IMG/VR virus record: IMGVR_UViG_2571042445_000002
DNA: 64,000 nucleotides
Reading direction: 5' to 3' (one strand)
Source of the DNA: a virus
Lineage: Duplodnaviria; Heunggongvirae; Uroviricota; Caudoviricetes
The notes below the pieces were generated by a model. The model did not search any database. It was not told where the DNA came from and saw nothing but the letters and a program-made list of their open reading frames with translations. Shown one piece after another: positions 1 to 64,000 of this stretch. Numbering within the stretch: position 1 is the stretch's first letter; each line of letters begins with the position of its first letter. The translations under genes and the position numbers were made by a program.

Positions 1-41
1 GTGAGGACAGGGGCTTCTTTGGCTCGCTATTTGATTCAACT

Positions 42-593
42 GTGTCAGGGCTTAACCAGGTAGGCTCCGCCGTCCTCCCCGCCGTTGGAGATAACCTCTC
101 GCGACTTGTGGGCGGTATTGATAGCACCGGAATGTTAAATGACTTTGTATTGCAGTCCTCTGGACAGAATACCGATGTTGCTCGCGCTATTAGTCCGTTA
201 ACAAGGAGTGTTGGCGGTTGGCTGAATGGTGGCATACAGAAAACGGCGGATACGATCAGGGACACAACTGGCGCAATCAATCAAAGCCTGTTTGCTTCGG
301 GCGTGGCTGCTAAAGAACCGTTCCTTGCAATGCCTCCGCAGCTACCAATCGTCACGGACCTCGCACGAAGCGGAATAAGGCAGATGCTAACAACAGATAC
401 CGCAAATAACGATCCGGCTATGTTGAAAGCACTGGAGAACGTTTATTCCGTTCTTAAAGAGATTCTTGGCGTAAGCAAAGACAACCGCAAAGGCGATCAG
501 GACAAAGTTGTGAACACATCACAACCACAACCTCGTCAGCGTGCCAGCACGACTATCAATGACCCATCTCTTGACAAATTACTGGAGGATTAA
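42..593 (+). CDS. tail/baseplate-associated hypothetical protein; frame is open to the window edge so the gene may start upstream
   Basis: GTG-initiated 183-aa ORF, no in-frame stop between position 3 and 42; first gene of a co-oriented baseplate/tail-fibre block. Confidence 0.3.
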   Translation: MSGLNQVGSAVLPAVGDNLSRLVGGIDSTGMLNDFVLQSSGQNTDVARAISPLTRSVGGWLNGGIQKTADTIRDTTGAINQSLFASGVAAKEPFLAMPPQLPIVTDLARSGIRQMLTTDTANNDPAMLKALENVYSVLKEILGVSKDNRKGDQDKVVNTSQPQPRQRASTTINDPSLDKLLED

Positions 594-598
594 GACCG

Positions 599-973
599 AT
601 GCTTTATGAGATTGATGCCCGCCTTCAGACAAACGAGAGCGGGGTGGTGATCGCTGAAGGCGACACAAACGCCTGGATAGCCCGACTCGATGAATGGCTA
701 CGGACACCAAATGGCAGCGTTTACGGATTGCCGTCATGGGGGAATCCGATGGAGGAGTTCAAACACGAACCCTTCGGTTCTGATACGTCACACATTGTTG
801 AAGTGGCGATTGAAGCGCGAATGATGACGAAGCTACAGCAGGACTTACCAGGGCTTGGACTCCAGGCGATCCGCTGCGCGACTGTCTCTGAAGACCAGTT
901 ACTAATTAGCTTCCAGGCAAAAGGAGGCACCGTGAATGTTGTTATGCAGAAAGATAGCGGAGATACAGCGTGA
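599..973 (+). CDS. putative baseplate wedge protein (gp25/W-like size class)
   Basis: 124 aa, tightly packed before a baseplate J-like gene; assignment by size and synteny. Confidence 0.3.
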   Translation: MLYEIDARLQTNESGVVIAEGDTNAWIARLDEWLRTPNGSVYGLPSWGNPMEEFKHEPFGSDTSHIVEVAIEARMMTKLQQDLPGLGLQAIRCATVSEDQLLISFQAKGGTVNVVMQKDSGDTA

Positions 974-2400
974 GTATTACCGAATTACTGGACAAGTTTA
1001 ATGCCAAGCTGAACGAAAACCCCTGGTGGGCGCGATTTGTAAACAGCCAGTTTATTCAAATGCAGTCCGTTTTGGGCGCGCAGATTGTTTATATTGCGCG
1101 TACATTTGCAAGCCGTGCACTTACAGAAGGATTCATTTCCACCGCGACGCGTAGAGCAAGTATTCTCGCGGCAGCGGAAGACCGTGGCTATGTCGGTCGT
1201 TTGGTCGATGCGTCATACGGCACTGTTTCCATCACCAACAAAACCGACAGGGATATTACTCTACCCGGAGGGGCTGAATTACTGACAAGTGACCAGACAC
1301 CAATTGCAACCAGCAGTAGTGTTGTTATCCCTGCTGGTGAAACAGTACCCGGCATAGAAGTAAAACAGCATGAAGCAGTCAGCGTAACGTTCGACGTGGT
1401 GCAAGAAACACCATTCTTGACGCTGTTACTTTCCCGTGAGTTAACAGCAGAAGTCGCCAGCCTGGAAGTTGTCGTGATAACTAATGGTGTCGAGGAAAAA
1501 TGGACACATAACCCCCTGTTCCGCATGTCCAGGGATAACAGTAAACATTATGTGTTGGTTTATAAGCCGACAGAACAGATCGGCGTGCGCTTCGGTGATG
1601 GATCAATGGGGATGATGCCAGCGGCAGGGAGTCAGGTACGCATTGATATTATGGCAAGCCTCGGTGATTACACGCTGGCTGAAGGCCAGAAACTTGAACC
1701 AGCAGGGAACATCTCCGGGTATGTCGAATCACTGGAAGTAAAAACCGATTCGATCATTTCTGGCGGTGGTGGCATGGAAACTACCGAGGAAACCCGAAAC
1801 AGGGCGCAGTATTATGTGGCCTACGATGAGCAGGTTGTTTGGGGCGGTGATTACCGCCAGTTCATTCAGAACGTGGTCAGTGGCACGTCATGGCTTAACG
1901 TGTGGGGGGAGGCGCTACAGGAGAAAATCACGGGCTTTGATGTGCGTAATATCAACAAAATTTTCTTTTGTGGGCACAAGCCCGGCGTAACACAGGAAGC
2001 TCTGAAAACAGAGATATTATCAGCCCTTGAGAGTATCCCTAATGAGCTGAATAAGAAGTTCGAATACGTCGCCACCAATGAACAGCCGTTCAACATCAAA
2101 TTTACCGGTATCGTAAAAAAGAGTGTGCTGGTGGATGACGCGCTAACTGCAATTAAAGCGGCACTGGAGGAGAACTTCGGTAAAGACTCCATGTCATTTA
2201 GCCAGCTATTGCAGAGTGATGACGATTCACAGCAATGTTATGCACAGGTCAAAGTAAAAGATATCTGGCGAGTAATCGAATCGCTGGATATGTTCCTGTC
2301 TTATGACGTGGCTACGCAGAACATGAAAGAAGCTGTGTACTTTAATGATTTTGTTTATCTGGACGTGGAATCATCAACGTTCAGCATAACCTATCCGTAA
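970..2400 (+). CDS. baseplate J-like protein
   Basis: 476 aa; overlapping stop/start with flanking genes; position and size typical of J/gp47-type baseplate component. Confidence 0.4.
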   Translation: MSITELLDKFNAKLNENPWWARFVNSQFIQMQSVLGAQIVYIARTFASRALTEGFISTATRRASILAAAEDRGYVGRLVDASYGTVSITNKTDRDITLPGGAELLTSDQTPIATSSSVVIPAGETVPGIEVKQHEAVSVTFDVVQETPFLTLLLSRELTAEVASLEVVVITNGVEEKWTHNPLFRMSRDNSKHYVLVYKPTEQIGVRFGDGSMGMMPAAGSQVRIDIMASLGDYTLAEGQKLEPAGNISGYVESLEVKTDSIISGGGGMETTEETRNRAQYYVAYDEQVVWGGDYRQFIQNVVSGTSWLNVWGEALQEKITGFDVRNINKIFFCGHKPGVTQEALKTEILSALESIPNELNKKFEYVATNEQPFNIKFTGIVKKSVLVDDALTAIKAALEENFGKDSMSFSQLLQSDDDSQQCYAQVKVKDIWRVIESLDMFLSYDVATQNMKEAVYFNDFVYLDVESSTFSITYP

Positions 2401-2409
2401 GAGGTCACA

Positions 2410-3252
2410 ATGCAGAATAACTGGCTAAAAGAGCGTCTGACGCAATTTAAACAGGATTCTAAATTGTGGGCCGCCTTTGTTGATACGATTCAGGACGTGT
2501 GGAATGAATCGGTTGAACCTATTCTCACGCGAATAAGCAACCGTAAATCGTTTTTCACAATGGCAAGGGAGGATATGGACACTCGCATTGCTGAATATGG
2601 TCGTTTCTTTGTTATCACAGAAACGGACAAAACACGCAGGCCAATGCTATTAGCTCAACGACTGGATGAGGTGCACTTCAAAGGAACAGTAAGGCCGATA
2701 GAGCAAACGTTCTGGCGTGAATTTGGCACAATCCCCGTCTCATGGGAACCTTTGTATGCGCCTGTCGATACAGAAAAACATCCCTATGGTTCATTCTTCG
2801 CGACTGCAAATGAAATACCGACTGCTCAGGCACAATATGGTGAGTTTTTCCTGACATCCAGAGGGCTGGTTGTCGTCAACCAAAATAAGCTGTATCGAGC
2901 TTATGATAGCGATGACAGAGACGTTGCTGTACAGAAGCTACTTGCTGATTTTGATACGGTTATAGCGCCGCTATTGCCATTGCATATCGTGTTTGATGGT
3001 GTTTCTTTCCAGTTGAGCGCAACATTGCCGGAAATGGCGGAGATCCTGAATTGCTTATCTGCGGAAGTGTCCTTTATTGAGGGGGTGTACACGACGCAAG
3101 AGATGGTCGATGAACTATCTATTAGCGATACGATCATTCAATTAGACGGCATCCAGTTCGCAGGAAGGCCAGACCGGACGACGGAAAGAGTGCTTCATCT
3201 CGATGAACTCCCGCTCGACGCCTGGGCGCTGGATTATAATTTTGCACCTTAG
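2410..3252 (+). CDS. putative tail/baseplate protein
   Basis: 280 aa, follows baseplate J-like gene, followed by strong hairpin. Confidence 0.3.
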   Translation: MQNNWLKERLTQFKQDSKLWAAFVDTIQDVWNESVEPILTRISNRKSFFTMAREDMDTRIAEYGRFFVITETDKTRRPMLLAQRLDEVHFKGTVRPIEQTFWREFGTIPVSWEPLYAPVDTEKHPYGSFFATANEIPTAQAQYGEFFLTSRGLVVVNQNKLYRAYDSDDRDVAVQKLLADFDTVIAPLLPLHIVFDGVSFQLSATLPEMAEILNCLSAEVSFIEGVYTTQEMVDELSISDTIIQLDGIQFAGRPDRTTERVLHLDELPLDAWALDYNFAP

Positions 3253-3259
3253 CAAACCA

Positions 3260-3290
3260 GGCCCCACCAACCTGGGTGGGGCCATTTCTC
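3260..3290 (+). terminator. hairpin terminator candidate after baseplate genes
   Basis: 9-bp GC stem ggccccacc/ggtggggcc with 6-nt loop, then T-rich tract. Confidence 0.4.
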
Positions 3291-3308
3291 AAAACAAAAG
3301 ACCACTGG

Positions 3309-3324
3309 AAATCACAAACTGAAC
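3309..3324 (+). promoter_or_regulatory. candidate late-promoter element (AAATCACAAACTGAAC)
   Basis: one of four copies of a conserved 16-bp motif, 45 bp upstream of the tail-fibre operon start. Confidence 0.4.
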
Positions 3325-3368
3325 ATACTGCCCTTCGATTTATTGCTTGTTAAAGGGGCTATGTTCGT

Positions 3369-3815
3369 ATGGCTGAAACTTTAAAATCCCAAAGCGATTC
3401 AAGTATTTACAAGGCGCAACTCCTTTCTTACTACTACTCTCGCCGTGCAGAGTCTGCAATCGGCAGGGGTGAGCGTTTTGTTATGACAAAGGCTTATTGG
3501 TGCAAGTCCGATCTTGTGACGGTAAATAGTGCTGGTGGCTGGACTATTTCTGATATTCCGCTCGACTTCAAGTTAAGTGATGCACAGCATTTTGCTGAAT
3601 CCAATCTCATTCTTTCCAGCCTCGATGGTGTCATTACGATTAATGCCGCTTTTCCACAAGAAACGATGCCGGACGATACACCTTACGATTTCAATACGCT
3701 GGTTCTCGTAGATGCAGAGGATCAGGCTTTTGGGGTTGTTTGTACTCAACAGGACACCTTATTCAAAGGTAAGCGATACAGCTTGCTCATGACCATTGAA
3801 CAGGTCGAGGGATAA
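3369..3815 (+). CDS. tail-fibre operon protein (position equivalent to P1 R)
   Basis: 148 aa, immediately upstream of tail fibre gene. Confidence 0.3.
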   Translation: MAETLKSQSDSSIYKAQLLSYYYSRRAESAIGRGERFVMTKAYWCKSDLVTVNSAGGWTISDIPLDFKLSDAQHFAESNLILSSLDGVITINAAFPQETMPDDTPYDFNTLVLVDAEDQAFGVVCTQQDTLFKGKRYSLLMTIEQVEG

Positions 3816-3817
3816 TT

Positions 3818-6800
3818 ATGTGCGCAGATAAAGTAAAGAATATTGTCACCTTATCTTCGGACATTTCCGCTCCACTAATTGCAGACATGCAATACTTTGA
3901 GCTGTATAGCACCGAAGCTCTAAACAGGAAGATGAAAAATATCGTTCTGCCCGGAGTGTACTGTGGGTTTGAACCGGTGCCAGGGGATGGTCTGTTTGTG
4001 CGTATTACATCCGAGAAAACAGAGGGAAGAGGGGCGGCTTCAATTGACGTGGGTAAATGTCAGATATCCGTGCAGCAAGTCAGTGATGTTCTTGTTCCTG
4101 TAGAAGCTGGTGTAACGACAATCATCGTTCTTGAAGCTAATTACGAACATGGAGTGAAAACCAGCCAGGTAGATAGCTCATCGGATATTAGCGCAGCGAG
4201 AATTATTGCTCTCGTTGATGAGGAAATAGCATCTAACCAGATTGAGCTATGCCGCGTGATCGTGCCTGACAATGCTCAAGCCGTTACCGCAGATATGATT
4301 AGCACTGAATATCGTGCTAATCGTGCTGTTGGTGTTGAGTTTTCCAGTGCTTTGGATAGTGACGAAGAATATAAAGCCGCAACACCTCTTGCTATCAGCA
4401 CGTTAAACAAACTAAAAGCTCCGGTTGATAGCCCGGAGTTTATTGGTATACCTAAATCTCCAACTCCGGAACAAGGTACAAACAGTACACAAATCGCAAA
4501 CACTGCCTTTGTTCAGGCCGCAATAACCGCCCTTATTGATGGTTCTCCTTCGGCGTTGGATACGCTGAAAAAAATTGCAGATGCAATTAACAATGATCCT
4601 CAGTTTAGCCAGACGATTAATGCTGCTTTAGCTCTTAAAGCACCGTTATTAAGCCCGGCATTTACAGGGGTGCCAACAGCGCCTACAGCGTCACAAGGTA
4701 CGAACAACACTCAGATTGCAACAACCGCTTATGTTCGTGCCGCTATTTCTGCATTGGTCGGCTCATCACCAGAAGCTCTTGATACTCTTAATGAGCTTGC
4801 TGCGGCGCTGGGCAATGACCCGAACTTTGCGGCTACAATGACAAATGCCCTGGCAGGTAAGCAGCCTCTCGACGCAACCTTAACCGCGCTCGCTGACCTG
4901 GCGACGGGGGCAAATAAATTACCGTACTTTACCGGAACAGACACTGTAGCCCAGACTGATTTAACGTCAGTCGGTCGCGATATTCTTGCTAAAACAAGCA
5001 CACTGGCTGTTATCCAATACCTTGGTTTAAGAGAACTCGGAACCAGCGGAGAAAAGCTCCCCCTGTTGAGCACAGCTAATACCTGGAGTGCACGCCAGAC
5101 TTTCAGCGCGGGGATCACTGGTACGCTGACCGGGAACGCCGATACTGCGACGAAATTAAAAACAGCCAGAAAGATTAACGGTGTGGCATTTGATGGGTCG
5201 GCAGATATTACTCTGACCCCTGAAGATCTTGGCTTAACGGATATTGCTTCTCAAGCTGGTAACGCAGTTCAGCGTTCTGGCGACACAATGGGGGGGCAGC
5301 TAAAAATTGGCACAATAAATGCCCTTCGAATATTTAACCAGGACTTTGGCCTTATCTTCAGGAGATCCGAGGAATATCTTCATCTTATCCCGACAAATGA
5401 AGGGGAGGGTGAAAATGGTGACATCGGGCCATTAAGACCATTTTCTATAAACTTAAGAACTGGGTTGGTGTCCATCGGTAACGGCGTAAAAGTTGGCGGT
5501 GGTATTACTGGTAATTTGACGGGAAACGCAGATACTGCCACAAAGCTCAAGATAGCTCGAACGATCGGCGGAGTGTCATTTGATGGCAGCGCCAATATCG
5601 ACCTGCCTGGCGTGAATAAAACAGGTAATCAGAGCACTACCGGCAATGCTGCAACCGCAACGAAACTTCAGACGGCACGCACAATCGGCGGAGTGTCATT
5701 TGATGGCAGCGCCAATATCGACCTGCCTGGCGTGAATAAAACAGGTAATCAGAGCACTACCGGCAATGCTGCAACCGCAACGAAACTTCAGACGGCACGC
5801 ACAATCGGCGGAGTGTCATTTGATGGCAGCGCCAATATCGACCTGCCTGGCGTGAATAAAACGGGTAATCAGAGCACTACCGGCAATGCTGCAACCGCAA
5901 CGAAACTTCAGACGGCAAGAACAATCGGCGGGGTGGCATTTGATGGCACTGCCAATATCAACCTGCCGGGTGTGAACATTGCTGGTAACCAGAACACAAC
6001 AGGTAATGCTGCAACCGCTACAAAACTGCAAACAGCCCGCACAATCAACGGTGTTAAGTTTGATGGTTCTGCGAACATTTCGATACCAACAATTACGTCC
6101 AGAGGGCGTGTTACTGCGCTCACCAGTACAACGCAAGGTGCTACTACTGGATTGCAGATGTATGAGGCGTACAACAACGGCTATCCTTCTGCTTACGGGA
6201 ATGTGCTTCATCTTAAGGGCGCAACTGCCGCTGGTGAAGGCGAGTTGTTCATAGGTTGGAGCGGCACAAGTGGTGCTCATGCGCCTGTACATGTACGTTC
6301 GCGACGAGATACTGATACAGCCAGTTGGTCTGAGTGGGCGCAGGTCTACACATCGAAGGATTCCATCCCTGGTGTAAATACAACAGGCAACCAGAACACA
6401 ACCGGAAACGCGGCGTCTGCAACGAAATTACAAACGGCAAGAACTATTGGTGGTGTTTCATTTAATGGCACCGCAAACATCGACCTGCCGGGCGTGAATA
6501 AAACAGGTAATCAGAGCACTACCGGCAATGCTGCAACTGCAACGAAACTACAAACAGCGCGCACAATAGGCGGGGTTTCGTTTGATGGTACAGCAAACAT
6601 CAATCTTCCGGGCGTTAATATTGCCGGAAATCAAAATACAAGTGGTAATGCAGCTACAGCGACAAAGTTAAAAACTGCCAGAAAAATAAGTGGAGTGGCT
6701 TTTGATGGTTCTGCAGACATCACATTAACGGCAAGTCATGTTGGTGCGTTACCAACAACAGGTGGTACTGTTACCGGTGAAATTATATCCAGCAGCCAAA

Positions 6801-7327
6801 ATGCTATACGCCTAACTTATAATAATAACTATGGATTCCTAATAACTAATACTGGATATAGTTTCCAGATATCAACCACTGGGCAAAATGTTAATGGTGA
6901 TGTCGTTTACACTCCATTAAAGATAGATGGCGGTGATGGTCGCGTAGAATTAGGACGTGCTGATGGTCATGTAAGGGTTATGGGGAATTTATCTGCCGCT
7001 GGTCAGATTACCCCTGGTAACTATAGTAATTTCAACACGAAATATCAGGCTAAAAACACAGCATATGCCAACATTCATGGATGGCATAAGGATACATCAA
7101 CTAAGGTGATGATGCAGTGGGGGTTTATAACAAATTTAACTCCAGGAAGCGTGGTTAAATTTCCGACTACTTTTCCTGAGGCGTGTGCGGTAGTTGTGAT
7201 TTCGCCTCACAGCGGGAATGCTGTCAATTCAATTCTTTATACATACAACCACTCAGTCACTGGTTTTACAGTGAAAAGTAGCTCCACTGATAAAATATAT
7301 GCACAGTATGTTGCTTATGGTTATTAA
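3818..7327 (+). CDS. tail fibre protein with internal 40-aa shaft repeats
   Basis: 1169 aa; about 8 copies of the unit TGNQSTTGNAATATKLQTARTIGGVSFDGSANIDLPGVNK; followed directly by a Tfa gene. Confidence 0.8.
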   Translation: MCADKVKNIVTLSSDISAPLIADMQYFELYSTEALNRKMKNIVLPGVYCGFEPVPGDGLFVRITSEKTEGRGAASIDVGKCQISVQQVSDVLVPVEAGVTTIIVLEANYEHGVKTSQVDSSSDISAARIIALVDEEIASNQIELCRVIVPDNAQAVTADMISTEYRANRAVGVEFSSALDSDEEYKAATPLAISTLNKLKAPVDSPEFIGIPKSPTPEQGTNSTQIANTAFVQAAITALIDGSPSALDTLKKIADAINNDPQFSQTINAALALKAPLLSPAFTGVPTAPTASQGTNNTQIATTAYVRAAISALVGSSPEALDTLNELAAALGNDPNFAATMTNALAGKQPLDATLTALADLATGANKLPYFTGTDTVAQTDLTSVGRDILAKTSTLAVIQYLGLRELGTSGEKLPLLSTANTWSARQTFSAGITGTLTGNADTATKLKTARKINGVAFDGSADITLTPEDLGLTDIASQAGNAVQRSGDTMGGQLKIGTINALRIFNQDFGLIFRRSEEYLHLIPTNEGEGENGDIGPLRPFSINLRTGLVSIGNGVKVGGGITGNLTGNADTATKLKIARTIGGVSFDGSANIDLPGVNKTGNQSTTGNAATATKLQTARTIGGVSFDGSANIDLPGVNKTGNQSTTGNAATATKLQTARTIGGVSFDGSANIDLPGVNKTGNQSTTGNAATATKLQTARTIGGVAFDGTANINLPGVNIAGNQNTTGNAATATKLQTARTINGVKFDGSANISIPTITSRGRVTALTSTTQGATTGLQMYEAYNNGYPSAYGNVLHLKGATAAGEGELFIGWSGTSGAHAPVHVRSRRDTDTASWSEWAQVYTSKDSIPGVNTTGNQNTTGNAASATKLQTARTIGGVSFNGTANIDLPGVNKTGNQSTTGNAATATKLQTARTIGGVSFDGTANINLPGVNIAGNQNTSGNAATATKLKTARKISGVAFDGSADITLTASHVGALPTTGGTVTGEIISSSQNAIRLTYNNNYGFLITNTGYSFQISTTGQNVNGDVVYTPLKIDGGDGRVELGRADGHVRVMGNLSAAGQITPGNYSNFNTKYQAKNTAYANIHGWHKDTSTKVMMQWGFITNLTPGSVVKFPTTFPEACAVVVISPHSGNAVNSILYTYNHSVTGFTVKSSSTDKIYAQYVAYGY
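5564..5923 (+). repeat. three near-identical tandem 120-bp repeats inside the tail fibre gene
   Basis: period exactly 120 bp (5564, 5684, 5804); more diverged copies continue to about 6720. Confidence 0.9.
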
Positions 7328-7358
7328 AAATATAGTTAATTAGAATGAAGGTGCTTAA

Positions 7359-7781
7359 ATGGCAAAGTATTACAGCAAAGAGACTGGTGGTTTCTACGAC
7401 GACAGACTAAAAGAAGATTACGATAAAAACGGTTCATGGCCGTCCGATACTGTACATATACCTGATGACTTATATGATGAATTGTTATCAGGGTATGGCA
7501 ATGGGAAAATAATAATTGCAAATGGCGATGGTTATCCAATGTTATCTGACCCACAACCTATGAGCTTAGAGGATAGAGTCAGCATTGCTGAAAACACCAA
7601 AAGTAGTCTTATGAATGATGTGAGCATAAAAATATCAACGCTTCAGGATGCTGTTGATATGGATATTGCCACTGATGAGGAAATAGAAATGTTGACAAAG
7701 TTAAAGAGGTATAGAGTTCTTCTTAATAGAGTTGACACTTCTGTTGATGCAGATATCTCATGGCCTGAGATGCCTGTATAA
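7359..7781 (+). CDS. tfa: tail fibre assembly protein (Tfa / P1 U family)
   Basis: 140 aa; C-terminal RYRVLLNRVDTSVDADISWPEMP is the hallmark Tfa motif. Confidence 0.85.
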   Translation: MAKYYSKETGGFYDDRLKEDYDKNGSWPSDTVHIPDDLYDELLSGYGNGKIIIANGDGYPMLSDPQPMSLEDRVSIAENTKSSLMNDVSIKISTLQDAVDMDIATDEEIEMLTKLKRYRVLLNRVDTSVDADISWPEMPV

Positions 7782-8188
7782 ACAATCATAACAATCCAAT
7801 CAGCACTGCTTTTTTGATATTTCAAGCCCTCTTTTGTTGAGGGCTTTATTAGTGAGTGCTTTTGTGACCTTTTTTAGTAATACAATCCTTTGGTACAAAA
7901 AAGCCGCCGTCCAGTCAATGACGGCGGGCAAAATGAACACTCAGTTAGTGGTATCTGAGAGGGGGGCATTATATTCACTGAATGACGCTTGTGAAGACTC
8001 ACATGTCATCATTTTGTCCTCAAGAATCAGCTCACATCTTGCGCATTCAAGCGTATTTCTCTTTAAAGCCGTGTTTGGACCATTTTGTTGATACGCGAAT
8101 TTGGCATCCTCCACGCTCTGAGTGACGAGGTTTACGGACCACCGGGCCATCATATGCATCCATTTTGTGTGAATGGCATTTAGTCGGG

Positions 8189-8204
8189 AAATAACAAACT
8201 GGAT
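8189..8204 (+). promoter_or_regulatory. candidate late-promoter element (AAATAACAAACTGGAT)
   Basis: conserved 16-bp motif 38 bp upstream of the lysis/dar-like operon. Confidence 0.4.
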
Positions 8205-8241
8205 AAGTTGAAGCCGCGTTAAACGTCATTTCTGGAGGGGT

Positions 8242-8568
8242 ATGTTTGCAGATTATGAAAATCTGGCTGTAGCAGTCATAACATCCCTGCTGAGTGGAAC
8301 CGGCGTATTCCTTCTCGGAGTTAGAGACGGGCGCATTTCTGCGTCACTGCTCAACCTCGCGAGTGAATTGTTTACTGCGGTAACTGCCGGGCTTGCGGGG
8401 TTTTGGGTGGCTGATAGCTATGAATGGCCGGAAGGCATCATTTACTGCGTTGTTCTGATTGCCAGTAACAACGGAAGTGAAATTTTACAGGGCTTGAAGT
8501 CCAGAGCTAGTAACGTCTTGAATCTCTTAAGCGTAATAGCGAGTGGGGGAAAAGGTGGAGAGAAGTAA
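8242..8568 (+). CDS. holin-like small membrane protein (P1 LydA position)
   Basis: 108 aa with 2-3 hydrophobic helices and a charged C-terminus. Confidence 0.35.
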   Translation: MFADYENLAVAVITSLLSGTGVFLLGVRDGRISASLLNLASELFTAVTAGLAGFWVADSYEWPEGIIYCVVLIASNNGSEILQGLKSRASNVLNLLSVIASGGKGGEK

Positions 8569-9014
8569 TGGGTGACTTTGGAAATTATTTCATTTTTATC
8601 ATGGCATTTGTTGCCGTTATTGACCGTTTCTTATTTCGTCGCAAGAGTGTTGATATTTTGAGCATTGGCGAAGCTGTAGTGAAAGAGTCTGCTATAGCGT
8701 TTCCCGTGTCGCTTCGCGTTAAGCGAAGCTGGGTAAGCAATGCACAAATCGAATATTGGTTGCAGGACTTGAAAAATCCATCTGTGGTTATTTCGGGGAA
8801 AACAAGACCAGTTGACGCATCAAAACGCGGTGAGAGAGAAGAATATTTGCTCATCGACACGAAATATCTTGAGCCAGCGAAGTGGGATCTAAAGGTCACA
8901 TTGACTAACGGTAATTGCCGCCTGAATCCGCTTTATCGCATTTTCCCTATCAATGACTGCATAGAACGCCAGTTTATGATTGAAAAGTGTGAAGGAGACT
9001 GGAATGTCAAATAA
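8568..9014 (+). CDS. hypothetical protein (P1 LydB position, possible antiholin)
   Basis: 148 aa, stop/start coupled to the holin-like gene. Confidence 0.25.
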   Translation: MGDFGNYFIFIMAFVAVIDRFLFRRKSVDILSIGEAVVKESAIAFPVSLRVKRSWVSNAQIEYWLQDLKNPSVVISGKTRPVDASKRGEREEYLLIDTKYLEPAKWDLKVTLTNGNCRLNPLYRIFPINDCIERQFMIEKCEGDWNVK

Positions 9015-9621
9015 GTCTAATTATGTTCTTCTTAATTATGATGAGTTAAACGAAAAGGGGCTGGCAAAACTCGTCAAAGAAATCGGTAAAGGAGGCTACA
9101 AGATAGCGAGGGTGATCCCCGCCAGTAATGGCAGGAAGAAAGACGGGATCATGACGCGCACGTTTACCCTTATCGGAATCGATGAGCAGACGATGGACGT
9201 TCAGGTTAATGATACTGGTGATATTTCTGGTGTAAAACTGAACGGAAAAATTGTTCCTTTCAAGCCAGTTAAAACGCTGATGGCTTTAGGGCAATCACTG
9301 GCTGCTTTATTTAATAAAGGCGCATCATCATTTCAGAAATCATTGGCGCGTAAGTTAGCTCGTGCGGCGAAAGATATTGATGATGGGAATAAGAAAATAA
9401 AAGGCGTTAAGTCCAATGCGCAGAAACTAGCAGAGGCAAAGGAATCTCGCGATGCGATCCGCGAGGATATTGAAAGGGCCAAAGAAAAATTAAATCAGGT
9501 GCAAGGTAATTCAGACCGCGCAACAAGAGAAACTGAAATCATTAGAACCGAGATGGCGCAGGAACTGGCGAAAACTCGCGTATTGAAAGAAGAAATAGCG
9601 CGCCTGGAGGAAGATGCATGA
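9004..9621 (+). CDS. coiled-coil virion-associated protein (P1 Hdf-like position)
   Basis: ATG at 9004 six nt after AAGGAG; coiled-coil rich; overlaps next gene (ATGA). Confidence 0.3.
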   Translation: MSNKSNYVLLNYDELNEKGLAKLVKEIGKGGYKIARVIPASNGRKKDGIMTRTFTLIGIDEQTMDVQVNDTGDISGVKLNGKIVPFKPVKTLMALGQSLAALFNKGASSFQKSLARKLARAAKDIDDGNKKIKGVKSNAQKLAEAKESRDAIREDIERAKEKLNQVQGNSDRATRETEIIRTEMAQELAKTRVLKEEIARLEEDA

Positions 9622-11570
9622 TAAAGAAACCTATTCGAATAAATATCCAGTCCACTTTTGCAGATACGCTCACTGGATATACGCCTAATCGTTGGGTGGC
9701 GGAGGATATCACCGAGGATGATTTACTTATCGAGCCTGCGACGCTGGAAGATATCGAGCTGGCCTATATGGGCAACGAAATTTTGGTAACTACCAATGAG
9801 GCAATGTTCGAAGCTATAACCACAACAAAATTGCGGTTAGCGCAAACAATGCGAGCATTTGTCCGGGCGCTTAATCGCGGCCTGAATGGCACTGACATTG
9901 CTGCGGGTACGGATGAGGCAGGTGAATATGAAGACGGACGTAATAGTATCGGTGGGGCAATCATTGGGCGCGTGCGCCGGGTTGCTAATATCCCTGTTGT
10001 AACAGCACAAATACCTCTAACCGATGGACAAACGACAAGCATAATTTTCCATTCTCCAACCGCAGACGGCACAAGAATTAAAGGGGATGACGAGCTGGTT
10101 GCGTTTCAGTTTCTTCTTAACAAAAGAAACGTTACGCATGTTGTTGCGCCAATCGGTGGGCGTGATGTATCTCTGAGCCAGGTGTGTCAGGCGCTTTCTA
10201 ACCTCATTGAGCGTAACAGTGCAAAATTCAAAAAAGCAAAGGAGCGCCAGGACAAAATGAAGGCTGATATTGAGGGGTATCTCAATGAAGCCGACAAGCT
10301 GGCAGAAGAACGTTCTGTGCTGATTGAGCAGGTTGAAGACGCACAGCGGGGGCTGGCAGAGAAACGCTCAACACTCAATGATATGCAGAATAAATTAGAC
10401 GCACAAAAAGCCCTTAACGCGGAATTGCAGGCTAAGCGCGATAATTTATTGTCAGCTAAGAGCCAAGGAACTAAAGAGCGAGCCTTCAATGATCAACTGC
10501 GACACATAAAACATAATCTTGCTACAGAAGGCCAAACAACGCTGGATAATGGTGCTGTAGTTAAGTATGTCACGTCAGGCAGTGATAGCTTTGTCACGAT
10601 TGAGGCACCAGAAGGCAATTTCAGTATTGATGTCAGTGCTGTTAAAGGTGGGAGTTCAGCGGACGCTGCAACCAAATTACTTAAAGCCTATCGTGAACAT
10701 AATGCTGATCAATACAAAGTGGATGTGTTGCCGGGCCAGCCTGAGCCAACTGATCAGCCGCAGCCTGAACAGGAGCCACAACCAGCATCACATCCTGATC
10801 CCCTGGAGGTTGGTAAATATCGCTATGCGCTCCAATCTCGCCCGGCGGGTGTTGGTGCGGTTCCTGAAGGAAATAAAGCTGTACTTGACCGTCCTGATCA
10901 GGCTGATCCGTATTACGAATATGCTCGTCACGGAATCATTACGTATGACCGCAAACTGACAGATGAAGAAGTCAGTCAGTACGAGTTGCTATATCTCCCT
11001 GGTGACGATGAATTGAAAGAGATTGCAGGCGAATTGGTTGCGTCCAGTATGTCGAACCATATTGATGGCTACGTTGATCTGTTTGGAAGCGACTTGAAAA
11101 CCTTTAAGGCGCAGATAAAAATCCTCTTCCGCAAAGCATTTCCTAACGTCGCTTATCCACTTGGAGATGGGGAGAACCTTTTTATAATGGATATCTATAA
11201 CGCGCTTCAGAATCAATCAGAAGTAGTCGAAGCTGAACAGACATTAGATCAGGCGCCGGAAGCAGTACAAGAACCAGAACCTGAGTCTGAACCTGAATCC
11301 CCCCAAGAGTCTGATACAGGTTCAGATGGGCCAGTAGTTAGTGAGGCTGATCAGGAGGCGGACAGTGCGCTGGAATATCTGAAATCCGTGCCGTTGCAGT
11401 TTACGTCCCGTGATTTGACGGTGATTAGAGCGGAGTTTGATCGCATTCAGGAGGCAGCTAATGTTCTTATCAACGCAGGTCGATATGATGAGAACGAGTC
11501 ACTTGTTGGTGCGGCAGCCGATCACCTGATCAACATTCTGGCAGAGATACAACAAGGGGGCGTGTGGTGA
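9618..11570 (+). CDS. DarA-like head-associated antirestriction protein (putative)
   Basis: 650 aa (P1 DarA is about 639 aa as I recall) in the lysis-hdf-darA position; central coiled coil, acidic PEPE-rich linkers. Confidence 0.35.
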   Translation: MIKKPIRINIQSTFADTLTGYTPNRWVAEDITEDDLLIEPATLEDIELAYMGNEILVTTNEAMFEAITTTKLRLAQTMRAFVRALNRGLNGTDIAAGTDEAGEYEDGRNSIGGAIIGRVRRVANIPVVTAQIPLTDGQTTSIIFHSPTADGTRIKGDDELVAFQFLLNKRNVTHVVAPIGGRDVSLSQVCQALSNLIERNSAKFKKAKERQDKMKADIEGYLNEADKLAEERSVLIEQVEDAQRGLAEKRSTLNDMQNKLDAQKALNAELQAKRDNLLSAKSQGTKERAFNDQLRHIKHNLATEGQTTLDNGAVVKYVTSGSDSFVTIEAPEGNFSIDVSAVKGGSSADAATKLLKAYREHNADQYKVDVLPGQPEPTDQPQPEQEPQPASHPDPLEVGKYRYALQSRPAGVGAVPEGNKAVLDRPDQADPYYEYARHGIITYDRKLTDEEVSQYELLYLPGDDELKEIAGELVASSMSNHIDGYVDLFGSDLKTFKAQIKILFRKAFPNVAYPLGDGENLFIMDIYNALQNQSEVVEAEQTLDQAPEAVQEPEPESEPESPQESDTGSDGPVVSEADQEADSALEYLKSVPLQFTSRDLTVIRAEFDRIQEAANVLINAGRYDENESLVGAAADHLINILAEIQQGGVW

Positions 11571-11935
11571 AAATATCAGTAACGGAGCGCCTTAGCTTAG
11601 GCAAAGAACTGTCTGAGCTGATGTCTGCGCAAAAAAGCGCGACTGCGGTACAACGTGTCACTATTGGCGTGCGGATAGTTGAAGTGATGATGAAGCTGGG
11701 GCTTGGTTCATCGAATAATCCAGCACAACAGCAAGAAGAGGAAGTGCAACCGGCGGCACAAGAAACGCCTAAAATTGTTGCTGACTTCCTTAGTGGTGCA
11801 TTTACTAAATCATCACAAATGGAGTTCATCGATGCTTTGAGAGGCATATCTCAATATGTTGGTGAATTTTTGACACTCGACCAGGCCAAAGAACAGACCG
11901 TAAACTGGGTTTCAGCTAACGGGTATGCAGCGTAA
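11564..11935 (+). CDS. hypothetical protein (DdrA-like position)
   Basis: 123-aa ORF overlapping the upstream gene end. Confidence 0.25.
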   Translation: MVKISVTERLSLGKELSELMSAQKSATAVQRVTIGVRIVEVMMKLGLGSSNNPAQQQEEEVQPAAQETPKIVADFLSGAFTKSSQMEFIDALRGISQYVGEFLTLDQAKEQTVNWVSANGYAA

Positions 11936-12026
11936 AAGAGAGGGGCAGAATGCCCCTTTCTTCTTAAAATAGTCACCGAAATAACACACTTTTTACACTG
12001 CCTTTTTTACAGAAAGGTGGTTAATT

Positions 12027-13412
12027 GTGACTCAAAACGTAACATCAGCACTTCTGGCCGCAGCGAACATTGAGGGGGTTATCGCTGTGGTGTCATCTCT
12101 TGAAAAGCAAGAGACGAAGTTGGGGCGTAGCAGCTATGTCGTCACCAGCAAAGGCGACGAAGTTAAAACAGCGTTCAAGGTTATTGATGCCAAAAAGCTC
12201 ATCATTTCTAACAACCTGGACGGAAGTATAAATCCGTCATTTCCGGAGGAACTCCAGCCTCGCGATCGCACCCGACTGTCAAGTAAGCTCCAGGTTAACC
12301 GTATCGCCGCCAATTTACGCCCGGCACAACTCACTGATTCGGGTATGAGTAGTCATGGTTCCCCGATTGTTGGTCCGGATAATGTCGTTGAGTCTGGTAA
12401 TGGTCGAAGCATGGGAATCTGGCGTGCTTATGAACAAGGGCAGGCTGAAGATTACCGACAATATCTTATCGATCACGCTAAAGAGTTTGGCCTTAATCCC
12501 GAAGACGTCAGGGCAATGGTGATGCCTGTACTGGTTCGCGAGCGCCTCACTGACGTTGATCGTGCTCAATTTGCACGCGACTCAAACATCAGCGATCTGC
12601 AAGAGATGGCTGCAAGTGAGAAAGCGTATGCGGATGCGCAATTTCTCACTGAGAGCGTCATGGCGCTATTTAATCCTTCAGATGATGGAAATCTACTGGC
12701 GCGGTCCAATGATGCGTTTATTCGTGCGTTTTTGCACGAAATAGGTGATACCGCGACGGCAGGTTTGCTTACAGCCGATGGACGTCCAACGAAACAGCTT
12801 ATCGATCGCATTCAGAATGCGATTTTTGCCAAAGCCTATAAGGATGAGCGACTTGTTCGGCTTGTGGCGGAAGAACCGGATCCGGAAATGCGCAATATCC
12901 TGACCGCGCTTAATACAGCGGCCAGTGACTTTGCGCAAATGCAGTCGATTTCTGGCGATGCACATCATGATGCTGTAACTGGTCTGGTTGATGGTATAGA
13001 GCAGGTGAACGGTCTGGATAAACAGGCTATAGCAGCACTCCAGGACGCGATTAACCTTGTTCGTGAAGCCAAAGACAACGGTCAGGCAGTGGAAGAGGTG
13101 ATAGCCCAGCGCGGACTCTTCGGTGATAGCACGCCGGAAGCTGAGGCGTTGGCGCTATTCATCGTGGCAAATAATCGAAGCGCGAAGCGCATGGGGGCTG
13201 CATTCAAAAAAATGGCACAAAAAATCAACGACGAACTGATTCATAAACAGCAGGCGTTGGGCGATATGTTCGGCGGTGGAGATGTCGATCTACGTAGTAT
13301 TTTGACCGCTGTTTCTAATGAGATTGAACTGGAACATGGAGAGGGGAAAGGGCTTAACTTCACGATGTTCGAAGCCAAAACAGAACAAAGCGATTTTGGG
13401 CTGGAAACCTGA
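12027..13412 (+). CDS. hypothetical protein (DdrB-like position)
   Basis: 461 aa, GTG start with AAAGGTGG RBS; last gene of the operon before a terminator. Confidence 0.3.
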   Translation: MTQNVTSALLAAANIEGVIAVVSSLEKQETKLGRSSYVVTSKGDEVKTAFKVIDAKKLIISNNLDGSINPSFPEELQPRDRTRLSSKLQVNRIAANLRPAQLTDSGMSSHGSPIVGPDNVVESGNGRSMGIWRAYEQGQAEDYRQYLIDHAKEFGLNPEDVRAMVMPVLVRERLTDVDRAQFARDSNISDLQEMAASEKAYADAQFLTESVMALFNPSDDGNLLARSNDAFIRAFLHEIGDTATAGLLTADGRPTKQLIDRIQNAIFAKAYKDERLVRLVAEEPDPEMRNILTALNTAASDFAQMQSISGDAHHDAVTGLVDGIEQVNGLDKQAIAALQDAINLVREAKDNGQAVEEVIAQRGLFGDSTPEAEALALFIVANNRSAKRMGAAFKKMAQKINDELIHKQQALGDMFGGGDVDLRSILTAVSNEIELEHGEGKGLNFTMFEAKTEQSDFGLET

Positions 13413-13427
13413 CCTGGCGACCGGACA

Positions 13428-13465
13428 CCCCGGATAACCTCCGGGGGATTCGGTATTTCTTCTTT
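13428..13465 (+). terminator. terminator candidate after the dar-like operon
   Basis: ccccgga/tccgggg stem followed by T-rich tract. Confidence 0.4.
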
Positions 13466-13523
13466 GAATAGAGCGTTTTTAACAAATACCCCGTAAATCC
13501 TCGCCCAGCAGGGCGGGGAGCAG

Positions 13524-13955
13524 TCACCGCATTGGTGTGACAGATACGACGATATTTTTATTCAGTTGATGCAGTGCCAGCTCGACAGTTTCAACTTTCG
13601 ATGAATGTTCGACGTCGAGAAGCCGATCAATCTGAGTTCCATTTTTTCCGAGTTTGCGCGCCAACTCTGCTTTGCGTGTGCCGGTTTCTATCATCGCGTT
13701 GTGGAGTGCAGCCTTCATTGCTGGTAGCACTGGCAAAGAGACAACGTACTCACCTTCTTTTGGCTCGCTACCAGTGGGAACAGGTCGGCGTTCTTCAATC
13801 TCAATCGCAACCGCTGCGACCAATCCATAACCAGCCTCAAGCAACGCTTCTTCAACTGAGTCACCCACGGAATTAAACAATGGTAGGTCGCGGCATGATA
13901 CGACATACGCGCCGGTTTTGTCGTCGCGCTCCAGTTTTACCGGATAGTTAAACAT
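13524..13955 (-). CDS. hicB: HicB-family antitoxin
   Basis: 143 aa, N-terminal HicB fold-like region plus C-terminal HTH; directly downstream of hicA. Confidence 0.8.
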   Translation of the reverse strand: MFNYPVKLERDDKTGAYVVSCRDLPLFNSVGDSVEEALLEAGYGLVAAVAIEIEERRPVPTGSEPKEGEYVVSLPVLPAMKAALHNAMIETGTRKAELARKLGKNGTQIDRLLDVEHSSKVETVELALHQLNKNIVVSVTPMR

Positions 13956-13985
13956 AGAGAAGCTCCTAGTGAAAAAGGCTGGGGC

Positions 13986-14168
13986 TTAAAGCCCCAGGTC
14001 CTTCATTATTTTCTTGCGTAGCGGTTCAGGCATTTCCTTTGAACCGTGGTCCGGGAAAACCGACCGCTTTCCGTTCAGGTTCACTTTCTGATGACTGCCG
14101 CCACCAGGCGCTTTCCTGAACTCTGCCCCTTGCTGGATTAACCAGCGTTTGAACTCTGAATACTTCAC
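13986..14168 (-). CDS. hicA: HicA-family mRNA interferase toxin
   Basis: 60 aa, GGGSHQK motif typical of HicA. Confidence 0.8.
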   Translation of the reverse strand: MKYSEFKRWLIQQGAEFRKAPGGGSHQKVNLNGKRSVFPDHGSKEMPEPLRKKIMKDLGL

Positions 14169-14347
14169 AAGTTTCCTTATGCAATTTATCCATCATGGGC
14201 GATAAGAATAGTAACACAAAAGATATAAAACACAACAAAAATGTTTATAAACATAACTTCCTTGTTTGGTGGTTGCGTTTTTGGAAAAGCATTTCCGCAT
14301 ATGGAAAAACATCAGCATATGGTGAAAACAACGAAAAATTACTGATG

Positions 14348-14363
14348 AAATCACACACTGGAT
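14348..14363 (+). promoter_or_regulatory. candidate late-promoter element (AAATCACACACTGGAT)
   Basis: conserved 16-bp motif 38 bp upstream of the portal-like gene. Confidence 0.4.
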
Positions 14364-14400
14364 AAGCTGCCACGAAATCGGAAACCTTTTGCGGTGAATC

Positions 14401-16086
14401 ATGGCAACGAAAGACAAAAACAAGGGCTTTCTGTCGGCATTGAAGAAAGCCTTCAGCGGTGGTGATGTTACGCCTGCCGATCCGGTCGTATTTGCGAGCG
14501 GGCATAGCGTCGTTGCTCGTTCTGGCCTGTCCGCCTTGCGTCCTGGCATCCTGGGGAGCAATAGCGATGGCATGACAAGCGCGGCGGATACTGTATCTAT
14601 ATCGGCAGAATTACCGAGTGACCGCCTGCAAAAATACAACATACTGGAGACGATGGCGAAAAGTCCGACTATCTCCACAGCATTAAACATTCACATTGCG
14701 CATTCTCTGGCTCCATCAAAAAAAACAGGCCTCGCATTTATTCTCTCTCCGAAAAATGGGGCGGATAAGGAGGCTGTAAGTCGATGTGAGGAATTGACCG
14801 CTGATTTAAGCTCAATGATTAATGATGGCCTGCCATCGTGGGCCATGATCATGGCTATTTTCGGTGTGTCGTATATCCGTCCATATGCAGAGCAAGGGAA
14901 GGGGATAACTGGAATTGAGTCGAGCTATTACACGCTCCCTCATTTCGTTCAGGAGTTTTATCGCGGTAGCCAACTTGTCGGATTCAGCGGTGATTATATT
15001 CTGGATACGCATACTTTGCGCAGAGTTATAACCGAACCGTGGAATCTGGTTTCCATGAAAAACCCGTACTGGACGCCTCAGCATAAAGTAATGCCAGTAA
15101 CTTACGGCACTAAAGGCTATTCCTTGCTTAGTGAACAGCAGGACAAGCCGTTAATGGAGACGCAGAACTACGGTACGTCGTTTCTTGAATACAGTTATGA
15201 ACCCTACCTGAATTTATGTGCCGCGCTTGCTGCGCTGAAAGCAACGCGAAACAACGCTGCAAAAATTGATCGCCTGATTGCACTCACAACGAACACGATA
15301 GATCCGGTAAACGCGGCGAATTATACGCGCGGGATCAGCCAGGCACTGAAGCGTCATAGCGACCTCGTAGCGCAACGGTCGATTAATTCTAATGCTCTCC
15401 CATCTGTACTTAACCATCTGATACCCGTCATGGGGGATGGGAAGAACGGGATCACCATTGATACGCAATCTATACCCGCAGATATCAGTGGTATCGAAGA
15501 CGTTATGTTTCATCTCCGACAGCTCGCGGCAAGCCTCGGTATTGACGCAACAATGCTTGGCTGGGCTGATCAGATGAGTGGTGGACTTGGAGAAGGCGGT
15601 TGGCAGCAAACAGCTATCCAGGCCGCCTTACGCGCGAACTGGATCAGGCAGGCCGCCCAGCGGACTATTTATCGGCTTCATGACATTCACCTCGCTTATA
15701 AATACGGGAAGGTTTACACCGAAAAAAACCGTCCTTATGACGTGCAATTCAACTCAATGAACACAGCTATCCAGGAAGAGGAAAACCGAGAGCTGGATGC
15801 GCGCGCCAACTTCGTAGCTGTCATCTCGCAAATAATGGACCAGATCCAGAACAACCCGAAACTGGCGGGTAGCGACGCGTTTATGCGTTATCTGTTCACC
15901 GAACAGCTTCGTATCGACGATGACACTCTCAACGTAATGATCCAAGAGTTTAAGGCGAATGAATCAGAGCAAAACAACGAGCATGGTATGTACGAATCCG
16001 CGCCGTTGTCGTCCGGTGACGATCCGGAAAACTGGACGCAAGAACAATTAATCAACTTTGCAAAATTTGTGATGAGCAATAATTAA
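14401..16086 (+). CDS. portal-like head protein (putative)
   Basis: 561 aa acidic protein heading a late operon, followed by a protease/scaffold-like gene. Confidence 0.35.
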   Translation: MATKDKNKGFLSALKKAFSGGDVTPADPVVFASGHSVVARSGLSALRPGILGSNSDGMTSAADTVSISAELPSDRLQKYNILETMAKSPTISTALNIHIAHSLAPSKKTGLAFILSPKNGADKEAVSRCEELTADLSSMINDGLPSWAMIMAIFGVSYIRPYAEQGKGITGIESSYYTLPHFVQEFYRGSQLVGFSGDYILDTHTLRRVITEPWNLVSMKNPYWTPQHKVMPVTYGTKGYSLLSEQQDKPLMETQNYGTSFLEYSYEPYLNLCAALAALKATRNNAAKIDRLIALTTNTIDPVNAANYTRGISQALKRHSDLVAQRSINSNALPSVLNHLIPVMGDGKNGITIDTQSIPADISGIEDVMFHLRQLAASLGIDATMLGWADQMSGGLGEGGWQQTAIQAALRANWIRQAAQRTIYRLHDIHLAYKYGKVYTEKNRPYDVQFNSMNTAIQEEENRELDARANFVAVISQIMDQIQNNPKLAGSDAFMRYLFTEQLRIDDDTLNVMIQEFKANESEQNNEHGMYESAPLSSGDDPENWTQEQLINFAKFVMSNN

Positions 16087-16099
16087 CCGGAGGGAAATA

Positions 16100-17098
16100 A
16101 TGCAATCACTGAATACCGTTACGGATCGCTTCTCCCTGGTAGAGAAAATCCGCAAACACACACCTCAGAACAATCGCAATTACGTTATCCAGTCGGTACG
16201 AGACACATTCAACTCGCCAGAAACAAAAGAGCGTATCGCACTGGGTGAGATGTATGGTTATTACGGTCATGGTCGCCGGGCGATGCACTATAACAAAACG
16301 AAAAGCCTGGACTTGCCGGAAGTCTCTGTTGTGATGGTAGATGGGAAGCCTGTTGTATTGGAGAACGTGCCGTCAAACAGGACTATCGACATTTCAATTG
16401 ACGACAACGGCATTGTTACCCATACACAGGAAATACTGGATACGGACACCGGACGTATTGTTCAGGGTATGATTAATTCTGGCGCAGGTGGTTGGTCATG
16501 GGCTACATCTGGTCCAGATTACTCTGTATCCCTGGTAAAGTCTTTTCACGGTTTTGATTACGTAACTGTGCCTAACTATATCAGCCTCGACAAGAAAAGC
16601 CTGATGCTTGAATCAGCAGAAGAACGCGACGCGGCGATTCATGCGGCACTTATCGAACAAGGTTTTACCGATAATGCTGCTACGGATCTGGTTCACCACT
16701 TTTCAGCAATGAAGAGTCAGCAAGCCATATTCGAATCAGCACAACGTGAAGTTCTGGAGTCGGAACTGATACATCTTGAAGTGGAAAATATGCAGCTTCG
16801 CGACAAACTACGCGACCAGGCCGCGATGATGGAAAGCCAGGGGGAGAACGCGAAGAAATGCCGCCGTATTTTGCGTGATGCTATCCAGGAAATGCCTGTT
16901 TTTATCAGCGCAGAACAGCGCCGGGCGCTCTGCCGTATGCAGTCAGAGGATGATGCACGCATTGTCGCAGCGATGCTTGAATCCCTGGGGGCTAATGCCA
17001 CTTATGGTCTGCCAATATCAGCCAATAAACAACAAGAAATACCGGTGAAAGAGAACAAGACGGTGACTCCGCTGATCTTTGTGTCTAAGAGGATGTGA
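16100..17098 (+). CDS. head maturation protease/scaffold-like protein (putative)
   Basis: 332 aa, globular N-terminal part plus C-terminal coiled coil (Mu I-like architecture). Confidence 0.3.
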   Translation: MQSLNTVTDRFSLVEKIRKHTPQNNRNYVIQSVRDTFNSPETKERIALGEMYGYYGHGRRAMHYNKTKSLDLPEVSVVMVDGKPVVLENVPSNRTIDISIDDNGIVTHTQEILDTDTGRIVQGMINSGAGGWSWATSGPDYSVSLVKSFHGFDYVTVPNYISLDKKSLMLESAEERDAAIHAALIEQGFTDNAATDLVHHFSAMKSQQAIFESAQREVLESELIHLEVENMQLRDKLRDQAAMMESQGENAKKCRRILRDAIQEMPVFISAEQRRALCRMQSEDDARIVAAMLESLGANATYGLPISANKQQEIPVKENKTVTPLIFVSKRM

Positions 17099-17111
17099 GC
17101 TAAAAGCTAGC

Positions 17112-17128
17112 TTAATTTTCTAACACAG
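17112..17128. promoter_or_regulatory. operator-like motif TTAATTTTCTAACA
   Basis: member of the dispersed 14-bp motif family. Confidence 0.5.
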
Positions 17129-17215
17129 TGTGTTTTTATACACTGTTGATCCGACGGCACGTGATCGAGTAGGATCGCGGTCACTGCTCCGGTAGCGACT
17201 GCCAAAAAAAGCAAA

Positions 17216-17237
17216 AGCCGCTGAGTAGCGGCTTTTG
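17216..17237 (+). terminator. rho-independent terminator candidate
   Basis: agccgct-gagt-agcggct then TTTTGGG. Confidence 0.5.
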
Positions 17238-17297
17238 GGTGTATAAATCCACTGGCATAGATTTATACGGTAGATAGATTTTTCACGGAACTATCTG

Positions 17298-17930
17298 GTG
17301 AGTATTTTAAATTCAGTTTCAGTTACTTTCAACACTTCTGAGTATAAAAACAACACTGAATACCACAAAAAAATCAAAGGTCATCAGTTGAGTTTTTTTG
17401 CTCGTCATAGCGGTTTTCTTTCCCCTTCACATAGCGCCATTATTGCCGAGTTCGCCAACCTGGCAGGAGCTACCGATGAATACATGATCCGTCGCTCATA
17501 TGCGGATATGTCCGAGATTACAGGACGCAGTATTTCTACTGTGCGCCGGGCATTTGCCGAAGCGACGAAGTGCGGAATGCTTGTTAAGCAGCATCAGGTA
17601 GCGAATAACAATGCTCAGGTGTGTAACGTGTACCGGTTTACAACACAATTTCTCCACTTCATTCATGTAGCAATGGAGATAGGGAGTAAGCAGGGCATCA
17701 AATTTGCCAACGCCACAAAACTGGTTAAGCAGTTGATTTCAAAGGTTCGTTATTTTTTTGAAACTGGGAACCCCCTGTTCAAATTGAACAAGTCCCCCCA
17801 TGTTCAAAATGAACAGCCAATAGAAAATAAGAGTCACTCTATAGCCAAAAGAAGAGAAAGATCATGCGCGGTTCAGCCAAAGGCTTCACCAGCAGATAGT
17901 TCTCAAGCGGATAATGGGGGGGCTGGATAA
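17298..17930 (+). CDS. HTH protein, possible RepL-like lytic replication protein
   Basis: 210 aa, GTG start; winged-helix-like segment ITGRSISTVRRAFAEATKCGML; downstream of an operator motif as P1 kilA-repL is. Confidence 0.3.
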   Translation: MSILNSVSVTFNTSEYKNNTEYHKKIKGHQLSFFARHSGFLSPSHSAIIAEFANLAGATDEYMIRRSYADMSEITGRSISTVRRAFAEATKCGMLVKQHQVANNNAQVCNVYRFTTQFLHFIHVAMEIGSKQGIKFANATKLVKQLISKVRYFFETGNPLFKLNKSPHVQNEQPIENKSHSIAKRRERSCAVQPKASPADSSQADNGGAG

Positions 17931-18261
17931 AAAACCAGTAATCAGGGAAGAACATACCAACCACTGCCTGGCGGCGGCAAAAGCGAGAGCTGCAAAGCGT
18001 CGTTCAGATGAGGGGCACGCAAAACGGCAGGCTCTGTATCGTACCGCTGAAAAGCTGGCAAAAAAATTTGCATGGATACGTAGTGCCGCTACAGCAGTGA
18101 ATAAGCCTAAACAATCCAGTGCCCTGGATTTCTCAATGGATTATTCTGGCTCCCAGGGGTGTGCAACCATTGGTGAAGCCTTTGACCTGATGAAACAGCG
18201 TGGCTATCGGTCTGAATTTGACCGGGAAGACTGGTCAATTCCGGAGGGCTTTCGGGGATGA
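17914..18261 (+). CDS. basic hypothetical protein
   Basis: 115 aa, overlaps upstream gene. Confidence 0.25.
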   Translation: MGGLDKKPVIREEHTNHCLAAAKARAAKRRSDEGHAKRQALYRTAEKLAKKFAWIRSAATAVNKPKQSSALDFSMDYSGSQGCATIGEAFDLMKQRGYRSEFDREDWSIPEGFRG

Positions 18262-18317
18262 TGTTGCGATTGACTGTACAATAACCGTGCGGCGGGAATT
18301 TCATCGCTCGAAAATGT

Positions 18318-18350
18318 ATGTTAGAAAATTAAATTGATGTTTCTAATCAA
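18318..18350. promoter_or_regulatory. operator-like motif pair
   Basis: ATGTTAGAAAATTAAA plus partial inverted copy TTTCTAA. Confidence 0.45.
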
Positions 18351-18539
18351 GAATGTATGATTTATATCGTCACTAAAAAACAGCATCTGATAAAAATTCT
18401 GTTGATCTTTCTAATGTTCAGGCTTATATTCATGCCGTCGTAGCAAATTCTGCGACCGGGTTTAGCAGCCTGAATGTTAGTGCGGACAACCGCAGATATC
18501 CGATATTGCGGTATTTTTGTGTCCGTAAAACCGCGTTAC

Positions 18540-18677
18540 GCCCAAATTATGGTGGGGCGTGATGGGGAGGCTTCGGCCTGCTGGTTTCACTAACGCCAGT
18601 CTGCTAACCCCGTCACGTCCTGCCACCTGTTTAGCAGCGGGTAGCAGGTTGTTAAACCTGTTAGTGAGGCCGTAACT
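18540..18677 (+). ncRNA. candidate c4-like antisense RNA / structured leader
   Basis: hairpins (e.g. gaggc-UUCG-gcctg) in the leader just upstream of icd-like gene. Confidence 0.25.
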
Positions 18678-18902
18678 ATGGTTAATGCCAATCCTTGCTC
18701 ACGTCCAGAATTCATCTGGCGTTTTCACTCCCTGCAAAAACACTGCGATCACTTCGCAATTGCCGCAACTGAAAAAGAAGCCCGTTCTCTGATCCCTGAT
18801 CAGTATGGCGTTCTCACTGGTCGTTTCTCTACTTCCCCACAACCAAACACCAATCCCTGGTATCGCAATATTACCAATCCCGGCATTGCGGAGGCTCACT
18901 GA
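18678..18902 (+). CDS. Icd-like small protein
   Basis: 74 aa, stop overlaps the ant start (TGATG); paralogue at 59521. Confidence 0.4.
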   Translation: MVNANPCSRPEFIWRFHSLQKHCDHFAIAATEKEARSLIPDQYGVLTGRFSTSPQPNTNPWYRNITNPGIAEAH

Positions 18903-19609
18903 TGGATATCTGCATTCTCGAAAAGCCATCAATGACCAGCATTGAGATCGCGGAGCTGGTGGGAAAACGTCATGACAATGTGAAACGCACTATTGAGACA
19001 TTAGACAAAGGTGGCGTTATTGTTCGTCCTCAAATTGAGGTTTTCGAAAAAATCAATAACTTAGGACTACGACGTAGTGTTGAGGCTTACGTCTTCGAAG
19101 GCGAGCAAGGCAAGCGCGATAGCATTATCGTCGTCGCGCAGCTCTCTCCCGAATTCACCGCCCGGCTGGTGGACCGCTGGCGCGAACTGGAAGAACAAGT
19201 ACGCCAGCCGTTGACCGAAATAGAGATGATCGCTGCAATGGCTGCAAATGCAGTTCAGCAGCAAAAGCGGCTTCATGTTGTTGAGTCAAAGGTTAGCCAG
19301 GTTGCTGAAACCGTCGAGCAGATCAAGAAGGGCAACATGCCAGAAGGTTACATTGGCTATCGTCAGTTAGCGGCGAAATGTGGCCTGACTGAAGCCAAAT
19401 GCCGTAACCTGGTCAACGCTAACCGGATTCCCACAGATACGCATGAGTTTTTGACGCCAGAGGGGGTATTGTCGCGTCGTACTATTGTGGCCTTATCTCC
19501 CTTCATGAATGCCTTTACCCTGATGATGTCGGAGGCTGAACACCGAGGAAAACGCTGGTATCACCCAAGGATGGGACAATTCCAGGTGATCGGTTGGGGA
19601 GGCGAGTGA
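18902..19609 (+). CDS. ant: antirepressor, Rha-family N-terminal domain protein (split form)
   Basis: MTSIEIAELVGKRHDNVKRTIE matches the Rha/antirepressor N-terminal signature. Confidence 0.55.
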   Translation: MDICILEKPSMTSIEIAELVGKRHDNVKRTIETLDKGGVIVRPQIEVFEKINNLGLRRSVEAYVFEGEQGKRDSIIVVAQLSPEFTARLVDRWRELEEQVRQPLTEIEMIAAMAANAVQQQKRLHVVESKVSQVAETVEQIKKGNMPEGYIGYRQLAAKCGLTEAKCRNLVNANRIPTDTHEFLTPEGVLSRRTIVALSPFMNAFTLMMSEAEHRGKRWYHPRMGQFQVIGWGGE

Positions 19610-19806
19610 TGGACATCATGCAGGCGGTAAAAAAAATCAGGGAAGGACAGGCTGAAGTGTGCCGCCGTAAAGCATGGAGTGTTGGTATATGGATCTGGCC
19701 TGATAATTGCTCTACTACCGGATGGTTTTGTATTAATGGATGCCAGATCCGGGAAGTCGATTTATCGACGGCGGATGCAGTCGGTAATGATTGGATCGTA
19801 ACTTGA
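19609..19806 (+). CDS. antirepressor C-terminal domain as a separate coupled ORF
   Basis: ATG at 19609 overlaps upstream stop (TGATG), GGAGG seven nt upstream; product aligns to the C-terminus of the fused Ant at 59736-60662. Confidence 0.4.
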   Translation: MDIMQAVKKIREGQAEVCRRKAWSVGIWIWPDNCSTTGWFCINGCQIREVDLSTADAVGNDWIVT

Positions 19807-19814
19807 AGTGTGAT

Positions 19815-19840
19815 GCCCCGGCCTGGCCGGGGCTTTTTCA
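19815..19840. terminator. bidirectional terminator candidate
   Basis: gccccgg-cctgg-ccggggc followed by TTTTT, between convergent genes. Confidence 0.55.
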
Positions 19841-20329
19841 TGCCTCATTAGTTGAGGTTGCTGCGTCGCCGACAGGTAACAGAACTGTATTGCGTGGTTC
19901 GCCAGCAGGCCAGCGATAGCCAGACACTCTTGATGTTGGGAATGCGCGAATATTAACAGCATCCCCCTGGTTCCCACCCAAGACAAGCAGATCGCCATTG
20001 GCGCGGCGTCCGACAACAAAGCCTACATGCCCACCGCCTGCGCGAGTAAATACAACGATACATCCGTATGCCGGTGTATCTAATTTCTCGCCCCAATCCA
20101 GATAGGATTTTGCCGACTCAAATCTTGTTGAGCGGATGCCTACACGTTCCAGCATTGCACCGACAAATGCTGCGCACCACGGCGTTTCATCGTCTTTAAT
20201 TCCACCGCGCTTAATATCCCGCCAGAACTGGACGATCTCAGGATTGTGTTTCGCTCCTTTTATTTCGGTGACTCCAATATTTTTACGGGCTTCAATAAGC
20301 CAGCGAGGTTCATTATTGATCATAATCAT
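19838..20329 (-). CDS. NlpC/P60- or CHAP-like cell-wall peptidase family protein (TIGR02594-like)
   Basis: 163 aa with conserved Cys (PWCAAFV) and His (GGHVGFV) spaced as in papain-like amidases. Confidence 0.45.
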   Translation of the reverse strand: MIMINNEPRWLIEARKNIGVTEIKGAKHNPEIVQFWRDIKRGGIKDDETPWCAAFVGAMLERVGIRSTRFESAKSYLDWGEKLDTPAYGCIVVFTRAGGGHVGFVVGRRANGDLLVLGGNQGDAVNIRAFPTSRVSGYRWPAGEPRNTVLLPVGDAATSTNEA

Positions 20330-20516
20330 GCTCCGAATGAAAAAAGAGCAATAACTATGTTGAGAATGTGATTTCTATTACACCAAACATTATTAAACGG
20401 CATTCATCTTTAACTTTATTCAATGTATTATCTAACAGAAAAGTTAAGTTGCGCTAAGTTAATGATAACACTGGTTATTATTGGTTTGCGTTATTTATTT
20501 GAGAAAAGAGAAAGTT

Positions 20517-21014
20517 ATGAAAAAAGCAATATTAGCGACTATTGTTTGTGCATTTGCATTATCAGGATGCGCTCCGGTTCAGACATACAACAAGCCTCAG
20601 CAAGTAAAACAGTTTGTTAAACGCCCAGCATTCCCTGTAGAGGAATATCAGGCATTGCCGAAAAAAGGCACAGGTAAGGTTAAGGGGGAATTATTTGGAG
20701 TAACTCGCGGAGGGGATGTGAAGATTGGTGCTGGCTCCAATATCATACTGCGTCCGTATACTTCATATATCAAAAATACCCCCAAAATTGATTACGACAC
20801 TCAGACCTTAGAAATAATCGACGGCAGGGTTGCGGAATATGACAGAACTGTCCTGACTGATGCTCAAGGCAAATTTGAGTTCGAAAACGTACCACCAGGC
20901 CAGTATGAAGTGATTGGTTCGTTCAGTTGGTATGCTGGAAATTTCCCGCAAATCGTTCTTCTGAACAAAATCATTACCGTTAAGAACGGTGATGTTATCC
21001 AGGTTCAACCATGA
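20517..21014 (+). CDS. lipoprotein with carboxypeptidase-regulatory-like beta domain
   Basis: MKKAILATIVCAFALSGC signal peptide and lipobox; DAQGKFEFENVPPGQYEV motif. Confidence 0.55.
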   Translation: MKKAILATIVCAFALSGCAPVQTYNKPQQVKQFVKRPAFPVEEYQALPKKGTGKVKGELFGVTRGGDVKIGAGSNIILRPYTSYIKNTPKIDYDTQTLEIIDGRVAEYDRTVLTDAQGKFEFENVPPGQYEVIGSFSWYAGNFPQIVLLNKIITVKNGDVIQVQP

Positions 21015-21126
21015 TCCCCTTTTGAGTAAGAACCTTCGGGGTGTGATTCTGCGAAATTAACACACTCCATACCCTCTCAAACCGTACCGCTTAAGGCGGA
21101 TTTAACGGTTTTGAGGGGGGCTTCCT

Positions 21127-24100
21127 TTGGACAAAATAATTGATTCAATTAGCCAGGCCACCAGCATTGGGGCGCTGATTGAAATTGTTAGTCGGTTGCA
21201 TAAACCGCGAGCTGTAGTGACCTTTGGCGTTAAGAAAGTCGATGGCGTCAGTATTCAGAAAACACGCCGGGCAGCAAACAACGCCGCAGTAAATCTTCTT
21301 AATTCCCTTCCGCCTGGCTTCGATGGGGCGAAATTAACTGACGAACAGCGCCAGATTCTTGCCGGGTATACCGGTGAAGGCGGCCTGACAGATGGTGAGG
21401 GCAGCCAATACGAATACTATACGCCACAGTTTATGGCAGAAGGTATATGGGATCTCTTCGGCGACTACGGTATTGATAGCGGTCACGTACTGGAACCGTC
21501 AGCAGGCACAGGTATTTTCCAGGAGACAAAACGGCAGGGCATGATAATGACCAGTGCCGAACTGTCTCCGATCTCCGGTCGAATAAACCAGCTTTTGCAC
21601 CCGGAAGATGATGTGAATATCGGGGCGTTTGAGGCGCTGGCGGCGAAAGATGCAATGTATGACCACGCAGTTGGTAACGTACCGTTTGGCGAAGGGCGTT
21701 CCGGCGTCGCCGGGCTTGATCCGGCATATGCAAACGAGAAGAACGTTGGCAATTATTTTGTGCTGCGCACGATCGACAAGGTTAAGCCTGGTGGACTAAT
21801 TGTATTGGTGGTGCCGAATGGCATGACCGATGGTACGAAATACAAAAAATTGCGCGATAAAGTCAGCCGTAAAGCGGAATTTTTGGGCGCGCATCGTATG
21901 CCTTCTGGTACGTTCAGCGAATCCGGTACAGATACCGTGGTGGACGTATGGGTATTGCGTAAACACCCGGAAACCTTCCTGGAGATGATCCCCGACACGG
22001 ATGATGCAACGCTCAAATCGGCAAACGTCCTTTGGGATACCTTCCTCAAAGGGAAATGGTTTACAACCGAAGGGAAGCGATTTGTTTACGGCGACATGGA
22101 ACGCACCAGCTTCCGCAATACCCTGGTGGTGAAAAAGGACGGTCGTGTATCCAATGAGTCGATGAAAACCGCGTTATCATGCCGCTTTGAAAGCCGTATT
22201 AATTGGGATTTGCTCGGAGTAACTACCCAGGCATGGCAGGGCGCAAAAGTAGGGGATAAGCGTCTTGTAGGCGGTATCTGGCATGAGTTTGATGGCCTGA
22301 AATGGGTTAAGGACACGACAACCAAATCCTCCGCGCTTGATGTAAGTCGATATGGTGTTTCGACGTTTGGCGATCTGCAGATCGCGTTCCAGTCAACAAA
22401 CGGGATTCTGGCTTTGTCATGGGACCAGATATCGGCGATCGCGTCCGACTATCCATCGGTTGTCAGTGATGAAGTGGCAGCAATGATTCGCTTTGCTGGC
22501 AAACAGCGAGAAAAAGACAGGGAGCGCGTTATGCGCGGTGCGTTGATAGGGCAGTTGATCAACAAGGCACTTGATTTGCGTAACCTGGGGGTGAACGTTG
22601 ATGACAAACTGGCAGATGCATCCCGCCTGGCGGCAGCAGAAGTTGCGAAGTATGGACCACCGCACGCGATTAAGCTGAATGGGCTTGCTGAAGCTGGCGC
22701 TAAAAACTGGATGACGTTCACTGGCAATGTGAAACAGGATGGTTCCACTTCTGACCTTCTGGCAGGGCGACTTGATGTAACGGATGGTGCTGCCGGTATT
22801 GACTTTACACGTCCGGAACAAGTGATAGCACATCTTTTCAGTGATGTAGCCCTTAATCCTATAACGCTGGGCGACTTTCGTGAGGCGTTTGCTGGTGAAC
22901 TGCCAGAGGACGACGACGCGGCCCTTGAATACCTGGCGAAATTTGATGATATCGCTATTGATGGGTATGGCTGCCTGCTGCCGATGGACCGCGCCACCAG
23001 CGGCGATATTGTAACCAAAACAGCATTGCTGGTGGGCTGGCGTGATGCATCAACAGGTGAGCAGAAAGCGAACTTTGAGCGTCAGTTGGCGAAAATCGAA
23101 GAGAAACGCATTTTCACGCCACTAAATAAAGTCACCGTTAATCTGAACGCCCGCTGGCTGGATCGCCGCTTGATAAAAGAGTTCCTGGCAGAGCAGGGCT
23201 ATGACGAGTTTAAGTACACTGAACCTGATCTGAAGGTCGTCGATGGCATTCTGGTATCTCCGGACGATTACGAAGGTAAGGACGGGGTATTTACCGGCTA
23301 TCAGCTACGAACCGTAAACGGCAAAAACGGGAATGAGTTCAAGAAGGCCAACAATAAAGACGGCTTCCTGAACCAGTTAGAAAACTACCTGAACGGTGTT
23401 AAACCGCGTGGGCAGAACGCTAACGAGTACCTGGATAAAATTGCTCAACTGGAAGTTAGCTTTAACGACTGGTTACGCACCCACCCGCAGGCGGATCAGA
23501 TAGCCCGTGACTATAACGACGCATTCAATGGCTTCATTCCGTTCACGCACTCTAACGCACCGCTTGGCCTGGAAGGGATTAGTGGAAAGCGCATTCCTCT
23601 GACTTATCAGAATGAAGAAGTTCGTCGCTTGTCAGAAGATGGGCGCGGCATCATGGGATTTGGTACCGGGCTGGGTAAAACCACGACCGCGCTTGCGCTT
23701 GAGGCGTATAACTTCGAAACAGGTCGTACTAAACGCACGTGTATTGTTGTTCCGAAGGCGGTTTATCAGAACTGGTATCACGAGGCACAGAGCTTCTACA
23801 GTGCTGATGCCTTCGCCAATATGATGTTTATCGGTCTGGATGAAGTTCGTGATGACAGCGGAAATATTCTGACCGCTCCGGTGCTTGATGAAAATGGCGA
23901 ACCCCGCCTCGACAGTAACGGGCAGCCTCTTACCAGAAATGTTGTGAAAGAGTCCGCCAGCGCCGTTATCGTTCAGCGCATGAACATGATCCCGTCGTCA
24001 AATTGGCGAACGGTCATCATGACAAAAGAACAATTCGCGTCTATCCCGCTACGAGAAAAAACCATCGAGGAGAACTCACAGCAAGCTGTCTTTAATGCTG

Positions 24101-27100
24101 TGGAAATGGGGCGTCTTGACCTGGCGTCTGGTAAACACCGTGATGCGCAGAAGAAGAACAAGATTAAGGATCAGGCCGCGAATACCGGTACAACGAAGAA
24201 GCAGAATATCCCGTACTTTGAGGATATGAACTTCGATAGCGTGATAGCCGACGAGGGGCATAACTACCGCAACTCCTTTAATGCCGGGCGTGAAGCGGGA
24301 CAACTGGCATATTTGCCTAACCCGGCAGTATCCAAGATGGCCCGCGACATGGCTGTAAAAGCTGCGTACATGATGAAACGCAACAACGGGCGTGGTGTAG
24401 TCATGCTGACGGCAACACCGCTGGTGAACAGTCCGATTGATGCCTTCAACATGCTGTCTACTGTCATTCCGCAGGAAGAGTGGATGCGCATGGGCATCAT
24501 TACGCCTGATGATTTCGTTCGTGTGTTTGGTAAAACAGCCACAGTTCAGGTCCAGAAAATTTCCGGGGAAGTGGAAGAGAAGCAGGGGCTGGTTGGCTTC
24601 CAGAACCTTGATGGCCTGCGTGGTATTTTCCATCGCTGGACTACTCTGAAGACTGCTGCGGACGTCGGGGCGACGGTTAAAATCCCTGATATTGTCGAGA
24701 ATACCTTGCAGATCCCGATGACAGGGGAGCAGGAGGCTGCTTATGAAGAGCTTCGTAAGCGTGCACAGGAGTTAAGTAGTAAAGATGCGCTGACGGTTGA
24801 TGAAAACGGGCATATCACAAACGAAAAACCGGATGATTTCATCTTCTCCATCATCCGCGACATGGATAAGGTTGCTATAGATCCGGATCTGTATGCCAGT
24901 GCGATTACATTCCAGTTCCCCGTTGAGCTTGCAGACAAGGTAAAAGCTATTGCTGATGCCCTGCCAAAAGTAGCTGGCGGTAAAGTGGCAGATGATGCAG
25001 ACGAGGCCGAAGAAGACGGCGCTGGTGGGCTGGTTAGTACGCGCACCAGTAAGGTAGTGAAGACCACCTTTAGTGAACATCCGGCGCATGTTGAAATACG
25101 TGCCAGCATTGAACTGGAAGCTGAAATACTGAAGGCCATTGCTGCCGCCGGGATTGATATGCAGCAGGTATCACACCCAATCCCGCCGAAGTATGCCGCG
25201 CTGATCGAAAACCTTCGTGAAGGTCTGAAGAACGGTAAACAAATTGTCTTCATTGATGAAAAAGCCCAGCACCAGAAGCTGCGCCGTATTATCGCCAGTG
25301 CACTGCAAATGCCGGAGCAGGAGATAGGCATTATCAATGCGACGACCGTTAGCCAGGCTGGCGGCATCAAGCTGAAGAAGGTGAATAAGCCGACTGAACC
25401 TACTCCGAATAAAAATGGTGAATACAAAGAAGGGGCATGGGAAACCTACTACAGCAAACTTGCCCAATATGAGGATTATCTCTCAGCTAAAAATGATGCT
25501 GGCCTTGAGGGTATGGAAGGCATTGCCGCCGACTATAACGAAGGGCGCACGCGCATAATTATCTGTAACAAGAAGGCTGAAGTAGGTATTAACCTGCATA
25601 TCGGGACAACCGATATCCACCACCTGACACTACCCTGGACACCAGCCAGTATCGACCAACGAAATGGGCGCGGTGCGCGCGTAGGTTCACCGCAAGAGAA
25701 GGTCAATGTTCACTACTATTGTGGCAAAGGCACATTCGACGACTTCCGTCTGGATACGCTGAAACGTAAGAAAGACTGGATCAAGATGGTGATGACCTCC
25801 GACATGTCAGAGATCGCCAATGGTGATGCGGATGATGCTGATGAACGCGCCATTATGCTGGCGGCAAACCCGGAAGAACGCCGCGCAATCATGGCTCGCC
25901 AGGCGCAAGAGCGTGAAGAACGTCTGAAACTGAAAGCACAGCGCGAGGCCAACAATGCTCTCGATATCTACCTGAAAGCGGCAAACGCCGCTGGAAAAGA
26001 TATCGGCATGATGGAGACAGAACTGAAAAGCGCGATGGAACAGATAGAGTATTACCAGCGAAATCTTGACGACCTGATAAAAGCGGGTACGAACAGGAAT
26101 GGGCAAAAATTCGCGCTTGAGCAGTTGAGTAGCTACAGAAAACGTGCGCGGGTGCTGCGGTTTGCGATCACCAGGGCAAAAGACGCGGATACCATAATGA
26201 AACGCTCTCGTGGTGATGTGGAGCGCGCTATTAAGTCTGGTGTGCTGGATATCAGTATCGATGTTATTCAGAACCCACAGGAATATATGCGCACTGACAA
26301 GAATATCCTGTTGCATAAAGGTAGTTATTACCGTGCAGTCATTGATGATCGCGAAACAACAGCGATTGTCCGGGTGGAAAAAATTGACGGTGAAAAAGCA
26401 CAATACCTCTGCCGTATCGCCTGGCTGGATAGAGCAAGTCGTTACGCTCGAGCACCGGGGTCAATCGTTACATTGCCGTTTGACTCTGTGATTGAAGCGG
26501 TAACTTTTGAAGAGGGGGTAGCTGAATCGCGCGCAACGGCTGCGCGTGGTGTTCAGTGCCACCAGCTATCAACAATACTTACTCGCGATCAGTTCTATGA
26601 TGCTATTCGCAATGGGGTAATGAATGTTATTGCTGGTAAACCTGGTAATGCATGGGGCGGTGGGTCAGCTATTAAATACTGGGCATATCGCACAGATGAT
26701 GGTCAGATCGCGCTGTCATCGGCCTATGATGGCGTGATAGGCCAAAAAATCGGGCGAGCATCGGATATAGCACCTGAACGATGGATATATCCAGATGGCA
26801 ACGATGAGGCGCTGAAGCGTGAAGTGGCAAAAATACAAGCCAGTGATAACCCGCTGAATATCGTGGACGGCGAGGGATTCCTCCAGGCATTGTATGGGTA
26901 TGATTACATCCAGGGAATGCAGGCATGGGGCGCACAGGCAACGATGGATGATGTTGTCCAGGAGTTCGAAAACTGGATGGCTGGGCGTGGTCTGTCAGGT
27001 CGTTCGCTTAATAAAGTCACTTCTGAAGATATTCTTAGCTTGTTCCGCAAACCGTCCGGAGAAGGTCTGGAATCATTCTGGAGGACCGTGCTGGCATACC

Positions 27101-27963
27101 GTTTATTCAAGGGCAGAATGAAAGCCTTTAGCAATATCGATGATATTGAACGGATGTTTAATCAGGTCAAGATCGCCAAAATTAAGACGAAGATCGAAAA
27201 AACACGTTCTGCGCTGGTGGCCTGGCGCGATGCATTGTTTGAGCAATATAAATCACTCAGTGATGCAGATGGATGGGCGGCATTGGAACAGTTGGCGAAT
27301 AATGGGGTAGATGGAGCGAAACTCGCCATAGTCCAGGCTGATAACCCCCTGGAATCACCGGCAGCACAGTGGATTAAGGTGGGGGCTGTCATCAATGCAT
27401 TTGATGAAAAACACATTAGTAAGGACGATTTTGCTGATGCTGTTTCTGTTAATCGCCTGGTAGAAATGGCTACCCGCCGCGCCCGTGAGTTGAAAGACGG
27501 TGACTATGTGAATGAGTTGCCGGATGCGCTCAAATCAGCAACGTGGCAAGACTATGTATCGCTGAAAAACGGCGGGGCCACCGAATCAGAGATCGCGGAA
27601 AGGCTTGAACAGGCTGAAAGCAAAAGAGAAGAGCAGGCGGCAGTGGCTGAAGCCAGAGCTGATGAAGCGGCGAATGATGACTATATCATTGTGGTTAATG
27701 ATAAGCCGATTCGCGCTAAGGCGCGTGTTCGCGGGCGCTGGTGGAGTGTCAGCGAGGACGTCGGTGCGGTTTATCTCATTGCCGACCAACCAGGTTCCTC
27801 GACAATACGGAACGCCAAAGACGCGATTAAGAAGATTGGCGGGCGTTTCTGGAATTTTGAAGCAAACCCGGTTGCTGATGTGAACTTTGACCGTCCTGCA
27901 TGGATGGTATCTACGCGTTACTCGGTAGATGAACTGCGTAAAATAATCGCCGATGCGGCCTAA
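21127..27963 (+). CDS. darB: DarB-like giant methyltransferase-helicase, putative antirestriction protein
   Basis: 2278 aa, TTG start after GAGGGGGG; MTase-like motifs LEPSAGTGIF and VGNVPFG; SF2 helicase motifs GFGTGLGKTTT, DEGHNYRN, QRNGRGARVG; size near P1 DarB. Confidence 0.65.
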   Translation: MDKIIDSISQATSIGALIEIVSRLHKPRAVVTFGVKKVDGVSIQKTRRAANNAAVNLLNSLPPGFDGAKLTDEQRQILAGYTGEGGLTDGEGSQYEYYTPQFMAEGIWDLFGDYGIDSGHVLEPSAGTGIFQETKRQGMIMTSAELSPISGRINQLLHPEDDVNIGAFEALAAKDAMYDHAVGNVPFGEGRSGVAGLDPAYANEKNVGNYFVLRTIDKVKPGGLIVLVVPNGMTDGTKYKKLRDKVSRKAEFLGAHRMPSGTFSESGTDTVVDVWVLRKHPETFLEMIPDTDDATLKSANVLWDTFLKGKWFTTEGKRFVYGDMERTSFRNTLVVKKDGRVSNESMKTALSCRFESRINWDLLGVTTQAWQGAKVGDKRLVGGIWHEFDGLKWVKDTTTKSSALDVSRYGVSTFGDLQIAFQSTNGILALSWDQISAIASDYPSVVSDEVAAMIRFAGKQREKDRERVMRGALIGQLINKALDLRNLGVNVDDKLADASRLAAAEVAKYGPPHAIKLNGLAEAGAKNWMTFTGNVKQDGSTSDLLAGRLDVTDGAAGIDFTRPEQVIAHLFSDVALNPITLGDFREAFAGELPEDDDAALEYLAKFDDIAIDGYGCLLPMDRATSGDIVTKTALLVGWRDASTGEQKANFERQLAKIEEKRIFTPLNKVTVNLNARWLDRRLIKEFLAEQGYDEFKYTEPDLKVVDGILVSPDDYEGKDGVFTGYQLRTVNGKNGNEFKKANNKDGFLNQLENYLNGVKPRGQNANEYLDKIAQLEVSFNDWLRTHPQADQIARDYNDAFNGFIPFTHSNAPLGLEGISGKRIPLTYQNEEVRRLSEDGRGIMGFGTGLGKTTTALALEAYNFETGRTKRTCIVVPKAVYQNWYHEAQSFYSADAFANMMFIGLDEVRDDSGNILTAPVLDENGEPRLDSNGQPLTRNVVKESASAVIVQRMNMIPSSNWRTVIMTKEQFASIPLREKTIEENSQQAVFNAVEMGRLDLASGKHRDAQKKNKIKDQAANTGTTKKQNIPYFEDMNFDSVIADEGHNYRNSFNAGREAGQLAYLPNPAVSKMARDMAVKAAYMMKRNNGRGVVMLTATPLVNSPIDAFNMLSTVIPQEEWMRMGIITPDDFVRVFGKTATVQVQKISGEVEEKQGLVGFQNLDGLRGIFHRWTTLKTAADVGATVKIPDIVENTLQIPMTGEQEAAYEELRKRAQELSSKDALTVDENGHITNEKPDDFIFSIIRDMDKVAIDPDLYASAITFQFPVELADKVKAIADALPKVAGGKVADDADEAEEDGAGGLVSTRTSKVVKTTFSEHPAHVEIRASIELEAEILKAIAAAGIDMQQVSHPIPPKYAALIENLREGLKNGKQIVFIDEKAQHQKLRRIIASALQMPEQEIGIINATTVSQAGGIKLKKVNKPTEPTPNKNGEYKEGAWETYYSKLAQYEDYLSAKNDAGLEGMEGIAADYNEGRTRIIICNKKAEVGINLHIGTTDIHHLTLPWTPASIDQRNGRGARVGSPQEKVNVHYYCGKGTFDDFRLDTLKRKKDWIKMVMTSDMSEIANGDADDADERAIMLAANPEERRAIMARQAQEREERLKLKAQREANNALDIYLKAANAAGKDIGMMETELKSAMEQIEYYQRNLDDLIKAGTNRNGQKFALEQLSSYRKRARVLRFAITRAKDADTIMKRSRGDVERAIKSGVLDISIDVIQNPQEYMRTDKNILLHKGSYYRAVIDDRETTAIVRVEKIDGEKAQYLCRIAWLDRASRYARAPGSIVTLPFDSVIEAVTFEEGVAESRATAARGVQCHQLSTILTRDQFYDAIRNGVMNVIAGKPGNAWGGGSAIKYWAYRTDDGQIALSSAYDGVIGQKIGRASDIAPERWIYPDGNDEALKREVAKIQASDNPLNIVDGEGFLQALYGYDYIQGMQAWGAQATMDDVVQEFENWMAGRGLSGRSLNKVTSEDILSLFRKPSGEGLESFWRTVLAYRLFKGRMKAFSNIDDIERMFNQVKIAKIKTKIEKTRSALVAWRDALFEQYKSLSDADGWAALEQLANNGVDGAKLAIVQADNPLESPAAQWIKVGAVINAFDEKHISKDDFADAVSVNRLVEMATRRARELKDGDYVNELPDALKSATWQDYVSLKNGGATESEIAERLEQAESKREEQAAVAEARADEAANDDYIIVVNDKPIRAKARVRGRWWSVSEDVGAVYLIADQPGSSTIRNAKDAIKKIGGRFWNFEANPVADVNFDRPAWMVSTRYSVDELRKIIADAA

Positions 27964-27999
27964 CAGATAAGGAGCGGCCCCAACCGGGGCCGAATTTGA

Positions 28000-28434
28000 A
28001 TGACGACATTAATTGACACTGTAAAACCGACGGAATCCTACCTTGAGGACATTTTGCCGCAGGCGCTCAATGGCAGGAGTGAAGAGGCGTTTCTGGATGC
28101 ATATCTGGATGGCATGGCGGAAAGGCTGAAAAGAGATCCACAGCTTTATCATCTTTATGGGCCGTGGTGGCCTGCGCTTAAAACGTTATTGCTGGAGCGT
28201 GGCGACATATCATTTGGACAAGTTGTAGATAGTGATGTGGCAGAAATCTACAAAATGAGTCGCCCGGCGCTTACGGTTTTAGCCGGGCATCTGTATTCGA
28301 GCGATCGCCTGGAAAATGACGCGGTATACAATCCCGTTCATGCTCTGGAAGTCGCGCCTTATGCTGATGATACAGAGCCATACGTATACACAAGTTACGA
28401 CGAGTCTATAGAGAAATATCGAATCGTGGGGTAG
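28000..28434 (+). CDS. hypothetical protein
   Basis: 144-aa ORF 36 bp after darB-like stop. Confidence 0.35.
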   Translation: MTTLIDTVKPTESYLEDILPQALNGRSEEAFLDAYLDGMAERLKRDPQLYHLYGPWWPALKTLLLERGDISFGQVVDSDVAEIYKMSRPALTVLAGHLYSSDRLENDAVYNPVHALEVAPYADDTEPYVYTSYDESIEKYRIVG

Positions 28435-28436
28435 CC

Positions 28437-28697
28437 ATGCGGAAGAATCGTAGGTTTACGATCGACGACTTAAAAGCGTACTCACAAGGGAAGGGATACG
28501 CCCTTGAATACCACCGTTATAAGCGGGTATTTACCCTGCGGCATATAGAAAACCCTTCGAAATGGGGATGGATTTATTTTCCGCACACTGACGATAAGCT
28601 GGTGGGACTTGTTGATGATTTATCCTATGAAGGATGGATGATTGCTATCGACAAGGCGGTTACGGAAATTAACGAACCTGATAAAATAAACCATTAA
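28437..28697 (+). CDS. hypothetical protein
   Basis: 86 aa, 2-bp spacing from upstream ORF. Confidence 0.3.
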   Translation: MRKNRRFTIDDLKAYSQGKGYALEYHRYKRVFTLRHIENPSKWGWIYFPHTDDKLVGLVDDLSYEGWMIAIDKAVTEINEPDKINH

Positions 28698-28872
28698 AAA
28701 TAACAAGTTGGGTAAATGACATACAATTTACCCGGCTTGTTGACCCGCATCACCATTTACTCTAAAAACAAGTCCGACCTGTTGCATCCGCCTATCTCTT
28801 CAGTAGTATTCCCCTCGGTTTTGATAAAACTAACGCTCTTGTTATTATCGTGTTCATGATTTCAGGAAGTTT

Positions 28873-28888
28873 GTGTTAGAAATTTGAT
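28873..28888. promoter_or_regulatory. operator-like motif TGTGTTAGAAATTTGA overlapping a start codon
   Basis: motif family member overlapping the VRR-NUC gene start. Confidence 0.5.
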
Positions 28889-29330
28889 GCGAAGACGCAG
28901 GCATCATAGTGCGTATTCTGAAATATCCCCGCACGCTGCTGCACTGAGAGAGTTAGAAAGAAATCCTGACTTATTAAAACGGAATTACGAACATTACGAA
29001 CAGGTTCGCGTTCTGGATTGGCTGTATCGCAACATGCGATACGTGTATGAGCACACACACTCAACACCGAACGGCGGCCTGAGAGGCAAAAGGACAGCCA
29101 TTAAGATGGTGGCAGAAGGTCAGAAGAAGGGCTATCCGGACCTTTCTATTGACCTTGCTCGTGGTGGGTATCACGGAATGCGCATTGAGATGAAGCACGG
29201 GAGAAACCGTCTGACTCCCGAACAGCTCGTCTGGATGACTCGCCTCACGGAAGCAGGCTATTACTGCTTTGAGGCGCGCAGTGCCGATGAAGCCATAAAA
29301 GCTATCACTGAATATGTAAATCTTGATTAA
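28887..29330 (+). CDS. VRR-NUC domain nuclease
   Basis: TPNGGLRGKR...GYPDLSIDL...RIEMKHGRNRLTPEQLVWMTRLTEAGYYC fits the VRR-NUC pattern. Confidence 0.5.
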   Translation: MRRRRHHSAYSEISPHAAALRELERNPDLLKRNYEHYEQVRVLDWLYRNMRYVYEHTHSTPNGGLRGKRTAIKMVAEGQKKGYPDLSIDLARGGYHGMRIEMKHGRNRLTPEQLVWMTRLTEAGYYCFEARSADEAIKAITEYVNLD

Positions 29331-29344
29331 ACGGAGAAATCGTT

Positions 29345-29545
29345 TTGCGTTTACTTAACGTGGCTGAACTTATCCCTGCCAGTGCTAACGTTGTTGCTCG
29401 TCGCTGCTCATGGCCTCATTCTTTCTGTATAGAGCTTAAAAAGATGGATGATGGGGCATTAGAAGCCCGAAACATAGTTACCGGCGACAAGGTATGCATT
29501 ACCCCGGAAAGCGCGAAAGCCAATGATTGGGAGTTTGTTCATTGA
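29345..29545 (+). CDS. hypothetical small protein
   Basis: 66-aa ORF within the same operon. Confidence 0.25.
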   Translation: MRLLNVAELIPASANVVARRCSWPHSFCIELKKMDDGALEARNIVTGDKVCITPESAKANDWEFVH

Positions 29546-29853
29546 GCAGAAAACACCACGTAAATCTGACGTTTGCTGATGACGCCGGAAGAACCAGAAG
29601 CATAACCATGAAAGTTGCTTCCAGGAAAGTAACCGCGCCACTTATACGAGAGGCCGTAAGTGAACTTGATATGAGTGAGAATGCAGCTCTGTTATCGGTA
29701 AGCTGGCTGGGGAAAATGACGGATCAGGAATACTCGGATGGTATACCCCACGGTGAGCGGCAGATAGTAAAGCGCGCGTTTAGAATTTCAGAGGTAGTTG
29801 TCGTACTGATAGCTTTGATTTATATGGCATACATGCTACTCCAACACGTCTAA
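29527..29853 (+). CDS. membrane-anchored hypothetical protein
   Basis: 108 aa with C-terminal hydrophobic helix VVVLIALIYMAYMLL; followed by strong terminator. Confidence 0.3.
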   Translation: MGVCSLSRKHHVNLTFADDAGRTRSITMKVASRKVTAPLIREAVSELDMSENAALLSVSWLGKMTDQEYSDGIPHGERQIVKRAFRISEVVVVLIALIYMAYMLLQHV

Positions 29854-29862
29854 ACGGTCATA

Positions 29863-29888
29863 AACCCGCCAGTTGGCGGGTTTTTTGT
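29863..29888 (+). terminator. rho-independent terminator
   Basis: aacccgcc-agtt-ggcgggtt followed by TTTTTTG. Confidence 0.7.
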
Positions 29889-29926
29889 TGCCTGAGTCTT
29901 TTTATTGAAATTGCATACTAATAAAA

Positions 29927-29942
29927 TATGTTAGAAAACTAA
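29927..29942. promoter_or_regulatory. operator-like motif TATGTTAGAAAACTAA
   Basis: motif family member about 20 bp upstream of the 402-aa gene. Confidence 0.5.
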
Positions 29943-29962
29943 TTTCAAGAAAGGGAACAAAC

Positions 29963-31171
29963 ATGAGTCAGCAAGTAGAATCATCAAGCCTGGAGATCAT
30001 CTCAACCGCAATTGAAACGCTGCGGACACAAATCGCGCTTATACAGAAACGAAATCCGGGCGATGACCTGTCAAAGCGACTGCATGAGAGCGTCATTGCC
30101 ACTACAGATAACCTGGTGGCGGAAATCAACCAGCTCCTTGATGATGGGGCAGTTGATTACAATAAGCTGGTGGATCAGTTTGAGGAATATCAGCAAGCCG
30201 TTAATGATGGCTTGATCCGTTTTTCTCAAGTCACTGGTGTATCAGCGACAGTTGAAAGCCTGGGGGATGCAGTTAATCAATTTGCCGCGAATATGCGTAA
30301 TGAGATCGGCAATCTGGAGGCGCGTCTTGAGCAGGCAAATACACTGCGCAAATCTGCTGAAGTCGATTTGAGTCGTTACAAAAAAGACTATCCGCCAAGC
30401 CTGACAAAACGACTGGATGTTGCGGAGAAAGATAACCGCACGCTGAAAAGAGAGCGTCGGGAACTAAAAGAGCGTTTAACCAAGCTAAATCAGCAATGCG
30501 TTGAGTATCAAGGCGAACTCGTCACACTGCGTAAAAAGTTAGCAGCGGCGCAGAGCATTATTGAAACATTGAAACGAGAGTGCTCAGAGCTTGGTCATGA
30601 TCTGAATCGCGCCTGTGGCATGGGGCAAAGGCCAGAGACATTCCCGCTAATGTATGACGGAAGAGAAGCTATTGCCTATATCCATGAGTTTCCGCATGGT
30701 CTGGTCGCGGAGACTGGGCAACGTGGCGAAGCGTTGCTGACGGCAAATTACCATCAGCAAATCAGAACCAGCCGCCTGCTGACGATGGATGTGATCCCGT
30801 CAGTATGGGGAACGCCGCTTTACTACCGAATTCCTGGCTTCGAAACTGACTGGAATACCGACATAGACGAATGTCTGGCAGATAAAATTATGGCGTACCT
30901 TGAAACGGATTTTCCACGCTTGCATCGCCGGATTATGGACTCTAAGGATGCACCGATCGACGAATTGAAAATGCGTCCAGAGACGTTGGAGGCAATCAAG
31001 CAGACTGAGTTTGATACAGTGTTCAGTGTGGCCTGCATTCCAAGCAGCTTTCATGAAAGCATTCCGTTCATGCAGGGCGATCGCCGTCAGGAAATAATTG
31101 ATGCTTGCCGGGTATGGGCGAACGAGTGGGATAAGAAGAACGGTGGAGTTGAAAATCTTTACGGGAAATAA
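29963..31171 (+). CDS. coiled-coil hypothetical protein
   Basis: 402 aa; N-terminal half strongly coiled-coil; good RBS AAGGGAAC. Confidence 0.45.
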   Translation: MSQQVESSSLEIISTAIETLRTQIALIQKRNPGDDLSKRLHESVIATTDNLVAEINQLLDDGAVDYNKLVDQFEEYQQAVNDGLIRFSQVTGVSATVESLGDAVNQFAANMRNEIGNLEARLEQANTLRKSAEVDLSRYKKDYPPSLTKRLDVAEKDNRTLKRERRELKERLTKLNQQCVEYQGELVTLRKKLAAAQSIIETLKRECSELGHDLNRACGMGQRPETFPLMYDGREAIAYIHEFPHGLVAETGQRGEALLTANYHQQIRTSRLLTMDVIPSVWGTPLYYRIPGFETDWNTDIDECLADKIMAYLETDFPRLHRRIMDSKDAPIDELKMRPETLEAIKQTEFDTVFSVACIPSSFHESIPFMQGDRRQEIIDACRVWANEWDKKNGGVENLYGK

Positions 31172-31172
31172 T

Positions 31173-31206
31173 GTATTAGAAAATTAAAATTGTTTTTCTA
31201 ACATAT
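31173..31206. promoter_or_regulatory. operator-like inverted pair
   Basis: TGTATTAGAAAATTAA and inverted TTTTTCTAACATA at the entry to the ncRNA/tRNA island. Confidence 0.5.
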
Positions 31207-31322
31207 TGATTATGTAGTTAACTTAACATAGAATTTTTCGTGCTGGTGGGGAGCTTCCCATGTCGCTTGCGGGTTTGATAGTCACTTCATTGTCTTTCCC
31301 CACCAGCATCAAACAATTTTAA

Positions 31323-31336
31323 GTGTTAGAAAGTAA
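31323..31336. promoter_or_regulatory. operator-like motif GTGTTAGAAAGTAA
   Basis: motif family member. Confidence 0.4.
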
Positions 31337-32515
31337 ATTTTAAGGTAAGGGAAAGCTCCGGCACCGTGCAAATACATGCCCGGCAGGTTTAGTGCGTAAA
31401 GTGGTTTCAGCGAGAGCATTTTACGGAGTAAACGACAGTGACTTGAGCCACGGAAGGTCTTTTTATGGTGTTCATTGATGATGATCTGGCAGTGAGTATG
31501 TTAAGTGGGCCAGGCTGCATCGGGTCATCATCAGTGCACATCCTCAACGTTAAGGAGGCGCAGAGTTGGGTTTTCCTCTTATTTTGCTGACTCTGAGTCT
31601 CCTTAACGTTGCGGTAATGCACCTATGCGGATGTGGCCTTGCATTGTGTCTTGAAAGAATGGGGTAAGGCCGGGGATATCCTCAGGGGGAGGCACCCCCG
31701 CTGCAACGAACAGCCACAGACGGCAGTCGAGTGATGGAAACGTGCAAAGACTTTAAACCTCGTTACGGCTGGCGTGGCAAACGCGACAACCGAGACAGAG
31801 CGGTGACGGGCGGAGAGAGAGCCGCTTCAAGATAAAAGCCGACTATGGATTCCTTTCTGCGGGCCTTTGAAAGTGAATCTTGCTCAGGCAGTCGGCTTTT
31901 ATGTTGATACGTAGCGATAACCGCGACAGGCGCGGCGGTAAGTATGGCGGGGTTATTCCTTCCCCGTTGAGGACACCGAGTTGCCAGGTTGACCATACGC
32001 CTAAGTGGCAATACCGCGAGTGGGATATTTGCCCACCTTCGGGTGGGTGTTTTTTCAGTGTTTTCGTCATGGTTAGCGACTTTGCGGCGGTTTAGAACCC
32101 GACCATTAAAGTAAATGCAAACGATGATCTGATGATGGTAGCGGCCTAAGAAGCCTGACGCCACGGGGTATGAGTCGTCCCCCGTCAAAAAATCGACCGC
32201 AGAGTGTCCCCGTCTGTGTATTAGGGAACGGGGAGGCATAACAGGCAAGGGCGCTGGTGTGATTAACCAGATGAATGAGAAGGGTCAGGTCTTTCTGGTC
32301 AGCGCCCTTACCTGTTACGTCCCTCCCGCGTAACAGCCATTGGTTAATGGCTTTCTGGGATAATGTCTTGTAACGGGTATATCCCGTCATGCTGAAGGCG
32401 CTAATCACGCTGGAAGCCAGGGTTATGCATCCCCTGTTACCGAATTGCAGCCAGGGCGCGGTGCGCCGAAAAGCATACGGAGGTGGAAGCCCTCGCCGGA
32501 GACGTACCCGGCAAG

Positions 32516-32591
32516 TGATGGTGTAGCTCAGTGGTAGAGCAGTTGGCTGTTAACCAACTGGTCGGTGGTTCGAATCCACTCACCATCGCCA
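32516..32591 (+). tRNA. tRNA-Asn (anticodon GTT)
   Basis: 76 nt; acceptor gatggtg/caccatc, anticodon loop CTGTTAA, T-loop TTCGAAT, 3' CCA encoded. Confidence 0.85.
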
Positions 32592-32593
32592 AT

Positions 32594-32669
32594 GCCGGTT
32601 TAGCTCAGTTGGTAGAGCGCCTGCCTTGTAAGCAGGATGTCAGCGGTTCGAGTCCGTTAACCGGCACCA
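32594..32669 (+). tRNA. tRNA-Thr (anticodon TGT)
   Basis: 76 nt, 2 nt after tRNA-Asn; anticodon loop CTTGTAA; T-loop TTCGAGT; CCA encoded. Confidence 0.85.
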
Positions 32670-32671
32670 AC

Positions 32672-32760
32672 ACAACAGGTAAGGGTATTTTGCGACGTCG
32701 GAGATCGCCGAGCTTGGCAGAGGGTTCGAATCCCTACGAAGTACCCTTACCGTTGTGATG
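32672..32760 (+). ncRNA. tRNA-like hairpin element or pseudo-tRNA
   Basis: 15-bp stem acaacaggtaagggta/tacccttaccgttgt enclosing a T-arm-like GGTTCGAATCC; no full cloverleaf. Confidence 0.3.
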
Positions 32761-32857
32761 AATGCACAGGCTGATGTGCCGCAACTACAGTAGTGCGCGC
32801 TTTGCGGGGCTTGCTACAACCCTGTGTCGGAGTTCAGCACCGACCATCACAATCACT

Positions 32858-32944
32858 GGAGAGTAGGGAGCATGGTGCTCAAGCGGTCTTGAAAACCGTC
32901 CCATTGCGCAAGCGATGATGGTTCGATTCCATTACTCTCCGCCA
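32858..32944 (+). tRNA. tRNA-Ser-like (anticodon TGA), long variable arm, atypical D-arm
   Basis: acceptor ggagagt/actctcc, anticodon loop CTTGAAA, long variable arm, T-loop TTCGATT, CCA encoded. Confidence 0.5.
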
Positions 32945-33200
32945 GCGCAACGTTAAGAGTATTTGGCTAATTAAGCGAATGCCGGAAGCAGAACCGGATC
33001 ACCAAATGCTCTTACCATTGCGGTGAATGCGGCTAAGCGCACGCGGAACAGTTAAAACAGTAAAGGTGGTCTTTTTACTGGCGTAACGAGAATCCATAAG
33101 TGATCCGGCGTTAATTGTTAACTGGTTAACGTCACCGGGAGGCACCCGGCACCGCAACCTAACAGCAATGGCGTTTTGTCTTAAAAGGTGGCTGCAAGTG

Positions 33201-33329
33201 ATGGATTTTTGGGCGTTTGCCGATAAAAACCCGGAGTGGACATTATTGTTTCTGCTGGTGGTTGCATACGGGGTAGAGCAAGCGGCAAAAGCCTTACGCG
33301 GTTCTGGCAAAAAGCGTAAGCGTAATTAA
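33201..33329 (+). CDS. small membrane peptide (42 aa)
   Basis: ATG ORF MDFWAFADKNPEWTLLFLLVVAYGVEQAAKALRGSGKKRKRN, one TM helix plus basic tail; below the ORF-track size cutoff. Confidence 0.25.
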   Translation: MDFWAFADKNPEWTLLFLLVVAYGVEQAAKALRGSGKKRKRN

Positions 33330-33338
33330 CAGTAATCT

Positions 33339-33414
33339 GGCCCTTTAGCTCAGTGGTTAGAGCGGGCGACTCATAATCGCACGGTCACCGGTTCAAGTCC
33401 GGTAGGGGCCACCA
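33339..33414 (+). tRNA. tRNA-Ile2 (anticodon CAT, lysidine type)
   Basis: 76 nt, nearly identical over D-arm and anticodon arm to E. coli tRNA-Ile2 as I recall it; CCA encoded. Confidence 0.8.
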
Positions 33415-33866
33415 CATTTGGTTGTAACACGGCGTATGGCACATGCGTCGTTAGCGGTCTGGTGTAGCTGTTAGGTACCTTTTACTAACACTGCATGGGC
33501 ACACCAGGTAGCCGGAATGTGCAAGCCCCGTTCATAGCGTCGGACTGCGGATTCACCATCCTGGCGATTCGGTGTGACAGCCGGAAGAGCACGGCGTACA
33601 ACAGGAAAAGGCGTTTAATTAGCGTGAGCGCCGTTTCCGTTGTGGTAATTGCGGCTATGCGCTCGTGACGAAGCCATTTTCATTCACTACGTTCTGATAA
33701 GTGTCGTCGCCGGGCGTGGCTAACCTGGCAGGTGGAGGCACCACCGCCACAACTCCTTTCAATTCATCATATAGCCGCTCAGGCTGTAACCCTTAATTAA
33801 TACGAAGTTACGACGTCACTACCGGTTCAGCCGGGGGATAGTCGCGCGTGTAAAAAAGGAGACGTT

Positions 33867-34442
33867 ATGTTAACGGCGAACGATAACGCGTATTCAGAAG
33901 ATGATCTCGTTTTGAGTGACTTTATAGGGCGACGAGAATGCTGGACGCAAAAGCGCGAGGAGCTTTATGCAGCGTTAGTTCGTAAAGGCGTCAACATCGA
34001 AACCGCACAGAACGGTGATATGACAGTGGTAAGTGTTGGACTGCACGGCGTAAGTGTGTCAGCAATCAATCATGAGCCGTACATTGCGTTATCCGAGTCG
34101 ATGGTAAGGTTAGTTAAGTTCCTGAAGTACACAGAAGCGAATAACGTGATCATCGCCAAAAAGAACATCCCGTTCTCATCGGCCTTTTACTGGATGATGA
34201 AGGGGCTTGATGCCCGGCGAACATCATGGCCTAAAGGGAGCTATATATCGATGCTCCGTGGCAGTGTTGGTAGCAAAGAAAAGCTCGTCGAATTCCTGCC
34301 GGAAGAGGCATTCGATATTGTTGAAGGTTGTGATGTGATGGTTATGCCTCGCCTGGTAATGATGAATGGGGATTTACAGGCGCAGACAGACTGGTTTGCA
34401 ACTGGAGTTGATATTATCGCTACTGACTGGGAGGTTTTTTGA
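33867..34442 (+). CDS. DUF2829 (Tad2-like) domain protein with N-terminal extension
   Basis: 191 aa; C-terminal region has the W-x3-G-x3-RR-x2-W-x-G signature (FYWMMKGLDARRTSWPKG) and the DIIATDWEVF end. Confidence 0.4.
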   Translation: MLTANDNAYSEDDLVLSDFIGRRECWTQKREELYAALVRKGVNIETAQNGDMTVVSVGLHGVSVSAINHEPYIALSESMVRLVKFLKYTEANNVIIAKKNIPFSSAFYWMMKGLDARRTSWPKGSYISMLRGSVGSKEKLVEFLPEEAFDIVEGCDVMVMPRLVMMNGDLQAQTDWFATGVDIIATDWEVF

Positions 34443-34822
34443 TGTACGAGGCTACTAAATTACGCACTGAGGATGCGATGCACATTGGTTGGGACATCAT
34501 CACCTGCAAGATAACATCATGCAAGGCTACACGCACAGACGCCGGACACAAGAGCACAATATCAGGTTATGTCGTGATGTCAGTCAGGAGTGTGCGCATA
34601 CGCTTCAGATGGAAAGCCTGCCAGGTTACATCATCAATGCCGCTTACCGTCGAGCAGGATTATTTATGCTTACCCGAAATAGACGGAGCGTTGCTGGTGG
34701 GCAATAGTGGTCGAAAAGCCGATTTTGAAGCCAGTCTGAAGATGGCGCAGGCGGTGATCAACAAACATAAAGGGAAGTGGGAGGCAAAAGTTAAGCATGT
34801 TGTTCGTTTATCCCGCTGGTAG
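34439..34822 (+). CDS. hypothetical protein
   Basis: 127-aa ORF coupled to the upstream gene; an alternative-frame ORF overlaps it. Confidence 0.3.
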   Translation: MMYEATKLRTEDAMHIGWDIITCKITSCKATRTDAGHKSTISGYVVMSVRSVRIRFRWKACQVTSSMPLTVEQDYLCLPEIDGALLVGNSGRKADFEASLKMAQAVINKHKGKWEAKVKHVVRLSRW

Positions 34823-34855
34823 TGTTAGCAAATTGATATTAATTTTCTAATACAT
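34823..34855. promoter_or_regulatory. operator-like inverted pair upstream of the Lpa-like gene
   Basis: GTGTTAGCAAATTG and inverted TAATTTTCTAATACA. Confidence 0.5.
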
Positions 34856-34929
34856 CATGTTTTTGACAGTCTTCTCAGTATTAACAAGCTGATTATCATC
34901 CCCTCGGTCTTTTTCTATCCGGGGGATAA

Positions 34930-35322
34930 ATGGAGCAAATCAGTAGCGCCGAAATAGCGGATATCATGATCAGGGCTAACTGCTATCTGACGGTCACCGA
35001 AATCACCAGCCGTGCAAAAGCACAATATCCTCACCTTCATGTGTCGCGCGTAAACGTAAATAACATCATACGTTTTTTTGTTCGTTCCAGTCGTGCCATT
35101 TGCGAAATAGACGACCGCGTATACCCCCGGAAATATTGGTTACATGGCCTGAATGGATACCAGTTCAAGGTGCGCGGGCGCACTCCTGAATTCGGTCGGC
35201 TGTTGGTGAAAAACACCAACCGAAAGATAGAAGCTCAATTACGAAAGGAGCAGCGTCAGTTGGTGGCGATGACTAACCAGCTATGGAACGCCGCTGTGAA
35301 AAAACGTGAGGCTTCCCTATGA
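34930..35322 (+). CDS. Lpa-like late promoter activator (putative)
   Basis: 130 aa basic protein upstream of pacA-pacB (P1 order lpa-pacA-pacB-c1) and preceded by an operator pair. Confidence 0.4.
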   Translation: MEQISSAEIADIMIRANCYLTVTEITSRAKAQYPHLHVSRVNVNNIIRFFVRSSRAICEIDDRVYPRKYWLHGLNGYQFKVRGRTPEFGRLLVKNTNRKIEAQLRKEQRQLVAMTNQLWNAAVKKREASL

Positions 35323-36683
35323 CGTTAATTAACTGGGAAGCGCATCGAGCTAAGTTCCTGGAGTTAAGAGAAGAAACCGGGATCACCATAAAAGAATATT
35401 GCGAGCAGCATGACCTCAGCTTTAACACCGCCAGAAAGCATCTCAATATGAAAAAAAATGAGGTTAAGGCGAAAGCTAAGGCTACCGGGAAAAGTACAAA
35501 ACAGCGCGCAAAAAGCAGTGCCACCGGCTCAAAAAAAGAGCAAAAAAAGGCTAATAAAAGCACAGAATTTACAAAAACTGACAAATCGTTGGCTGGTGGA
35601 CGGTTCCGCGCCATGCCGCAAAAACAAAATGCGGATCACAAAGAAAAGCCAAGTAATAACAACAAGATACACAAGGATGTGAAGGGATCATTTTGTGATG
35701 AAATGGGAGAAATGATCCCTAAAAGCAGCGATAAAGCCCAACGAAACAAGGGATCATTGCAAATGATCCCTGATTCATCAGCTCAAAGCACCACTTTGCC
35801 TGCCACCAACGTCGCCCGTGAGATGATGAAGAACGGCGCGACTGAACATTTACGACTTGCGATACAGATGGCGCAGGAACGAGCAATTCAGTATCAGGCT
35901 ATCGTTGACCAGGAAGCGGAGCGACTACAGGAAGAGATTGACGCTCTCGGTGATACACAGCCAGAGGGGATGCACCCAGGGCAGCGTCTTCTCGGACTGA
36001 TCAGCGATGCGGCCTACTACATGAATGACTTTATCACCAGGCTGGCAGCCATCTATCAGAACGAGCAGAAGCTACGCCAGGGGGATGAAAAACTTGCGCA
36101 GGGCGCGCGTCAGCAGGCATTCAGGGAGGCTGAGGCCAGAGAAAAACTGGCGATTGCCCGCCTACAAGCCGAGCAGCGTGGCAAGGAGATTGAGTATCGC
36201 ATTGGCGCTGACGCACGCGCCGCCAGGGTTATCGCCGCCGCTATACGTATGCGTGAGCGCGAGGAGCTGGATGATATAGGTGTTGCTGAATATATCGAGC
36301 GGCAGGGCGTCAGTGTCCCGGCTATCCTGGCGGCACGAGCGGCAAAAGCGATCTCACTTCTGGAGCCTCCGGTTTCTGACGTTAACGATGTTGATGATGA
36401 GCAACTGGATAAAGAGGCGAAGCAGTTTGCCGAGCAACAAGCTGGACTCCCACAATGGCTTGCACAACGCCGGGCTGAAGTAGCGAAAATCGTTGATAGG
36501 CTTGGGATGGGGGATTACGACCGGAACGGAGAACGTAAAGCCGGTGAATTTGAGGCCAATGATGAAGACCTGAATATAGACCCTTCCGCCACGGCTGATA
36601 TCTACGGTGATTATGACGCGGGGGATACCGGTTTTGATGCTGTAGATGACGAGATTGCGATAGACCAGCCGGAGGATGACTAA
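35319..36683 (+). CDS. pacA: PacA-like terminase small subunit
   Basis: 454 aa; basic Lys-rich N-terminal region, acidic C-terminus; contains the GATC-rich candidate pac site; precedes the terminase ATPase. Confidence 0.5.
   Translation: MTLINWEAHRAKFLELREETGITIKEYCEQHDLSFNTARKHLNMKKNEVKAKAKATGKSTKQRAKSSATGSKKEQKKANKSTEFTKTDKSLAGGRFRAMPQKQNADHKEKPSNNNKIHKDVKGSFCDEMGEMIPKSSDKAQRNKGSLQMIPDSSAQSTTLPATNVAREMMKNGATEHLRLAIQMAQERAIQYQAIVDQEAERLQEEIDALGDTQPEGMHPGQRLLGLISDAAYYMNDFITRLAAIYQNEQKLRQGDEKLAQGARQQAFREAEAREKLAIARLQAEQRGKEIEYRIGADARAARVIAAAIRMREREELDDIGVAEYIERQGVSVPAILAARAAKAISLLEPPVSDVNDVDDEQLDKEAKQFAEQQAGLPQWLAQRRAEVAKIVDRLGMGDYDRNGERKAGEFEANDEDLNIDPSATADIYGDYDAGDTGFDAVDDEIAIDQPEDD
35680..35772. 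promoter_or_regulatory. candidate pac packaging site (four AGGGATCATT elements)
   Basis: GATC at 35686, 35714, 35752, 35765 as two inverted pairs within pacA; P1 pac is a cluster of Dam-site hexamers inside pacA. Confidence 0.4.
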
Positions 36684-38191
36684 TGGCTGGTGGTCGTAAG
36701 ATTAAGTGCGTCACCAGTGATCCACGTTGGCGCGATATGGTTATCAGGTATCGATACAACTTTACCCAGGCGGTTGTCGATATTTTTGGGATGTTCCCCT
36801 CCCACCAGCAGCAGCAGATCATTCAGTCAGTGCAGGAGACGGGGAGCAGGACGACCGTTACGTCCGGACACGGAACGGGTAAGTCGTCCCTTACCGCGAT
36901 GTTGCTACTAATTTTCATGATCCTGTTCCCCGACGCCCGCGTCATTATTGTTGCGAACAAAATAGGCCAGGTAAAAACAGGCGTATTCAAATACGTGAAA
37001 CAGTTTTGGGCGAATGCTGTTAAGCGTCACGGCTGGTTACAGACCTATTTTGTCCTGTCTGACACCATGTTTTATGAGCGTTCCCGTAAAGGGATATGGG
37101 AAGTGCTCTGTAAAGGTTATCGACTCGGTAACGAAGAGGCACTGGCGGGGGAGCACGCTGAGCATTTACTGCTAATCCTTGATGAAGCATCGGGCATATC
37201 CGATAAGGCGATTAACGTCATGACGGGGGCGTTAACGCAGAAAGATAACCGTATGCTCATGCTTTCCCAGCCTACGCGTCCAAGCGGTTACTTTTATGAA
37301 TCTCACCATTCAAGGGCAAAGGCAGAAGGCAATCCGGAAGGTGTCTGGACGGCAATAGTCCTTAACTCTGAAGAATCACCATTCGTTGAACCGAGCTTTA
37401 TTCGTGAGAAATTGCTGGAGTACGGCGGCAGGGATTCGCTGGAGTACATGGTTAAGGTGCTGGGCCAGTTCCCGCGTGCAATTAACGGGTATTTGCTTGG
37501 TCGTGATGAGTGCGACCGCGCCGCACGGCGTAAAGTGTTGCTGGAGAAAGATTGGGGCTGGGTAGCGACCGCTGACGTCGGTAATGGTCGCGACAAATCG
37601 GTGCTCAATATATGCAAAGTATCCGGTTATCGTGAGAAACGACGCGTTGTGAACTTTAAGATACTGGAGATGCCAGGCACTATGGACCCGTTGGCTTTTG
37701 CCGACTTTATCTATAACGAATGCACTCCTGATAAATACCCGAACATCACCATTGCTGTGGATGCTGATGGCTTTGGTTCAGATACGTGTGCGCAGCTTGT
37801 CCGCCGTGGTGCTAATCCCGTTCGCATCCGTTGGGGTAAGCCTATGTTTGCGCTGAGAGACAGAGAACGCTTTGTCAATCAGCGTGCTTACGCCAATATT
37901 ATGGCAGGGGATGCCATTAAATCCGGGCGTATGCGTATCGATAGTGACCCCAAAACCGCAGATCAGGCATCAAAAATCCCGTATATGCTTAACGAAGAAG
38001 GGAAGGTAGCGATGATGCGCAAGGAGCACATGCGGCAGAAGTTAAACATCAAGTCACCGGACAGATGGGATACCTACTGCTTCACTATGCTGGTGGATTA
38101 CGTGCCTGCTAATGAAGACATTGGCGCAGAACTCGCAACATTCCGCGATCAGGTGTTGGCAGAAGTGGATATTCCTGATATTGACATTTAA
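36683..38191 (+). CDS. pacB: PacB-like terminase large subunit
   Basis: 502 aa; Walker A-like SGHGTGKSSL; ATGA overlap with pacA. Confidence 0.55.
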   Translation: MAGGRKIKCVTSDPRWRDMVIRYRYNFTQAVVDIFGMFPSHQQQQIIQSVQETGSRTTVTSGHGTGKSSLTAMLLLIFMILFPDARVIIVANKIGQVKTGVFKYVKQFWANAVKRHGWLQTYFVLSDTMFYERSRKGIWEVLCKGYRLGNEEALAGEHAEHLLLILDEASGISDKAINVMTGALTQKDNRMLMLSQPTRPSGYFYESHHSRAKAEGNPEGVWTAIVLNSEESPFVEPSFIREKLLEYGGRDSLEYMVKVLGQFPRAINGYLLGRDECDRAARRKVLLEKDWGWVATADVGNGRDKSVLNICKVSGYREKRRVVNFKILEMPGTMDPLAFADFIYNECTPDKYPNITIAVDADGFGSDTCAQLVRRGANPVRIRWGKPMFALRDRERFVNQRAYANIMAGDAIKSGRMRIDSDPKTADQASKIPYMLNEEGKVAMMRKEHMRQKLNIKSPDRWDTYCFTMLVDYVPANEDIGAELATFRDQVLAEVDIPDIDI

Positions 38192-38192
38192 A

Positions 38193-38212
38193 AGCCCCGG
38201 CGATTCGGGGCT
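38193..38212. terminator. bidirectional hairpin between convergent genes
   Basis: agcccc-ggcgattc-ggggct. Confidence 0.4.
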
Positions 38213-38228
38213 TGTGGGTGGCTTGCGA

Positions 38229-39266
38229 TTACCAGAGTTTTGCCGCGTACATCGTTTGTGTGAATGTGTACCCATAGCGTTCTTCAACGCTTTTACCGTA
38301 TTTTTTCCTGGCTTCAGTAAGGCGGATGCCTGTCAGGTCATCGCCGGAGGCAATCATAACTTCCAGTAGTTCCAGGTCCATTTTATCCAGCCTTGCCATT
38401 GCATCTTTAGCCTCTTGAATTTTCCGGCTAACGATCTGGTGTATGGCTGGATCGGCTTCGGCCAGCATTTTATCTGATTTGTTTTTTAAACTCTGATTGC
38501 GGATATCAATGTTTCTCAGGATATATGACTTCACGACGTAGCTTGGCTGCTGCTTTTCCAGATCACGAACCCGATAAAGGTCAAATTCGCCGAGAAGTCC
38601 GCACGGAAGCGGTTTAATGCCAGTGTAAATGGTAAGGGTGCGGCGCTCACCAACGTTGTTAACAACGGGAATCTCTGTGTTTGCTTTTTTTGCAAAGATC
38701 AGCGCACCGTGCGTACCCACTCTGAAGCGTGAAAGTCCATTGTTGCCCTCAATATTGGTGGTAATCACCACATCGGTATAACCTTCTTTTCTTGCGCGGT
38801 ATACCTCGCCCTCACGTTCAGCGGCGAAGAATCTGCGTTCTTCTTCAAGCGCACCGACAACCTGTGAAAATATCCTGTTTTTCATGCTTTTCTTTATAGT
38901 TTTATCGTATTTTTTCAACAGGTCTTCGCGCGTAAATGTTCTCGTTGTGGTTGCGCTTTGCATAACGATATGCGTACTCTGATTAGTATCCTCAACAATG
39001 AATGGGATCGGTAAATAAACCGACTCAACAATGTTTGAGGCTTTGTCATCATCCTTGCGACACAGATCAACAAAGGCTTTCCATTCGGCTATGCATTTTT
39101 CAGCTTCTTCTAATACAGCCGGATCATGTGTTAATGCAACATGGCGAAATTCCTCGCCAACATAACTGGTATCATGGAAAACAGAGTTTGCGACCACCAG
39201 CTCTTTCCACCGTTCAGCGGTTTGCAGGAACCGTTTGTACTCATTCTCGATCGACTTCTTACTCAT
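38229..39266 (-). CDS. candidate master repressor (C1 position); function unproven
   Basis: 345 aa from the internal Met (MSKKSIENEY); convergent with pacB as P1 c1 is; operator motifs in its own 5' region. Confidence 0.3.
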   Translation of the reverse strand: MSKKSIENEYKRFLQTAERWKELVVANSVFHDTSYVGEEFRHVALTHDPAVLEEAEKCIAEWKAFVDLCRKDDDKASNIVESVYLPIPFIVEDTNQSTHIVMQSATTTRTFTREDLLKKYDKTIKKSMKNRIFSQVVGALEEERRFFAAEREGEVYRARKEGYTDVVITTNIEGNNGLSRFRVGTHGALIFAKKANTEIPVVNNVGERRTLTIYTGIKPLPCGLLGEFDLYRVRDLEKQQPSYVVKSYILRNIDIRNQSLKNKSDKMLAEADPAIHQIVSRKIQEAKDAMARLDKMDLELLEVMIASGDDLTGIRLTEARKKYGKSVEERYGYTFTQTMYAAKLW

Positions 39267-39279
39267 TATTCCTACTCGA

Positions 39280-39296
39280 TTTAGTTTTCTAACATA
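39280..39296. promoter_or_regulatory. operator-like motif in the candidate repressor promoter
   Basis: TTTAGTTTTCTAACATA about 15 bp upstream of the proposed start. Confidence 0.5.
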
Positions 39297-39366
39297 AAAG
39301 TCCTGTGACAAATTTATGCCGAATAACAAGGTGAGTAAAGGATAAAACCGCTTTTTTTTGATTGTT

Positions 39367-39383
39367 CCTATTAGAAAATGTAA
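39367..39383. promoter_or_regulatory. operator-like motif
   Basis: CCTATTAGAAAATGTAA. Confidence 0.45.
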
Positions 39384-39462
39384 CCAGGAGCGGCTACCGC
39401 ATGGCTGACGGATTTGCGAAGTGATCTGGTCGGTGTTTTTTTTTGGGAAAAAGTCCCGATTT

Positions 39463-39496
39463 CTAACTTTAAATAATTGGCATTATTTAAAGTTAG
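39463..39496. other. lox-like recombination site (13-8-13)
   Basis: CTAACTTTAAATA-ATTGGCAT-TATTTAAAGTTAG; perfect 13-bp inverted arms, asymmetric 8-bp spacer, 150 bp upstream of the Cre-like gene. Confidence 0.65.
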
Positions 39497-39647
39497 GCTA
39501 TAATCTCCAGTAAACAGGCAGTATTGACAAGGATGAAAAATCATGCCTCGAATCAAAGGCTTGAATTTTGAAAATTAACTTATAACTACCCTGTCAGTTT
39601 TCTATTTTTCACGTAGCGTTATCTGTATATAGAGGTTTAATAGTTTC

Positions 39648-40676
39648 ATGGGTGAACTAGTTATCTCCGGCGGTTCTGGTGGTTTTCTGCGCGATATTGG
39701 CACCGAATACCAGGAAGCTGCAAAAAACTTTATGCAGTTCATGAACGACCAGGGAGCTTATGCCCCAAATACACTTCGTGATCTCCGTCTGGTGTTTCAT
39801 TCCTGGGCGCGGTGGTGTAACTCGCGCCAGCGCCCCTGGTTCCCGATTACGCCGGAAATGGCCCGCGAGTATCTTCTCCAGTTGCATGAGGCCGATCTGG
39901 CTTCGACCACCATTGATAAGCACTATGCCATGCTTAACATGCTGCTTTCGCAATGTGGCCTCCCGCCGCTGTCGGACGATAAAAGTGTGTCTCTGGCCAT
40001 GCGGCGCATCCGGCGCGAAGCGGCAACGGAAAAAGGCGAGCGAACAGGCCAGGCTATACCGTTGCGGTGGGATGATCTGAAATTGCTCGACGTGTTGCTG
40101 TCCCGTTCCGAGCGGCTGGTGGACCTGCGCAATCGGGCGTTTCTCTTCGTGGCATACAATACCCTGATGCGTATGTCAGAAATCTCGCGCATCCGCGTCG
40201 GAGATCTGGACCAAACAGGTGACACTGTAACGCTGCATATTTCACACACGAAGACCATCACGACCGCCGCCGGACTTGATAAGGTGCTTTCTCGTTACAC
40301 TACCGCCGTACTGAACGACTGGCTGGAGGTGTCCGGACTTCGAGAACATCCGGACGCGGTGCTATTCCCGCCAATACACCGCAGTAATAAGGCCAGAATC
40401 ACGACAACGCCCCTTACTGCACCTGCAATGGAGAAAATATTCAGCGATGCCTGGGGGTTGCTGAACAAACGAGATGCCACGCCGAACAAGGGAAGATACC
40501 GGACGTGGACAGGCCATAGTGCGCGTGTTGGTGCGGCAATTGATATGGCTGAGAAACAGGTGTCAATGGTCGAGATCATGCAGGAAGGCACATGGAAAAA
40601 GCCCGAAACACTTATGCGATATTTGCGCCGTAGCGGGGCATCCGTTGGTGCAAATAGTCGCCTGATGGATTCATAA
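39648..40676 (+). CDS. cre: Cre-family tyrosine recombinase
   Basis: 342 aa; aligns along its length to P1 Cre as I recall it, including NTLMRMSEISRIRVGDL, WTGHSARVGAAIDMA, GTW and MRYLR (catalytic Arg, His-x-x-Arg, Trp, Tyr). Confidence 0.8.
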   Translation: MGELVISGGSGGFLRDIGTEYQEAAKNFMQFMNDQGAYAPNTLRDLRLVFHSWARWCNSRQRPWFPITPEMAREYLLQLHEADLASTTIDKHYAMLNMLLSQCGLPPLSDDKSVSLAMRRIRREAATEKGERTGQAIPLRWDDLKLLDVLLSRSERLVDLRNRAFLFVAYNTLMRMSEISRIRVGDLDQTGDTVTLHISHTKTITTAAGLDKVLSRYTTAVLNDWLEVSGLREHPDAVLFPPIHRSNKARITTTPLTAPAMEKIFSDAWGLLNKRDATPNKGRYRTWTGHSARVGAAIDMAEKQVSMVEIMQEGTWKKPETLMRYLRRSGASVGANSRLMDS

Positions 40677-40694
40677 ATTAATTTTCTAACAATC
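40675..40694. promoter_or_regulatory. operator-like motif
   Basis: AAATTAATTTTCTAACAATC after cre, upstream of the next operon. Confidence 0.5.
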
Positions 40695-40748
40695 TTTTTA
40701 GACAGTGCATTTTAATGTAAAGTACCCTCGCCTATTGCGGAGGGTACT

Positions 40749-41093
40749 TTGCACAATCGTATTACGGAATCAAAACGCTTCACTGTTGACGGTTACACCA
40801 TAACCTTCACTGCGGGCGTTAAGCGCGACCAGGCGGTCGTGGTGTTCGGTGTTATGACCGGACTTGATGCCGTTCCCGTATTTACCCTCGAAAAAAACTG
40901 GCGAAATCTGGAGGAAGCTGAACGCTACGTCCGGAAAGTAACCGTCATTGCTGCTGAAAAACTCCTGGCCCACTATCAGGAAAATTATCGCGCTATGACC
41001 GAGAAAATTAACCATGTTTTCACTCGCCCCACCAGCGGCTTCATTGCCCCTGATGCGAATGCCGGGCGCTATCCGGCAAGGGGGCGCAAATGA
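40749..41093 (+). CDS. hypothetical protein
   Basis: 114-aa ORF, first of an operator-controlled operon. Confidence 0.3.
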   Translation: MHNRITESKRFTVDGYTITFTAGVKRDQAVVVFGVMTGLDAVPVFTLEKNWRNLEEAERYVRKVTVIAAEKLLAHYQENYRAMTEKINHVFTRPTSGFIAPDANAGRYPARGRK

Positions 41094-41578
41094 AAACTTA
41101 CTACCCATCCCTGAACTGTTATCCAACCACTAATCCTGAGCTGTCAGGGAAACTTCTGTCCCTCCTGGCTGATAGTCCTGATGAATGGCATAAGCCTGGT
41201 GATATCAACACACAGTTCCCTGAGTACGGGTGTATCCGCACCAGAAATGAGCTGAAGAACCTCATTGCTCACGGTTTTGTTCGTCACCGTAGCGGGAAAG
41301 GCTATCAGTTGGCTATCCCACAAGGAGAGGCAAGAGAACTCTTTGGCTATCGAGAAAGCCAGACGCAAGCGCGGGTGATCGCAGAAATTATCCGTAATGG
41401 CAGCGTCTATGCCCGCAAATTCTGGCTGTCTGGCGGTGGTGATGCATCACAGTTCTTGCGTGCTGTGCGATCGCTGGAGGAACAAGGTGTTATCGAGAAT
41501 ACCTGCGTCTCCGTTCCGACCGCTCCGCATATCAAACGCCGGATTTATACATTTACCCGGAGAGCTAAAAAGCAATGA
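41090..41578 (+). CDS. hypothetical protein
   Basis: 162 aa, ATGA overlap on both sides. Confidence 0.3.
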   Translation: MKTYYPSLNCYPTTNPELSGKLLSLLADSPDEWHKPGDINTQFPEYGCIRTRNELKNLIAHGFVRHRSGKGYQLAIPQGEARELFGYRESQTQARVIAEIIRNGSVYARKFWLSGGGDASQFLRAVRSLEEQGVIENTCVSVPTAPHIKRRIYTFTRRAKKQ

Positions 41579-42069
41579 TTAACGTGAAAGTGAAACGCCT
41601 TCATCCGGCGGCAAAACTCCCCGTTTACGCCACCGCCGGATCGGCGGCGATGGATTTTGTTGCTGTTGAAATAACGCCGGGTATCGATAGCAACGGCGCT
41701 ATTTCCTCAAGCTGGTGGGTGCATACCGGCCTCGCTATGGCGATCCCTCCTGGCTGGTGTCTGAAACTTTATCCTCGTTCCGGATTGGGCTGTAAAAAGC
41801 ATACGCGCCTGGCTAACTGCGTAGGAATTATCGACTCCGATTATCGCGGTGAAATCATGGCAAAACTGATTACAGATCCCGGTGGTGAAGGCGTTTGCCT
41901 CAAGCCAGGAATGGCGGTCATGCAAGGCATTTTTGAGCGTGTTGAACCGGTATCGCTGGTAGAAGTTGATGAACTCGATGAAACAGAGCGAGGCGCTGGT
42001 GGCTTTGGTAGCACATCGGAAGACCGCGTTGAAATCAAGCGTACACCGCTTCAGTACGCAAAGTTTTAA
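41575..42069 (+). CDS. dut: dUTP diphosphatase (dUTPase)
   Basis: 164 aa; motifs AGSAAMDF, RSGLG, GIIDSDYRGE, C-terminal FGSTS. Confidence 0.7.
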   Translation: MINVKVKRLHPAAKLPVYATAGSAAMDFVAVEITPGIDSNGAISSSWWVHTGLAMAIPPGWCLKLYPRSGLGCKKHTRLANCVGIIDSDYRGEIMAKLITDPGGEGVCLKPGMAVMQGIFERVEPVSLVEVDELDETERGAGGFGSTSEDRVEIKRTPLQYAKF

Positions 42070-42083
42070 GTAGAGGAAGGATT

Positions 42084-42746
42084 ATGGTCAGCACTTTTCA
42101 GGTGTTCCCCAAATACAAATGCCACAGCATCATTCGGGCATCGAAAATCAAAGATATTGTTATTGTCGGCGAAGCTTATGCGCCCATTTTTGGCAGTATC
42201 GAAGTCGTTGAGCCAAAAGGAATGACGCTTCGTGTTGATGGTGTGTTCTTGGAAAAATTCCGACCGCAAATAGGAGGATATCTCGTCACTGCTGAAAATG
42301 GCTATCTGGTCTATGTGCCAGAGAAAGCATTTGAAAAATGCTATAGCCGGGTTAACGACGCCTCCGAAAATGGGGTATCGCTCAGCATTGAAGGTCACAA
42401 TGGGGTGACATTCATTACAGCCAGGGACGTAACTATTTCTGCTGGCGGTATCGCTACTCTACAAGAAGAAATCGACCTTGAAGCAGCCGACTTTTCTGAC
42501 GCGCTGATGTGGCTGAAGGATGGCAAGAAAGTTGCCCGACGTGGGTGGAACGGCGAAAACCAATTCTGCTGGCTGGTTCCTGAAGGACAGTACCCGGCAC
42601 GAATGGAAGCCATTAAGGGATATTTTCCCGGCGACCTCGTTCCGTATGGTGCTTATTTCGCCTTAAAAAATGCACAAGGTGTAGTTGTTCCGTGGGTGCC
42701 TTCAGTTGGCGACCTGCTGGCCTGTGACTGGTTTGTTGTGGAGTGA
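42084..42746 (+). CDS. DUF2829 (Tad2-like) domain protein with N-terminal extension
   Basis: 220 aa; C-terminal ALMWLKDGKKVARRGWNGENQFCWLVPEG...VVPWVPSVGDLLACDWFVVE matches the DUF2829 signature. Confidence 0.5.
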   Translation: MVSTFQVFPKYKCHSIIRASKIKDIVIVGEAYAPIFGSIEVVEPKGMTLRVDGVFLEKFRPQIGGYLVTAENGYLVYVPEKAFEKCYSRVNDASENGVSLSIEGHNGVTFITARDVTISAGGIATLQEEIDLEAADFSDALMWLKDGKKVARRGWNGENQFCWLVPEGQYPARMEAIKGYFPGDLVPYGAYFALKNAQGVVVPWVPSVGDLLACDWFVVE

Positions 42747-42752
42747 TTTAAC

Positions 42753-43550
42753 GTGGAAAATACCAAGAACATTCAATATCGCCTGCGTAACGGCCTGCTG
42801 GTGGATGTAAACGATGATATGTCCCTGCCCTTTGCCACCATTGAGCGAACCATCCTTACATACCTGGGTTTAGACGAAGAGTTAGATAGTGAGAATGGCA
42901 TTGCTATCTGGCGTGACGGAAAAACGGGAGTCAGACGTTTTATTACGGCAAGAGGCATTCAGTGCACACAGGAAGAATTGTTTGAACTGGCGCAGTCTTA
43001 TGGATGCATCGCGTTAGATCCCCTGCATGACCCAGCCATAGCGCAACAACTCATTCGAGAGCTGTCGCTTTCGGTCACGCCAATAATCTTCCGCCAGGGA
43101 ACCTTAACCGGCACATGGCGTGTAGAACGCATCTCTAAATATCAGCCATATAATATCCATTTGAACGGCACTATTACTGGTGTGGATCAACCAGTAGCAG
43201 GTGAAAACAAAGACCTGGAACTTGCAGTAATGATGGCTGCTTGTCGCGTGCTTGGCCTGGGCAAGCAGATGTTTATCCATTTCCCAAACGGCGCGGAAGG
43301 CGAAGTAGAGCTGATTTCCTGCGACTTTTCCTTAACCTGGATGCTTGATGAATTCCTGGACAAAACAGTATTCCGTGCTGAAGAACTGGATATGTATGTC
43401 ACCTCAAGTATTCCTAATGACGTGAAAGTTGAGGCCATCGCTACAGCCAGGGCGAAATGCCGTGCGGCGATTGCAGAACAGGCCAAAGAAGAACAGTCCG
43501 ATGAAGTCGCGGCAGATGTGGAAGCAGAGGATGCTGATGCTGACGCCTAA
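42753..43550 (+). CDS. hypothetical protein with acidic tail
   Basis: 265 aa, C-terminus EEQSDEVAADVEAEDADADA. Confidence 0.35.
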   Translation: MENTKNIQYRLRNGLLVDVNDDMSLPFATIERTILTYLGLDEELDSENGIAIWRDGKTGVRRFITARGIQCTQEELFELAQSYGCIALDPLHDPAIAQQLIRELSLSVTPIIFRQGTLTGTWRVERISKYQPYNIHLNGTITGVDQPVAGENKDLELAVMMAACRVLGLGKQMFIHFPNGAEGEVELISCDFSLTWMLDEFLDKTVFRAEELDMYVTSSIPNDVKVEAIATARAKCRAAIAEQAKEEQSDEVAADVEAEDADADA

Positions 43551-43630
43551 AAGCAAGAAATTAGCTGGCTGACAGCAGAAAAAATCATTGAGTGATAGTA
43601 GGAAGGCCGCTTGGTTGAGCGGGCTTCTTT

Positions 43631-44011
43631 TCAAATATTGGAACCATATAGTTCACGTAGTTTTTCCGCTACTGAAGATACGGGGATTTCACCAGTTGCA
43701 GCCCCCACCGCAAGTTCCACCAGCACGGGAGAATCATATACCTGTATACCGTTACGGCGTAGAAATAGCAGCGCACTGTTTAGCGCGGTACGCTTATTGG
43801 CATCATTGAATATATGCCCTCTCGCTGTAGCCACCAGGTAGGTGGCGGAGACTTCGAAAAGGTCGGTGATCTCTTCGTAGGCAACTCTGGCCTGAACTCT
43901 CCCGATAATGGCCTCTGCCCTACCCGGATCTGACATTCCCGGCAGGCCGCCGTAGCGGTTTATATTCGCATCATGAAGCGCAATAAGTTCTTCCGGTGAT
44001 ATATGCCTCAT
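43631..44011 (-). CDS. doc: Doc toxin (Fic-family)
   Basis: 126 aa, near-identical to P1 Doc as I recall it ([17 protein letters not shown]...[19 protein letters not shown]). Confidence 0.9.
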
Positions 44012-44232
44012 TATCGGTTAACCAGTTCCTTGTTGGTGGAGTCCAGGGTGTCAAACAGGGATGCAAATTCAGCATCCAGCGCCGCTTTTTTGTAGGCTTC
44101 GAAAGTAGCCTTGCTGACAATTACTGCTGGCTCACGGCCTCTGCGGGTGATTTCAACCTCTTCCCCAGCTTCAACATTGTTGAGCACTTCAGAAAGGTTG
44201 CCGCGCGCGGTACGGAAGTTAATGGATTGCAT
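44011..44232 (-). CDS. phd: Phd antitoxin
   Basis: 73 aa from [41 protein letters not shown]; overlaps doc by 1 nt. Confidence 0.9.
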
Positions 44233-44408
44233 AAACACCTCGTGTACTCGTTATGTGTACACAATTATAAACCTCACAGGCATAAAGCACCAGCACTTTG
44301 CGGCTTAACAAACCTCTAGGCAGGTCATTCGTTGCCTAATGTCCGAACTGCTAAAGCATCCAAGTTGCTGTAGAATCACCGCCAATTACTTAAACCTGAA
44401 ATAAGTGG

Positions 44409-45971
44409 ATGAAAATGACAAGTATTCAACAACGTGCAGAGCTTCATCGCCAGATCTGGCAAATTGCTAACGATGTCAGGGGGTCAGTCGATGGATGGGA
44501 TTTTAAGCAATACGTTCTGGGCGCACTTTTCTACCGTTTTATCAGCGAAAATTTTTCCAGCTATATTGAAGCCGGTGATGACAGTATCTGTTATGCGAAA
44601 CTGGATGACAGCGTAATTACTGATGACATTAAAGACGATGCCATCAAAACTAAAGGCTACTTCATCTACCCCAGTCAGCTTTTCTGCAACGTAGCTGCGA
44701 AAGCAAATACCAATGACAGACTGAATGCGGATTTAAACAGCATCTTCGTTGCTATCGAAAGTTCTGCTTACGGTTACCCTTCAGAAGCTGACATCAAAGG
44801 TTTGTTTGCTGATTTCGATACTACCAGTAACCGCCTGGGTAACACCGTTAAAGATAAAAATGCCCGCCTGGCTGCGGTTCTGAAAGGGGTTGAAGGGCTA
44901 AAACTTGGTGACTTCCACGAACATCAGATTGACCTGTTCGGTGACGCCTATGAGTTCCTGATTTCTAACTATGCGGCGAATGCTGGTAAGTCAGGCGGCG
45001 AGTTCTTTACACCGCAGCACGTCTCTAAGCTGATTGCACAACTGGCTATGCACGGGCAGACCCACGTTAACAAAATCTACGACCCGGCAGCAGGTTCCGG
45101 TTCGCTGTTGTTGCAAGCTAAAAAACAGTTTGATGACCATATCATCGAAGAAGGTTTTTTTGGTCAGGAAATCAACCATACGACCTATAACCTGGCGCGT
45201 ATGAACATGTTTTTGCACAACATCAACTACGACAAGTTTGATATCAAGCTGGGCAATACGCTGACTGAACCGCACTTCAGAGATGAAAAACCGTTTGATG
45301 CCATCGTTTCTAACCCGCCGTATTCGGTGAAATGGATTGGCAGCGATGACCCGACGCTGATTAACGATGAACGTTTTGCCCCGGCTGGCGTTCTGGCCCC
45401 CAAATCCAAAGCTGACTTTGCGTTTGTATTACATGCACTGAACTATCTTTCTGCCAAAGGTCGTGCTGCGATTGTCTGCTTCCCAGGCATTTTTTACCGT
45501 GGCGGCGCGGAGCAGAAAATCCGTCAGTATCTGGTTGATAATAACTATGTCGAAACCGTGATTTCACTGGCACCGAACCTGTTCTTTGGCACCACCATTG
45601 CCGTAAACATTCTGGTGTTGTCTAAACATAAAACAGATACAAAAGTTCAGTTTATTGATGCCAGCGAACTGTTCAAAAAAGAGACTAACAACAATATCCT
45701 GACCGATGCCCATATCGAACAGATTATGCAGGTATTTGCCAGCAAGGAAGATGTTGCTCATCTGGCGAAATCTGTTGCGTTTGAGACTGTTGTCGCGAAT
45801 GACTATAACCTGTCGGTGAGCAGCTATGTGGAAGCGAAAGATAATCGCGAAATTATCGATATCGCTGAGCTGAATGCGGAACTGAAAACCACGGTCAGCA
45901 AAATCGACCAGTTGCGCAAAGATATTGATGCGATTGTGGCTGAAATTGAAGGCTGCGAGGTGCAGAAATGA
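44409..45971 (+). CDS. hsdM: Type I restriction-modification methyltransferase subunit
   Basis: 520 aa; SAM motif [10 protein letters not shown] and catalytic SNPPYSVKW. Confidence 0.85.
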
Positions 45972-47254
45972 GCGAGTTGAGTTATCTGGAAAAATTGCTG
46001 GATGGGGTTGAGGTTAAGTGGTTGCCATTGGGGAACGTCGCTGAAATTTATGGTGGCCTAACAGGAAAGAGTAAATCTGATTTTGAGAACGGTAATGCCA
46101 GATATGTTTCATACAAAAAAATATTTGGTTATTTAGATGTGAATGATTACCCTACTGATTATGTATATATTAGTGAGGGAGAAAGACAAAATAAAGTAAG
46201 ATATGGGGATGTTTTATTTACTGGCTCATCTGAAATTGCTGATGAAGCAGGCATGTCCTCCGCCGTTACAGTACACTTCGATGAATCAGTGTATTTAAAC
46301 AGCTTTTCTTTTGGTATCAGATTCAGTAACAGCATAAAAATCAAACCGGAGTTCGCAAAATACCTTTTTCGAACCCATTTCATGCGCTCTGAAATAGCAA
46401 AAACAGCTAGTGGTGTAACACGCTTTAATATTTCAAAATCAAGATTTAAAAAAATACTGGTTCCTATCATTTGTCCTAATGATCCAGAAAAATCCCTTGC
46501 CATCCAGTCTGAAATCGTTCGGATTCTGGATAAATTTACTGAGCTTACAGCTGAGCTTACAGCTGAGCTTACAGCTGAGCTTACCATGCGTAAAAAACAG
46601 TACAACTACTATCTTGACCAGTCGCTAAGTTTTAAAGAGGGTGAGGTCGAGTTGAAAACGTTGGGAGAGATGGGGACACTTATAAGAGGCAAACGCTTTG
46701 TGAAATCCGACATAATTCCCAAGGGAGTACCGTGTATTCACTACGGTGAAATGTATACCCATTACCGCATCTGGGCGGATAAAGCAAAATCGTATATCTC
46801 TGTTGAATTAGCGTCCAAGTTAAGAAAAGCCTCATGCGGAGATGTTGTTTTTGTCTCTGCGGGTGAAACAATTGCAGATATTGGTCGTGGAACAGCCTGG
46901 TTAGGCGATGAAGATGTTGTTATTCATGACGCATGTTTTTTCTATAAAAGTTCATTGAACCCCAAGTATGTGGCCTACTTCTCAAGAACAAATTTCTTCC
47001 ACGATCAGATTAAAAAATCGATCTCTTCGGGGAAAATTTCTGCCATCAATGCCAAAGGCTTTGAAAAAGTGATTATTCCAGTTCCTTCACCAGAAGAACA
47101 AGCACGCATCGTTGCTTTCTTGGACAAATTCGACACATTGACAAGCTCCATCACCGAAGGCTTACCCCGTGAAATAGAACTACGCCAGAAGCAGTACGAG
47201 TACTATCGTGATTTACTGTTCAGTTTCCCAAAACCTGAAACTGTCAGTAATTAA
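45968..47254 (+). CDS. hsdS: Type I restriction-modification specificity subunit
   Basis: 428 aa; two AT-rich target-recognition domains around a central conserved region with TAEL repeats; ATGA overlap with hsdM. Confidence 0.8.
46541..46585 (+). repeat. 12-bp tandem repeat (gagcttacagct, 3.75 copies) encoding (TAEL)n in HsdS
   Basis: direct read of the sequence; protein [22 protein letters not shown]. Confidence 0.9.
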
Positions 47255-47375
47255 TTGACCATTGCTACCGACCGGGCCACCTTAACACCCGGTCAGTATA
47301 TAGACTATTTTTTACACGCTGGAAGTCACCATTAACGCCCTTCCGGCCCTTGCCAGACGGCACAAAGGATGCGCT

Positions 47376-50300
47376 ATGACTCATCAAACACACACCATTG
47401 CTGAATCCAATAACTTTATCGTTCTTGATAAATACATCAAAGCTGAGCAAACAGGCGACAGCTATCAGAGCGAATCGGACCTGGAACGTGAACTGATTCA
47501 GGACCTGCAAAATCAGGGCTATGAATTTATATCCGTAAAATCACAGTCAGCGATGCTGGCCAACGTTCGGGAACAGCTTCAGAGCCTCAATGGTGTGATG
47601 TTTAATGACAGAGAGTGGCGGCGTTTCACGGAGCAGTATCTGGACAACCCGAGCGATGGCATTCTGGATAAGACCCGTAAAATCCATATCGACTATATTT
47701 GCGACTTTATTTTTGATGACGGGCGTCTTGAAAATATCTATCTGATAGATAAAAAGAATCTCATGCGCAATAAGGTGCAGATTATCCAGCAGTTTGAACA
47801 GACGGGTTCTCATGCTAACCGTTATGACGTCACGATCCTGGTTAATGGTTTACCGCTGGTGCAAATCGAACTAAAAAAACGCGGGGTGGCGATTCGTGAG
47901 GCTTTCAACCAGATACATCGTTACAGTAAAGAGAGTTTTAACAGCGAAAATTCCCTGTTTAAGTATCTGCAACTGTTTGTCATTTCTAACGGCACCGATA
48001 CCCGTTACTTTGCCAACACCACAAAGCGCGATAAAAACAGTTTTGACTTCACAATGAACTGGGCGAAATCAGACAACACGCTGATTAAAGACCTCAAAGA
48101 CTTTACCGCTACCTTTTTCCAGAAACATACTCTGCTGAATGTTCTGGTGAACTACAGCGTTTTTGACAGTAGTCAGACGCTACTGGTGATGCGACCGTAC
48201 CAGATTGCAGCTACCGAACGAATTTTATGGAAAATCAACAGTTCCTATAAAGCGAAAAACTGGTCCACTCCCGAAAGTGGTGGCTTTATCTGGCACACCA
48301 CCGGTTCCGGTAAAACACTGACCAGCTTTAAAGCCGCGCGTCTGGCAACAGAACTGGACTTTATTGATAAAGTCTTCTTCGTGGTCGACAGAAAAGACCT
48401 CGATTACCAGACGATGAAGGAATATCAGCGTTTTTCGCCAGACAGCGTCAACGGCTCGGAAAATACCGCAGGACTTAAACGAAATCTGGATAAGGACGAT
48501 AACAAAATTATCGTCACCACTATTCAGAAACTTAATAACCTGATGAAAGCAGAAAGCGACCTGCCTGTATACAATCAGCAAGTGGTGTTTATATTTGATG
48601 AATGTCACCGCAGCCAGTTTGGAGAAGCACAGAAAAACCTGAAGAAGAAATTCAAACGCTATTATCAGTTTGGTTTTACCGGCACACCTATTTTCCCGGA
48701 AAACGCCTTAGGCTCAGAAACAACCGCCAGCGTATTTGGCCGTGAATTGCATTCATATGTTATTACCGATGCGATTCGTGACGAAAAAGTGCTCAAATTC
48801 AAGGTGGACTACAACGATGTGCGGCCACAGTTTAAGTCTTTAGAGACAGAAACTGACGAGAAAAAACTGAGTGCGGCTGAAAATCAGCAGGCGTTTCTTC
48901 ATCCCATGCGTATTCAGGAAATCACGCAATATATCCTGAACAACTTCCGCCAGAAAACCCACCGTACTTTCCCTGGTTCCAAAGGTTTTAATGCCATGCT
49001 GGCAGTAAGCAGCGTGGATGCTGCAAAAGCCTATTATGCGACGTTTAAACGGTTACAAGAGGAAGCCGCTAATAAATCGGCTACCTATAAACCGCTGCGT
49101 ATTGCGACAATCTTCTCCTTTGCCGCCAATGAAGAACAAAATGCCATTGGTGAAATTTCCGATGAAACTTTTGATACCAGCGCAATGGACAGCAGTGCTA
49201 AAGAGTTTCTGGACGCTGCAATTCGTGAATATAACAGCCATTTTAAAACTAACTTTAGCACCGACAGTAACGGTTTTCAGAACTACTATCGTGATTTAGC
49301 CCAGCGGGTTAAAAATCAGGATATCGATCTGCTAATTGTCGTGGGGATGTTCTTAACCGGCTTCGATGCTCCAACATTGAACACGCTATTCGTCGATAAA
49401 AACTTACGTTATCACGGCCTGATGCAGGCATTTTCCCGCACTAACCGCATTTATGACGCCACTAAAACCTTCGGTAATATCGTCACTTTCCGGGATCTGG
49501 AACGCTCAACTATTGATGCCATAACGCTGTTTGGTGACAAAAACACCAAAAATGTGGTGTTAGAAAAGAGTTATACAGAGTATATGGAAGGCTTTACTGA
49601 TGCTGCTACAGGTGAAGCTAAACGCGGCTTCATGACAGTAGTTTCAGAACTGGAACAACGGTTCCCTGACCCTACCAGTATTGAAAGTGAAAAAGAGAAG
49701 AAAGACTTCGTTAAACTGTTTGGCGAATACCTGCGTGCCGAGAACATCCTGCAAAACTATGATGAATTTGCCACGCTAAAAGCCCTGCAACAAATCGATC
49801 TTAGCGATCCTGTTGCGGTAGAAAAATTCAAAGCAGAACATTATGTGGATGATGAAAAGTTCGCTGAATTGCAAACAATTCGTCTCCCTGCTGATCGCAA
49901 GATTCAGGATTATCGTTCTGCCTATAACGATATTCGCGACTGGCAGCGCCGTGAGAAAGAAGCTGAGAAAAAAGAGAAATCAACCACTGACTGGGATGAC
50001 GTAGTTTTTGAGGTCGATTTGCTGAAGTCTCAGGAAATAAACCTGGATTATATCCTTGGACTGATTTTCGAACACAACAGACAAAATAAAGGCAAGGGCG
50101 AAATGATCGAAGAGGTCAAACGCTTAATTCGTTCAAGTCTAGGGAACCGTGCTAAAGAGGGCCTGGTGGTCGATTTTATTCAGCAAACGAACCTGGATGA
50201 TTTACCGGACAAAGCCAGCATCATTGACGCATTCTTTACGTTTGCTCAACGCGAACAGAAACGTGAAGCAGAAGCATTGATAAAAGAAGAAAATCTCAAT

Positions 50301-50492
50301 GAAGAGGCGGCGAAACGCTATATTCGCACATCTTTAAAACGCGAATACGCCACCGAAAATGGTACAGGATTAAATGATACATTACCAAAACTTAGTCCGT
50401 TAAATCCGCAATATAAAACGAAAAAACAGACGGTTTTCCAGAAAATCGTCTCGTTTATTGAGAAGTTTAAAGGCGTAGGCGGAAAAATATAG
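47376..50492 (+). CDS. hsdR: Type I restriction-modification endonuclease subunit
   Basis: 1038 aa; Walker [15 protein letters not shown]-box [12 protein letters not shown]2 helicase layout. Confidence 0.85.
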
Positions 50493-50523
50493 CCCAATTC
50501 GTGTTTTTCTTGCGGGTTCTTAA

Positions 50524-50907
50524 TTAAACCCGCAAGAGATCGTGGGATTCTAAATAGCTAATATACTCCCCTTCCCCATCCGAGATAACACCTTCGTAAT
50601 ACTCGCGCTGCTCGTTGAGTCTGGATTTTGCAGCTTCCAGTTGTTTTGTTAGCTCTGCAATACGGCAAACATCGTTGATACGCCTTTCCTCTAATGCGTT
50701 GTTCTCATTCAGTAGTGCCAAAGCAACCTTTGGATTAAAGGCAGCAATAAATTCAGCGTTGTTTTTCAGAACGTGTTGCGCAATGGCCTGACTACTTAGT
50801 CGGACCTCATAACCACGTGCGCCACGGTGTGGTTTATATGAGTCCCAGTCTCCCCACGTTGCTTTCACTGCCGCCTCACGCAGTACCTGATAGTCAATCT
50901 TGCTCAC
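50524..50907 (-). CDS. Ead/Ea22-like prophage early protein (paralogue family)
   Basis: 127 aa; N-terminal 65 aa near-identical to the gene at 55782-56273; GTG start after GGAGGCAACCA. Confidence 0.4.
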   Translation of the reverse strand: MSKIDYQVLREAAVKATWGDWDSYKPHRGARGYEVRLSSQAIAQHVLKNNAEFIAAFNPKVALALLNENNALEERRINDVCRIAELTKQLEAAKSRLNEQREYYEGVISDGEGEYISYLESHDLLRV

Positions 50908-51352
50908 TGGTTGCCTCCTTATTAATCAGTTTATACAGGTGCACCACAGTCACAGAGAGTGCATCCATCGCTCGTTTATCCAGGCGCGGGGCCAGAGCAA
51001 CCAGTTCATTTATTGCAATCTGAATACGCTGCTCCGCCGCCAGCGTCGCGCGATTGCTCTCCAGTTCTGCAATTCGGCACATGGCATCAATATTTGTGTC
51101 TTCCAGGCGCTTAATTTCGCCCAGGAGTGCCAGCGCAACTTTTGGTGGGATAGCCGCGATATAACGGGCATTAGCACCAGCATTCCTTTGCCCATCAATG
51201 CCAGGCCAGTCAATAAAGTATCCGCAATGCCTACCCTCAGACGTGCGCGCAGGATAAATGCCGTTATGACCCGGCAAAATATATGCTACCCATTCATCTT
51301 GCGTTGCCTGTTCCGCCGCCTCGCGCAGTTCTTGATAGTTAATTTTGCTCAC
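50894..51352 (-). CDS. Ead/Ea22-like prophage early protein (paralogue family)
   Basis: 152 aa; MSKINYQELREAAE N-terminus related to neighbours. Confidence 0.4.
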   Translation of the reverse strand: MSKINYQELREAAEQATQDEWVAYILPGHNGIYPARTSEGRHCGYFIDWPGIDGQRNAGANARYIAAIPPKVALALLGEIKRLEDTNIDAMCRIAELESNRATLAAEQRIQIAINELVALAPRLDKRAMDALSVTVVHLYKLINKEATSEQD

Positions 51353-51605
51353 TGGTTGCCTCCGCTTCCCACGTTTTCAGACTTTCACCACAGAACGGGC
51401 AAAATGAAACTCGAATAGGCGATTTAGAAAATTCACCAGACCGCAGCATGATCAGGTCTTGTGAATTAATTAATGCATGGTTATAAATTCTGTATTTCAG
51501 AAGCCCTTTTCGCGTCGTGTATTCAGCGTCATACTCCAGCGATTGTGCCAAAGCCGCGCACGGTTCTATCTTGTTGCCATTAATTTGGCATTTTGACTCA
51601 CTCAC
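51339..51605 (-). CDS. hypothetical protein with C-terminal Cys motif
   Basis: 88 aa, CPFCG motif; same conserved initiation region. Confidence 0.3.
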   Translation of the reverse strand: MSESKCQINGNKIEPCAALAQSLEYDAEYTTRKGLLKYRIYNHALINSQDLIMLRSGEFSKSPIRVSFCPFCGESLKTWEAEATSEQN

Positions 51606-52188
51606 TGGTTGCCCCCTGAATACGCTTAAACTCGATTACCCATACCCACGGGTTAGATAGCCAGTTATCCTGCCCGTAAATACTGCGCCAGATATCACCA
51701 AAACCAACGCGATAAACAGCTTCAGGTGGCGTAATCTTGTACGTCGCCGGAGTTGCGCCTTCTGCTTTAGCATCTGCCTCGCTCATGTCATGCAGCCGTT
51801 CCACACGCACGTCGGTAATTTCCAGAAGAATGCGCGATGCCCAGCGCGGCATGTGAATTGATGGCGTCCACTTTTCTGATACTGGTTTATTACAAACATC
51901 GACCGGAACCCGGTGCGTTTGTTCTGTCCAGGAGTTACGCACGCTTGCGCGATAAACCAGCGTTGCGACGTCCGTCGCTTTGCCATGTACCCGGTAGGTT
52001 TCGCGAACCCAAATACGATCGCCCGGTTGACCATATGGACAATGCTTGGCAAGCAACTCTGCGGCAACTGCTCGTCCATAGAATTTTTCTTCAACAATCC
52101 TGCGAGTCTGTGTTTTATTCCCGCCAAGAATTGCCCGGACCATCTCATCGTTAAAAATCATCCCGCGTTCTTTCATTTTTTGATCCAC
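51598..52188 (-). CDS. ASCH-like domain prophage protein (putative)
   Basis: 196 aa; N-terminal MIFNDEMVRAILGGNKTQTRR...GDRIWVRE resembles ASCH/PUA-like domains. Confidence 0.35.
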   Translation of the reverse strand: MDQKMKERGMIFNDEMVRAILGGNKTQTRRIVEEKFYGRAVAAELLAKHCPYGQPGDRIWVRETYRVHGKATDVATLVYRASVRNSWTEQTHRVPVDVCNKPVSEKWTPSIHMPRWASRILLEITDVRVERLHDMSEADAKAEGATPATYKITPPEAVYRVGFGDIWRSIYGQDNWLSNPWVWVIEFKRIQGATSE

Positions 52189-52192
52189 TCCA

Positions 52193-53188
52193 TCAGTTAT
52201 TGAACGTGATCACTCCGCGCTCGATGGCGAAGTCGAAAAGCTGGTTGGCGGCTACGTAAAGGCGTATGCCATGTGCTTTTTCCCATGCCCGGACATCGTT
52301 TTCTGCGCTTCTGGCGCATTCATCGCAAAGAGGAACGGCCCAGCGATCGTGTTCGTTTAACGAGCGGGCGCGGTACATGAACGGGTGATTAACTTTGCCT
52401 CCGCATCCGATGCACGGACGAGAAATCACAAACCGGAGATAAGCCGGGCTTTTACCGAGAACCGCTTTTGGTCGGCGCATATACAGCAGGCCGGAATCCT
52501 CATCTACAGACAGGTTGACGATCTGCTCTGCGGTTATGTCCACCAGCTCACGGGTGCTGTGCTCCCAGGTGATATCCGATTCTTTCAGTGTGCCGGTAGG
52601 GATTTCCTGTTTTGGCTGACAAAATGCAATGCGACCGGCTTCATCTGGCAGCTCGTCTTTCAGATTCCGGCGAATGGCCCAAAAAGTGAGTTCAACCATG
52701 CTCAGATCGCGTTCTGGCGGTAGTTTTAACTCGCTCGCAGCCCAGTTCATAACCCAGTTGGCACGATTCAGGGATAACTGGTCGTCCAGCTTGCTGTACC
52801 CCTTCATCATGTATTCCGCATCATGCTTCCAGCACAGGCGAACGGCAGAGCCGTTATAGAAATGAGTGGTTAGCTGGTGGCTGCAATCGCGCTTATCGTG
52901 CGCCTGGCAATCGTGGATATTGGAACTTACCCAATGAACAAGCGAATCTTCACCGCCTAATGCGTTAAATACGCGCTCGCTTTGAAAAAATGCTTTCAGA
53001 GACTGGTTGGCAACCAGCGAATAGTTCAGATCCACTACGCCATCTGGCGTGTTTTCAGCCTGTTCGCGCGGAAGTGGAGAGATAATGAAACGGCGACCTG
53101 CGCCAATGTAGTTGCTGGTGGGCTTGTCTACCGGAAAGACAGCCACACCAGCTCCGTTTACGAAATGAGGTGTGATTATTGCACTCAT
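52193..53188 (-). CDS. DUF968-like Cys-rich prophage protein (putative)
   Basis: 331 aa; paired Cys motifs CIGCGG...CDECA near the C-terminus. Confidence 0.35.
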   Translation of the reverse strand: MSAIITPHFVNGAGVAVFPVDKPTSNYIGAGRRFIISPLPREQAENTPDGVVDLNYSLVANQSLKAFFQSERVFNALGGEDSLVHWVSSNIHDCQAHDKRDCSHQLTTHFYNGSAVRLCWKHDAEYMMKGYSKLDDQLSLNRANWVMNWAASELKLPPERDLSMVELTFWAIRRNLKDELPDEAGRIAFCQPKQEIPTGTLKESDITWEHSTRELVDITAEQIVNLSVDEDSGLLYMRRPKAVLGKSPAYLRFVISRPCIGCGGKVNHPFMYRARSLNEHDRWAVPLCDECARSAENDVRAWEKAHGIRLYVAANQLFDFAIERGVITFNN

Positions 53189-53230
53189 AATGTATACCGA
53201 CTCTGTTTTGTTCCGAGCGGTAAAATAATC

Positions 53231-53263
53231 TGTTAGAAAATTAAAATCAATATTCTAATATCA
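53231..53263. promoter_or_regulatory. operator-like inverted pair
   Basis: TGTTAGAAAATTAAAA and TATTCTAATATCA upstream of the minus-strand DUF968 gene. Confidence 0.5.
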
Positions 53264-53292
53264 TTTTGAGTGCATAAACGATGTGTTCAGGA

Positions 53293-54009
53293 TTACGACT
53301 GCCCTCCCTTCACCTGCTTTAGCGTCAGATTTCCGCAAAAAACCGCACCAGTGTCTATGTAGTGCTGGTTCCAGAAAGATTTCGGGCTGCTTACTGGCGT
53401 ATGCCCGAAAATAAAGCTATCTGCACCAGTGATCATTCCACCAACACCATCAACCGCGTCATAAAATCGCTCACGCCGCCAGGTAACATTGAGATCGCTA
53501 ACAGGTTTACCAAACTGGTATTCGTTATCAGGATAGTCGGCATGGGCTATAACGATAGTTTCATGCCCGGTGTTCAACTCAATGATATAGGGCAAACGTC
53601 TTACCAGCTCCACCAGCGCCCTGGCTAATATTTCCCGATCAGCGTCCAGCATGAAGAACCATTGACCACCATTCATTAGCCAGTTATTCACGTTGCCTGC
53701 GGGACTTAACGCATCGATCATTAATCGCTCGTGGTTTCCCATAACCGACCGAAACCAGGGCATCTGCAATAGCTCCAGGCATTCAACATTTTCGGTGCCG
53801 CGATCGATAAGGTCGCCAACCGATATCAGTAAATCCTGTGTCGGGTCAAAGTCCACACGATGAAGTTCAGACATCAATCTGGTGTAGCAACCATGCAGAT
53901 CACCAACAACCCATATGTTTCTGTAGCCTGAACCATCAATACGGGTATATAAATTCACTTCATGCAGCGCCTGGGTCATGCGGCAACCTTCTCCCGCAGC
54001 CAGATACAA
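53293..54009 (-). CDS. Ser/Thr protein phosphatase (PPP-family metallophosphatase)
   Basis: 238 aa; motifs [20 protein letters not shown]. Confidence 0.7.
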
Positions 54010-54287
54010 ACCGGGCCATCTTCAGTGTCATGAATAGAGCCAACAAACCATCCTTCGCCCTCTGGTCGCTCTGGTTCCCAGGCGGCAATATCGGGACCAT
54101 CTGCGTCCAGATTAAAATGATCTTCATCCATACTGCGAATAGTCCACTGAAGATTATTTTCCTTCATCCAGGCGTCAAATTCCTCAGTGGATATATATTC
54201 ACGACCTGCGCAAAACTTTTCATACTCCGGATGTGTCCAGCAGCCATATTCATCACGTTCTACCGGCATTTCTTTAATGATGCTCAC
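53976..54287 (-). CDS. hypothetical protein
   Basis: 103-aa acidic ORF. Confidence 0.3.
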
Positions 54288-54508
54288 TCTTCATCCTCCA
54301 AGTCGGCAACGGCCTCCATCACATCAGAACCGCGAATAACCTCAAAAGCACGGCAGGCCATTTCAAACACCTGTTGTTCTTGCGGATGCGGTGACTCCCA
54401 ATACTTAAAACCAGGTCGATGCTCGTAACCCAACATGGAATAAAAATCGCCAGCAAGTTCAATCGCGGCATCAACAAGTTCGCGATTTGTCATCGTCTGT
54501 TCTGTCAT
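54284..54508 (-). CDS. hypothetical protein
   Basis: 74-aa acidic ORF, coupled. Confidence 0.3.
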   Translation of the reverse strand: MTEQTMTNRELVDAAIELAGDFYSMLGYEHRPGFKYWESPHPQEQQVFEMACRAFEVIRGSDVMEAVADLEDEE

Positions 54509-54780
54509 TTTGTTTTCTCCTGTCTGAACATCACTATCATCAGGTCGCCTTTTGTCGCTATCCTGGCTGTTGTACCTGGTTCAATGCGGCTAAGCTCAAA
54601 TGCGTCATAGAACGCTTCTAATGCCTTCTGGCGTAGTTCCTGTTTGCGCCGTTTTTTCCACTGTTTCAGGAAAATGGAACCCAGCCAACGCCATGTACGG
54701 GACATGATGTAAAGCCAACCGAGAAGTGCCAGACCGGTATTTAGGAGCGTATCGATCGTTATTGTCGTGTCGATATTCAC
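54505..54780 (-). CDS. small membrane protein
   Basis: 91 aa, N-terminal TM helix then basic region. Confidence 0.3.
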   Translation of the reverse strand: MNIDTTITIDTLLNTGLALLGWLYIMSRTWRWLGSIFLKQWKKRRKQELRQKALEAFYDAFELSRIEPGTTARIATKGDLMIVMFRQEKTK

Positions 54781-55460
54781 TGGCTGCCTCCTTTGCGAAG
54801 CTGTTCAGCAATACTTACGCATATCTCTGCGCCTCTAATCAGCCCCGGAACGTTCTTGTTTGGCCCAACTTCACCATCGACAAAATCAATCATCGCGTTA
54901 CGAGCCATATCCACGCCCTGCGCACGTACTTCAGCCAGGAAAGCATCGGTGGCTGGCGTTTCCCGTGAACGGTAAGACCAAACAATGTCGTCTGTTTCAC
55001 TGGGTTCTTCATGAGAGCAATTTGGGCAGACAGCAGTACAACCAGCATGATCTTCTATGAGCATCTTCAGCCACGAGTTCTCCTCCGCCAGCGTCACGCG
55101 ACTGGCCTCCAGTTCTGCTACGCGCTGTTTTGCAGCATCCAGTTCAATCGACAATTTTTCCAACTGCTCTTTATGCTTTTTATATTCCTGATATGCGTGC
55201 CAAGACTGACCTTTGCGCACACTATCCGTGATATCAGTAATCTGTTCTGGTGTTAGCGTGGTCAGTGGCTGTGCTGGGAAAATCAGCACTTTCCCGGCAT
55301 CCCAATCAAAACCCACCTGAATTGACTGAACCTCAACTGATGGTGTTGAACCGATGCGACCAGGCGAATGAACAACGATCGTTACATCCATATCGCGACG
55401 ATGGCTGTGGTTGTTGGACAAAATACGATTCACCAACTCCGAGAATTTGGAAAATTTCAT
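54777..55460 (-). CDS. Ea22-like coiled-coil protein
   Basis: start at internal Met (MKFSKFSEL) overlapping upstream stop (ATGA); C-terminal half aligns with the paralogue at 56270-56944. Confidence 0.4.
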
Positions 55461-55813
55461 GCTGATTCCCTTTGCTCTTCCTGGATAATGTTGTTGCAAT
55501 CTTTCACGCACTCGTTGCAGATGAAAACGTTGTCCCCGGCAATTAACTTTTTAACGGTGTGCTGGGATTTGTTGCAGAAGCTGCAATAAAGCGTTGGACT
55601 GGCTGATACGGATGGTGCGCCAGATGTCAGCCGCGCGATGTCGTTCTTGCGACGCAATATCACACGGCTGCACTCGACCAGCATCTCCGGGGATATATCC
55701 TCCTCCGTGGCGAGCGCCTCCAGACGTTCGAGCAAGCGAAATACTTTTTCCTGGGTGATTGCAGAATGCGATGTGGTCATCTCACTCTCCTTTGAGGCGA
55801 ATGCCTGTTGCAA
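55457..55813 (-). CDS. small protein with C-terminal ClpX-type zinc-binding domain
   Basis: 118 aa; [39 protein letters not shown] closely matches the ClpX N-terminal C4 zinc-binding domain as I recall it. Confidence 0.55.
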
Positions 55814-56273
55814 TGCTGTTTATGATGCTGTCAGTGCATGGGGTAGAAAGCTGGGCATCTCCAGCAATTTTCATGACCTCAACATCTGCATATCGAATAC
55901 CGAGGTGTATCAGACCGGCTATGCCTGACTTAAGCCGAGCATTTTCCATAAATAGAACCTTTGCCCGCTGTTTTTCTGCTTCAAGCTCAACACGCAGTTT
56001 CCCTACCGTAAGCGCAATATCCTCGTTCTCCTGGTCGCGGCGTTTTATGTATTGCTGGTTTCTTTCCCGTTCATCCAGTAGTGCCAAAGCAACCTTTGGA
56101 TTAAAGGCAGCAATAAATTCAGCGTTGTTTTTCAGAACGTGTTGCGCAATGGCCTGACTACTTAGTCGGACCTCATAACCACGTGTGCCACGGTGTGGTT
56201 TATATGAGTCCCAGTCTCCCCACGTTGCTTTTTCTGCCGCTTCACGCAGTGCCTGATAGTCAATCTTGCTCAC
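55782..56273 (-). CDS. Ead/Ea22-like prophage early protein (paralogue family)
   Basis: 163 aa; 5' about 200 nt near-identical to 50700-50907. Confidence 0.4.
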
Positions 56274-56944
56274 TGGTTGCCTCCTTTGCGAAGCTGGGCA
56301 GCGAACCTATCAGCTGCATCCGCGCAAGCAGAAGCAACGGAATCAAAAAATGGATCATCTCCTGTATCGCGCATCGTCAAAGCGAATGCCTCCACCCCTT
56401 GTGCCTGTATTTCTACAAGGGATGCCTTAGATGTAGTGCTTTTCGCCTCGCCTAATTCGTTATGAGCGATGTTCGCTATACATGCGATGTCTATATCTGG
56501 ATGATTAATTGGGCAATGGCTAAGAATTGCCTCAAGTGCTGCTTTTTTGCTTTGGCATTCCGCCACCAGCGCCCCGCAATTGCTTTCCAGCTCTGCAATA
56601 CACTTTTTAGCGGCCTCCAGCTCAACACGCAGATTCTCAAGCGTTAGAGCCTTCTCCACGTTCTCGTCCAGCAGTTCAATCACATCAGGATCGCTACCAT
56701 CAACTACTGATATGCGCGAATTTTTGTAATGCTCGTCAGCATAAGTTCGTCCAGTTTTGAAGCATCCGTCATCCTCCATGCCGGAACAGGCATAAACAAC
56801 ATGTGATCCAGATATGCGCTGCATTGACATTTCCTCGCCACAAACAGGGCATTTAGGCGCTGGTTTCGGTGAATAACGTTCACGTAACGGATAGTAAAGC
56901 TCGATCTCCGCCAGTTGCTCTGGCGTTAAACCTTCAGACTTCAT
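56270..56944 (-). CDS. Ea22-like coiled-coil protein
   Basis: 224 aa; C-terminus ends with the same AEQLRKGG(S/N)Q motif as the 54777 gene. Confidence 0.4.
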   Translation of the reverse strand: MKSEGLTPEQLAEIELYYPLRERYSPKPAPKCPVCGEEMSMQRISGSHVVYACSGMEDDGCFKTGRTYADEHYKNSRISVVDGSDPDVIELLDENVEKALTLENLRVELEAAKKCIAELESNCGALVAECQSKKAALEAILSHCPINHPDIDIACIANIAHNELGEAKSTTSKASLVEIQAQGVEAFALTMRDTGDDPFFDSVASACADAADRFAAQLRKGGNQ

Positions 56945-57251
56945 GTACTCTCCTTTCGAAATAAACGTACTGATTAATCATTCCCAGGGGCATTTCGAGT
57001 TTTTCTGCGATCTCACGGCGGGGAACACCACACTGATGAAGCTGCCGCGCCAGTTCTATATCGCTCTGCCGGTATTTGGCTGACTGGTGAAAGTCTCCTT
57101 TCAGAATCATGCTGATCCGCAGTTGCCGCGCTTTAGTCCTGACAGCACCACCGGTACGCCCGATCAGTCTCCCAATACCCTCGACTGTCATAGTCCCGGC
57201 GCACTGGCGGAGTATCATGATTTCTGCCCTTCCCCATCCCCGCCAGCTCAC
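56934..57251 (-). CDS. HTH-containing small regulatory protein (putative)
   Basis: 105 aa with HTH-like segment GVPRREIAEKLEMP. Confidence 0.3.
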   Translation of the reverse strand: MSWRGWGRAEIMILRQCAGTMTVEGIGRLIGRTGGAVRTKARQLRISMILKGDFHQSAKYRQSDIELARQLHQCGVPRREIAEKLEMPLGMINQYVYFERRVHEV

Positions 57252-57886
57252 GCAGAACTCCTTCTAACCAAAAGAACGCCATCTTCAGAAACAATGTTGC
57301 AGGACTTCAGGTAATTCATTGCCACTTTCGGTAATGGATTCTTTGGATCGGCGTTTGCCAGGGATTTCGATAACCTCAAGATAAATTTGATCATTACCTT
57401 CTGACGGAGCTTGTGCTCATGAGATGCAGACAGGTAATAGGAAATGGTATGGGCTAAACGCTCACGAAGCTGTTCTGTGCCGTGATATACAGCAGCGATA
57501 TCACGCAGTGCATTGACCAGTTCCCGGTAAATATGCGGAGCAACCTGGCATTCAATGTTGGTTGGTGACTCATAAATTACATTCAGCCCCAGCTTTTGAG
57601 CCAGCTCGTGCTCTGCACGAGCGCCAACTGATTCCTCCCACCCCTTGAGCAAATAGACCGCATTAGCCGAACGCAACATTGCAAGGCAAATATCCATGTA
57701 TTCACTCTGGCAGAGGCCAGCAGGTAACAGCGCCGGATTCAGAACAATATGCCCTACCTCCATCAGCTCTTTTGCTTTCGAAAAAAACGCTGTGCGGTTG
57801 TAGTCGGGATAACCAGTCATCGGACCCGCGATGTAAATTTTCATAATGCGTTTTGACATCAAAGTTTCCCCAGGAACGTTACGCAA
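57248..57886 (-). CDS. DUF4406-like (nucleoside deoxyribosyltransferase-fold) protein
   Basis: 212 aa; N-terminal YIAGPMTG...VLNP...LKGWEESVGARAEHE matches the DUF4406 pattern. Confidence 0.4.
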   Translation of the reverse strand: MRNVPGETLMSKRIMKIYIAGPMTGYPDYNRTAFFSKAKELMEVGHIVLNPALLPAGLCQSEYMDICLAMLRSANAVYLLKGWEESVGARAEHELAQKLGLNVIYESPTNIECQVAPHIYRELVNALRDIAAVYHGTEQLRERLAHTISYYLSASHEHKLRQKVMIKFILRLSKSLANADPKNPLPKVAMNYLKSCNIVSEDGVLLVRRSSA

Positions 57887-58053
57887 AAGTTGATGAGAGC
57901 AAAGAGTTCAATGCCCAGCTCAAACAACGCCAGGACAGTGAAAAACAGGGCATATAGCAACCCAATTTCTGTACCGGATTGCTGGTGGATTGCACTTATT
58001 GCGACAAGCATCATGACCTCCTGATATAGCGTCTGAAAAAAAAGTATCTTCAT
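57859..58053 (-). CDS. small membrane protein
   Basis: 64 aa, two hydrophobic helices. Confidence 0.25.
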   Translation of the reverse strand: MKILFFQTLYQEVMMLVAISAIHQQSGTEIGLLYALFFTVLALFELGIELFALINFCVTFLGKL

Positions 58054-58055
58054 TT

Positions 58056-58089
58056 TGTGTTAGAAAATCAATTTTGATTTTCTAACACA
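58056..58089. promoter_or_regulatory. perfect palindromic operator
   Basis: TGTGTTAGAAAATCAATTTTGATTTTCTAACACA between divergent genes. Confidence 0.6.
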
Positions 58090-58132
58090 TTTGATCAACC
58101 ATAGCGGCGATGTAGACAAACCGGGTATTTCT

Positions 58133-58708
58133 ATGAAGCAAAGCTATTGGGAGAAACAGACACAAAAAGCCCTGCAAAAACTGGCTGATCCGAAATGGCG
58201 GGAGGAACAAAGGGCAAAGCGTCTTCAGCAAGCTCAACGCCAGCAGCAGCGTGCGCGAGAAAAAGCCGCATCGCCTGAATATCGGCAAAAGAAAATTGAA
58301 AAAGCGAAGCAATATGAACAGCGAAGAAAAGAGAAGGCCGCTTCTGCTCCTGTCAAAAAAACTCGCGCGTCACGCGGCCTGAAAGGCAGAACACTCACAG
58401 CAGATGAGCGCCGGATACAAACTGCCATCGGTGCTCTCCCCTGCATTGCCTGCCATATGCACGGACAGCATAGCCCTGTGGTATCCCTGCACCACATCTT
58501 CGGGAGAACAGCAGAGAACGCGCATAAATACGTCCTCCCTTTGTGTAAATGGCACCATCAACACGCAGCGCCAGCAGAGATCCGCGAGCAATACCCCTGG
58601 TTGGTTCCTGTTCATGCTGATGGAAAAATAGGCGGCAAAGCAGATTTCAGGCGGCACAATGCTGATGAAATGACGTTGTATCAGATGGTGACTGAATTAA
58701 TAAATTAA
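58133..58708 (+). CDS. HNH-type nuclease, Ref-like (putative)
   Basis: basic Q/R/K-rich N-terminus then Cys/His core LPCIACHMHG...LHHIFGR...CKWHHQH; ATG at 58133 chosen because the upstream TTG abuts the operator. Confidence 0.4.
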   Translation: MKQSYWEKQTQKALQKLADPKWREEQRAKRLQQAQRQQQRAREKAASPEYRQKKIEKAKQYEQRRKEKAASAPVKKTRASRGLKGRTLTADERRIQTAIGALPCIACHMHGQHSPVVSLHHIFGRTAENAHKYVLPLCKWHHQHAAPAEIREQYPWLVPVHADGKIGGKADFRRHNADEMTLYQMVTELIN

Positions 58709-58720
58709 TTTTCTAACATT
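58703..58720. promoter_or_regulatory. operator-like motif
   Basis: AATTAATTTTCTAACATT overlapping the ref-like stop. Confidence 0.5.
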
Positions 58721-59369
58721 TTAAGTTGAATTGTGAGATTCGCCGTTGTACATTCACAACCGATTGGTACACCGGTCAACTTTTTGAGACAAACCGTTTG
58801 GTTTTTCGTATGATTGCCGCCGCCATACCAATGGCGGTGCAATATAGGTGGCTGAAAAGCCCCCGTTGACTCACGGTGTTCCAACCTTTATTGCGCCGCC
58901 ACCAGACCGTGGAACAGTCGATGGCGGCTCCGAAAGCAAGGAGTCACTACACTATGAACAGCTACTGTCTTTTCCCATCACTCGTTGTCCGCCACTCACG
59001 CGATAATCTGCATTCTTTACTCGCGCTGGGGGTGTCAAAATGACCGTTCGCTACCTCAACTTTCAAATCCAGAACATCACTGGCGGTTGCTATGACTGGT
59101 TTGTCACTCTCGGAAAAGAAGTGATCACCGGAAAGCTGGATGAAGTGAAAGCTAAAGCAATGGCCTACGCCTGCAAGCAAGCCCAAAAGAAGAAAAGAAA
59201 AGCATAAGAAAACACACAGTTGCGCCCTGGCATTATCGTGGGGTATATTTCTACGGCACCTTAGAAAAACGGGTGCCGGGATTGGAACCCCGGATAATGT
59301 CAAAGGCGACACAGACGCCGAACGCGTCTTTTTTTGTGTCATGCCATCGCACAGCCATACTTAGCGTTT

Positions 59370-59520
59370 AGCTCAGAGATCAATGGTAGTGCTGGCTGGG
59401 CTGCCGAAAGGCAGGCCGGTTCCCTTTGACGCCGGTAGTTCCAACCCAGTCAGTGCTACCGCCATTGAGATTGGAACCTCACGCGGTAGCTCCTTAACTT
59501 AGTCAAAGGAGGCTGCCAAT
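59370..59520 (+). ncRNA. candidate c4-like antisense RNA / structured leader (copy 2)
   Basis: hairpins (ctgcc-GAAA-ggcag) upstream of the second icd-like gene. Confidence 0.25.
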
Positions 59521-59736
59521 ATGGCTACTATCCCTACCCCAACTCATTCTGAATTTATCTGGCGTTTCTATTCCTGCCAAAAACACCTGTATATCTGCGT
59601 CATGGCTGCAACCGAAGCAGAAGCGCGCTCATACCTTCCCGAAGAACCCTGCATTTTTGCTGCTCGCTTCACTCTTGATGCGATGGAGATCCTCAATTAC
59701 TGGAATCTGCCAATGAACTGCGTGGAGGTGCACTGA
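59521..59736 (+). CDS. Icd-like small protein (copy 2)
   Basis: 71 aa, shares SEFIWRF...CQKH...AATEAEAR with the copy at 18678; stop overlaps ant start. Confidence 0.4.
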   Translation: MATIPTPTHSEFIWRFYSCQKHLYICVMAATEAEARSYLPEEPCIFAARFTLDAMEILNYWNLPMNCVEVH

Positions 59737-60662
59737 TGAATCTGTCCATCTCTCAAAAAGCGACAATGACCAGTATTGAGATCGCGGAGCTGGTGGGTAA
59801 GCGTCCTGACAACGTTAAACGCACCATTGAACACCTGGCGGAACGGGGCGTAATAACTTTTCCTCAAATTGAGGAAAAGCCCACTGCAGGCCGCCCGGCG
59901 AGCTATTACGTCTTCGAAGGCGAACAAGGCAAGCGCGATAGTATTATCGTCGTCGCGCAGCTCTCTCCCGAATTCACCGCCCGGCTGGTGGACCGCTGGC
60001 GCGAACTGGAGAATGCCAGAGGACCGTTAAAATCAAAAGCCGAAATTCTGGCCGAAATGGCGCAAATGCATCTTGAGCATGAACGCCGGATCAACGCCGT
60101 TAATACCCAGGTAGCCGAAGTATCGGCACAAGTGACCAAAGTCGCTGAAACCGTCGAGCAAATAAAGAAAGGCAATATTCCGGAAGGCTACATTGGCTAT
60201 CGCCAGTTAGCGGCGAAATGCGGCCTGACTGAAGCCAAATGCCGCAACCTGGTCAACGCTTACCGGATCCCCACAGATACGCATGAGTTTTTAACTCCCG
60301 ATGGTTTGCTTGCGAGACGCTCCATTGTGGCCCTGGCCCCCTTCCGGAAAGCCTTTAAGCAGGTTATGTCGGAGGCTGAACCACGCAACAAACGCTGGTA
60401 TCATCCCAGGATGGGGCTATTTCAGGCCATTCACCATCCTGTGCCTGAAAGTCCAAAGGCAAACCTGTCGTTGCATACCGCCAGAGAGAAGATTAAAACA
60501 GGGTATGCAACCGTATGCCGTCGAGCATCCTGGCCTGAAAGTGTCTGGGTATGGCCCGAAAGAGGCTCACGGAAAAACTGGCGCACCTTTCGCGACGGCA
60601 AGATCTGTGCGATTGATTTACAGCCAGAAGATGTAGCAGCGACCGACTGGATTGTTAGTTAA
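59736..60662 (+). CDS. ant: antirepressor, Rha-family (fused form)
   Basis: 308 aa; N-terminal MTSIEIAELVGKRPDNVKRTIE; about 100-bp stretches identical to copy 1. Confidence 0.6.
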   Translation: MNLSISQKATMTSIEIAELVGKRPDNVKRTIEHLAERGVITFPQIEEKPTAGRPASYYVFEGEQGKRDSIIVVAQLSPEFTARLVDRWRELENARGPLKSKAEILAEMAQMHLEHERRINAVNTQVAEVSAQVTKVAETVEQIKKGNIPEGYIGYRQLAAKCGLTEAKCRNLVNAYRIPTDTHEFLTPDGLLARRSIVALAPFRKAFKQVMSEAEPRNKRWYHPRMGLFQAIHHPVPESPKANLSLHTAREKIKTGYATVCRRASWPESVWVWPERGSRKNWRTFRDGKICAIDLQPEDVAATDWIVS

Positions 60663-60669
60663 TAGATTT

Positions 60670-60692
60670 GCCCCGGTCATGCCGGGGCTTTA
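60670..60692 (+). terminator. terminator candidate after ant
   Basis: ccccgg-tcatg-ccgggg followed by CTTT. Confidence 0.4.
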
Positions 60693-60700
60693 ACTACTAA

Positions 60701-61039
60701 GTGACCGGACACAGCAAAATGTATGTCACGAAAAAAATTGATTTCACTTATTCTTCCGCCACAATTGAGCGGCGCTTCACCCTCATTAGAGAGTTGGAAC
60801 TGTCAAAAGTCTGGTATCAAATTCTACTGGATGAAGAGTTCTCACTGATGATAATGGCTGAAAAAGAAGCAATGCCGAATGACCGGCATAAAGTCATTGC
60901 CAGCCTTGACCTGGTGACAAACAGATACTGGGAGACAGAGGAACTGCGTGAAGCGGGAGTAATTCGTGACCTGATGGAGAGTTCCGTTCCCCGCCGCTAT
61001 CGTGCGGGAAACGAAATCTCCGTGATTAAAGGGGCTTAA
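60701..61039 (+). CDS. hypothetical protein
   Basis: 112-aa ORF. Confidence 0.3.
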   Translation: MTGHSKMYVTKKIDFTYSSATIERRFTLIRELELSKVWYQILLDEEFSLMIMAEKEAMPNDRHKVIASLDLVTNRYWETEELREAGVIRDLMESSVPRRYRAGNEISVIKGA

Positions 61040-61515
61040 AGCTCACCAGCACGCTGTTTTTCAAGCGTAGATTTAACATTGGGCGCTTTCCCTTTAAAAG
61101 AATGGAAAGTGCCACATTTTTCTGTTTTAACCTCGCGCAGAGCTTCGCCATCGGCGTTCTGCCATTGATGAGATAACGTCATATCACCGCGAGAAGGAAC
61201 ATCCAGCGAGTACAACGTGTAAGTTCCCCCCATCTCGGCATACTCCTGGAACACATAGCTCATTACGTCAGATTCAGTTTTCCGGTGCGCGTTATCAACC
61301 TTATTCCCATTCAGAAATATGGCGTTCGGATAGATTTTTATATCAAACCTACCGCACTTTACCTGCAAATTCCCAGCATTAGCAATCAAAGGAAAAAACA
61401 TTAATGCCGCTATAGCCAGCTTATTCAAGTTTGATGTCTTTGTTGAAGAAAATGGTTTCTCTTTTTTTATGCGTATCATTTCATTAACTCCAGACATTGT
61501 TGTCTTTTCATCCAA
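61036..61515 (-). CDS. secreted/periplasmic hypothetical protein
   Basis: 159 aa with internal signal-peptide-like segment KLAIAALMFFPLIANA. Confidence 0.35.
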   Translation of the reverse strand: MDEKTTMSGVNEMIRIKKEKPFSSTKTSNLNKLAIAALMFFPLIANAGNLQVKCGRFDIKIYPNAIFLNGNKVDNAHRKTESDVMSYVFQEYAEMGGTYTLYSLDVPSRGDMTLSHQWQNADGEALREVKTEKCGTFHSFKGKAPNVKSTLEKQRAGEL

Positions 61516-61522
61516 TTTGAGG

Positions 61523-62152
61523 TTAATTAGTACAATTCATTTTTGCAGCGACTTCGGCTACCCCACGATCAATGTAAGGCTGCTCACTTAATATCTTTTG
61601 GATCTCACTACGAATGCATTCCGCTGTAGGTTGCTTAGGTGCTTGTTTTTGCTTCGCGGATCGTTCAAGTTCCATCATGTTATTGAATCCTGCCACATCA
61701 CTTTGCCGAAGCATCCCTTTCCGGATAAGAAACTGCTGCCCTTCAGGCACCCAAGCCAGCATATACAAAGGCTGCAATAGATCTCCCATTCCTTGCTGAC
61801 GATAAAGCTCAAACTGCAACACGCCGTTACTTAACACCGACATTGTGTCTTTGGTGGAATACCCTGTCTTTTGTATGGCTTTGCCTGTTTCATCTGCTGC
61901 ATATGCAAATACACAGAACTCAATGTTGCTTTTAAAGAATGGCTCTACAGGTTTCAGCGGGATATTTTCTTTCTGGCAATAGTTTGAAACTTCATCAGGC
62001 GTATAGTTTGTTTTGGCGTTTCGCAACACCTTCAGCCCAGCCTCATACTTTGCAGGTAACGCGCCTGCATAGGCAGCATTAAGAGAAACTCCCCCCAATA
62101 TAACCGCGAGCACTGCTCCCAAAACCCTTAACTTCACAAAACCATCCTTCAT
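61523..62152 (-). CDS. secreted hypothetical protein
   Basis: start at internal Met giving signal peptide MKDGFVKLRVLGAVLAVILGGVSLNAAYAG. Confidence 0.35.
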   Translation of the reverse strand: MKDGFVKLRVLGAVLAVILGGVSLNAAYAGALPAKYEAGLKVLRNAKTNYTPDEVSNYCQKENIPLKPVEPFFKSNIEFCVFAYAADETGKAIQKTGYSTKDTMSVLSNGVLQFELYRQQGMGDLLQPLYMLAWVPEGQQFLIRKGMLRQSDVAGFNNMMELERSAKQKQAPKQPTAECIRSEIQKILSEQPYIDRGVAEVAAKMNCTN

Positions 62153-62260
62153 GTAAAAAAACTGAAGTTTTATGTTACAAAAGCAAACATCTACGCCAAA
62201 ATGACCTAGGCCAAATTCAGCGCGAATAAAAAATTCAAAAAAATTGTTGACACTATTCTG

Positions 62261-62276
62261 GAAATCACAATCTGGA
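62261..62276 (+). promoter_or_regulatory. candidate late-promoter element (AAATCACAATCTGGAC)
   Basis: conserved 16-bp motif next to a TTGACA hexamer. Confidence 0.35.
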
Positions 62277-62366
62277 CAAAATCCATTGCGCAAACGGCTC
62301 CCGTTGAAGGTTCTTTTGACGACTAACTTTCAGCCGATGCGCGGTAGGGAGTCATAACGCCAAAGC

Positions 62367-62392
62367 AGGCCGCCATGTGCGGCCTTTTTTTG
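62367..62392 (+). terminator. rho-independent terminator or attenuator candidate
   Basis: aggccgc-catgt-gcggcct followed by TTTTTTT, in the leader of the 62418 gene. Confidence 0.5.
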
Positions 62393-62417
62393 TGCCTGCT
62401 ATCGTGGAGTAAAAGCC

Positions 62418-63071
62418 ATGCAAAAGATCGCAATATTCAGTCTTTCTACTAACAAGCCGCTGATGGCTACGGCAGTCCTGAAAGACGGCGCGCTTGTAAT
62501 TGACAAAGTAAAGCCGCTCCCTGCATCTGCTATTGAACAAAAACGAAAAATTCCACCAGCAATTGCCGAGCTGCGTAAAAGTGAATTTAAGGTGCTGGTT
62601 GACGAAATCACGCCAACCATTTCAGCCGGTACAGGTGCCAGCCAGGTAACATTAAAAACACGGCACGCCGACGGCAGAGCAGCGATCATTGTCGGCATGG
62701 AGAGATACCGGGAGCTGAAACTACAAAGGCTGCTATCCCTGCCTGACAAGAACAAAGGGGCATTTGAGATCCCCGACTCTATCGTCGATACCGAATACAA
62801 CGGCAACGGTGAAGAGGTTTATCGAGTTAACTGGCAAGATATCCGACCAGAGCACATCCTGATGATTCTGTGCTGCTATGCAACGGTATACCATAATGTT
62901 GCCAGCGCGGATTACCTGAAACAAATGACAGGAGCGGTAGAGAAAGAAAACAAAGCAGGGATAATGGCCTCGTTCCTGTCCATTATCAGCGATCAAAAAG
63001 CTAAAGCAGGAAATACCCAACCAAAATCGCTGGCCGGGCAAGTAATTGATGAAGATACGGTGATACTTTAA
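62418..63071 (+). CDS. hypothetical protein
   Basis: 217-aa ORF. Confidence 0.35.
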   Translation: MQKIAIFSLSTNKPLMATAVLKDGALVIDKVKPLPASAIEQKRKIPPAIAELRKSEFKVLVDEITPTISAGTGASQVTLKTRHADGRAAIIVGMERYRELKLQRLLSLPDKNKGAFEIPDSIVDTEYNGNGEEVYRVNWQDIRPEHILMILCCYATVYHNVASADYLKQMTGAVEKENKAGIMASFLSIISDQKAKAGNTQPKSLAGQVIDEDTVIL

Positions 63072-63402
63072 TCAACTCAGTAGTTTTGTTAACTCCCTTA
63101 ATACCAGGTAGAAGAGTAACAAAAATACTAACGCCAGTATTTGCGTGGTCAACGAGGCGTTCATAAACAGAACAATTAGCTTTAACAATTCGAGAATAAC
63201 GTCCATGTCATTCACACTATTTAATTTTTAATCTACAGCCAGCAAACAATGAAGCTGGCCCCCGCATAAAGATTAATGAAAGTCACTTGTCACCAGTGAG
63301 GGGATTTATGAACCACATCCCCCTGAACTGGTGGCCTGTCTGTTTCTCGCATTTCACACCCTGCATACAGTTCCCCCCAGGTTATGACTGTGAGGAACTG
63401 TT

Positions 63403-63732
63403 ATGAGTTACAGCAGGCTCGACGATCGATGCATTGAAGACGATGTGCTGCGCGCACTATTCCATCAGGAGATGATCAAGCGGGTATCGGAGTATCACTC
63501 CGATAATTTCCAGTACACGATAAAAATTGATGAGGTTTATCGCTCAGACCTGGCGGCCTATCGCGCCTATGGCAACGCTGATTTGCGCTGGGTATTTCGC
63601 GTGCTGGTGGGCCATGAGTCAGAAATGGAAGAAATGCCGGTAGGGACAACGTTAACTCTTCCTGACGCAGCATGGCTAAGAAACAAGATTCGCGATTACG
63701 CTGGCTCGGCACCGGAGATAGAAAATGCCTGA
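63403..63732 (+). CDS. hypothetical protein
   Basis: 109-aa ORF. Confidence 0.3.
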   Translation: MSYSRLDDRCIEDDVLRALFHQEMIKRVSEYHSDNFQYTIKIDEVYRSDLAAYRAYGNADLRWVFRVLVGHESEMEEMPVGTTLTLPDAAWLRNKIRDYAGSAPEIENA

Positions 63733-64000
63733 CTTCCTGAAAAATCAGGACGGGCGATATATCACTGACGGCCTGTCCTCTAAGGATTTCACACGCGTAT
63801 TTGAACTCATCAGGAAAGAGCAAAACCGCAAACGCCGCCAGGCGAACAGGACACTCACGCCGGGCAGGCTTAGGAATAAATCAGCCGAAGACATTCTTAA
63901 GCTGGGGAAAAAGAAAGGCGGCACGTTCTTTACGCGTGACGATCTGAAAGGCTTCGAAAAGCTGCGAAGCAAAGCTCGCGAAAAATACGACAGCAAGACG
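63725..64000 (+). CDS. hypothetical basic protein, 3'-truncated at window end
   Basis: ATG at 63725 overlapping the upstream stop; frame open for 92 codons to the window edge. Confidence 0.3.
   Translation, partial: MPDFLKNQDGRYITDGLSSKDFTRVFELIRKEQNRKRRQANRTLTPGRLRNKSAEDILKLGKKKGGTFFTRDDLKGFEKLRSKAREKYDSKT

Follow-up and report, generated by a model that had tools for sequence, protein, structure and literature searches.

A probable P1-type DarB orthologue and its conserved Dar partner genes in a phage D6-type plasmid prophage

Phage P1 uses DarB to carry its packaged DNA past Type I restriction in the host. P1 DarB was identified as a virion head protein by LC-MS/MS proteomics, its N-terminal 30 aa sufficed to target a reporter to the capsid, and a role of Ulx in DarB packaging was shown (PMC9024508). 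Genetic work on P1 (Iida 1987 and Piya 2017, as cited in PMC12707154 and PMC9024508) indicated protection of packaged DNA in cis from Type I restriction (EcoK/EcoB). According to PMC12707154, Dar counters several Type I systems as well as BREX and acts in cis only, on virion-packaged DNA; further facts on P1 Dar are given in PMC12810830. The closest described gene is orf15 of phage D6 (ASR76325.1, MF356679), which was noted in GenBank as 'defense against restriction; similar to P1 gene darB'.

The window, which means the whole stretch of 64,000 nucleotides analysed here, is a phage D6-type plasmid prophage. Its darB gene is very probably the DarB orthologue of a D6-type (P1-supercluster) plasmid prophage, for which a P1-like pathway would be expected by orthology. 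This identity was already known, since the D6 record names the gene as a darB homologue. The genes of the Dar set were as follows.

21127..27963, + strand: darB, encoding a 2278-aa LPD36-MTase-SWI2/SNF2 protein, probable orthologue of P1 DarB and D6 orf15
28000..28434, + strand: ulx, helper of DarB packaging; 46% identical to P1 Ulx; phrog_1629 'Ulx-like anti-restriction'
8980..9621, + strand: hdf; Pfam DarA_N; phrog_1620 'Hdf-like antirestriction'; 40% identical to P1 Hdf
9618..11570, + strand: darA; Pfam DarA_N and DarA_C; 41% identical to P1 DarA over 632 aa
11564..11935, + strand: ddrA; phrog_1855 'DdrA-like anti-restriction'; 37% identical to P1 DdrA
12027..13412, + strand: ddrB, short form of 461 aa; Pfam ddrB-ParB; 64% identical to P1 DdrB aa 2-442

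The uninterrupted darB frame starts with TTG and cannot be a chance ORF, because an open frame of this length would be expected with a probability of (61/64)^2278, about e^-109. The TTG start was supported by the P1 DarB alignment from residue 1, by the same start in D6 and by a Shine-Dalgarno sequence (GAGGGGGG) at 21113-21120. The product matched phrog_1685 over its full length, with a further match to phrog_10089 'DarB-like antirestriction', and its homologues formed a continuous series of proteins of about 2200-2320 aa on contigs of 80-120 kb. D6 orf15 also encodes 2278 aa and was 98% identical in amino acids and 97% in nucleotides; 12 of the 42 amino-acid differences fell within the first 95 residues. 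Both D6 and the window have ulx and orf13 downstream of darB, while the window, unlike D6, has a lipoprotein-gene insertion of about 650 bp just upstream.

The DarB protein is under purifying selection. Against D6 and pYU39_89, dN/dS of darB was 0.07-0.08, with 0.00-0.05 in the MTase domain and both SNF2 lobes (0.00-0.03 in the lobes, aa 820-1200 and 1460-1600), 0.06-0.07 in the ATPase insert (aa 1200-1460) and 0.09-0.22 in the C-terminus; no sign of positive selection was observed.

DarB was 43% identical to P1 DarB (AAQ13985.1) and collinear with it over aa 1-1935 of 2278 (P1 aa 1-1924), the similarity taking in non-catalytic regions, and alignments of the 38-sequence DarB family had invariant columns along the entire length. 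The first-pass annotation had proposed the match to P1 DarB from MTase-like motifs, a DExH helicase core and size; the motifs, the Pfam set and the lengths (2278 and 2255 aa) agreed with it, and the alignment went far beyond generic helicase motifs. Divergence from P1 was equal to that of the portal (49% identity), protease (41%), DarA (41%), Hdf (40%), DdrA (37%) and Ulx (46%), so the descent of DarB was vertical.

The partner genes of D6-type DarB are conserved: the window contains all the Dar genes, and darB is again paired with ulx. The ulx gene starts 36 bp past the darB stop, and this adjacency was also found in P1, where ulx lies directly downstream, and in Aeromonas and Xenorhabdus relatives. 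The operon lydA-lydB-hdf-darA-ddrA-ddrB occupies 8242-13412, each product being 34-64% identical to its P1 counterpart. P1 DdrB has 995 aa and the window DdrB comprises the N-terminal ParB-like half only; P1 DdrB is said to aid DarB loading, and the half length was counted against a P1-like pathway.

The distance of darB from the dar operon, put at about 8 kb in the first-pass annotation and regarded there as unusual, was measured as 7.7 kb from the end of ddrB (13412), but it is normal for the P1/D6-like group: P1 darB (10469-17236) is likewise about 7.3 kb from ddrB (24542-27529), and darB also lies outside the darA operon in the Aeromonas and Xenorhabdus relatives. The surroundings differ from P1, where darB is divergent from prt-pro; in the window prt-pro is co-oriented with darB, and repL, icd, an anti-repressor gene, a CHAP hydrolase gene and a lipoprotein gene lie between them. 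The last of these, immediately upstream of darB, was correctly recognised at first pass and does encode a lipoprotein (start codon ATG at 20517, MKKAILATIVCAFALSGC lipobox).

The window also carries a Type I system of its own, as had been claimed. Its hsdMSR cassette is complete and is context outside Dar.

44409..50492, + strand: hsdMSR, Type IC R-M cassette, identified by Pfam domains
44409..45971, + strand: hsdM
45968..47254, + strand: hsdS
47376..50492, + strand: hsdR

HsdR matched EcoR124I/II HsdR over the full length with 2272 bits and contained Pfam EcoR124_C. The N-terminal, central (TAEL x3) and C-terminal conserved regions of HsdS matched EcoR124II HsdS, while both TRDs differed. Such cassettes (EcoR124 family, Type IC) are common on plasmids; no R-M system of any kind was annotated in the D6 record (1-84000 of 91159 bp). 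Restriction and antirestriction are thus encoded together as first noted, but this is ordinary and is also the condition of P1, which has EcoP1I res/mod plus Dar. The resident systems are different: Type III EcoP1I by darB-ulx-lxc in P1, and the Type IC cassette beside phd-doc in the window. The resident R-M and Dar would not be in conflict, since the action of Dar is limited, in cis, to DNA packaged in the virion (PMC12707154).

The domains and motifs of D6-type DarB are intact, and the protein could be divided into six parts.

21127..21216, + strand: putative capsid-targeting segment, aa 1-30; lies where P1 DarB has its signal, function presumed from position
21244..21411, + strand: LPD36-like helical domain, aa ~40-95; GxG[GAS] motif is GEGG, aa 83-86
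21415..22011, + strand: predicted gamma-class N6-adenine DNA methyltransferase domain, aa ~97-295; motifs and fold matches
22012..23583, + strand: middle region, aa ~296-819; conserved, 29-45% identical to P1 DarB
23584..25926, + strand: SWI2/SNF2-type ATPase, aa ~820-1600, with a long insert at aa ~1200-1460; Pfam and motifs
25924..27960, + strand: C-terminal module, aa 1600-2278; evolves fast and occurs in DarB proteins only

For aa 1-30, 5 of 30 residues were identical to P1, with hydrophobic periodicity and spacing kept, and helices were modelled at a pLDDT of about 60-65. P1 residues 6-10, MGVFR, which were reported to be critical (PMC9024508), correspond to DSISQ in D6-type DarB. It is plausible that Hdf, DarA, DdrB and Ulx, which are equally diverged, co-evolved with this segment; the small number of identities to the P1 targeting signal was counted against a P1-like pathway. 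The GxG[GAS] motif of LPD36 was defined by Iyer et al. 2017 (PMC5512222). GEGG also exists in P1 DarB (aa 80-83), G83, G85 and G86 were invariant (n=38 homologues), and helices were predicted around the motif in the model.

The N-terminal MTase is predicted, from motifs and the structure model, to be a gamma-class, EcoKI/TaqI-like enzyme. Its motifs were YYTP (aa 97), LEPSAGTG (aa 122) and NVPF (aa 184), and the AF2 model matched HsdM subunits (7eew, 2ar0, 2y7c) as well as M.TaqI, BsaXI, PacII and LlaBIII with E values of 1e-8 to 1e-5; the Pfam N6_Mtase match was marginal (20.1 bits, cut-off 20.4). Motif IV is NVPF, not NPP[YF], with Val for the first Pro in P1 as well; across the 38 homologues N184, P186 and F187 were invariant and V185 nearly so. 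This form of motif IV was counted against a P1-like pathway, as was the result of the promoter search for the D6-type darB system, in which no recognisable late promoter was found.

The middle region contained many invariant residues (n=38) and was modelled mostly at pLDDT 80-93; a fold search with it gave no match beyond the MTase core. The SWI2/SNF2 ATPase, with GTGLGKT (846), DEGH (1042), TAT (1095) and QRNGRGAR (1511), was the most conserved part relative to P1 (up to 68% identity), and Pfam SNF2-rel_dom was found at 49 bits together with ResIII and Helicase_C above cut-off. The LPD36, MTase and SNF2 motifs were invariant across the 38 homologues, and P1 DarB has the same motifs, including NVPF, and the same Pfam domain set.

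From the orthology with P1, we infer virion packaging, ejection, antirestriction activity, target spectrum and biochemical mechanism of D6-type DarB. The protein would be made late and loaded into the prohead through its N-terminal targeting segment, last among the Dar components, with the aid of Ulx and DdrB and in dependence on Hdf and DarA. It would then be ejected together with the DNA and act strictly in cis, keeping the incoming genome or transduced DNA uncut by Type I restriction enzymes in the new host. Since a gamma-class N6-adenine MTase and a SWI2/SNF2 translocase are retained and strongly constrained, DarB could travel along the entering duplex as a translocase and either methylate this DNA or obstruct or dislodge translocating Type I complexes by physical means.

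The fast-evolving C-terminal module of about 680 aa is the only real difference between D6-type and P1 DarB. The last ~340-680 aa were 15-26% identical to P1, compared with 40-68% in the rest of the protein, and the extreme C-terminus gave a weak match (27%, E 0.02). Given this divergence, the target spectrum of D6-type DarB may differ from that of P1. There is a small chance that the module is a specificity or adaptor part which lets D6-type DarB protect against other host systems than P1 DarB; if so, the targets would possibly include BREX or the Type IC enzymes that enterobacterial plasmids commonly carry, and DarB C-terminal types would partition phage-plasmid host ranges. That a true DarB homologue counters other defences by means of this module (e.g. 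Type IB, Type IC or BREX, and not EcoK/EcoB) is unlikely. Such a change of target would fit the divergence from P1, the faster change of the C-terminus even in close relatives (75% against 94% elsewhere for P0023), the occurrence of the module in DarB proteins only and the reported breadth of Dar protection (PMC12707154). However, the dN/dS of the C-terminus gave no indication of positive selection, a fold search with the module found no recognisable relatives and hence no fold suggesting target binding, and invariant positions run through the module in 38/38 homologues, consistent with a conserved structural role.

The P1-like orthologue also has to be weighed against a prophage defence or R-M-like fused MTase-helicase (Type ISP, or DISARM DrmMI/DrmD type) attacking other incoming DNA, which is highly improbable. 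The MTase and SNF2 combination does occur in DISARM and Type ISP enzymes, and weak matches to DrmD, ZorD, DpdE and BrxHII models and a fold-level match to LlaBIII were obtained. But NCBIfam DrmD scored 45.3 bits against a cut-off of 610 and DpdE 31.6 against 500, the PADLOC matches spanned only 50-200 residues of the ATPase lobes, and Pfam revealed no nuclease domain, nor did searches by sequence only or by fold that covered the N- and C-terminal parts. Full-length orthology with P1 DarB, itself a virion head protein by proteomics (PMC9024508), the pairing with ulx and the co-occurrence with the darA operon also argue against it. As assignments of the whole protein, DISARM DrmD, Zorya ZorD, Dpd DpdE and BREX BrxHII were rejected as below curated thresholds. 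An effect of the DNA itself, with Chi and Type I sites triggering ClpXP-dependent restriction alleviation, is scarcely credible as the main source of darB-linked antirestriction: plasmid-borne P1 darB DNA does alleviate EcoKI restriction without DarB protein via Chi and EcoKI sites (PMC11109961), and the darB of the window has 7 Chi sites, but Chi enrichment is spread over the window (38 sites, 1.9 expected) and not darB-specific, the 2278-codon frame, dN/dS of about 0.08 and invariant catalytic motifs point to selection on the protein, and PMC11109961 describes a plasmid artefact and leaves the phage darB-deletion phenotype undisputed.

With the DarB orthologue as the preferred reading, the value of the finding is mainly in annotation, and no new biology came from the window. 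On phage-plasmids of E. coli and Salmonella, in hundreds of cases, RefSeq/PGAP labels the product only 'SNF2-related protein' or 'DEAD/DEAH box helicase', and its role in antirestriction is therefore readily overlooked; the protein cluster of the window DarB holds 4,384 sequences. Clinical and livestock isolates frequently carry D6-type phage-plasmids, and functional Dar would make it easier for these elements, and for the DNA they transduce, to pass Type I restriction barriers. How DarB works is a question common to P1 and D6-type DarB.

Among other known systems, DISARM DrmMI/DrmD and Type ISP (LlaBIII) resemble DarB in joining an N6-adenine MTase to an SF2/SNF2 translocase on dsDNA. They are host defences with a nuclease or other effectors, whereas DarB has no nuclease domain and stands in a phage virion context. 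The MTase-SWI2/SNF2 'dyad' of polyvalent proteins (Iyer, Burroughs, Anand, de Souza, Aravind 2017; PMC5512222), a virion-delivered phage protein, has the same order as DarB: LPD36 (GxGU), an EcoKI/TaqI-like adenine MTase with the TP motif, then the SWI2/SNF2 ATPase. DarB has the compact P1-type architecture and lacks the additional effector domains that giant polyvalent proteins of 3000-12000 aa possess, and unlike the 'dyad' proteins it ends in a C-terminal module of its own family.

The darB gene was an open reading frame of 2278 codons at 21127..27963 on the + strand with a TTG start, exactly where the first-pass annotation had placed it, and chance cannot account for so long a frame. The TTG start was supported, since the product aligns with P1 DarB from its residue 1, the record of Escherichia phage D6 gives its darB homologue the same TTG start, and a Shine-Dalgarno sequence (GAGGGGGG, 21113-21120) lies upstream. 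Directly 5' of this ribosome-binding site an inverted repeat, AACCGTACCGCTTAAGGCGGATTTAACGGTT (21080-21111, + strand), was found, which is kept in D6. The P1-type late-promoter box (ACAAGTGAYT) showed no enrichment, with none near darB. Another element, 'GAAAT..AACA[AC]ACT..ATA..', precedes lydA, prt and darB on the + strand; it is kept in D6, and the darB copy is more diverged:

8188-8210, + strand, copy upstream of lydA
14347-14369, + strand, copy upstream of prt
21052-21078, + strand, copy upstream of darB

The element is a possible D6-type counterpart of the P1 late-promoter box AACAAGTGA, but this is a weak lead only, as motif searches for such an element were circular or not above chance.

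By megablast against phage genomes, the darB gene was matched by phage D6 (MF356679 / NC_050154) with 97% identity and 100% coverage, while P1-type phages matched it over a short 167-bp stretch only. The protein was 98% identical, gap-free, to its D6 counterpart orf15 (ASR76325.1), which is annotated as 'defense against restriction; similar to P1 gene darB', and the gene is already known, being named as a darB homologue in the D6 genome record. Window positions ~5000-39400 were collinear with bases 1-34119 of the D6 record at 74-96% nucleotide identity (blastn). The neighbourhood of darB was matched at 99.9% by several E. coli plasmids of ~90-94 kb, and a total of 392 plasmid records, mostly non-mobilizable Escherichia and Salmonella plasmids, matched it. 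Therefore the window is a D6-type plasmid prophage (phage-plasmid) belonging to the P1 supercluster.

The product had been called DarB-like in the first-pass annotation, and this call held when it was compared with P1 DarB (AAQ13985.1, 2255 aa). BLASTP gave one collinear alignment of 43% identity (query 1-1935, P1 1-1924), with a weak additional match at the very C-terminus (27%, E 0.02). Calculated per 100 residues, identity was 47-68% over the N-lobe of the ATPase and 55-57% over its C-lobe; it was 48-55% for the MTase part at the N-terminus, 29-45% for the uncharacterised stretch 300-800 and 15-26% from residue 1600 to the end. The likeness therefore reaches well beyond generic helicase motifs. 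All the diagnostic motifs stood at equivalent positions in both proteins (numbered here by the window protein):

83, GEGG of LPD36
97, YYTP
122, LEPSAGTG
184, NVPF
846, GTGLGKT
1042, DEGH
1095, TAT
1511, QRNGRGAR

In family alignments of 38 sequences the motif residues were invariant or nearly so, including the unusual Val of the motif-IV NVPF. The Pfam domains were alike in the two proteins (N6_Mtase, SNF2-rel_dom, ResIII and Helicase_C), with N6_Mtase being marginal for the window protein, and PHROGs gave a full-length match to phrog_1685 and further matches to the 'DarB-like antirestriction' family. This organization fits the archetype of Iyer et al. 2017 (PMC5512222), in which LPD36 is followed by an EcoKI/TaqI-like adenine MTase and then a SWI2/SNF2 ATPase.

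The full-length homologue search returned an unbroken identity series from 96% down to 36%, composed of proteins of 2200-2320 aa, encoded on Enterobacterales and Aeromonas contigs of 80-120 kb. The cluster of the window DarB had 4,384 members versus 16,340 for that of P1. Precomputed Pfam hits of the DarB homologues P0013-P0132 also included PF28555 ('Helicase_dom') and PF28554. With the C-terminal region (residues ~1600-2278) alone, only fragments of near-identical proteins were found by a word-indexed homologue search, and an exhaustive HMMER search revealed no match outside DarB proteins. The full protein, searched by sequence against PDB, gave marginal HsdM and INO80 matches only.

The remaining Dar system is present in the window and is orthologous to that of P1, together with lydA and lydB, which precede hdf (identities are to P1):

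8242-8568, lydA, 41%
8568-9014, lydB, 34%
8980-9621, hdf, 40%
9618-11570, darA, 41%
11564-11935, ddrA, 37%
12027-13412, + strand, ddrB, 64% (only over the ParB-like N-terminal half of the 995-aa P1 protein)
28000-28434, ulx, 46%

Only 36 bp lay between the darB stop and the ulx start, and this pairing is kept in P1 and in the Aeromonas and Xenorhabdus relatives, whose DarB proteins were 40-47% identical. The portal and protease were 49% and 41% identical to those of P1, so DarB has diverged in step with them, as vertical descent would predict. Downstream of ulx, an ORF at 28884-29330 (+) encodes a VRR-NUC nuclease domain, and its D6 counterpart is annotated as pmgM-like. The window DdrB was a short form of 461 aa, in which the C-terminal half of the P1 protein (annotated as a possible metallopeptidase) is missing, likewise in D6; this is relevant to DarB, whose loading DdrB is said to assist. 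The interval between ddrB and the portal gene was a variable spot, with a HicB-like antitoxin ORF and an unknown ORF in the window (13524-13955 and 14193-14690, both - strand) and two different + strand ORFs in D6. Just upstream, the closest plasmid (NZ_CP085065.1) carries a larger insert between ddrA and ddrB, with TnpB, HicA, an HTH regulator and a DUF3944 gene.

P1 DarB is a head protein with about 40-45 copies per virion; it loads last of the Dar components, needs Hdf and DarA and is assisted by DdrB and Ulx, and its N-terminal 30 residues are sufficient for capsid targeting (PMC9024508; PMC12810830). According to work cited in PMC12707154 and PMC9024508, loss of DarB makes P1 sensitive to EcoB and EcoK. 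The protection is strictly in cis and its biochemical mechanism is undefined (PMC12707154; PMC11109961). In the window protein, the N-terminal 30 residues shared no more than 5 identities with P1, although they retained the helical hydrophobic pattern. An AF2 model of residues 1-830 (pLDDT 81) matched Type I HsdM subunits, M.TaqI, BsaXI, PacII and LlaBIII in the MTase core only. Against D6 and the comparison sequence pYU39_89, dN/dS was 0.07-0.08 for the whole darB and 0.00-0.05 for the MTase and SNF2 cores, and no positive selection was seen in any region of the gene. Both cores are intact and are the most strongly constrained parts of the gene. Orthology with P1 DarB and an antirestriction role are very probable, and any specific biochemical step would be held at much lower confidence. 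DarB might act as a virion-delivered translocase-methylase riding the entering duplex, and would there work by modifying the DNA or else by blocking or displacing Type I complexes.

An effect of darB at the DNA level, through Chi-triggered restriction alleviation (PMC11109961), was also considered. Chi (GCTGGTGG) was ~20-fold over-represented across the window (38 sites versus 1.9 expected), and seven sites fell within darB (21158, 22994, 23028, 25021, 26559, 27213 and 27737); P1 has a like enrichment, with 11 Chi sites in its darB (PMC11109961). However, such an effect cannot explain a frame of 2278 codons under purifying selection. A defence-system protein (DISARM or Type ISP-like) was rejected after PADLOC and NCBIfam scans, as the matches to DrmD, DpdE, ZorD and BrxHII were partial and far under thresholds, no nuclease domain was detected by Pfam or in sequence and fold searches with the N- and C-terminal parts, and the orthologue is a virion protein.

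The element does carry a Type I system of its own, as the first-pass annotation had reported. This Type IC cassette (44409-50492) adjoins phd-doc (~43.6-44.3 kb):

44409-45971, + strand, hsdM
45968-47254, + strand, hsdS
47376-50492, + strand, hsdR

HsdR was essentially that of EcoR124I/II (2272 bits, full length). HsdS had the Type IC framework, with (TAEL)x3 as its spacer, while both target-recognition domains were unlike those of EcoR124, therefore the specificity of the cassette differs. The cassette recurred in a few P1-like phages and, among plasmids of every mobility type, in 1,177 records, with breaks at hsdS; no R-M system is annotated in bases 1-84000 of the 91159-bp D6 record. P1 carries the EcoP1I R-M system alongside Dar, so restriction with antirestriction in one element is normal. 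Dar is active solely in cis, on packaged DNA as it enters a new cell (PMC12707154), whereas a resident R-M system acts in the lysogen. A literature search turned up no paper that links Dar with Type IC enzymes. In the ORF at 33867-34442 (+), a domain like Tad2 (Thoeris anti-defence 2; PF11195, E 4e-10) was detected, and the plasmid homologue of the ORF at 42084-42746 (+) is annotated as DUF2829; both may be further counter-defence cargo. The Xenorhabdus relative also has a Tad2-like gene near darB. A tRNA cluster for Asn(GTT), Thr(TGT), Ser(TGA) and Met(CAT) was located at 32517-33414 (+), of which only the first three are annotated in the D6 region examined.

The gene preceding darB does encode a lipoprotein; its true start is the ATG at 20517, which yields MKKAILATIVCAFALSGC, including a classical lipobox. 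An insertion of ~650 bp with respect to D6 (window 20312->21053 against D6 locus 14838->14927) holds this gene, which was found in only a few of the closest plasmids and is missing from most D6-like plasmids, and it is an accessory gene outside Dar. The product (20517-21014, + strand) has 165 aa, a lipobox LSGC, a phrog_14789 match and a weak CarboxypepD_reg / prealbumin-like C-terminal domain. Its likeness to Cor was in the signal peptide only, and it may be a moron for surface modification or superinfection exclusion.

The separation of darB from the dar operon had been noted as a peculiarity. The gap is real (7.7 kb), but it is not unusual, with ~7.3 kb in P1 (darB 10469-17236, ddrB 24542-27529) and darB likewise outside the darA operon in the Aeromonas relative; the separation is the ancestral arrangement. 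The initial observation was confirmed and its interpretation as DarB supported, and the features taken as unusual are standard for P1-like phages. What differs is the DNA in between: P1, Aeromonas and Xenorhabdus have darB and prt-pro in divergent orientation, whereas in D6 and the window prt-pro is co-oriented with darB, with repL, icd, an anti-repressor gene and a CHAP-domain hydrolase gene between them.

Follow-up and report, generated by a model that had tools for sequence, protein, structure and literature searches.

A putative repressor-controlled pmgM-orf-pmgR operon with a VRR-NUC nuclease gene in a D6-like phage-plasmid

In this study, we analysed a 64-kb stretch of viral DNA (the window), in which a gene for a VRR-NUC nuclease and two small genes follow a predicted repressor operator. 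By sequence comparison, the window is a D6-like phage-plasmid of the P1 family and this region is its pmgM-orf-pmgR block. We consider it probable that the block is an early operon which is gated by the repressor of the plasmid prophage. The genes and their regulatory logic are already annotated in the phages P1 and D6; the original prediction of an operator-gated nuclease operon is correct and not new.

Results

Relationship to phage D6 and to P1

E. coli plasmids of ~90 kb were found with 99.8% identity to the 1.9 kb around the operon. In PLSDB, 113 plasmids were matched (97 from Escherichia, 14 from Salmonella and two from Shigella), nearly all of them non-mobilizable. Phage D6 is 81% identical in the same 1.9-kb region, and a BLAST analysis of the whole window revealed collinearity with the first 46 kb of the D6 genome, comprising the tail-fibre, lysis, dar, portal/protease, repL, darB, pmgS, tRNA, lpa, pacAB and c1 genes. 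It is this collinearity, together with the identity, on which the assignment to the D6-like phage-plasmids rests.

In the D6 record (MF356679), orf12 is annotated as 'similar to P1 pmgM', orf11 as hypothetical and orf10 as 'similar to P1 pmgR'. The three genes have the same order and the same neighbours as in the window, with darB, ulx and orf13 preceding them and pmgS following. D6 and the window share the operator core, the -10 block of the promoter and the terminator, whereas the sequence linking -10 and operator has been exchanged in D6. The synteny darB-ulx-orf13-VRR_NUC-ORF2-PmgR-like-PmgS was also detected in a Raoultella plasmid and in one metagenomic contig. In P1 the gene order is rearranged: pmgM follows pmgL beside gene 26 and pmgR-pmgS lies 3 kb away, whereas in the window pmgM-orf-pmgR forms one unit after darB-ulx and pmgS has an operator of its own. 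PmgS comes next after PmgR in both. The features detected are compiled in Table 1.

Table 1. Positions of the genes and of the predicted regulatory elements (window numbering unless D6 is given)
Feature	Position	Strand	Remarks
Late-promoter-like boxes	3309, 8189, 11979, 14348, ~21055	+	before the R, lydA, ddrB, prt and darB operons
Late-promoter-like boxes in D6	19215, 25241, 31531, 38135, 45511		
Operator	17105		before repL
Operator	18315		before the C4 RNA/icd/ant immunity-I region (C4 RNA 18545-18630)
Hairpin with 17-bp stem	28701..28741	+	between orf13 and the operon; -22.4 kcal/mol, z = -5.8
Predicted sigma-70 promoter	28821..28848	+	TTGATA-16 nt-TATTAT; 10/12 consensus positions; extended -10 TG
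Predicted repressor operator, single (monovalent)	28874..28890	+	TGTTAGAAATTTGATGC; PWM score 23.8; ~+19 to +35 from the predicted transcription start
VRR-NUC nuclease, P1 PmgM homologue	28884..29330	+	148 aa from TTG 28884, or 147 aa from ATG 28887
ORF2	29345..29545	+	66 aa; TTG start; GGAG 8 nt upstream; 14-nt gap after the nuclease gene
ORF3, PmgR-like	29542..29853	+	103 aa; TTG start overlaps the ORF2 stop (TTGA)
Intrinsic terminator	29862..29889	+	AAACCCGCC-AGTT-GGCGGGTTT then TTTTTTG; ends the operon
pmgS promoter	29905-29932		TTGAAA-16-TATGTT; -10 overlapped by operator TGTTAGAAAACTAATTT
Operator TGTTAGAAAACTAATTT	29929..29945 (strong site from 29925)	+	before pmgS; invariant in 7 sequences
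Operator, overlapping inverted pair	31170/31183		partner half-sites by PWM scan
Operator, overlapping inverted pair	34819/34832		before lpa
c1-like prophage repressor, presumed operator-binding protein	38229..39266	-	80% identical to D6 C1
Operator	39274-39298		directly before the c1-like gene
Operator, overlapping inverted pair	53227/53240		before an HNH endonuclease gene
Operator, overlapping inverted pair	58054/58067		before ref

The nuclease is a homologue of P1 PmgM

As had been proposed, the first gene of the operon encodes a VRR-NUC protein. The Pfam profile PF08774 (VRR-NUC) matched residues 65-133 with 26.2 bits (E 9e-6), above the gathering cut-off of 23.8, and the VRR-NUC structure psNUC (PDB 4QBL_A) was matched with E 1.1e-16 over query residues 39-147, in an alignment which spans the long beta1-beta2 linker of psNUC. 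The outcome that the original prediction had named as refuting, the lack of a VRR-NUC profile hit, did not occur. Among the PHROGs, phrog_2363, the P1 PmgM family (E 1.5e-48), and phrog_5702, 'Holliday junction resolvase' (E 1.2e-35), were detected. The protein is 55.9% identical to P1 PmgM over 91% of its length (E 2e-37) and 92% identical to the product of D6 orf12. The catalytic motif residues, as read from the sequence and the 4QBL alignment, are D86 (GYPD), E102-M-K104 and Q114. K104 and Q114 are spaced by 10, which matches the Lys-Gln spacing specific for VRR-Nuc proteins, as in K47/Q57 of stNUC (PMC4103454).

The proteins psNUC, stNUC and saNUC are known as stand-alone bacterial or phage VRR-Nuc dimers which cleave four-way junctions (PMC4103454). 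Their single-domain architecture and their D, ExK and Q motifs (PDB 4QBL, 4QBO, 4QBN) are all shared with the nuclease of the window, which differs from them by an additional stretch of ~38 residues at its N-terminus, with many Arg and His. An N-terminal extension of ~37 aa in P1 PmgM is absent here. By homology, the nuclease is predicted to be a dimeric, Mg-dependent and structure-specific enzyme of the Holliday-junction-resolvase type. Of the two roles considered originally, recombination or replication fits such a dimeric resolvase homologue (PMC4103454), while the degradation of host or competitor DNA found no support. In P1, pmgM is dispensable: CRISPRi led to an efficiency of plating of 0.38, scored as non-essential, and the deletion was non-essential, too (PMC10695390).

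Translation start of the nuclease and its annotation

An in-frame TGA (28857-28859) shuts the nuclease frame upstream, and ahead of residue 51 the frame contains no ATG, GTG or TTG other than TTG 28884 and ATG 28887, which are therefore the only starts retaining the conserved N-terminus. Within the N-terminal 40 codons the differences from D6 are almost only synonymous, so that this part must be translated. In RefSeq, the PGAP annotation of a 99.8%-identical plasmid (NZ_LR890273.1 27969-28193) contains a CDS of 74 aa that starts from ATG 29106 (window 29106-29330). In the lineage of the window the gene is under-called by PGAP, with 74 aa versus 147-148, and the short version would drop the first helix and the first strand of the domain, both located within the psNUC alignment. 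ORF2 and ORF3 are absent from several plasmid records, ORF2 being often uncalled.

The overlap of the operator with the start codon, a feature of the original prediction, was found as described: the site at 28874-28890 contains the ATG at 28887-28889, and TTG 28884 overlaps as well. This overlap is real in the window and lineage-specific in its detail. In the D6 lineage the operator lacks an ATG, and the TTG annotated as start falls within the predicted -10; at least some D6-lineage transcripts must therefore begin further upstream. In more distant relatives, an ordinary start codon is located no more than ~15 nt away from the operator core. One of them (L015) has an ATG five codons upstream, and the Raoultella plasmid (L013) has GTG at the place where D6 has GTT. 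The structure of the RNA around the start codon was no better than that of shuffled sequences (z = -0.8).

In the D6 lineage (L001 4435-4470), the conserved nuclease N-terminus was observed without an ordinary in-frame start near the operator, and a mini-ORF of D6, ATGGGTGTGTTAGAAAAATAG, crosses the operator and finishes on an A-run. A programmed -1 frameshift from this mini-ORF through the operator was considered for the missing start and rejected as a general mechanism. One plasmid carries a 1-nt deletion in the A-run and would need the opposite shift, and other relatives possess an ordinary in-frame ATG or GTG nearby.

The small genes and the end of the operon

The nuclease and the two small proteins had been described as one operon, and the arrangement of the genes agrees with this: the ORFs are co-oriented, a gap of 14 nt separates the first two and start and stop codon of the last two overlap (TTGA). 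The TTG start of ORF2 is found at the same position in distant relatives in which gene callers missed this ORF. ORF2 belongs to a narrow orphan family with five close homologues and 10 representatives in 1.8 billion clusters. Its product is predicted to form a small SH3-like beta-barrel. No Pfam match was obtained for ORF2 at E <= 1. With regard to DUF2829 (Tad2/AcrIIA7), Foldseek against ModTad2 gave E 0.98, and an exhaustive profile search gave no DUF2829-sized relatives.

For ORF3, TTG 29542 is most likely the start, since the phrog_9115 profile begins there. Besides this profile (E 5e-50), the P1 PmgR family phrog_3177 was matched with E 6.8e-10, and the comparison with P1 PmgR (72 aa) by BLASTP gave E 9e-8 and 28% identity over 65 aa. 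The N-terminal ~68 aa represent the PmgR-like part. P1 PmgR lacks the C-terminal transmembrane helix that is predicted in ORF3. All D6-like versions of ORF3 have this added C-terminal helix, which is poorly conserved in sequence and always hydrophobic. The D6 counterpart itself shows only 51% identity and has a different C-terminal tail. In the AF2 model, a beta-beta-alpha-beta unit is followed by a long helix (71-102); the fold search for ORF3 was uninformative. In P1, pmgR is essential according to its deletion, and the mutant yields tails and incomplete heads (PMC9024508).

Behind ORF3, the strong terminator of the original prediction was recovered. It starts 9 nt after the ORF3 stop and consists of a GC-rich 9-bp stem (6 GC pairs), a 4-nt loop and a T-tract. 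In 7 sequences with differing flanks, the stem and the T-tract stay unchanged and only the loop varies.

A repressor operator motif distributed over the window

In the 64 kb of the window, 14 copies of TGTTAGAAA, the core of the operator motif, were counted compared with 0.68 expected, and none of 100 shuffles reached 14. From the aligned copies, an extended consensus of approximately TGTTAGAAAATTAATTT was deduced. Of the 14 exact cores, twelve lie between genes or at the ends of genes; the other two are intragenic and have poor 3' halves. Partner half-sites were added by a PWM scan, and neighbouring genes were assigned by collinearity with D6 and by PHROG matches. Since the motif is strongly over-represented and strong copies precede the c1-like gene, lpa, repL, c4/icd/ant, ref, an HNH gene and pmgS, it behaves, as far as can be read from its distribution, like the operator of the prophage repressor.

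The c1-like protein, which presumably binds these sites, shows a distant similarity to P1 C1 over its full length (pairwise BLASTP E 1e-7, 21% identity over 241 aa); by tblastn against the phage database no match to P1 was obtained at E 1e-3. The C1 regulon of P1 comprises 17-bp monovalent and overlapping bivalent sites, and the layout in the window is the same. The P1 record lists C1 operators of both types (e.g. Oc1ab) before c1/coi, the operator O26 (former Op82) before pmgL-pmgM and OpmgRa/b (former Op86a,b) before pmgR-pmgS. As in the window, the pmgM and pmgR operons of P1 combine a 17-bp asymmetric operator with sigma-70 promoters before the genes. However, the consensus of the window does not match that of P1, ATTGCTCTAATAAATTT, which argues for a D6-type immunity and not for the immunity of P1.

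Two loci of the C4 antisense RNA were observed in the window, one at 18424-18630 with an a1/b1 target element and one at 59256-59466 with an isrK-like RNA. Each of them is located upstream of an icd/anti-repressor pair, and the window therefore has two modules of the immunity-I type. The gene repL, which encodes the initiator of lytic replication, is broken into two ORFs (17298-17930 and 17914-18261) by a 1-nt insertion relative to D6 at ~17915, beside a run of seven G. This may be a true frameshift or an error in sequencing the homopolymer.

Three further operator copies, one overlapping inverted pair and one single site, are found at 31170-31344 in an ORF-free stretch after pmgS. They lie upstream of a tRNA cluster on the + strand (Asn 32517, Thr 32594, Ser 32858 and Met 33339), which suggests a tRNA operon under repressor control. 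In the D6 record (MF356679 7145-7850), the tRNA genes are recorded on the strand opposite to the Rfam and ARAGORN calls in the homologous part of the window (32517-32944). Here, the strand annotation of D6 is probably wrong.

Operator and promoter of the nuclease operon

The operator copy at the nuclease operon is, judged by its sequence, among the weaker ones. Its 5' core fits the consensus and four of the eight positions in the 3' half deviate; the PWM score of 23.8 compares with 24-30 for the strong sites and less than 16 for the two intragenic cores. The core is kept in D6, in five plasmids of two lineages and in the more distant L015, with adjacent bases diverged or replaced. The predicted sigma-70 promoter is found upstream, and its -10 block TTGTTATTAT does not vary among 7 sequences from two lineages. 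The operator is located ~25 nt downstream of this promoter, in the position of a roadblock and not over the -10 or the -35. This differs from the pmgS operator TGTTAGAAAACTAATTT, which overlaps the -10 of its promoter and which would control pmgS and not the nuclease operon.

Late promoters and the hairpin upstream of the operon

A late-promoter-like box, AAAT[CA]ACA[ACT]ACT with a -10-like element after it, was derived from five D6 sites and from those before R, lydA, ddrB, prt and darB. The pattern was found eight times, with 0.64 expected, and is similar to the -22 box in late promoters of P1, for example AAATGACTA of LP26. A similar sequence, AAATGACATAC at 28714, is located in the loop of the 28701-28741 hairpin. 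As an Lpa-dependent late promoter this candidate is weak: it breaks two positions which are invariant in ten good sites, and the D6 version is worse.

The hairpin itself has no T-tract on the + strand, and its upper stem is kept in D6. Possibly, the darB-ulx-orf13 transcript has its 3' end here. A T-run was observed on the minus strand only, with no converging gene evident there. Between darB-ulx-orf13 and the operon, no strong terminator was found, so that read-through from the late darB promoter is possible.

Discussion

In the mechanism we consider most probable, the c1-type repressor would occupy the asymmetric 17-bp site at 28874-28890 in the prophage state and block transcription just after initiation. 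After inactivation of the repressor, or upon infection, the operon would be transcribed as an early lytic unit from the promoter at 28821-28848 to the terminator at 29862-29889. The nuclease likely cuts branched recombination or replication intermediates in the concatemeric phage DNA and might thereby keep headful packaging from being blocked. By analogy to P1 pmgM, its action would be helpful and not essential. For the PmgR-like protein, a function as head-completion factor is suggested by P1 PmgR, which is needed for filled and tail-joined heads; here it would be membrane-anchored. Repressor control had been called tight in the original prediction. The motif indeed behaves like a repressor operator. 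The tightness is presumed; the copy at this operon is one of the weaker ones and lies downstream of the promoter.

The main rival explanation is late read-through. The operator would then be weak or vestigial, and the genes would belong to the late morphogenesis phase, expressed mainly as the last part of the Lpa-dependent late transcript of darB-ulx-orf13, or from a late promoter situated in the hairpin at 28701-28741. The degenerate 3' half of the operator and its position downstream of the sigma-70 promoter are consistent with this, and so is the annotated start of the D6 lineage, which lies upstream of the sigma-70 -10. However, the operator core is retained in all lineages examined while neighbouring bases change, and the near-consensus promoter with its extended -10 is conserved. 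A source of late transcripts is available in the late-promoter box (AATTAACACACT...) before darB at ~21055, from which transcription would meet, after orf13, a hairpin without a + strand T-tract. The late-box-like sequence at 28714 could serve as a second source, but it differs from the ten bona fide late boxes at the two invariant positions. Further points in favour come from P1, where PmgR is a morphogenesis factor and a late promoter, LPpmgL, is present besides O26 before pmgL-pmgM. As annotated for P1, early and late modes can nevertheless coexist. Taken for itself, we regard late expression as rather unlikely.

Far less probable is an offensive or counter-defence nuclease directed against host or competitor DNA, or a part of the Dar anti-restriction system, whose toxicity would be silenced in the lysogen and perhaps inhibited by ORF2: VRR-Nuc domains act as toxic T6SS effectors (PMC9635880), and the operon is under putative repressor control, directly follows the anti-restriction genes darB-ulx and has a small orphan gene immediately after the nuclease, but among solved structures the best match is a Holliday-junction resolvase of the stand-alone type and not a toxin domain, the protein is without a delivery or targeting domain, the adjacency to dar genes is not conserved, as P1 pmgM is not beside them, and knock-down of P1 pmgM had little effect (PMC10695390). 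A search for defence-system membership with PADLOC gave no matches.

Conclusions

The repressor-gated early operon proposed here is the D6-lineage version of a known block which is present in more than 100 sequenced plasmids, and it will not surprise a P1 specialist. Its importance beyond annotation is little. According to the sequence comparisons, the 'putative morphogenetic' protein PmgM of P1/D6-family phage-plasmids is a VRR-Nuc protein, a nuclease of the Holliday-junction-resolvase type. P1/D6-family phage-plasmids are frequent in clinical E. coli and Salmonella. The working operator consensus and the late-promoter box for D6-type elements could aid the annotation of these elements.

Follow-up and report, generated by a model that had tools for sequence, protein, structure and literature searches.

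Layout of the locus

The window, by which we mean the whole 64,000-nt stretch of DNA that was analysed, matches phage D6 (90.7% identity) and P1-family phages best, together with 605 plasmids, and on these matches it is a D6-like phage-plasmid of the P1 family. Within it, the 1.3 kb at 31207–32515 lies between a pmgS-like gene and a tRNA array (Table 1). This region is a mosaic of RNA cassettes, most of them backed by compensatory base changes, and the cassettes come and go independently of each other among relatives.

Table 1 Features of the 1.3-kb region, its entry and the array downstream
Feature	Position	Strand	Basis or description
Operator-like site TATTAGAAAATTAA	31174–31187	+	Putative C1-repressor operator
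Operator-like site TGTTAGAAAAACAA	31190–31203	−	Putative C1-repressor operator, opposite in orientation to the 31174 site
Sigma-70-like promoter, TTGATT-17-TAGAAT	31206–31234	+	Consensus scan; predicted start ~31241
Stem-loop at predicted transcript 5′ end	31241–31310	+	13-bp outer stem; z = -3.8
Third operator-like site TGTTAGAAAGTAAA	31324–31337	+	Exact match to search pattern; counterpart in D6
Long hairpin, ~19 bp	31462–31547	+	Inverted repeat I3, arms 31462–31484 with 31525–31547
Near-perfect long hairpin, 24 bp	31545–31612	+	z = -8.0; two compensatory pairs against the D6 type
Cloverleaf copy A	31600–31714	+	Covariance model R1, 82.5 bits, E = 2e-21
Cassette with conserved core GCTGGCGTGGCAnACGCGACAACCG at 31768–31792	31709–31821	+	Comparison of relatives
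Long hairpin, 17-bp outer stem and inner stem, then U-rich tract	31827–31907	+	Tip at 31838–31903, z = -2.2
DicF-locus scaffold	31921–32025	+	CGGU/ACCG helix round a hairpin; then a hairpin with invariant 19-nt loop GGUUGACCAUACGCCUAAG; short variable segment
Intrinsic terminator	32030–32056	+	Terminator scan; 8-bp GC-rich hairpin and U6, preceded by AUAUUU
Near-invariant 5′ block of tmRNA-like cassette	32060–32116	+	Alignment of relatives; UUUUCG..GCGACUUUGCGG..UAGAAnCnGACCA..AAAGUAAAU
Start-less frame, ANDDLMMVAA-stop	32117–32149	+	GCA AAC GAT GAT CTG ATG ATG GTA GCG GCC TAA
Pseudoknot A	32163–32197	+	Stem 32163–32168 with 32180–32185; GUCG 32174–32177 with CGAC 32194–32197
Pseudoknot B	32200–32233	+	CAGA 32200–32203 with UCUG 32213–32216; CCCCG 32208–32212 with CGGGG 32229–32233; hand-read from sequence
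Long hairpin, ~27 bp	32230–32326	+	z = -5.7 (fold of 32231–32327)
Conserved 3′ segment with small hairpins	32333–32516	+	84–98% identical in six aligned relatives, including P1 and D6
Downstream array: tRNA-Asn, tRNA-Thr, copy D, tRNA-Ser, copy B, tciC-like mini-ORF, tRNA(CAT)	32517–33414	+	ARAGORN, Rfam, model R1
Cloverleaf copy D	32744–32860	+	Model R1; degenerate fourth motif copy, abuts tRNA-Ser
Cloverleaf copy B	33009–33165	+	Model R1
Cloverleaf copy C	33631–33760	+	Model R1

No ORF is conserved in 31207–32515, which bears out the preliminary description of this DNA, where no credible ORF had been seen. When seven ORFs were run against Pfam and PHROGs, Pfam gave no significant match and PHROGs a single one, between phrog_27020 and a 100-aa ORF on the minus strand (32109–32408, E = 6e-48). 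That match, and a hypothetical protein entered here in one plasmid record, would favour a protein gene hidden in the region, whether this ORF or one of 34 codons at 31734–31838. The minus-strand frame, however, is broken by indels in P1 and in three other relatives (L005, L006 and L007), and the curated P1 record has no gene here; phrog_27020 itself probably groups ORFs that were over-called in DNA of almost the same sequence, and we give the idea of a real protein gene almost no credence. The 34-codon ORF, which lies over the 31709–31821 cassette, loses its ATG, frame and stop in relatives. D6 lacks 119 bp within a 161-aa minus-strand ORF.

Hairpins of the plus strand

All four long hairpins listed in the preliminary description are present, and as plus-strand RNA they fold better than dinucleotide shuffles; the hairpin at 31462–31547 was absent from that list, and the one placed at 31838–31903 is the tip of a longer stem (31827–31844 with 31890–31907). 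With arms of at least 13 nt lying at most 90 nt apart as the definition, the 64-kb window contains 14 inverted repeats, and this 1.3 kb alone accounts for 5 of them, the four longest included.

Structure is conserved in relatives, most of the hairpins and the repeated motif described below being kept with compensatory changes. The stem at 31241–31310 is preserved in 13 variants, with one compensatory pair (GC to CG or the reverse), and hairpin 31462–31547 appears in the consensus fold of 11 variants, where the changes are mostly exchanges of G–C with G–U or of A–U with G–U. In hairpin 31827–31907, 7 of 28 pairs are compensatory (11 variants) and the G·U pairs favour the plus strand; in hairpin 32230–32326 of P1-type relatives, many plus-strand G·U pairs are C·A mismatches on the other strand. 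Such G·U-rich helices are workable on the plus strand only, and they point to it as the strand of the RNA. Several helices are invariant and therefore give evidence neither way.

Inverted repeats could also work as DNA, in the form of cruciforms, protein-binding palindromes, or origin, packaging or recombination sites. Both strands do beat shuffles in folding, as those of any inverted repeat must; the entry does contain DNA elements, its operator-like sites, and the joints between cassettes behave like recombination joints. Against this, many of the conserved G·U pairs would turn into A·C mismatches if the complementary strand folded or a cruciform formed, covarying pseudoknots and multi-branch cloverleaves are features of RNA, and modules of the region have homologues among known RNAs, namely the DicF locus and STnc100/PasD, all of which makes a DNA-level explanation very unlikely.

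As RNA, hairpin 31545–31612 is proposed as a site of RNase III-type processing; part of its 3′ arm is shared with the outer helix of cloverleaf copy A, and analogous hairpins sit 5′ of the other cloverleaf copies. Hairpin 31827–31907 is proposed to be a processing site or a weak terminator. The lambdoid equivalent of hairpin 32230–32326 sits 5′ of an STnc100-like cloverleaf.

Operator-like sites and a promoter-like site at the entry

Operator motifs had been said to sit at the entry of the region, and sites resembling TGTTAGAAAATTAA are indeed found there, at 31174(+), 31190(−) and 31324(+), around the promoter-like site 31206–31234. The motif recurs about 15 times in the 64-kb window, and a search that allowed up to 3 mismatches returned 37 matches against 22 expected, a count reached in none of 100 shuffles. 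Several other sites, read from their coordinates, lie just 5′ of genes or RNA genes, for instance at 29929 (pmgS-like), 18319 (c4-a1b1/C4) and 34839 (lpa-like). The paired sites at 31174–31203 are placed like the bivalent Op72/Oban of P1, and from the position of Op72 in that phage we infer that the operator-like sites would bind a C1 repressor. Two differences from P1 stand beside this analogy: the operator sequence is TGTTAGAAAATTAA here and ATTGCTCTAATAAATTT in P1, and the sites here flank the promoter hexamers, whereas in the P1 ban leader the operator overlaps the sigma-70 promoter. As the promoter scan found 2 sites where shuffles gave 3.0, the promoter call rests on its position and on its conservation in D6, which keeps both hexamers.

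Cloverleaf elements related to STnc100 and PasD

A motif, GGAGGCACC...GC..CAAC, had been reported to recur in and beyond the region, and we find it at 31689–31707, 33139–33160 and 33736–33756. It recurs because it is part of a cloverleaf resembling STnc100 (RF02076) and PasD, which is present in four copies. Self-BLAST was too insensitive for these paralogous modules, and covariance model R1 was built for the family instead. In copy A, the outer helix pairs GUUGCGG (31608–31614) with CUGCAAC (31701–31707), and the terminal hairpin GGGGG-AGGCA-CCCCC (31685–31699) is the GGAGGCACC motif itself. Across the family, 14 of 22 pairs are compensatory and 95.3% of cells are paired, compared with 80.2% in shuffles and at most 53.5% in slid controls, although here and in the other alignments many sequences are close relatives, so that shuffle statistics overstate their independence.

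The copies have in common with STnc100 and PasD the 5′ sequence GUUGYGGUGAAUGCGGCUAWGCGC, the terminal hairpin GGNGG-AGGCA-CCNCC and a 3′ strand that pairs back to the 5′ end, and their consensus fold, an outer helix round hairpins, was recovered in an alignment with the Qin and P1 copies, which Rfam itself matches weakly to STnc100. Elements of this type lie in phage late or tRNA regions, beside TerB/tciA-type genes. PasD members are Hfq-bound sRNAs that were validated by northern blot in EPEC (bioRxiv 10.64898/2026.05.13.724894). Against the Rfam STnc100 model, with its gathering score of 47 bits, copy B reached only 40.8 bits, copy A gave no match at E ≤ 10, and copies C and D gave none at E ≤ 1. 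Unlike STnc100 and PasD, the four copies stand among tRNAs within a single array, each has a long hairpin on its 5′ side, and none has a terminator of its own. The GGAGGCACC motif would mark a cloverleaf-like element that punctuates phage tRNA arrays.

The cassette that follows copy A, at 31709–31821, is missing in two D6-like relatives and is found by itself in a Pantoea plasmid, a Klebsiella Uetakevirus and two IMG/VR contigs.

A DicF-locus scaffold with a different 3′ part

The ~97 nt at 31921–32017 are ~92% identical to the segment immediately 5′ of DicF in the Qin prophage, and the P1 record labels the counterpart of this scaffold ‘dicF-like region’. The scaffold occurs in 4130 of 5426 E. 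coli genomes and shows 5 compensatory pairs (62 variants). As at the Qin DicF locus, it is followed by a variable segment, an intrinsic terminator and then an STnc100-like element. By this homology, the terminator at 32030–32056 would form the 3′ end of an sRNA of the DicF type, but with a 3′ part unlike that of DicF, consisting here of UACCGCGAGUGGGAUAUUU and the terminator; in other phages the scaffold carries at least 10 different 3′ parts that end in a terminator. DicF itself is produced by termination combined with RNase E and RNase III processing (PMC9438474).

The Rfam DicF model (RF00039) had no match in the window at E ≤ 10, against 76.7 bits on Qin as the positive control, and the outer helix GUUGUGGC/GCUGCAAC that closes the Qin scaffold is absent here, as read from the alignment. 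Of the mRNAs with which DicF pairs (ftsZ, manX, xylR, pykA), duplex folding covered the ftsZ leader, where not even real DicF stood out from shuffles, and no site complementary to the invariant loop GGUUGACCAUACGCCUAAG was found in the window. The DicF ‘gene’ would on this evidence be a single choice among ten or more 3′ parts that the shared scaffold can carry, and that scaffold may offer a direct route to new phage sRNAs.

A cassette resembling the tag-coding half of tmRNA

Directly 3′ of the terminator in P1-type elements, and 3′ of a Q-dependent late terminator region in an Erwinia prophage, lies a conserved element (32060–32233) for which we found no description and which looks like the tag-coding half of a tmRNA. 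Several lines of evidence bear on this likeness.

First, the element contains a start-less 10-codon frame of the tmRNA form AN(D/E)x....(A/V)A-stop, ending in a hydrophobic residue, Ala-Ala and the stop. The nearest in-frame stops upstream are 6–8 codons away, with no ATG, GTG or TTG in between, and there are stops in both other frames. The frame opens with GCA AAC GA(T/C/A), like enterobacterial tags, and is exactly 10 codons and TAA long in every relative found (P1-like, SSU5-like, lambdoid and gut phages), and this holds for each of 17 distinct nucleotide versions and for the 16 versions of the peptide, including ANDDLMMVAA, ANDEQFLAVA, ANEEMYLAVA and ANEERFLMAA. The peptides resemble SsrA tags, as ANDEQFLAVA and ANEEMYLAVA illustrate. 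Changes within it are synonymous (GAT to GAC twice, CTG to TTG, CTG to CTT, GCC to GCT) or conservative, and second codon positions are the least variable. The metagenome scan that gave the most divergent tags used a pattern drawn from the upstream block only, so the conservation of the tag in those sequences does not arise by construction. In P1, the locus offset places the frame at ~68,944–68,976 of NC_005856.

Second, the last Ala codons and the stop codon fall within a short hairpin whose loop contains the stop, an arrangement also seen in tmRNA; this hairpin resembles tmRNA helix 5. Two H-type pseudoknots follow 3′ of the frame, again as in tmRNA. Pseudoknot A covaries in both helices (GUCG/CGAC, CCGA/UCGG, CCAA/UUGG and CCAG/CUGG), as does pseudoknot B (CAC/GUG, CAG/CUG and CAU/AUG; GCCC/GGGC and AUCC/GGAU). 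Over the cassette, 10 of 22 pairs are compensatory and pairing is 93.7%, compared with 84.6% in shuffles and at most 46% in slid controls.

Third, the block upstream of the frame has hardly changed even in relatives that are 74–85% identical elsewhere, and it presents U at −5, A at −4 and an A-run before the resume-like codon that opens the frame, as does E. coli tmRNA, in which the matching frame-setting nucleotides are U85/A86 (PMC2481249).

Fourth, the closest likeness in Rfam is with permuted, or two-piece, and beta-proteobacterial tmRNAs (RF04321 / RF01850), in the part that carries the tag. The tmRNA_permuted model gives 24.1 bits for the window, whereas a homolog from Klebsiella reaches 39.6 bits (E = 3e-6 when 1 kb is scanned, 6e-5 when 21 kb is); like all Rfam tmRNA scores here, both are below the gathering threshold of 47. 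A covariance-model scan of the region, which the preliminary description had proposed as a check, yielded this weak match at permissive thresholds and otherwise weak microRNA-type matches to the hairpins; across all Rfam families at those thresholds, the region gave no DicF, GOLLD, ROOL or other large RNA.

These likenesses leave room for a tentative reading, which we consider possible but doubtful, that 32060–32233 is a working trans-translation template: a phage-borne tmRNA-like RNA, split or without the usual tRNA-like domain, from whose frame stalled ribosomes would extend their unfinished chains with the tag, the phage setting or diverting tagging during its development. The start-less frame with its fixed opening and length, the nucleotides before it, the stop-in-loop hairpin, the covarying pseudoknots and the score of the Klebsiella homolog all speak for it. 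The other half of a tmRNA, however, was not found: at the cassette there is no tRNA-like domain, CCA-ending acceptor stem or G3·U70, the neighbouring cloverleaves and tRNAs, read from sequence, include no G3·U70-type acceptor stem, no conserved 3′ partner came up when duplexes with the cassette 5′ end were searched for, and ARAGORN, run on the window and on at least 30 homologous loci, called no tmRNA. Nor is a PK1 equivalent demonstrated 5′ of the frame, and likeness to E. coli ssrA is not extended, the best local alignment scoring 23 where shuffles averaged 19.7. Unlike tmRNA, only ~175 nt are conserved, and these lie inside phage RNA and tRNA arrays, not in a stand-alone gene. A T-arm and CCA in Klebsiella plasmid L248 were considered and rejected as lineage-specific, since they lie within a 160-nt insertion that is missing from a sister plasmid.

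Two further observations weigh against a trans-translation template. A predicted helix of UUUGCG with UGCAAA could be what holds the start of the frame invariant, and a mini-ORF in the +1 frame (ATG CAA ACG ATG ATC TGA) is likewise constant, at 5 codons. The latter suggests another explanation, in which 32060–32233 is a cis-acting leader element relying on a tiny conventional ORF (the +1-frame MQTMI-stop, or MMVAA-stop), perhaps as a translation-coupled attenuator, or as an element that stabilises the tRNA or late transcript downstream, with the tag likeness being ancestral or coincidental. Its +1-frame ORF possesses an ATG and never departs from 5 codons (MQTMI, MQTMM, MQTTM, MQTII and MQTMT), and a location after a terminator or a Q-dependent late terminator region is typical of leader control. 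The ATG, however, has no Shine-Dalgarno sequence, and a tiny ORF gives no account of why the next 15–18 nt keep frame, length, Ala-Ala and TAA amid sequence change; we regard this explanation as unlikely.

We would suggest, with less than even confidence, that enterobacterial phages carry a mobile ~175-nt cassette that is the mRNA-like domain of a tmRNA without a tRNA-like domain of its own. It almost always adjoins phage tRNA genes or tRNA-like cloverleaves. If it serves as a template, working in trans beside a separate acceptor RNA or reached through some other entry route, or if it is a decoy for SmpB or ribosomes, phages would re-programme or block host ribosome rescue and protein tagging. 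Either would be a new player in ribosome rescue and in phage control of host proteolysis, and the cassette is testable in P1, a standard laboratory phage. Its carriers are P1/D6-like and SSU5-like phage-plasmids, lambdoid prophages and gut siphoviruses. The trans-translation reading is a sub-hypothesis on one cassette and is compatible with the operon-leader explanation of the whole region, to which we now turn.

The region as a probable extended operon leader

The stretch 31918–32766 is collinear with P1 68729–69501 (NC_005856) at 89% nucleotide identity, and the aligned P1 segment begins just past Pban/Oban. In the P1 ban leader (NC_005856 features 68651–69501), the C1-controlled Pban/Op72 leads into the ‘dicF-like region’ and then trnA and trnT. 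Judged by this collinearity, 31918–32766 is the counterpart of the P1 ban-operon leader and the region an extended version of it. Both have repressor-operator-like sites at the entry, putative ones in our region, with a sigma-70-type promoter that is here a predicted one, and both run in the order scaffold, terminator, conserved block, long hairpin, tRNA-Asn and tRNA-Thr. The conserved segment at 32333–32516, whose local hairpins are present in the consensus fold, closes with GCCGG-AGACGUAC-CCGGC four bases 5′ of tRNA-Asn and is presumed to be the pre-tRNA 5′ leader. From 32057 to 32516 the plus strand is contiguous with tRNA-Asn and has no terminator-like site in between, while the sequence before 32056 is set off by the intrinsic terminator.

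On these grounds the gene-free 1.3 kb most likely serves as the non-coding leader to a polycistronic RNA operon under repressor control, carried by a phage-plasmid of the P1/D6 type and built of exchangeable structured-RNA cassettes, and by homology some of these are most likely related to the DicF and STnc100/PasD small RNAs. The suggestion in the preliminary description that the region may encode processed small RNAs or a tRNA-precursor leader is partly supported, in that homology and covariation both agree with it; what it had missed was the modular mosaic and the tmRNA-tag-like cassette.

From this arrangement we infer how transcription, repressor control, processing and the individual cassettes might fit together. 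Once a C1-type repressor leaves the operator-like sites, the sigma-70 promoter would fire, giving a transcript that opens with a protective stem-loop and continues as a chain of self-folding RNA cassettes, which appear to be swapped between phages as whole units: long hairpins, an STnc100/PasD-type cloverleaf, the 31709–31821 cassette, and the DicF-type scaffold with its own terminator. An Hfq-class sRNA of the DicF type, with a different 3′ part, would stop at 32056. Read-through past this point would produce the cassette that resembles the mRNA-like domain of tmRNA, with its tag frame, stop-in-loop hairpin and two pseudoknots, and a last stretch of further leader hairpins and then the tRNA genes. 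Host RNases would cut the precursor into sRNAs and tRNAs, the candidate assignments being RNase III for the long hairpins, RNase E for the AU-rich linkers, and RNase P for the tRNAs and perhaps the cloverleaves. As the terminator lies mid-region, co-transcription of the upstream 0.8 kb with the tRNAs needs read-through, which we assume by analogy with the P1 record, where Obanab controls ban ~2.6 kb downstream.

A P1 RNA-seq study does not mention the non-coding leader in the passages that a term search picked out; we found no paper on a dicF-like or tmRNA-like element in P1 or prophages, and a paper on D6-like plasmids covers the region only as ‘the tRNAs region’. The present reading would account for a stretch left blank in hundreds of P1/D6-type plasmid annotations, which appears to be an exchangeable RNA-cassette array in common with lambdoid prophages.

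The extended leader differs from that of P1 in several respects. The operon in P1 ends in ban, which encodes a DnaB-like helicase, whereas here no helicase gene was found in 33400–36700, and downstream come the tRNAs, a tciC-like ORF, two further ORFs and then lpa and pacA homologs. The variable segment 5′ of the terminator is not that of P1, and the promoter lies ~700 bp further upstream. Five cassettes (31241–31907) are additional to those of P1 and occur in D6-like elements only, namely 120 plasmids and D6, which is the only phage record that covers most of this interval.

A mosaic of probable RNA cassettes in a D6-like phage-plasmid

The 1.3 kb at 31207–32515 is a mosaic of structured cassettes in a D6-like, P1-family phage-plasmid. 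Most of it consists of fresh members or variants of described families, since its P1 part is already annotated as ‘dicF-like’ and STnc100 and PasD have already been described. A literature search covering few subscription papers returned no description of the D6-type extension, the scaffold with exchangeable 3′ parts or the cloverleaf repeat in tRNA arrays.

The identity of the element follows from its phage and plasmid matches together with its C4 RNAs. Phage D6 (NC_050154) is the best match to the 2.75 kb around the region (87% covered, 90.7% identity), P1, P7, RCS47, SJ46 and other P1-family phages match shorter parts of the same stretch, and the region is 99.8% identical to one Escherichia coli plasmid, with 605 plasmid records matching. 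Two C4 antisense RNAs are present in the window, as are c4-a1b1 and isrK; C4 and c4-a1b1 belong to P1-type immunity regions. The C4 genes are separate (18424–18630 and 59256–59466), one with c4-a1b1 targets and one after isrK, which suggests two immunity-type RNA regions in a single element.

Features in and around the region
Feature	Coordinates	Strand	Remark
pmgS-like morphogenesis gene	29963–31171	+	flanks region 5′
Cloverleaf copy A	31600–31714		covariance-model match
Terminator module	32030–32056	+	AUAUUU, 8-bp GC-rich hairpin and U6; 3′ of scaffold
Tag-like cassette	32060–32233		frame at 32117–32149
tRNA-Asn(GTT)	32517–32591	+	3′ of region
tRNA-Thr	starts 32594	+
Cloverleaf copy D	32744–32860		covariance-model match
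tRNA-Ser	starts 32858	+
Cloverleaf copy B	33009–33165		covariance-model match
tRNA, anticodon CAT	33339–33414	+	tRNA-Met by ARAGORN
Cloverleaf copy C	33631–33760		covariance-model match

As the preliminary description held, no credible ORF is present: a Pfam search of the region's ORFs gave nothing significant, the sole PHROG match is to a non-conserved frame, and the longest ORF contains a 119-bp gap in D6. That PHROG match, between a minus-strand ORF (32109–32408) and phrog_27020, a family annotated as of unknown function, was rejected because the frame is broken by indels in P1 and three other relatives; the family probably derives from ORFs over-called on this RNA region.

The four long hairpins first noted (31241–31310, 31545–31612, 31838–31903 and 32241–32318) are likewise present, with z = −3.8, −8.0, −2.2 and −5.7 against dinucleotide shuffles, and another, at 31462–31547, had been missed. 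Scanning the entire window for arms of at least 13 nt spaced by at most 90 nt gave 14 inverted repeats, 5 of which, including the four longest, lie inside these 1.3 kb (2% of the window). Most of the folds also hold up across relatives, where the cloverleaf motif, most hairpins and the scaffold carry compensatory changes. Such hairpins could act as DNA cruciforms, but compensatory changes in 7 of 28 pairs of the hairpin at 31827–31907, and pairing of the hairpin at 32230–32326 that is held in P1-type relatives mostly by G·U, possible on the + strand only, argue against this and favour RNA read from the + strand.

Individual cassettes are missing or exchanged among relatives. The first 700 bp (31172–31915) are restricted to D6-like elements (120 plasmids and, as the one phage record that spans most of this part, D6). 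Two relatives lack the cassette at 31709–31821, and it stands by itself in a Pantoea plasmid, a Klebsiella Uetakevirus and two viral contigs (L009 2501–2613, L010 2001–2072, L133 and L136). Rfam gives no match to it; its conserved motif, CTCGTTAnGGCTGGCGTGGCAnACGCGACAACCGnGAnAG, spans about 70 nt (core 31768–31792), and one hairpin covaries (ACCG/CGGU to CACG/CGUG). Single tRNA genes are exchanged as cassettes too: in two relatives (L007 3518–3594 and L008 3377–3453) the first tRNA is tRNA-Arg(TCT) instead of tRNA-Asn(GTT), with leader and tRNA-Thr unchanged around it. The P1 homologue of the CAT tRNA is annotated as tRNA-Ile2 (ileX-like), in contrast to the ARAGORN call, and a tRNA of that type would decode Ile once lysidine-modified. 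In the D6 record (L001 3756–3906 and 4375–4461), tRNA-Asn, -Thr and -Ser have their annotations on one strand and their Rfam matches on the other, which looks like an annotation error in RefSeq.

A DicF-type scaffold with exchangeable 3′ parts

Nucleotides 31918–32766 align at 89% to P1 just 3′ of Pban, across the annotated ‘dicF-like region’ (68791–68892) and trnA/trnT. Within this alignment, 31921–32017 recurs at 90–94% identity in 4130 of 5426 complete E. coli genomes; in K-12 its counterpart lies between ydfC and dicB, directly 5′ of DicF (Rfam match at L003 3122–3173 of the K-12/Qin locus, 76.7 bits), which is followed by an STnc100-like element. DicF arises when the dicBF transcript terminates and is processed by RNase E and RNase III (PMC9438474).

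In the shared scaffold, a CGGU/ACCG helix encloses one hairpin and is followed by a second, whose 19-nt loop is invariant; the scaffold shows compensatory changes among 62 variants. Scanning IMG/VR with the loop sequence recovered at least 10 unrelated terminator-ending segments 3′ of the scaffold; DicF, the P1 version and the window version are three of these alternatives. An AU-rich tract, a GC hairpin and a U tail, as in the window's terminator module, make up the 3′ module that Hfq-dependent sRNAs usually carry. The Rfam DicF model has no match in the window. Because of the shared scaffold, the exchangeable terminator-ending 3′ parts and this terminator module, we regard scaffold and terminator as a putative sRNA gene of the DicF type whose 3′ part differs.

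A repeated cloverleaf element

The motif GGAGGCACC...CAAC, reported earlier at 31690, 33140 and 33737 and found there, is the 3′ end of a cloverleaf-like element. Its outer helix pairs GUUGYGG with CYRCAAC and encloses a conserved hairpin (GCGGCUAWGCGC), a variable arm and, adjoining the 3′ strand, a 5-bp hairpin with loop AGGCA. Copy B weakly matches Rfam STnc100 (40.8 bits; gathering score 47). STnc100 is a prophage sRNA related to PasD, another such sRNA, which binds Hfq and has been validated by northern blot in EPEC (bioRxiv 10.64898/2026.05.13.724894). With a covariance model made from eight copies, four are detected in the window. Across 61 distinct sequences, in an alignment itself fitted to that model, 95.3% of cells pair, compared with 80.2% when shuffled and at most 53.5% with slid partners, and compensatory changes are seen at 14 of 22 pairs. 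Every copy has a long hairpin 5′ and a tRNA, ORF or other cassette 3′, and the copies may be processing signals for RNase P or RNase III. The hairpin 5′ of copy D, at 32678–32751 (GGTAAGGGTA...TACCCTTACC), lies 3′ of tRNA-Thr around a T-arm-like GAGGGTTCGAATCCCTA and looks like a tRNA remnant.

A cassette resembling the tag region of tmRNA

The sole non-hairpin Rfam match in the region is a weak one (24.1 bits) to the tag region of permuted tmRNA. The block at 32060–32155 is almost invariant, even in relatives only 74–85% identical elsewhere, and contains the matched stretch, GCA AAC GAT GAT CTG ATG ATG GTA GCG GCC TAA. In this frame it reads ANDDLMMVAA-stop, which agrees with enterobacterial SsrA tags (ANDENYALAA) in length and at both ends. 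From the in-frame stop 5′ of it to GCA there is no start codon; in homologues from Erwinia and Rouxiella a 1-nt indel shifts the upstream frame, yet there is still a stop and no start. In the preceding context, AAAG-U-A-AAU, positions −5 and −4 are U and A. On E. coli tmRNA these positions are taken by U85 and the nearly universal A86, which set the frame (PMC2481249).

Homologues occur in Klebsiella plasmids, taken to be SSU5-like phage-plasmids (within a 1.6-kb gene-free stretch with tRNAs), in Rouxiella and an Erwinia prophage (from a scan of species-representative genomes), in IMG/VR contigs and in 30 metagenome contigs, the last retrieved with a pattern of the upstream block only, excluding the frame. 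Every version has 10 codons and TAA, in 16 peptide versions: ANDDLMMVAA, ANDNLMMVAA, ANDDLMMAAA, ANDDLMMVAP, ANDDVVLMAA, ANDNVVLMAA, ANDDAVLMAA, ANDDLMLQAA, ANDDLMLMAA, ANEEMYLAVA, ANEEMYLAAA, ANDNAFLMSA, ANDDQFLAVA, ANDEQFLAVA, ANEERFLMAA and ANDSELLMAA. Some changes are synonymous (GAT>GAC twice, CTG>TTG, CTG>CTT and GCC>GCT), codon position 2 is the least variable, and the remaining two frames contain stops in 17/17 and 14/17 versions. The final codons and stop are part of a small hairpin with the stop in its loop, and two H-type pseudoknots follow 3′. Across 16 diverse sequences, 93.7% of cells in the five helices are paired (84.6% in shuffles, 0 of 500 of which reach the observed value; at most 46% slid), with compensatory changes in 10 of 22 pairs, including both loop-to-downstream helices. 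The Klebsiella homologue matches tmRNA_permuted at 39.6 bits (E = 3e-6 for 1 kb, 6e-5 for 21 kb), below the gathering score of 47.

No tRNA-like domain was found: ARAGORN calls no tmRNA in the window or more than 30 homologous loci, no conserved 3′ partner for the cassette's 5′ end was found, and E. coli ssrA shares only short stretches with it. On these grounds the cassette falls outside the tmRNA family as defined; it resembles the mRNA-like domain only. A T-arm with CCA in one Klebsiella plasmid was rejected as a tRNA half, being within an insertion absent from a sister plasmid.

The neighbourhood is suggestive. The Erwinia prophage has, in order, a Q antiterminator (PHROG match), a late promoter and terminator (by eye), the cassette, an STnc100-like cloverleaf and a holin-like gene; on a 48-kb gut phage contig with tail genes, cassette, cloverleaf and tRNA-Ser/Arg/Met form a unit opposing the tail-gene direction; and many loci have tRNAs within about 1 kb. 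The cassette could be a template or decoy for the ribosome-rescue system; we consider a real link to trans-translation rather unlikely. It could instead be a leader element dependent on a mini-ORF: a +1-frame ORF (32114–32131, ATG CAA ACG ATG ATC TGA, MQTMI-stop) runs across the beginning of the tag-like frame and is likewise constant at 5 codons in all relatives (MQTMM, MQTTM, MQTII, MQTMT). We also considered a relic retained for another RNA-level role. A literature search covering few subscription papers turned up no tmRNA-like cassette described from P1, SSU5-like or lambdoid phages.

In five P1-type relatives (L019, L053, L095, L100 and L109), an insertion right after GGTTTAG (window 32095), IS200/IS605-type as read from its TnpB-like translation, parts the 5′ block from the tag frame. 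A sixth plasmid (L250 286–1455) has an annotated TnpB gene just 5′ of the remaining homology.

Entry signals and proposed expression

A promoter-like TTGATT-17-TAGAAT, both hexamers of which are kept in D6, lies at 31206–31234 and is flanked by three copies of the 14-mer TGTTAGAAAATTAA, bearing out the operator-like motifs noted at the entry. Roughly 15 copies of the 14-mer occur in the window, a frequency that none of 100 shuffles reaches, and by coordinates several copies lie just 5′ of genes or RNA genes, such as the C4 RNA region and the lpa homologue. Since the homologous operon of P1 (NC_005856) is annotated as beginning at the C1-controlled operator Op72/Oban, overlapping Pban, this recurrence points to TGTTAGAAAATTAA as a putative operator of a D6-type C1 repressor.

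Structures, homologies and strand are demonstrated by the results above; for expression, repressor control and processing of the transcript, we infer the following as the most likely course. Upon derepression, the promoter would drive a long non-coding transcript, part of which would end at 32056 as a DicF-type sRNA; read-through would carry the tmRNA-like cassette, leader hairpins and tRNA/cloverleaf array, and host RNases would cut at long hairpins, AU-rich linkers and tRNA-like structures.

At three places (58056–58089, 34823–34852 and 31174–31203) the 14-mer forms a closely spaced pair in opposite orientation, resembling the bivalent C1 operators of P1; the pair at 58056–58089 is a perfect 16-nt palindrome arm pair.

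Follow-up and report, generated by a model that had tools for sequence, protein, structure and literature searches.

The window analyzed here, the whole 64,000-nucleotide stretch of DNA, belongs to the P1 phage-plasmid family and is D6-like. Four tRNA genes, all on the + strand, span positions 32517-33414: Asn(GUU), Thr(UGU), Ser(UGA), and Ile2(CAU). ARAGORN places them where an earlier note on this DNA had read a tRNA island, so the island is real, and the Asn/Thr/Ile2 set that the note attributed to P1 is indeed the set in the P1 record. The tRNA genes are accompanied by long hairpins, by units resembling the small RNA STnc100, by a short tag-like frame, and by a small ORF (Table 1). The next gene downstream of the island encodes a Thoeris anti-defense Tad2-like domain.

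Table 1. Positions in the window of the features at the tRNA island and in the region upstream and downstream of it.
Feature	Position	Strand	Basis
Probable operon start	31187..31340	+	promoter scan and 17-mer motif copies
Long hairpin F and STnc100-like unit ST1	31529..31707	+	inverted repeat I1; direct repeats D7, D8, D10; alignment A2
tmRNA-tag-like frame, ANDDLMMVAA then stop	32117..32149	+	RF04321, 24.1 bits, E = 0.015
Long hairpin A, scaffold family, 27-nt arms	32230..32326	+	inverted repeat I2; compensatory change; homologues
tRNA-Asn(GUU)	32517..32591	+	ARAGORN; RF00005, 75.3 bits
tRNA-Thr(UGU)	32594..32669	+	ARAGORN; RF00005, 74.9 bits
Hairpin B	32671..32757	+	fold, covariation, distribution; no tRNA call
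STnc100-like unit ST-X	32753..32851	+	read from sequence; repeat D3
tRNA-Ser(UGA), (8/4)-type fold	32858..32944	+	ARAGORN; tRNA-Sec model, 44.6 bits; comparative analysis
Long hairpin C	32946..33022	+	fold; lambda match
STnc100-like unit ST2	33019..33160	+	RF02076, 40.8 bits, E = 4.4e-7
TciC-like ORF, 42 aa, one hydrophobic segment	33201..33329	+	ORF list; P1 TciC match
tRNA-Ile2(CAU), lysidine type	33339..33414	+	ARAGORN Met/Ile2(cat); RF00005, 66.7 bits
Short scaffold hairpin D and STnc100-like unit ST3	33598..33760	+	repeats D3, D5, D7, D13; alignments A1, A2

The Asn, Thr, and CAT genes are canonical bacterial tRNA genes, called by the tRNA finder and scoring above the RF00005 gathering threshold of 29 bits. 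The differences between the Asn allele of the window and the P1 allele are compensatory. The CAT gene combines a CAU anticodon with kinship to genes annotated tRNA-Ile, not tRNA-Met. Its identity to the chromosomal genes that are annotated tRNA-Ile in all 5426 E. coli genomes is 89.5%, and the P1 record labels its own CAT copy tRNA-Ile2. By anticodon and kinship, then, the gene is Ile2, as had been proposed, and is predicted to read AUA after lysidine modification. The D6 record has no annotated Ile2 gene. The small hydrophobic ORF described earlier between the tRNAs is present as well. Its 42-aa product returned no match in a Pfam search and is, by sequence similarity, a homologue of P1 TciC (39% identity over 33 aa, E = 3e-8).

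The Ser(UGA) gene had been described as an extra tRNA with an atypical D-arm, possibly decayed. ARAGORN calls the gene, and the D-arm is compact and Sec-like, with the stem GAGC(A)/(U)GCUC and a loop of 3-5 nt. The acceptor stem is GGAGAGUA/UACUCUCC, the variable arm is CAUUGC-GCAA-GCGAUG, and the T-stem is AUGG/CCAU. Every helix is intact, the discriminator base is G73, and the CCA end is encoded. Within the tRNA clan, the tRNA-Sec model scores highest, with 44.6 bits, which is under the gathering score of 47. Identity as tRNA-Sec (RF01852) was rejected because of this score, an anticodon of UGA and not UCA, and a branch of 12 bp and not 13.

Conservation bears directly on the suggestion of decay. 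The Ser gene is 100% identical in P7 and one base different in D6. In rV5-like phages it is ~83% identical, with compensatory changes in the acceptor stem and the D-stem. The compact D-arm occurs in 36 of 144 unique viral Ser tRNAs, where its stem covaries across many variants. A decaying or non-functional pseudogene would be in keeping with the general tRNA model not being the best clan match, with the tRNA-Sec score falling just short of its threshold, and with the C.U mismatch within the D-stem of the D6 allele. Likewise, tRNAscan-SE was unable to assign an amino acid in the D6 record, and ARAGORN is the only finder of the gene in the rV5 record. Such a pseudogene is nonetheless extremely improbable. 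The perfect conservation in P7, the wide conservation with compensatory changes in rV5-like phages, the D-stem covariation over dozens of phage Ser tRNAs, the intact helices, G73, and the encoded CCA all speak against it, as does the fit to a described functional class.

This class is the (8/4) tRNASer, or allo-tRNA, class described from phages (Mukai et al. 2017, PMC5389517), in which an 8-bp acceptor stem and a 4-bp T-stem replace the canonical 7 + 5. The Ser gene has the long variable arm, G73, and serine anticodon UGA of the class, together with a long, tRNA-Sec-like D-stem with a very short loop; the 8 + 4 division is reached by way of relatives. The sequence of the gene allows A8:U65 as well as G49.U65, and 8:65 is an invariant A:U among its closest relatives, so the (8/4) reading rests on more distant Ser tRNAs. 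Of those that belong to the compact class and leave a gap of 3 nt after pair 7, 21 pair 8:65 as A:U, three as G:C, and two as U:A. The three with G:C have an A.C mismatch at 49:65. Canonical Ser tRNAs have U8 and G49:C65. It is held with high confidence that the island contains four real tRNAs and that the Ser gene belongs to the (8/4) class. On this reading the Ser tRNA pairs 8 bp in the acceptor stem and 4 bp in the T-stem and carries a compact Sec-like D-arm. It retains the SerRS identity features, namely the long variable arm, G73, and G2:C71, and charging by SerRS is predicted.

The earlier note had proposed a comparison of codon usage with the host. Carried out on the phage ORFs against 50 kb of E. 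coli chromosome treated by an identical method, it finds the codons of all four tRNAs enriched 1.3-2.6x (ACA 2.0x, AUA 2.6x, UCA 1.6x, AAC 1.3x, and AAU 1.4x; all p < 4e-4). Four working tRNAs would supply decoding capacity for AAY, ACA, AUA, and UCA. Codon supply is an incomplete explanation, since AGA and AGG are enriched too but the island lacks a tRNA-Arg.

The tRNAs, and the odd-shaped Ser tRNA especially, might instead serve mainly in counter-defense, as spare or nuclease-resistant replacements for host tRNAs that anticodon nucleases or colicins have cleaved. Phage tRNAs have been proposed in recent literature to evade tRNA-targeting defenses. The Tad2-like domain encoded just downstream would suit such a role. 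In addition, the P1 island is interleaved with tciA/B/C, annotated "tellurite or colicin resistance", and the Ser cassette moves among unrelated phage types, namely P1-like phages, rV5-like phages, and a Klebsiella phage-plasmid. Weighing against this role are the codon enrichment, which suits all four tRNAs, and the fact that we know of no nuclease target for these four isoacceptors as a set. Counter-defense is therefore considered unlikely as the main function, and working tRNAs that supply decoding capacity are preferred.

Hairpin B lies within the tRNA cluster, directly 3' of tRNA-Thr. The hairpin with a T-arm-like sequence seen earlier is present, and its basal stem of 21 bp (6 bp, a bulged A, then 15 bp) is longer than the 15 bp first read. 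The minimum free energy is -41.4 kcal/mol (z = -5.4), and none of 200 shuffles folds equally well. The apical part, where GGTTCGAATCC is located, is composed of two arms. Arm 1, GCGAC-GUCGGAG-AUCGC, is anticodon-arm-like, and arm 2, AGGG-UUCGAAU-CCCU, is T-arm-like. The spacer between them is ~15 nt in the window and ~16 nt in relatives. In alignment A3, 93.4% of cells are paired; sliding the partners lowers this to 35-56%. Ten basal-stem pairs have changed on both sides. At one stem position, 20 of 23 sequences have U.G. At 95% identity or more, hairpin B is found in 488 plasmids and in 464 of 5426 E. coli genomes; in a scan of genome contigs, the B-type motif turned up in one Escherichia contig only. 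Its loops are invariant in a sample anchored on the stem only. P7 has the same stem with a different interior, which lacks the T-arm.

Hairpin B is a real conserved RNA structure and not a tRNA, and its apical domain is a conserved structured module. ARAGORN makes no call, and no model of the tRNA clan matches at E up to 10. The element has a 21-bp stem where a tRNA has a 7-bp acceptor stem with a free 3' end, and it lacks a D-arm; tRNA identity was rejected. In the phrase "tRNA-like hairpin" the shape therefore holds and the tRNA status does not, since both predictors reject it and the P7 interior is without a T-arm. The tRNA predictors had been named as the test of both doubtful elements, and they separate the two, accepting the Ser gene and rejecting the hairpin.

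A tRNA gene that lost its D-arm could leave a pseudogene of this shape. The canonical T-loop sequence GGUUCGAAUCC, the second hairpin with its 7-nt loop, U at position 2, and purine at position 6, and the location in a tRNA cluster directly after tRNA-Thr are what such a remnant would predict. The absence of any tRNA or tmRNA model match at E up to 10 and the 21-bp stem without a free acceptor end are not. Moreover, both loops are invariant while the stem covaries, out to Enterobacter Uetakevirus, which indicates a selected structure and not decay. The loops are also mutually complementary (UCGGA/UUCGA), suggesting a kissing interaction or an alternative helix. A remnant is thus very unlikely, and a conserved RNA element is the reading followed here.

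Long hairpins of this kind recur in the leader as at least five paralogues, four of which are followed by a sub-threshold STnc100-like unit. The arms of hairpin F are at 31529-31566 and 31590-31627, with ST1 at 31603-31707, and hairpin D is at 33598-33645, with ST3 at 33634-33760. Hairpin A shows a compensatory change from U-A to C-G between window/D6 and P1/P7, and its homologues occur in viral contigs. Across the family the scaffold arms are conserved (..CAAC-N-G...C-N-GTTG..) with a conserved bulged base, and the hypervariable interiors come in at least 65 different forms in 132 matches. A regex and fold scan of the window found no further scaffold hairpins outside the leader; a 12-mer at 5995, within a coding region, was set aside as a chance match. 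Rfam matches to mascRNA-menRNA, YrlA, ALIL, and several miRNA precursors are far sub-threshold and were attributed to chance or to generic hairpin/T-arm similarity.

The STnc100-like units are relatives of the STnc100 core and not members of the family by its curated threshold. Membership in RF02076 was rejected because ST2 scores 40.8 bits against a gathering score of 47 and there is no full-length match; its match is confined to model positions 31-147. ST1, ST-X, and ST3 have no RF02076 match in the Rfam model searches. ST-X, 99% identical to P1 and undetected by the Rfam model, has the closing helix GUGAUG/CAUCAC and a 3' hairpin GUCGG...CCGAC. In another phage contig, a bona fide full STnc100 (109.7 bits) directly follows a B-type hairpin. 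A search of the 64-kb window for antisense targets of the apical parts of the hairpins and of the STnc100-like units, using 11-mers, gave chance-level matches only. For pairing of GUUGYGRUG with the 3' end of the following unit as opposed to the hairpin base, downstream complements are little above the upstream control.

The long hairpins, with stems of at least 20 bp, stand between cassettes: tRNAs, STnc100-like units, and the tag-like unit. They would most likely be processing or insulating sites with stems of the RNase III type, and RNase III is a candidate enzyme. Processing is proposed tentatively, with somewhat less than even confidence, and counting against it is that the arm sequences of the paralogues are conserved beyond the need of a plain double-stranded RNA site. 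The hairpins would double as homologous junctions for cassette exchange between phages; the mosaic breakpoints between the window and its relatives fall at them.

Conserved arms with a bulged base, hypervariable interiors (65 in 132 matches), and breakpoints that coincide with the arms would also be expected of recombination sites acting at the DNA level, similar to integron attC, that bound mobile cassettes. We know of no integron-type integrase for these phages. The toleration of G.U in the stem, as in the 20 of 23 sequences with U.G at one position, points to RNA pairing. All the elements are on the transcribed strand of leaders, beside sRNA units, and homologous recombination at any conserved sequence yields the same breakpoints. 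Sites of the attC type are consequently quite unlikely, and the hairpins are treated as RNA elements.

Upstream, a promoter scan identifies a sigma-70-like promoter, TTGATT-17-TAGAAT, at 31206-31234. It lies between two copies of a 17-bp motif in inverted orientation, 31187-31203 (-) on one side and 31324-31340 (+) on the other. The motif, TGTTAGAAAAnnAATTT, occurs in 8 copies in the window where 0.42 are expected, and none of 100 shuffles reaches 8. The P1 C1 operator consensus has no match in the window with up to 3 mismatches allowed. The 17-bp sites are putative operators, and the island is probably within a repressor-controlled operon. In the P1 and P7 records, the ban promoter under C1 control precedes Asn-Thr-...-Ile2. 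In the window, a hairpin at 32030-32055 that has a U-run and resembles a terminator is situated between the proposed promoter and the tRNAs. It counts against co-transcription, which would require read-through, as in P1.

The region would be the tRNA and small-RNA part of a long untranslated leader of an early operon, the counterpart of the P1 ban operon. Transcription under phage repressor control would begin at the promoter at ~31206-31234, and the cassettes would be co-transcribed as one long precursor. This precursor may then be cut into separate RNAs, with RNase III or RNase P as the presumed enzymes. Taken with the genes, folds, covariation, distribution, and codon bias observed, the account as a whole, an early-operon leader with four working tRNAs and hairpins between cassettes, is judged likely.

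The same leader holds, ~400 nt upstream of the island, an unannotated tag-like frame without a start codon: GCA AAC GAU GAU CUG AUG AUG GUA GCG GCC UAA. All 19 unique variants have 10 sense codons, then a stop. With tmRNA (SsrA) the frame shares the GCA resume codon, the 10-codon length of the E. coli tag ANDENYALAA, the AN(D/E)(D/E) start, and an end rich in Ala. Like tmRNA, it also has its stop codon within a small hairpin loop and lacks a start codon. Unlike tmRNA, the window has no alanine-identity tRNA-like domain and no pseudoknots. Identity as tmRNA (RF00023/RF04321/RF01850) was rejected: scores of 24.1, 20.5, and 17.8 bits fall short of the thresholds (47 and 84), and the tag frame alone is present. 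ARAGORN in tmRNA mode found nothing, and a BLAST comparison to E. coli ssrA matched the leader and related units in words of 11-13 nt only. In the literature searched, no report of phage tmRNA-like elements was found for P1 or lambdoid phages.

Hairpin B could be the tRNA-like half of a phage tmRNA-like system whose coding half is at 32117-32149, or a decoy titrating SmpB or some other factor that binds tRNA. The conserved tag-like frame in the same leader would fit, as would some lambdoid contigs in which a T-arm-bearing scaffold hairpin is 86-99 nt upstream of the resume codon or ~160 nt downstream; this co-occurrence is biased, as the loci were partly chosen by the hairpin pattern. A precedent is mycobacteriophage DS6A, which has a TLD-only tmRNA mimic that inhibits tmRNA (PMC4131195). 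Hairpin B, however, has no G3.U70 pair, free CCA end, or D-loop analogue. Several contexts of the tag frame are without any T-arm hairpin, and the negative ARAGORN result and the lack of extended ssrA similarity weigh in the same direction. Such a role for hairpin B is distinctly improbable. The broader proposal is that P1-like and many lambdoid leaders encode a tmRNA-derived or tmRNA-mimicking tag frame that is decoded, with the T-arm hairpins as its tRNA-like partner or as a decoy for SmpB or a tRNA-binding factor. It is speculative and rather improbable. If true, temperate enterobacterial phages would manipulate ribosome rescue or protein tagging, and a decoded frame would be a new phage route to the host ribosome-rescue system.

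A tRNA island per se is textbook P1 biology. The scaffold hairpin is conserved, covarying, and absent from Rfam, and no description of it was found in the literature searched. Its known hosts are lambda, where it directly follows tR', P1, and phages of the Uetakevirus type. The scaffold sets tRNA and sRNA cassettes apart and coincides with mosaic junctions. For the Ser gene, which standard pipelines under-call, a rare (8/4) architecture is now placed in tractable, well-studied coliphages: P7, D6-like plasmids, and rV5. In these, charging, decoding, and possible resistance to tRNA-targeting defenses are directly testable.

The published (8/4) examples are from metagenomic phages of alphaproteobacteria, from proteobacteria, and from rumen Clostridia (PMC5389517). 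The features in common with the window's gene are a phage-borne location, the long variable arm, G73, the Ser anticodon, the long D-stem with a very short loop, a 12-bp acceptor/T branch readable as 8+4, and pick-up by the tRNA-Sec covariance model. The window's gene differs in coming from enterobacterial P1-like and rV5-like phages and in having a D-loop of 3-5 nt with a UGG core and not a strict tetraloop, the two being compared by description.

STnc100, or PasD (RF02076), is a prophage sRNA family known from Stx-phage late regions. The ST2 core shares its GGUGAAU start and GGGAGGCACCC hairpin. The window differs in that all four copies are sub-threshold or undetected, are missing the model's 3' terminator portion, and form a tandem array with tRNAs. 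In the late leader of lambda (tR' to S), lambda and HK630 carry the same scaffold hairpin, CACAACAGGTAAGAGCATTG...CAGTGCTCTTTCCGTTGTG, right after tR'. The unit 3' of it matches the interior of hairpin C at 97.6% identity over 41 nt. Lambda has a single copy of the hairpin in a Q-dependent late leader with no tRNAs, whereas the window has at least five copies in what is probably a repressor-controlled early leader.

The closest known system is the ban-operon leader of P1 and P7 (trnA Asn, trnT Thr, trnI Ile2). The order of the three tRNAs is identical, the window is homologous to this leader from ~32030 to 32766 at 89-99%, and a TciC-like ORF is immediately 5' of Ile2 in both. Compared with P1, the window's element lacks tciA, tciB, the plp/upl segment, and ban, and its Asn allele and putative repressor-operator motif differ. 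The Ser gene is shared by the window, P7, and D6 and is absent from P1.

Sequence identities, gene order, and C4/isrK RNAs place the window in the P1 phage-plasmid family, as a D6-like member. The 1.4 kb around the tRNA island shares 99.7% identity with a 94-kb E. coli plasmid (NZ_CP085065) and 92.7% with phage D6, and portions of it are ~90-92% identical to P1, P7, RCS47, and SJ46. The gene order, pmgS-leader-orf6-like-lpa-pacA-pacB, is that of D6. An Rfam scan finds two C4 antisense RNAs, isrK, and a c4 target site. One C4 gene is accompanied by an a1/b1 target and the other by an isrK-like RNA, and the two regions together look like two immI-type modules within one element. The Tad2-like ORF next to the island hints that the locus may be an accessory or anti-defence hot spot.

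Features of the window and of the HK630/lambda-type locus (L004)
Feature	Position	Strand	Basis or remark
pmgS	29963-31171		followed by 2.7 kb lacking long ORFs, then orf6-like gene, lpa, pacA, pacB
sigma-70-like promoter	31206-31234		promoter scan; flanked by two inverted 17-bp motif copies
17-bp motif TGTTAGAAAAnnAATTT	18319, 29929, 31187, 31324, 40675, 58058, 58071, 58702
C4 antisense RNA genes	18424-18630 and 59256-59466		70 and 77 bits (Rfam)
hairpin F	31529-31627
tag-like frame	32117-32149 (context 32056-32230)	+	...UAAAU GCA AAC GAU GAU CUG AUG AUG GUA GCG GCC UAA = ANDDLMMVAA*
hairpin A	32230-32326
tRNA-Asn(gtt)	32517-32591	+	ARAGORN; passes Rfam tRNA model
tRNA-Thr(tgt)	32594-32669	+	ARAGORN; passes Rfam tRNA model
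hairpin B	32671-32757
tRNA-Ser(tga)	32858-32944	+	ARAGORN
hairpin C	32946-33022
CAT tRNA (Ile2)	33339-33414	+	ARAGORN; passes Rfam tRNA model
hairpin D	33598-33645
191-aa ORF	33867-34442	+	directly downstream of island; Thoeris anti-defence Tad2-like domain PF11195, 40.4 bits, E = 4.4e-10
L004 scaffold hairpin	1124-1198		immediately 3' of tR' terminator
L004 following unit	1199-1290		closed by GUUGUGCUG/CAGCACAAC

The tRNA island is real and mostly known already. Every element listed in the earlier note is present where it was placed, as judged by ARAGORN, Rfam, the ORF list, and folding, and the Asn, Thr, and Ile2 set it named is confirmed. The CAT gene has 89.5%-identical chromosomal counterparts, annotated tRNA-Ile, in all 5426 of 5426 E. 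coli genomes, and the P1 record annotates its own CAT copy as tRNA-Ile2. The 42-aa peptide ORF reported between the tRNAs encodes a homologue of the P1 protein TciC (39% identity over 33 aa). Codons matched by all four tRNAs are significantly enriched in the long ORFs of the window relative to E. coli, for which 50 kb of chromosome were analysed identically (ACA, 2.0x; AUA, 2.6x; UCA, 1.6x; AAC, 1.3x; AAU, 1.4x).

The tRNA-Asn allele differs from those of P1, P7, and D6 at ~9 positions, some of which compensate each other within the anticodon stem and within the T-stem. Its nearest relative is that of the Klebsiella phage-plasmid pJN2-26 (94.7%), an indication of cassette replacement. Just 5' of tRNA-Asn, ~130 nt (32389-32516) with no credible ORF are nearly invariant across the window, D6, P7, and P1. 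They may form a further structured RNA, or serve in processing or as a promoter. The D6 RefSeq record (NC_050154) annotates the Asn, Thr, and Ser tRNAs (locus L001, 2718-3423) on the strand opposite to that called by ARAGORN. It lists no CAT (Ile2-type) tRNA, and ARAGORN places one at L001 4409-4484.

The Ser gene had been described as having an atypical D-arm and as perhaps decayed. The D-arm is indeed compact, a form (stem of 4-6 bp, loop of 3-6 nt) found in 36 of 144 unique parseable viral Ser tRNAs. ARAGORN calls the gene using a forced 7/5 cloverleaf with a 3-bp D-stem, leaving out a helix, GAGC(A)/(U)GCUC, that is plain in the sequence. Homologues establish this helix as real, carrying variant but paired D-stems: GGGC/GCCC in pJN2-26, UGCUC/GAGCA and GCUA/UAGC in Klebsiella phages Roth49 and Roth19, GCGGA/UCCGC in Streptomyces phage Romero, GUCA/UGAC in an Acinetobacter phage, and GUCC/GGAC in a Brevundimonas phage. 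In compact Ser tRNAs with 3 nt between pair 7 and the D-stem, 8:65 is a Watson-Crick pair (A:U in 21, G:C in 3, U:A in 2). Canonical 49:65 pairing would give an A.C mismatch in the three with G:C. Canonical Ser tRNAs have U8 (85 of 91), plus G49:C65.

Mukai et al. (2017; PMC5389517) describe (8/4) tRNASer, with an 8-bp acceptor and a 4-bp T-stem, as seen in bacteriophages and as false positives of the tRNA-Sec model. By comparison with other compact Ser tRNAs, the Ser gene of the window has the 8/4 arrangement, and it surfaces in the same way; its top tRNA-clan model in Rfam is tRNA-Sec, at 44.6 bits, narrowly missing the threshold of 47. Decay is not supported, as the gene is conserved (unchanged in P7, with a single differing base in D6 and ~83% identity in rV5-like phages), its D-stem covaries, and it retains G73 and an encoded CCA, along with G2:C71 and a 6-bp variable arm with GCAA closing. 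The gene thus looks like a functional tRNA whose class is unusual but known, and is a new member of the published (8/4) class. The D6 and rV5 records list it as tRNA-Ser, remarking on trouble with tRNAscan-SE. In the virulent myovirus rV5 (L006, 1501-1700), a unit of the lambda-late-leader type, closed by GUUGACC/GGUCAAC, comes after the (8/4) Ser tRNA, so the two move jointly between very different phages.

Hairpin B, the "tRNA-like hairpin" of the earlier note, is a genuine conserved structured RNA and not a tRNA; it is rejected by ARAGORN and by all tRNA-clan models. Its fold has a z of -5.4. When 23 distinct sequences are aligned, pairing in the 21-bp basal stem reaches 93.4%, versus 35-56% in slid controls, with both-side changes in 10 of 21 pairs, and the observed covariation was reached by 0 of 500 shuffles. 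The interior consists of GCGA(Y)-GUCGGAG-AUCGC and AGGG-UUCGAAU-CCCU. Both motifs are invariant, and the spacer and stem variable, in a sample anchored on the stem arms only and so unbiased for the interior. A kissing interaction or alternative helix is as plausible as a tRNA-type T-loop because the loops are mutually complementary (UCGGA/UUCGA) in RNAalifold. P7 has the same basal stem with another interior, without the T-arm.

A total of 488 plasmids carry hairpin B at 95-100% identity, as do 464 of 5426 complete E. coli genomes. An 85%-identity copy lies in an unrelated Enterobacter Uetakevirus, and a motif scan of viral contigs finds many further divergent B-type copies outside P1-like elements. 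P1 has the hairpin too, beneath the 3' end of its annotated plp ORF and in antisense orientation to it. There (L002, 2769-3146), plp overlaps, on the opposite strand, the 3' end of tRNA-Thr and the entire hairpin. Because the window has no plp-like ORF at this position, conservation at the overlap is explained by the hairpin and not by plp.

Hairpin B is one of at least five paralogous long hairpins in the leader, which share arms of the type ACAAC-N-GGTAAGGG.../...CCCTTACC-GTTGTG. One lies directly 3' of tRNA-Thr and another directly 3' of tRNA-Ser. Four of the five (all except A) are followed by a unit that starts with GTGAATGC and ends with GGGAGGCACCC...GCAAC. One such unit matches the Rfam STnc100 model below threshold (40.8 bits, model positions 31-147), and three clear STnc100-like paralogues covary in the closing helix and 3' hairpin. 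STnc100 is a PasD-related prophage sRNA family, found downstream of stx2 in Stx phages, and another contig has a B-type hairpin followed by a bona fide STnc100 (109.7 bits). A search within the window found no antisense targets for the hairpins or STnc100-like units.

The scaffold hairpin family is widespread. More than 120 viral contigs contain its arms, GGTAAGRGCATTG...AGTGCTCTT, which enclose 65 distinct interiors, each 38-64 nt long. Lambda and HK630 carry one copy in the late leader, directly after tR', and the unit that follows matches the hairpin C interior at 97.6% identity over 41 nt. Mosaic breakpoints between the window and P1, P7, D6, BUCT554, and pJN2-26 fall at hairpin arms. The family is absent from Rfam, and the literature searched yielded no description of it and no described function for the HK630/lambda-type hairpin and unit.

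The 17-bp motif occurs eight times in the window versus 0.42 expected. Copies beyond the promoter-flanking pair adjoin both C4 regions, and the copies are probably operators of the phage's C1-type repressor. By analogy to the C1-controlled Pban of P1 and P7, we infer an early operon under repressor control, whose long leader transcript would be a polycistronic array of small RNAs. The promoter of the window is flanked by the 17-bp motif, and the window has no match to the P1 C1 operator consensus. The four tRNAs match the enriched codons of the phage ORFs. Stems of at least 20 bp between cassettes are RNase III-type substrates and may be cut by RNase III, and RNase P may have a role at the tRNA-like apex of hairpin B.

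The most novel lead is located just outside the tRNA island. An Rfam scan of the leader gives a weak match to a permuted-tmRNA model (32007-32149, 24.1 bits, E = 0.015), which is due to a GCA...UAA tag-like frame; all matches of this frame to tmRNA models are sub-threshold. It lacks a start codon and a Shine-Dalgarno sequence and is preceded, at a distance of eight codons, by an in-frame UAG. The stop codon is inside the loop of a small hairpin, and a covarying hairpin lies farther downstream. No tRNA-like domain with alanine identity is found near the frame, ARAGORN in tmRNA mode is negative, and the leader shares no extended similarity with E. coli ssrA. T-arm-bearing scaffold hairpins adjoin the frame in only some contigs, a co-occurrence biased by the way loci were collected, so any link to hairpin B is weak.

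The frame occurs in P1, D6, and many viral contigs as 19 distinct nucleotide forms encoding 11 peptides, including ANDEQFLAVA, ANDDVVLMAA, ANEEMYLAAA, and ANEERFLMAA. In all 19 forms, a stop follows exactly ten sense codons; third positions vary most. The element is present, unannotated, in 660 of 5426 E. coli genomes. No report of a phage tmRNA-like element in P1 or lambdoid phages was found in the literature searched. Known phage tmRNAs are those of mycobacteriophages and Bacillus phage G, including a TLD-only form that inhibits tmRNA (PMC4131195 for the TLD-only form). The ANDDLMMVAA of the window resembles the E. coli SsrA tag, ANDENYALAA, and both have 10 residues.
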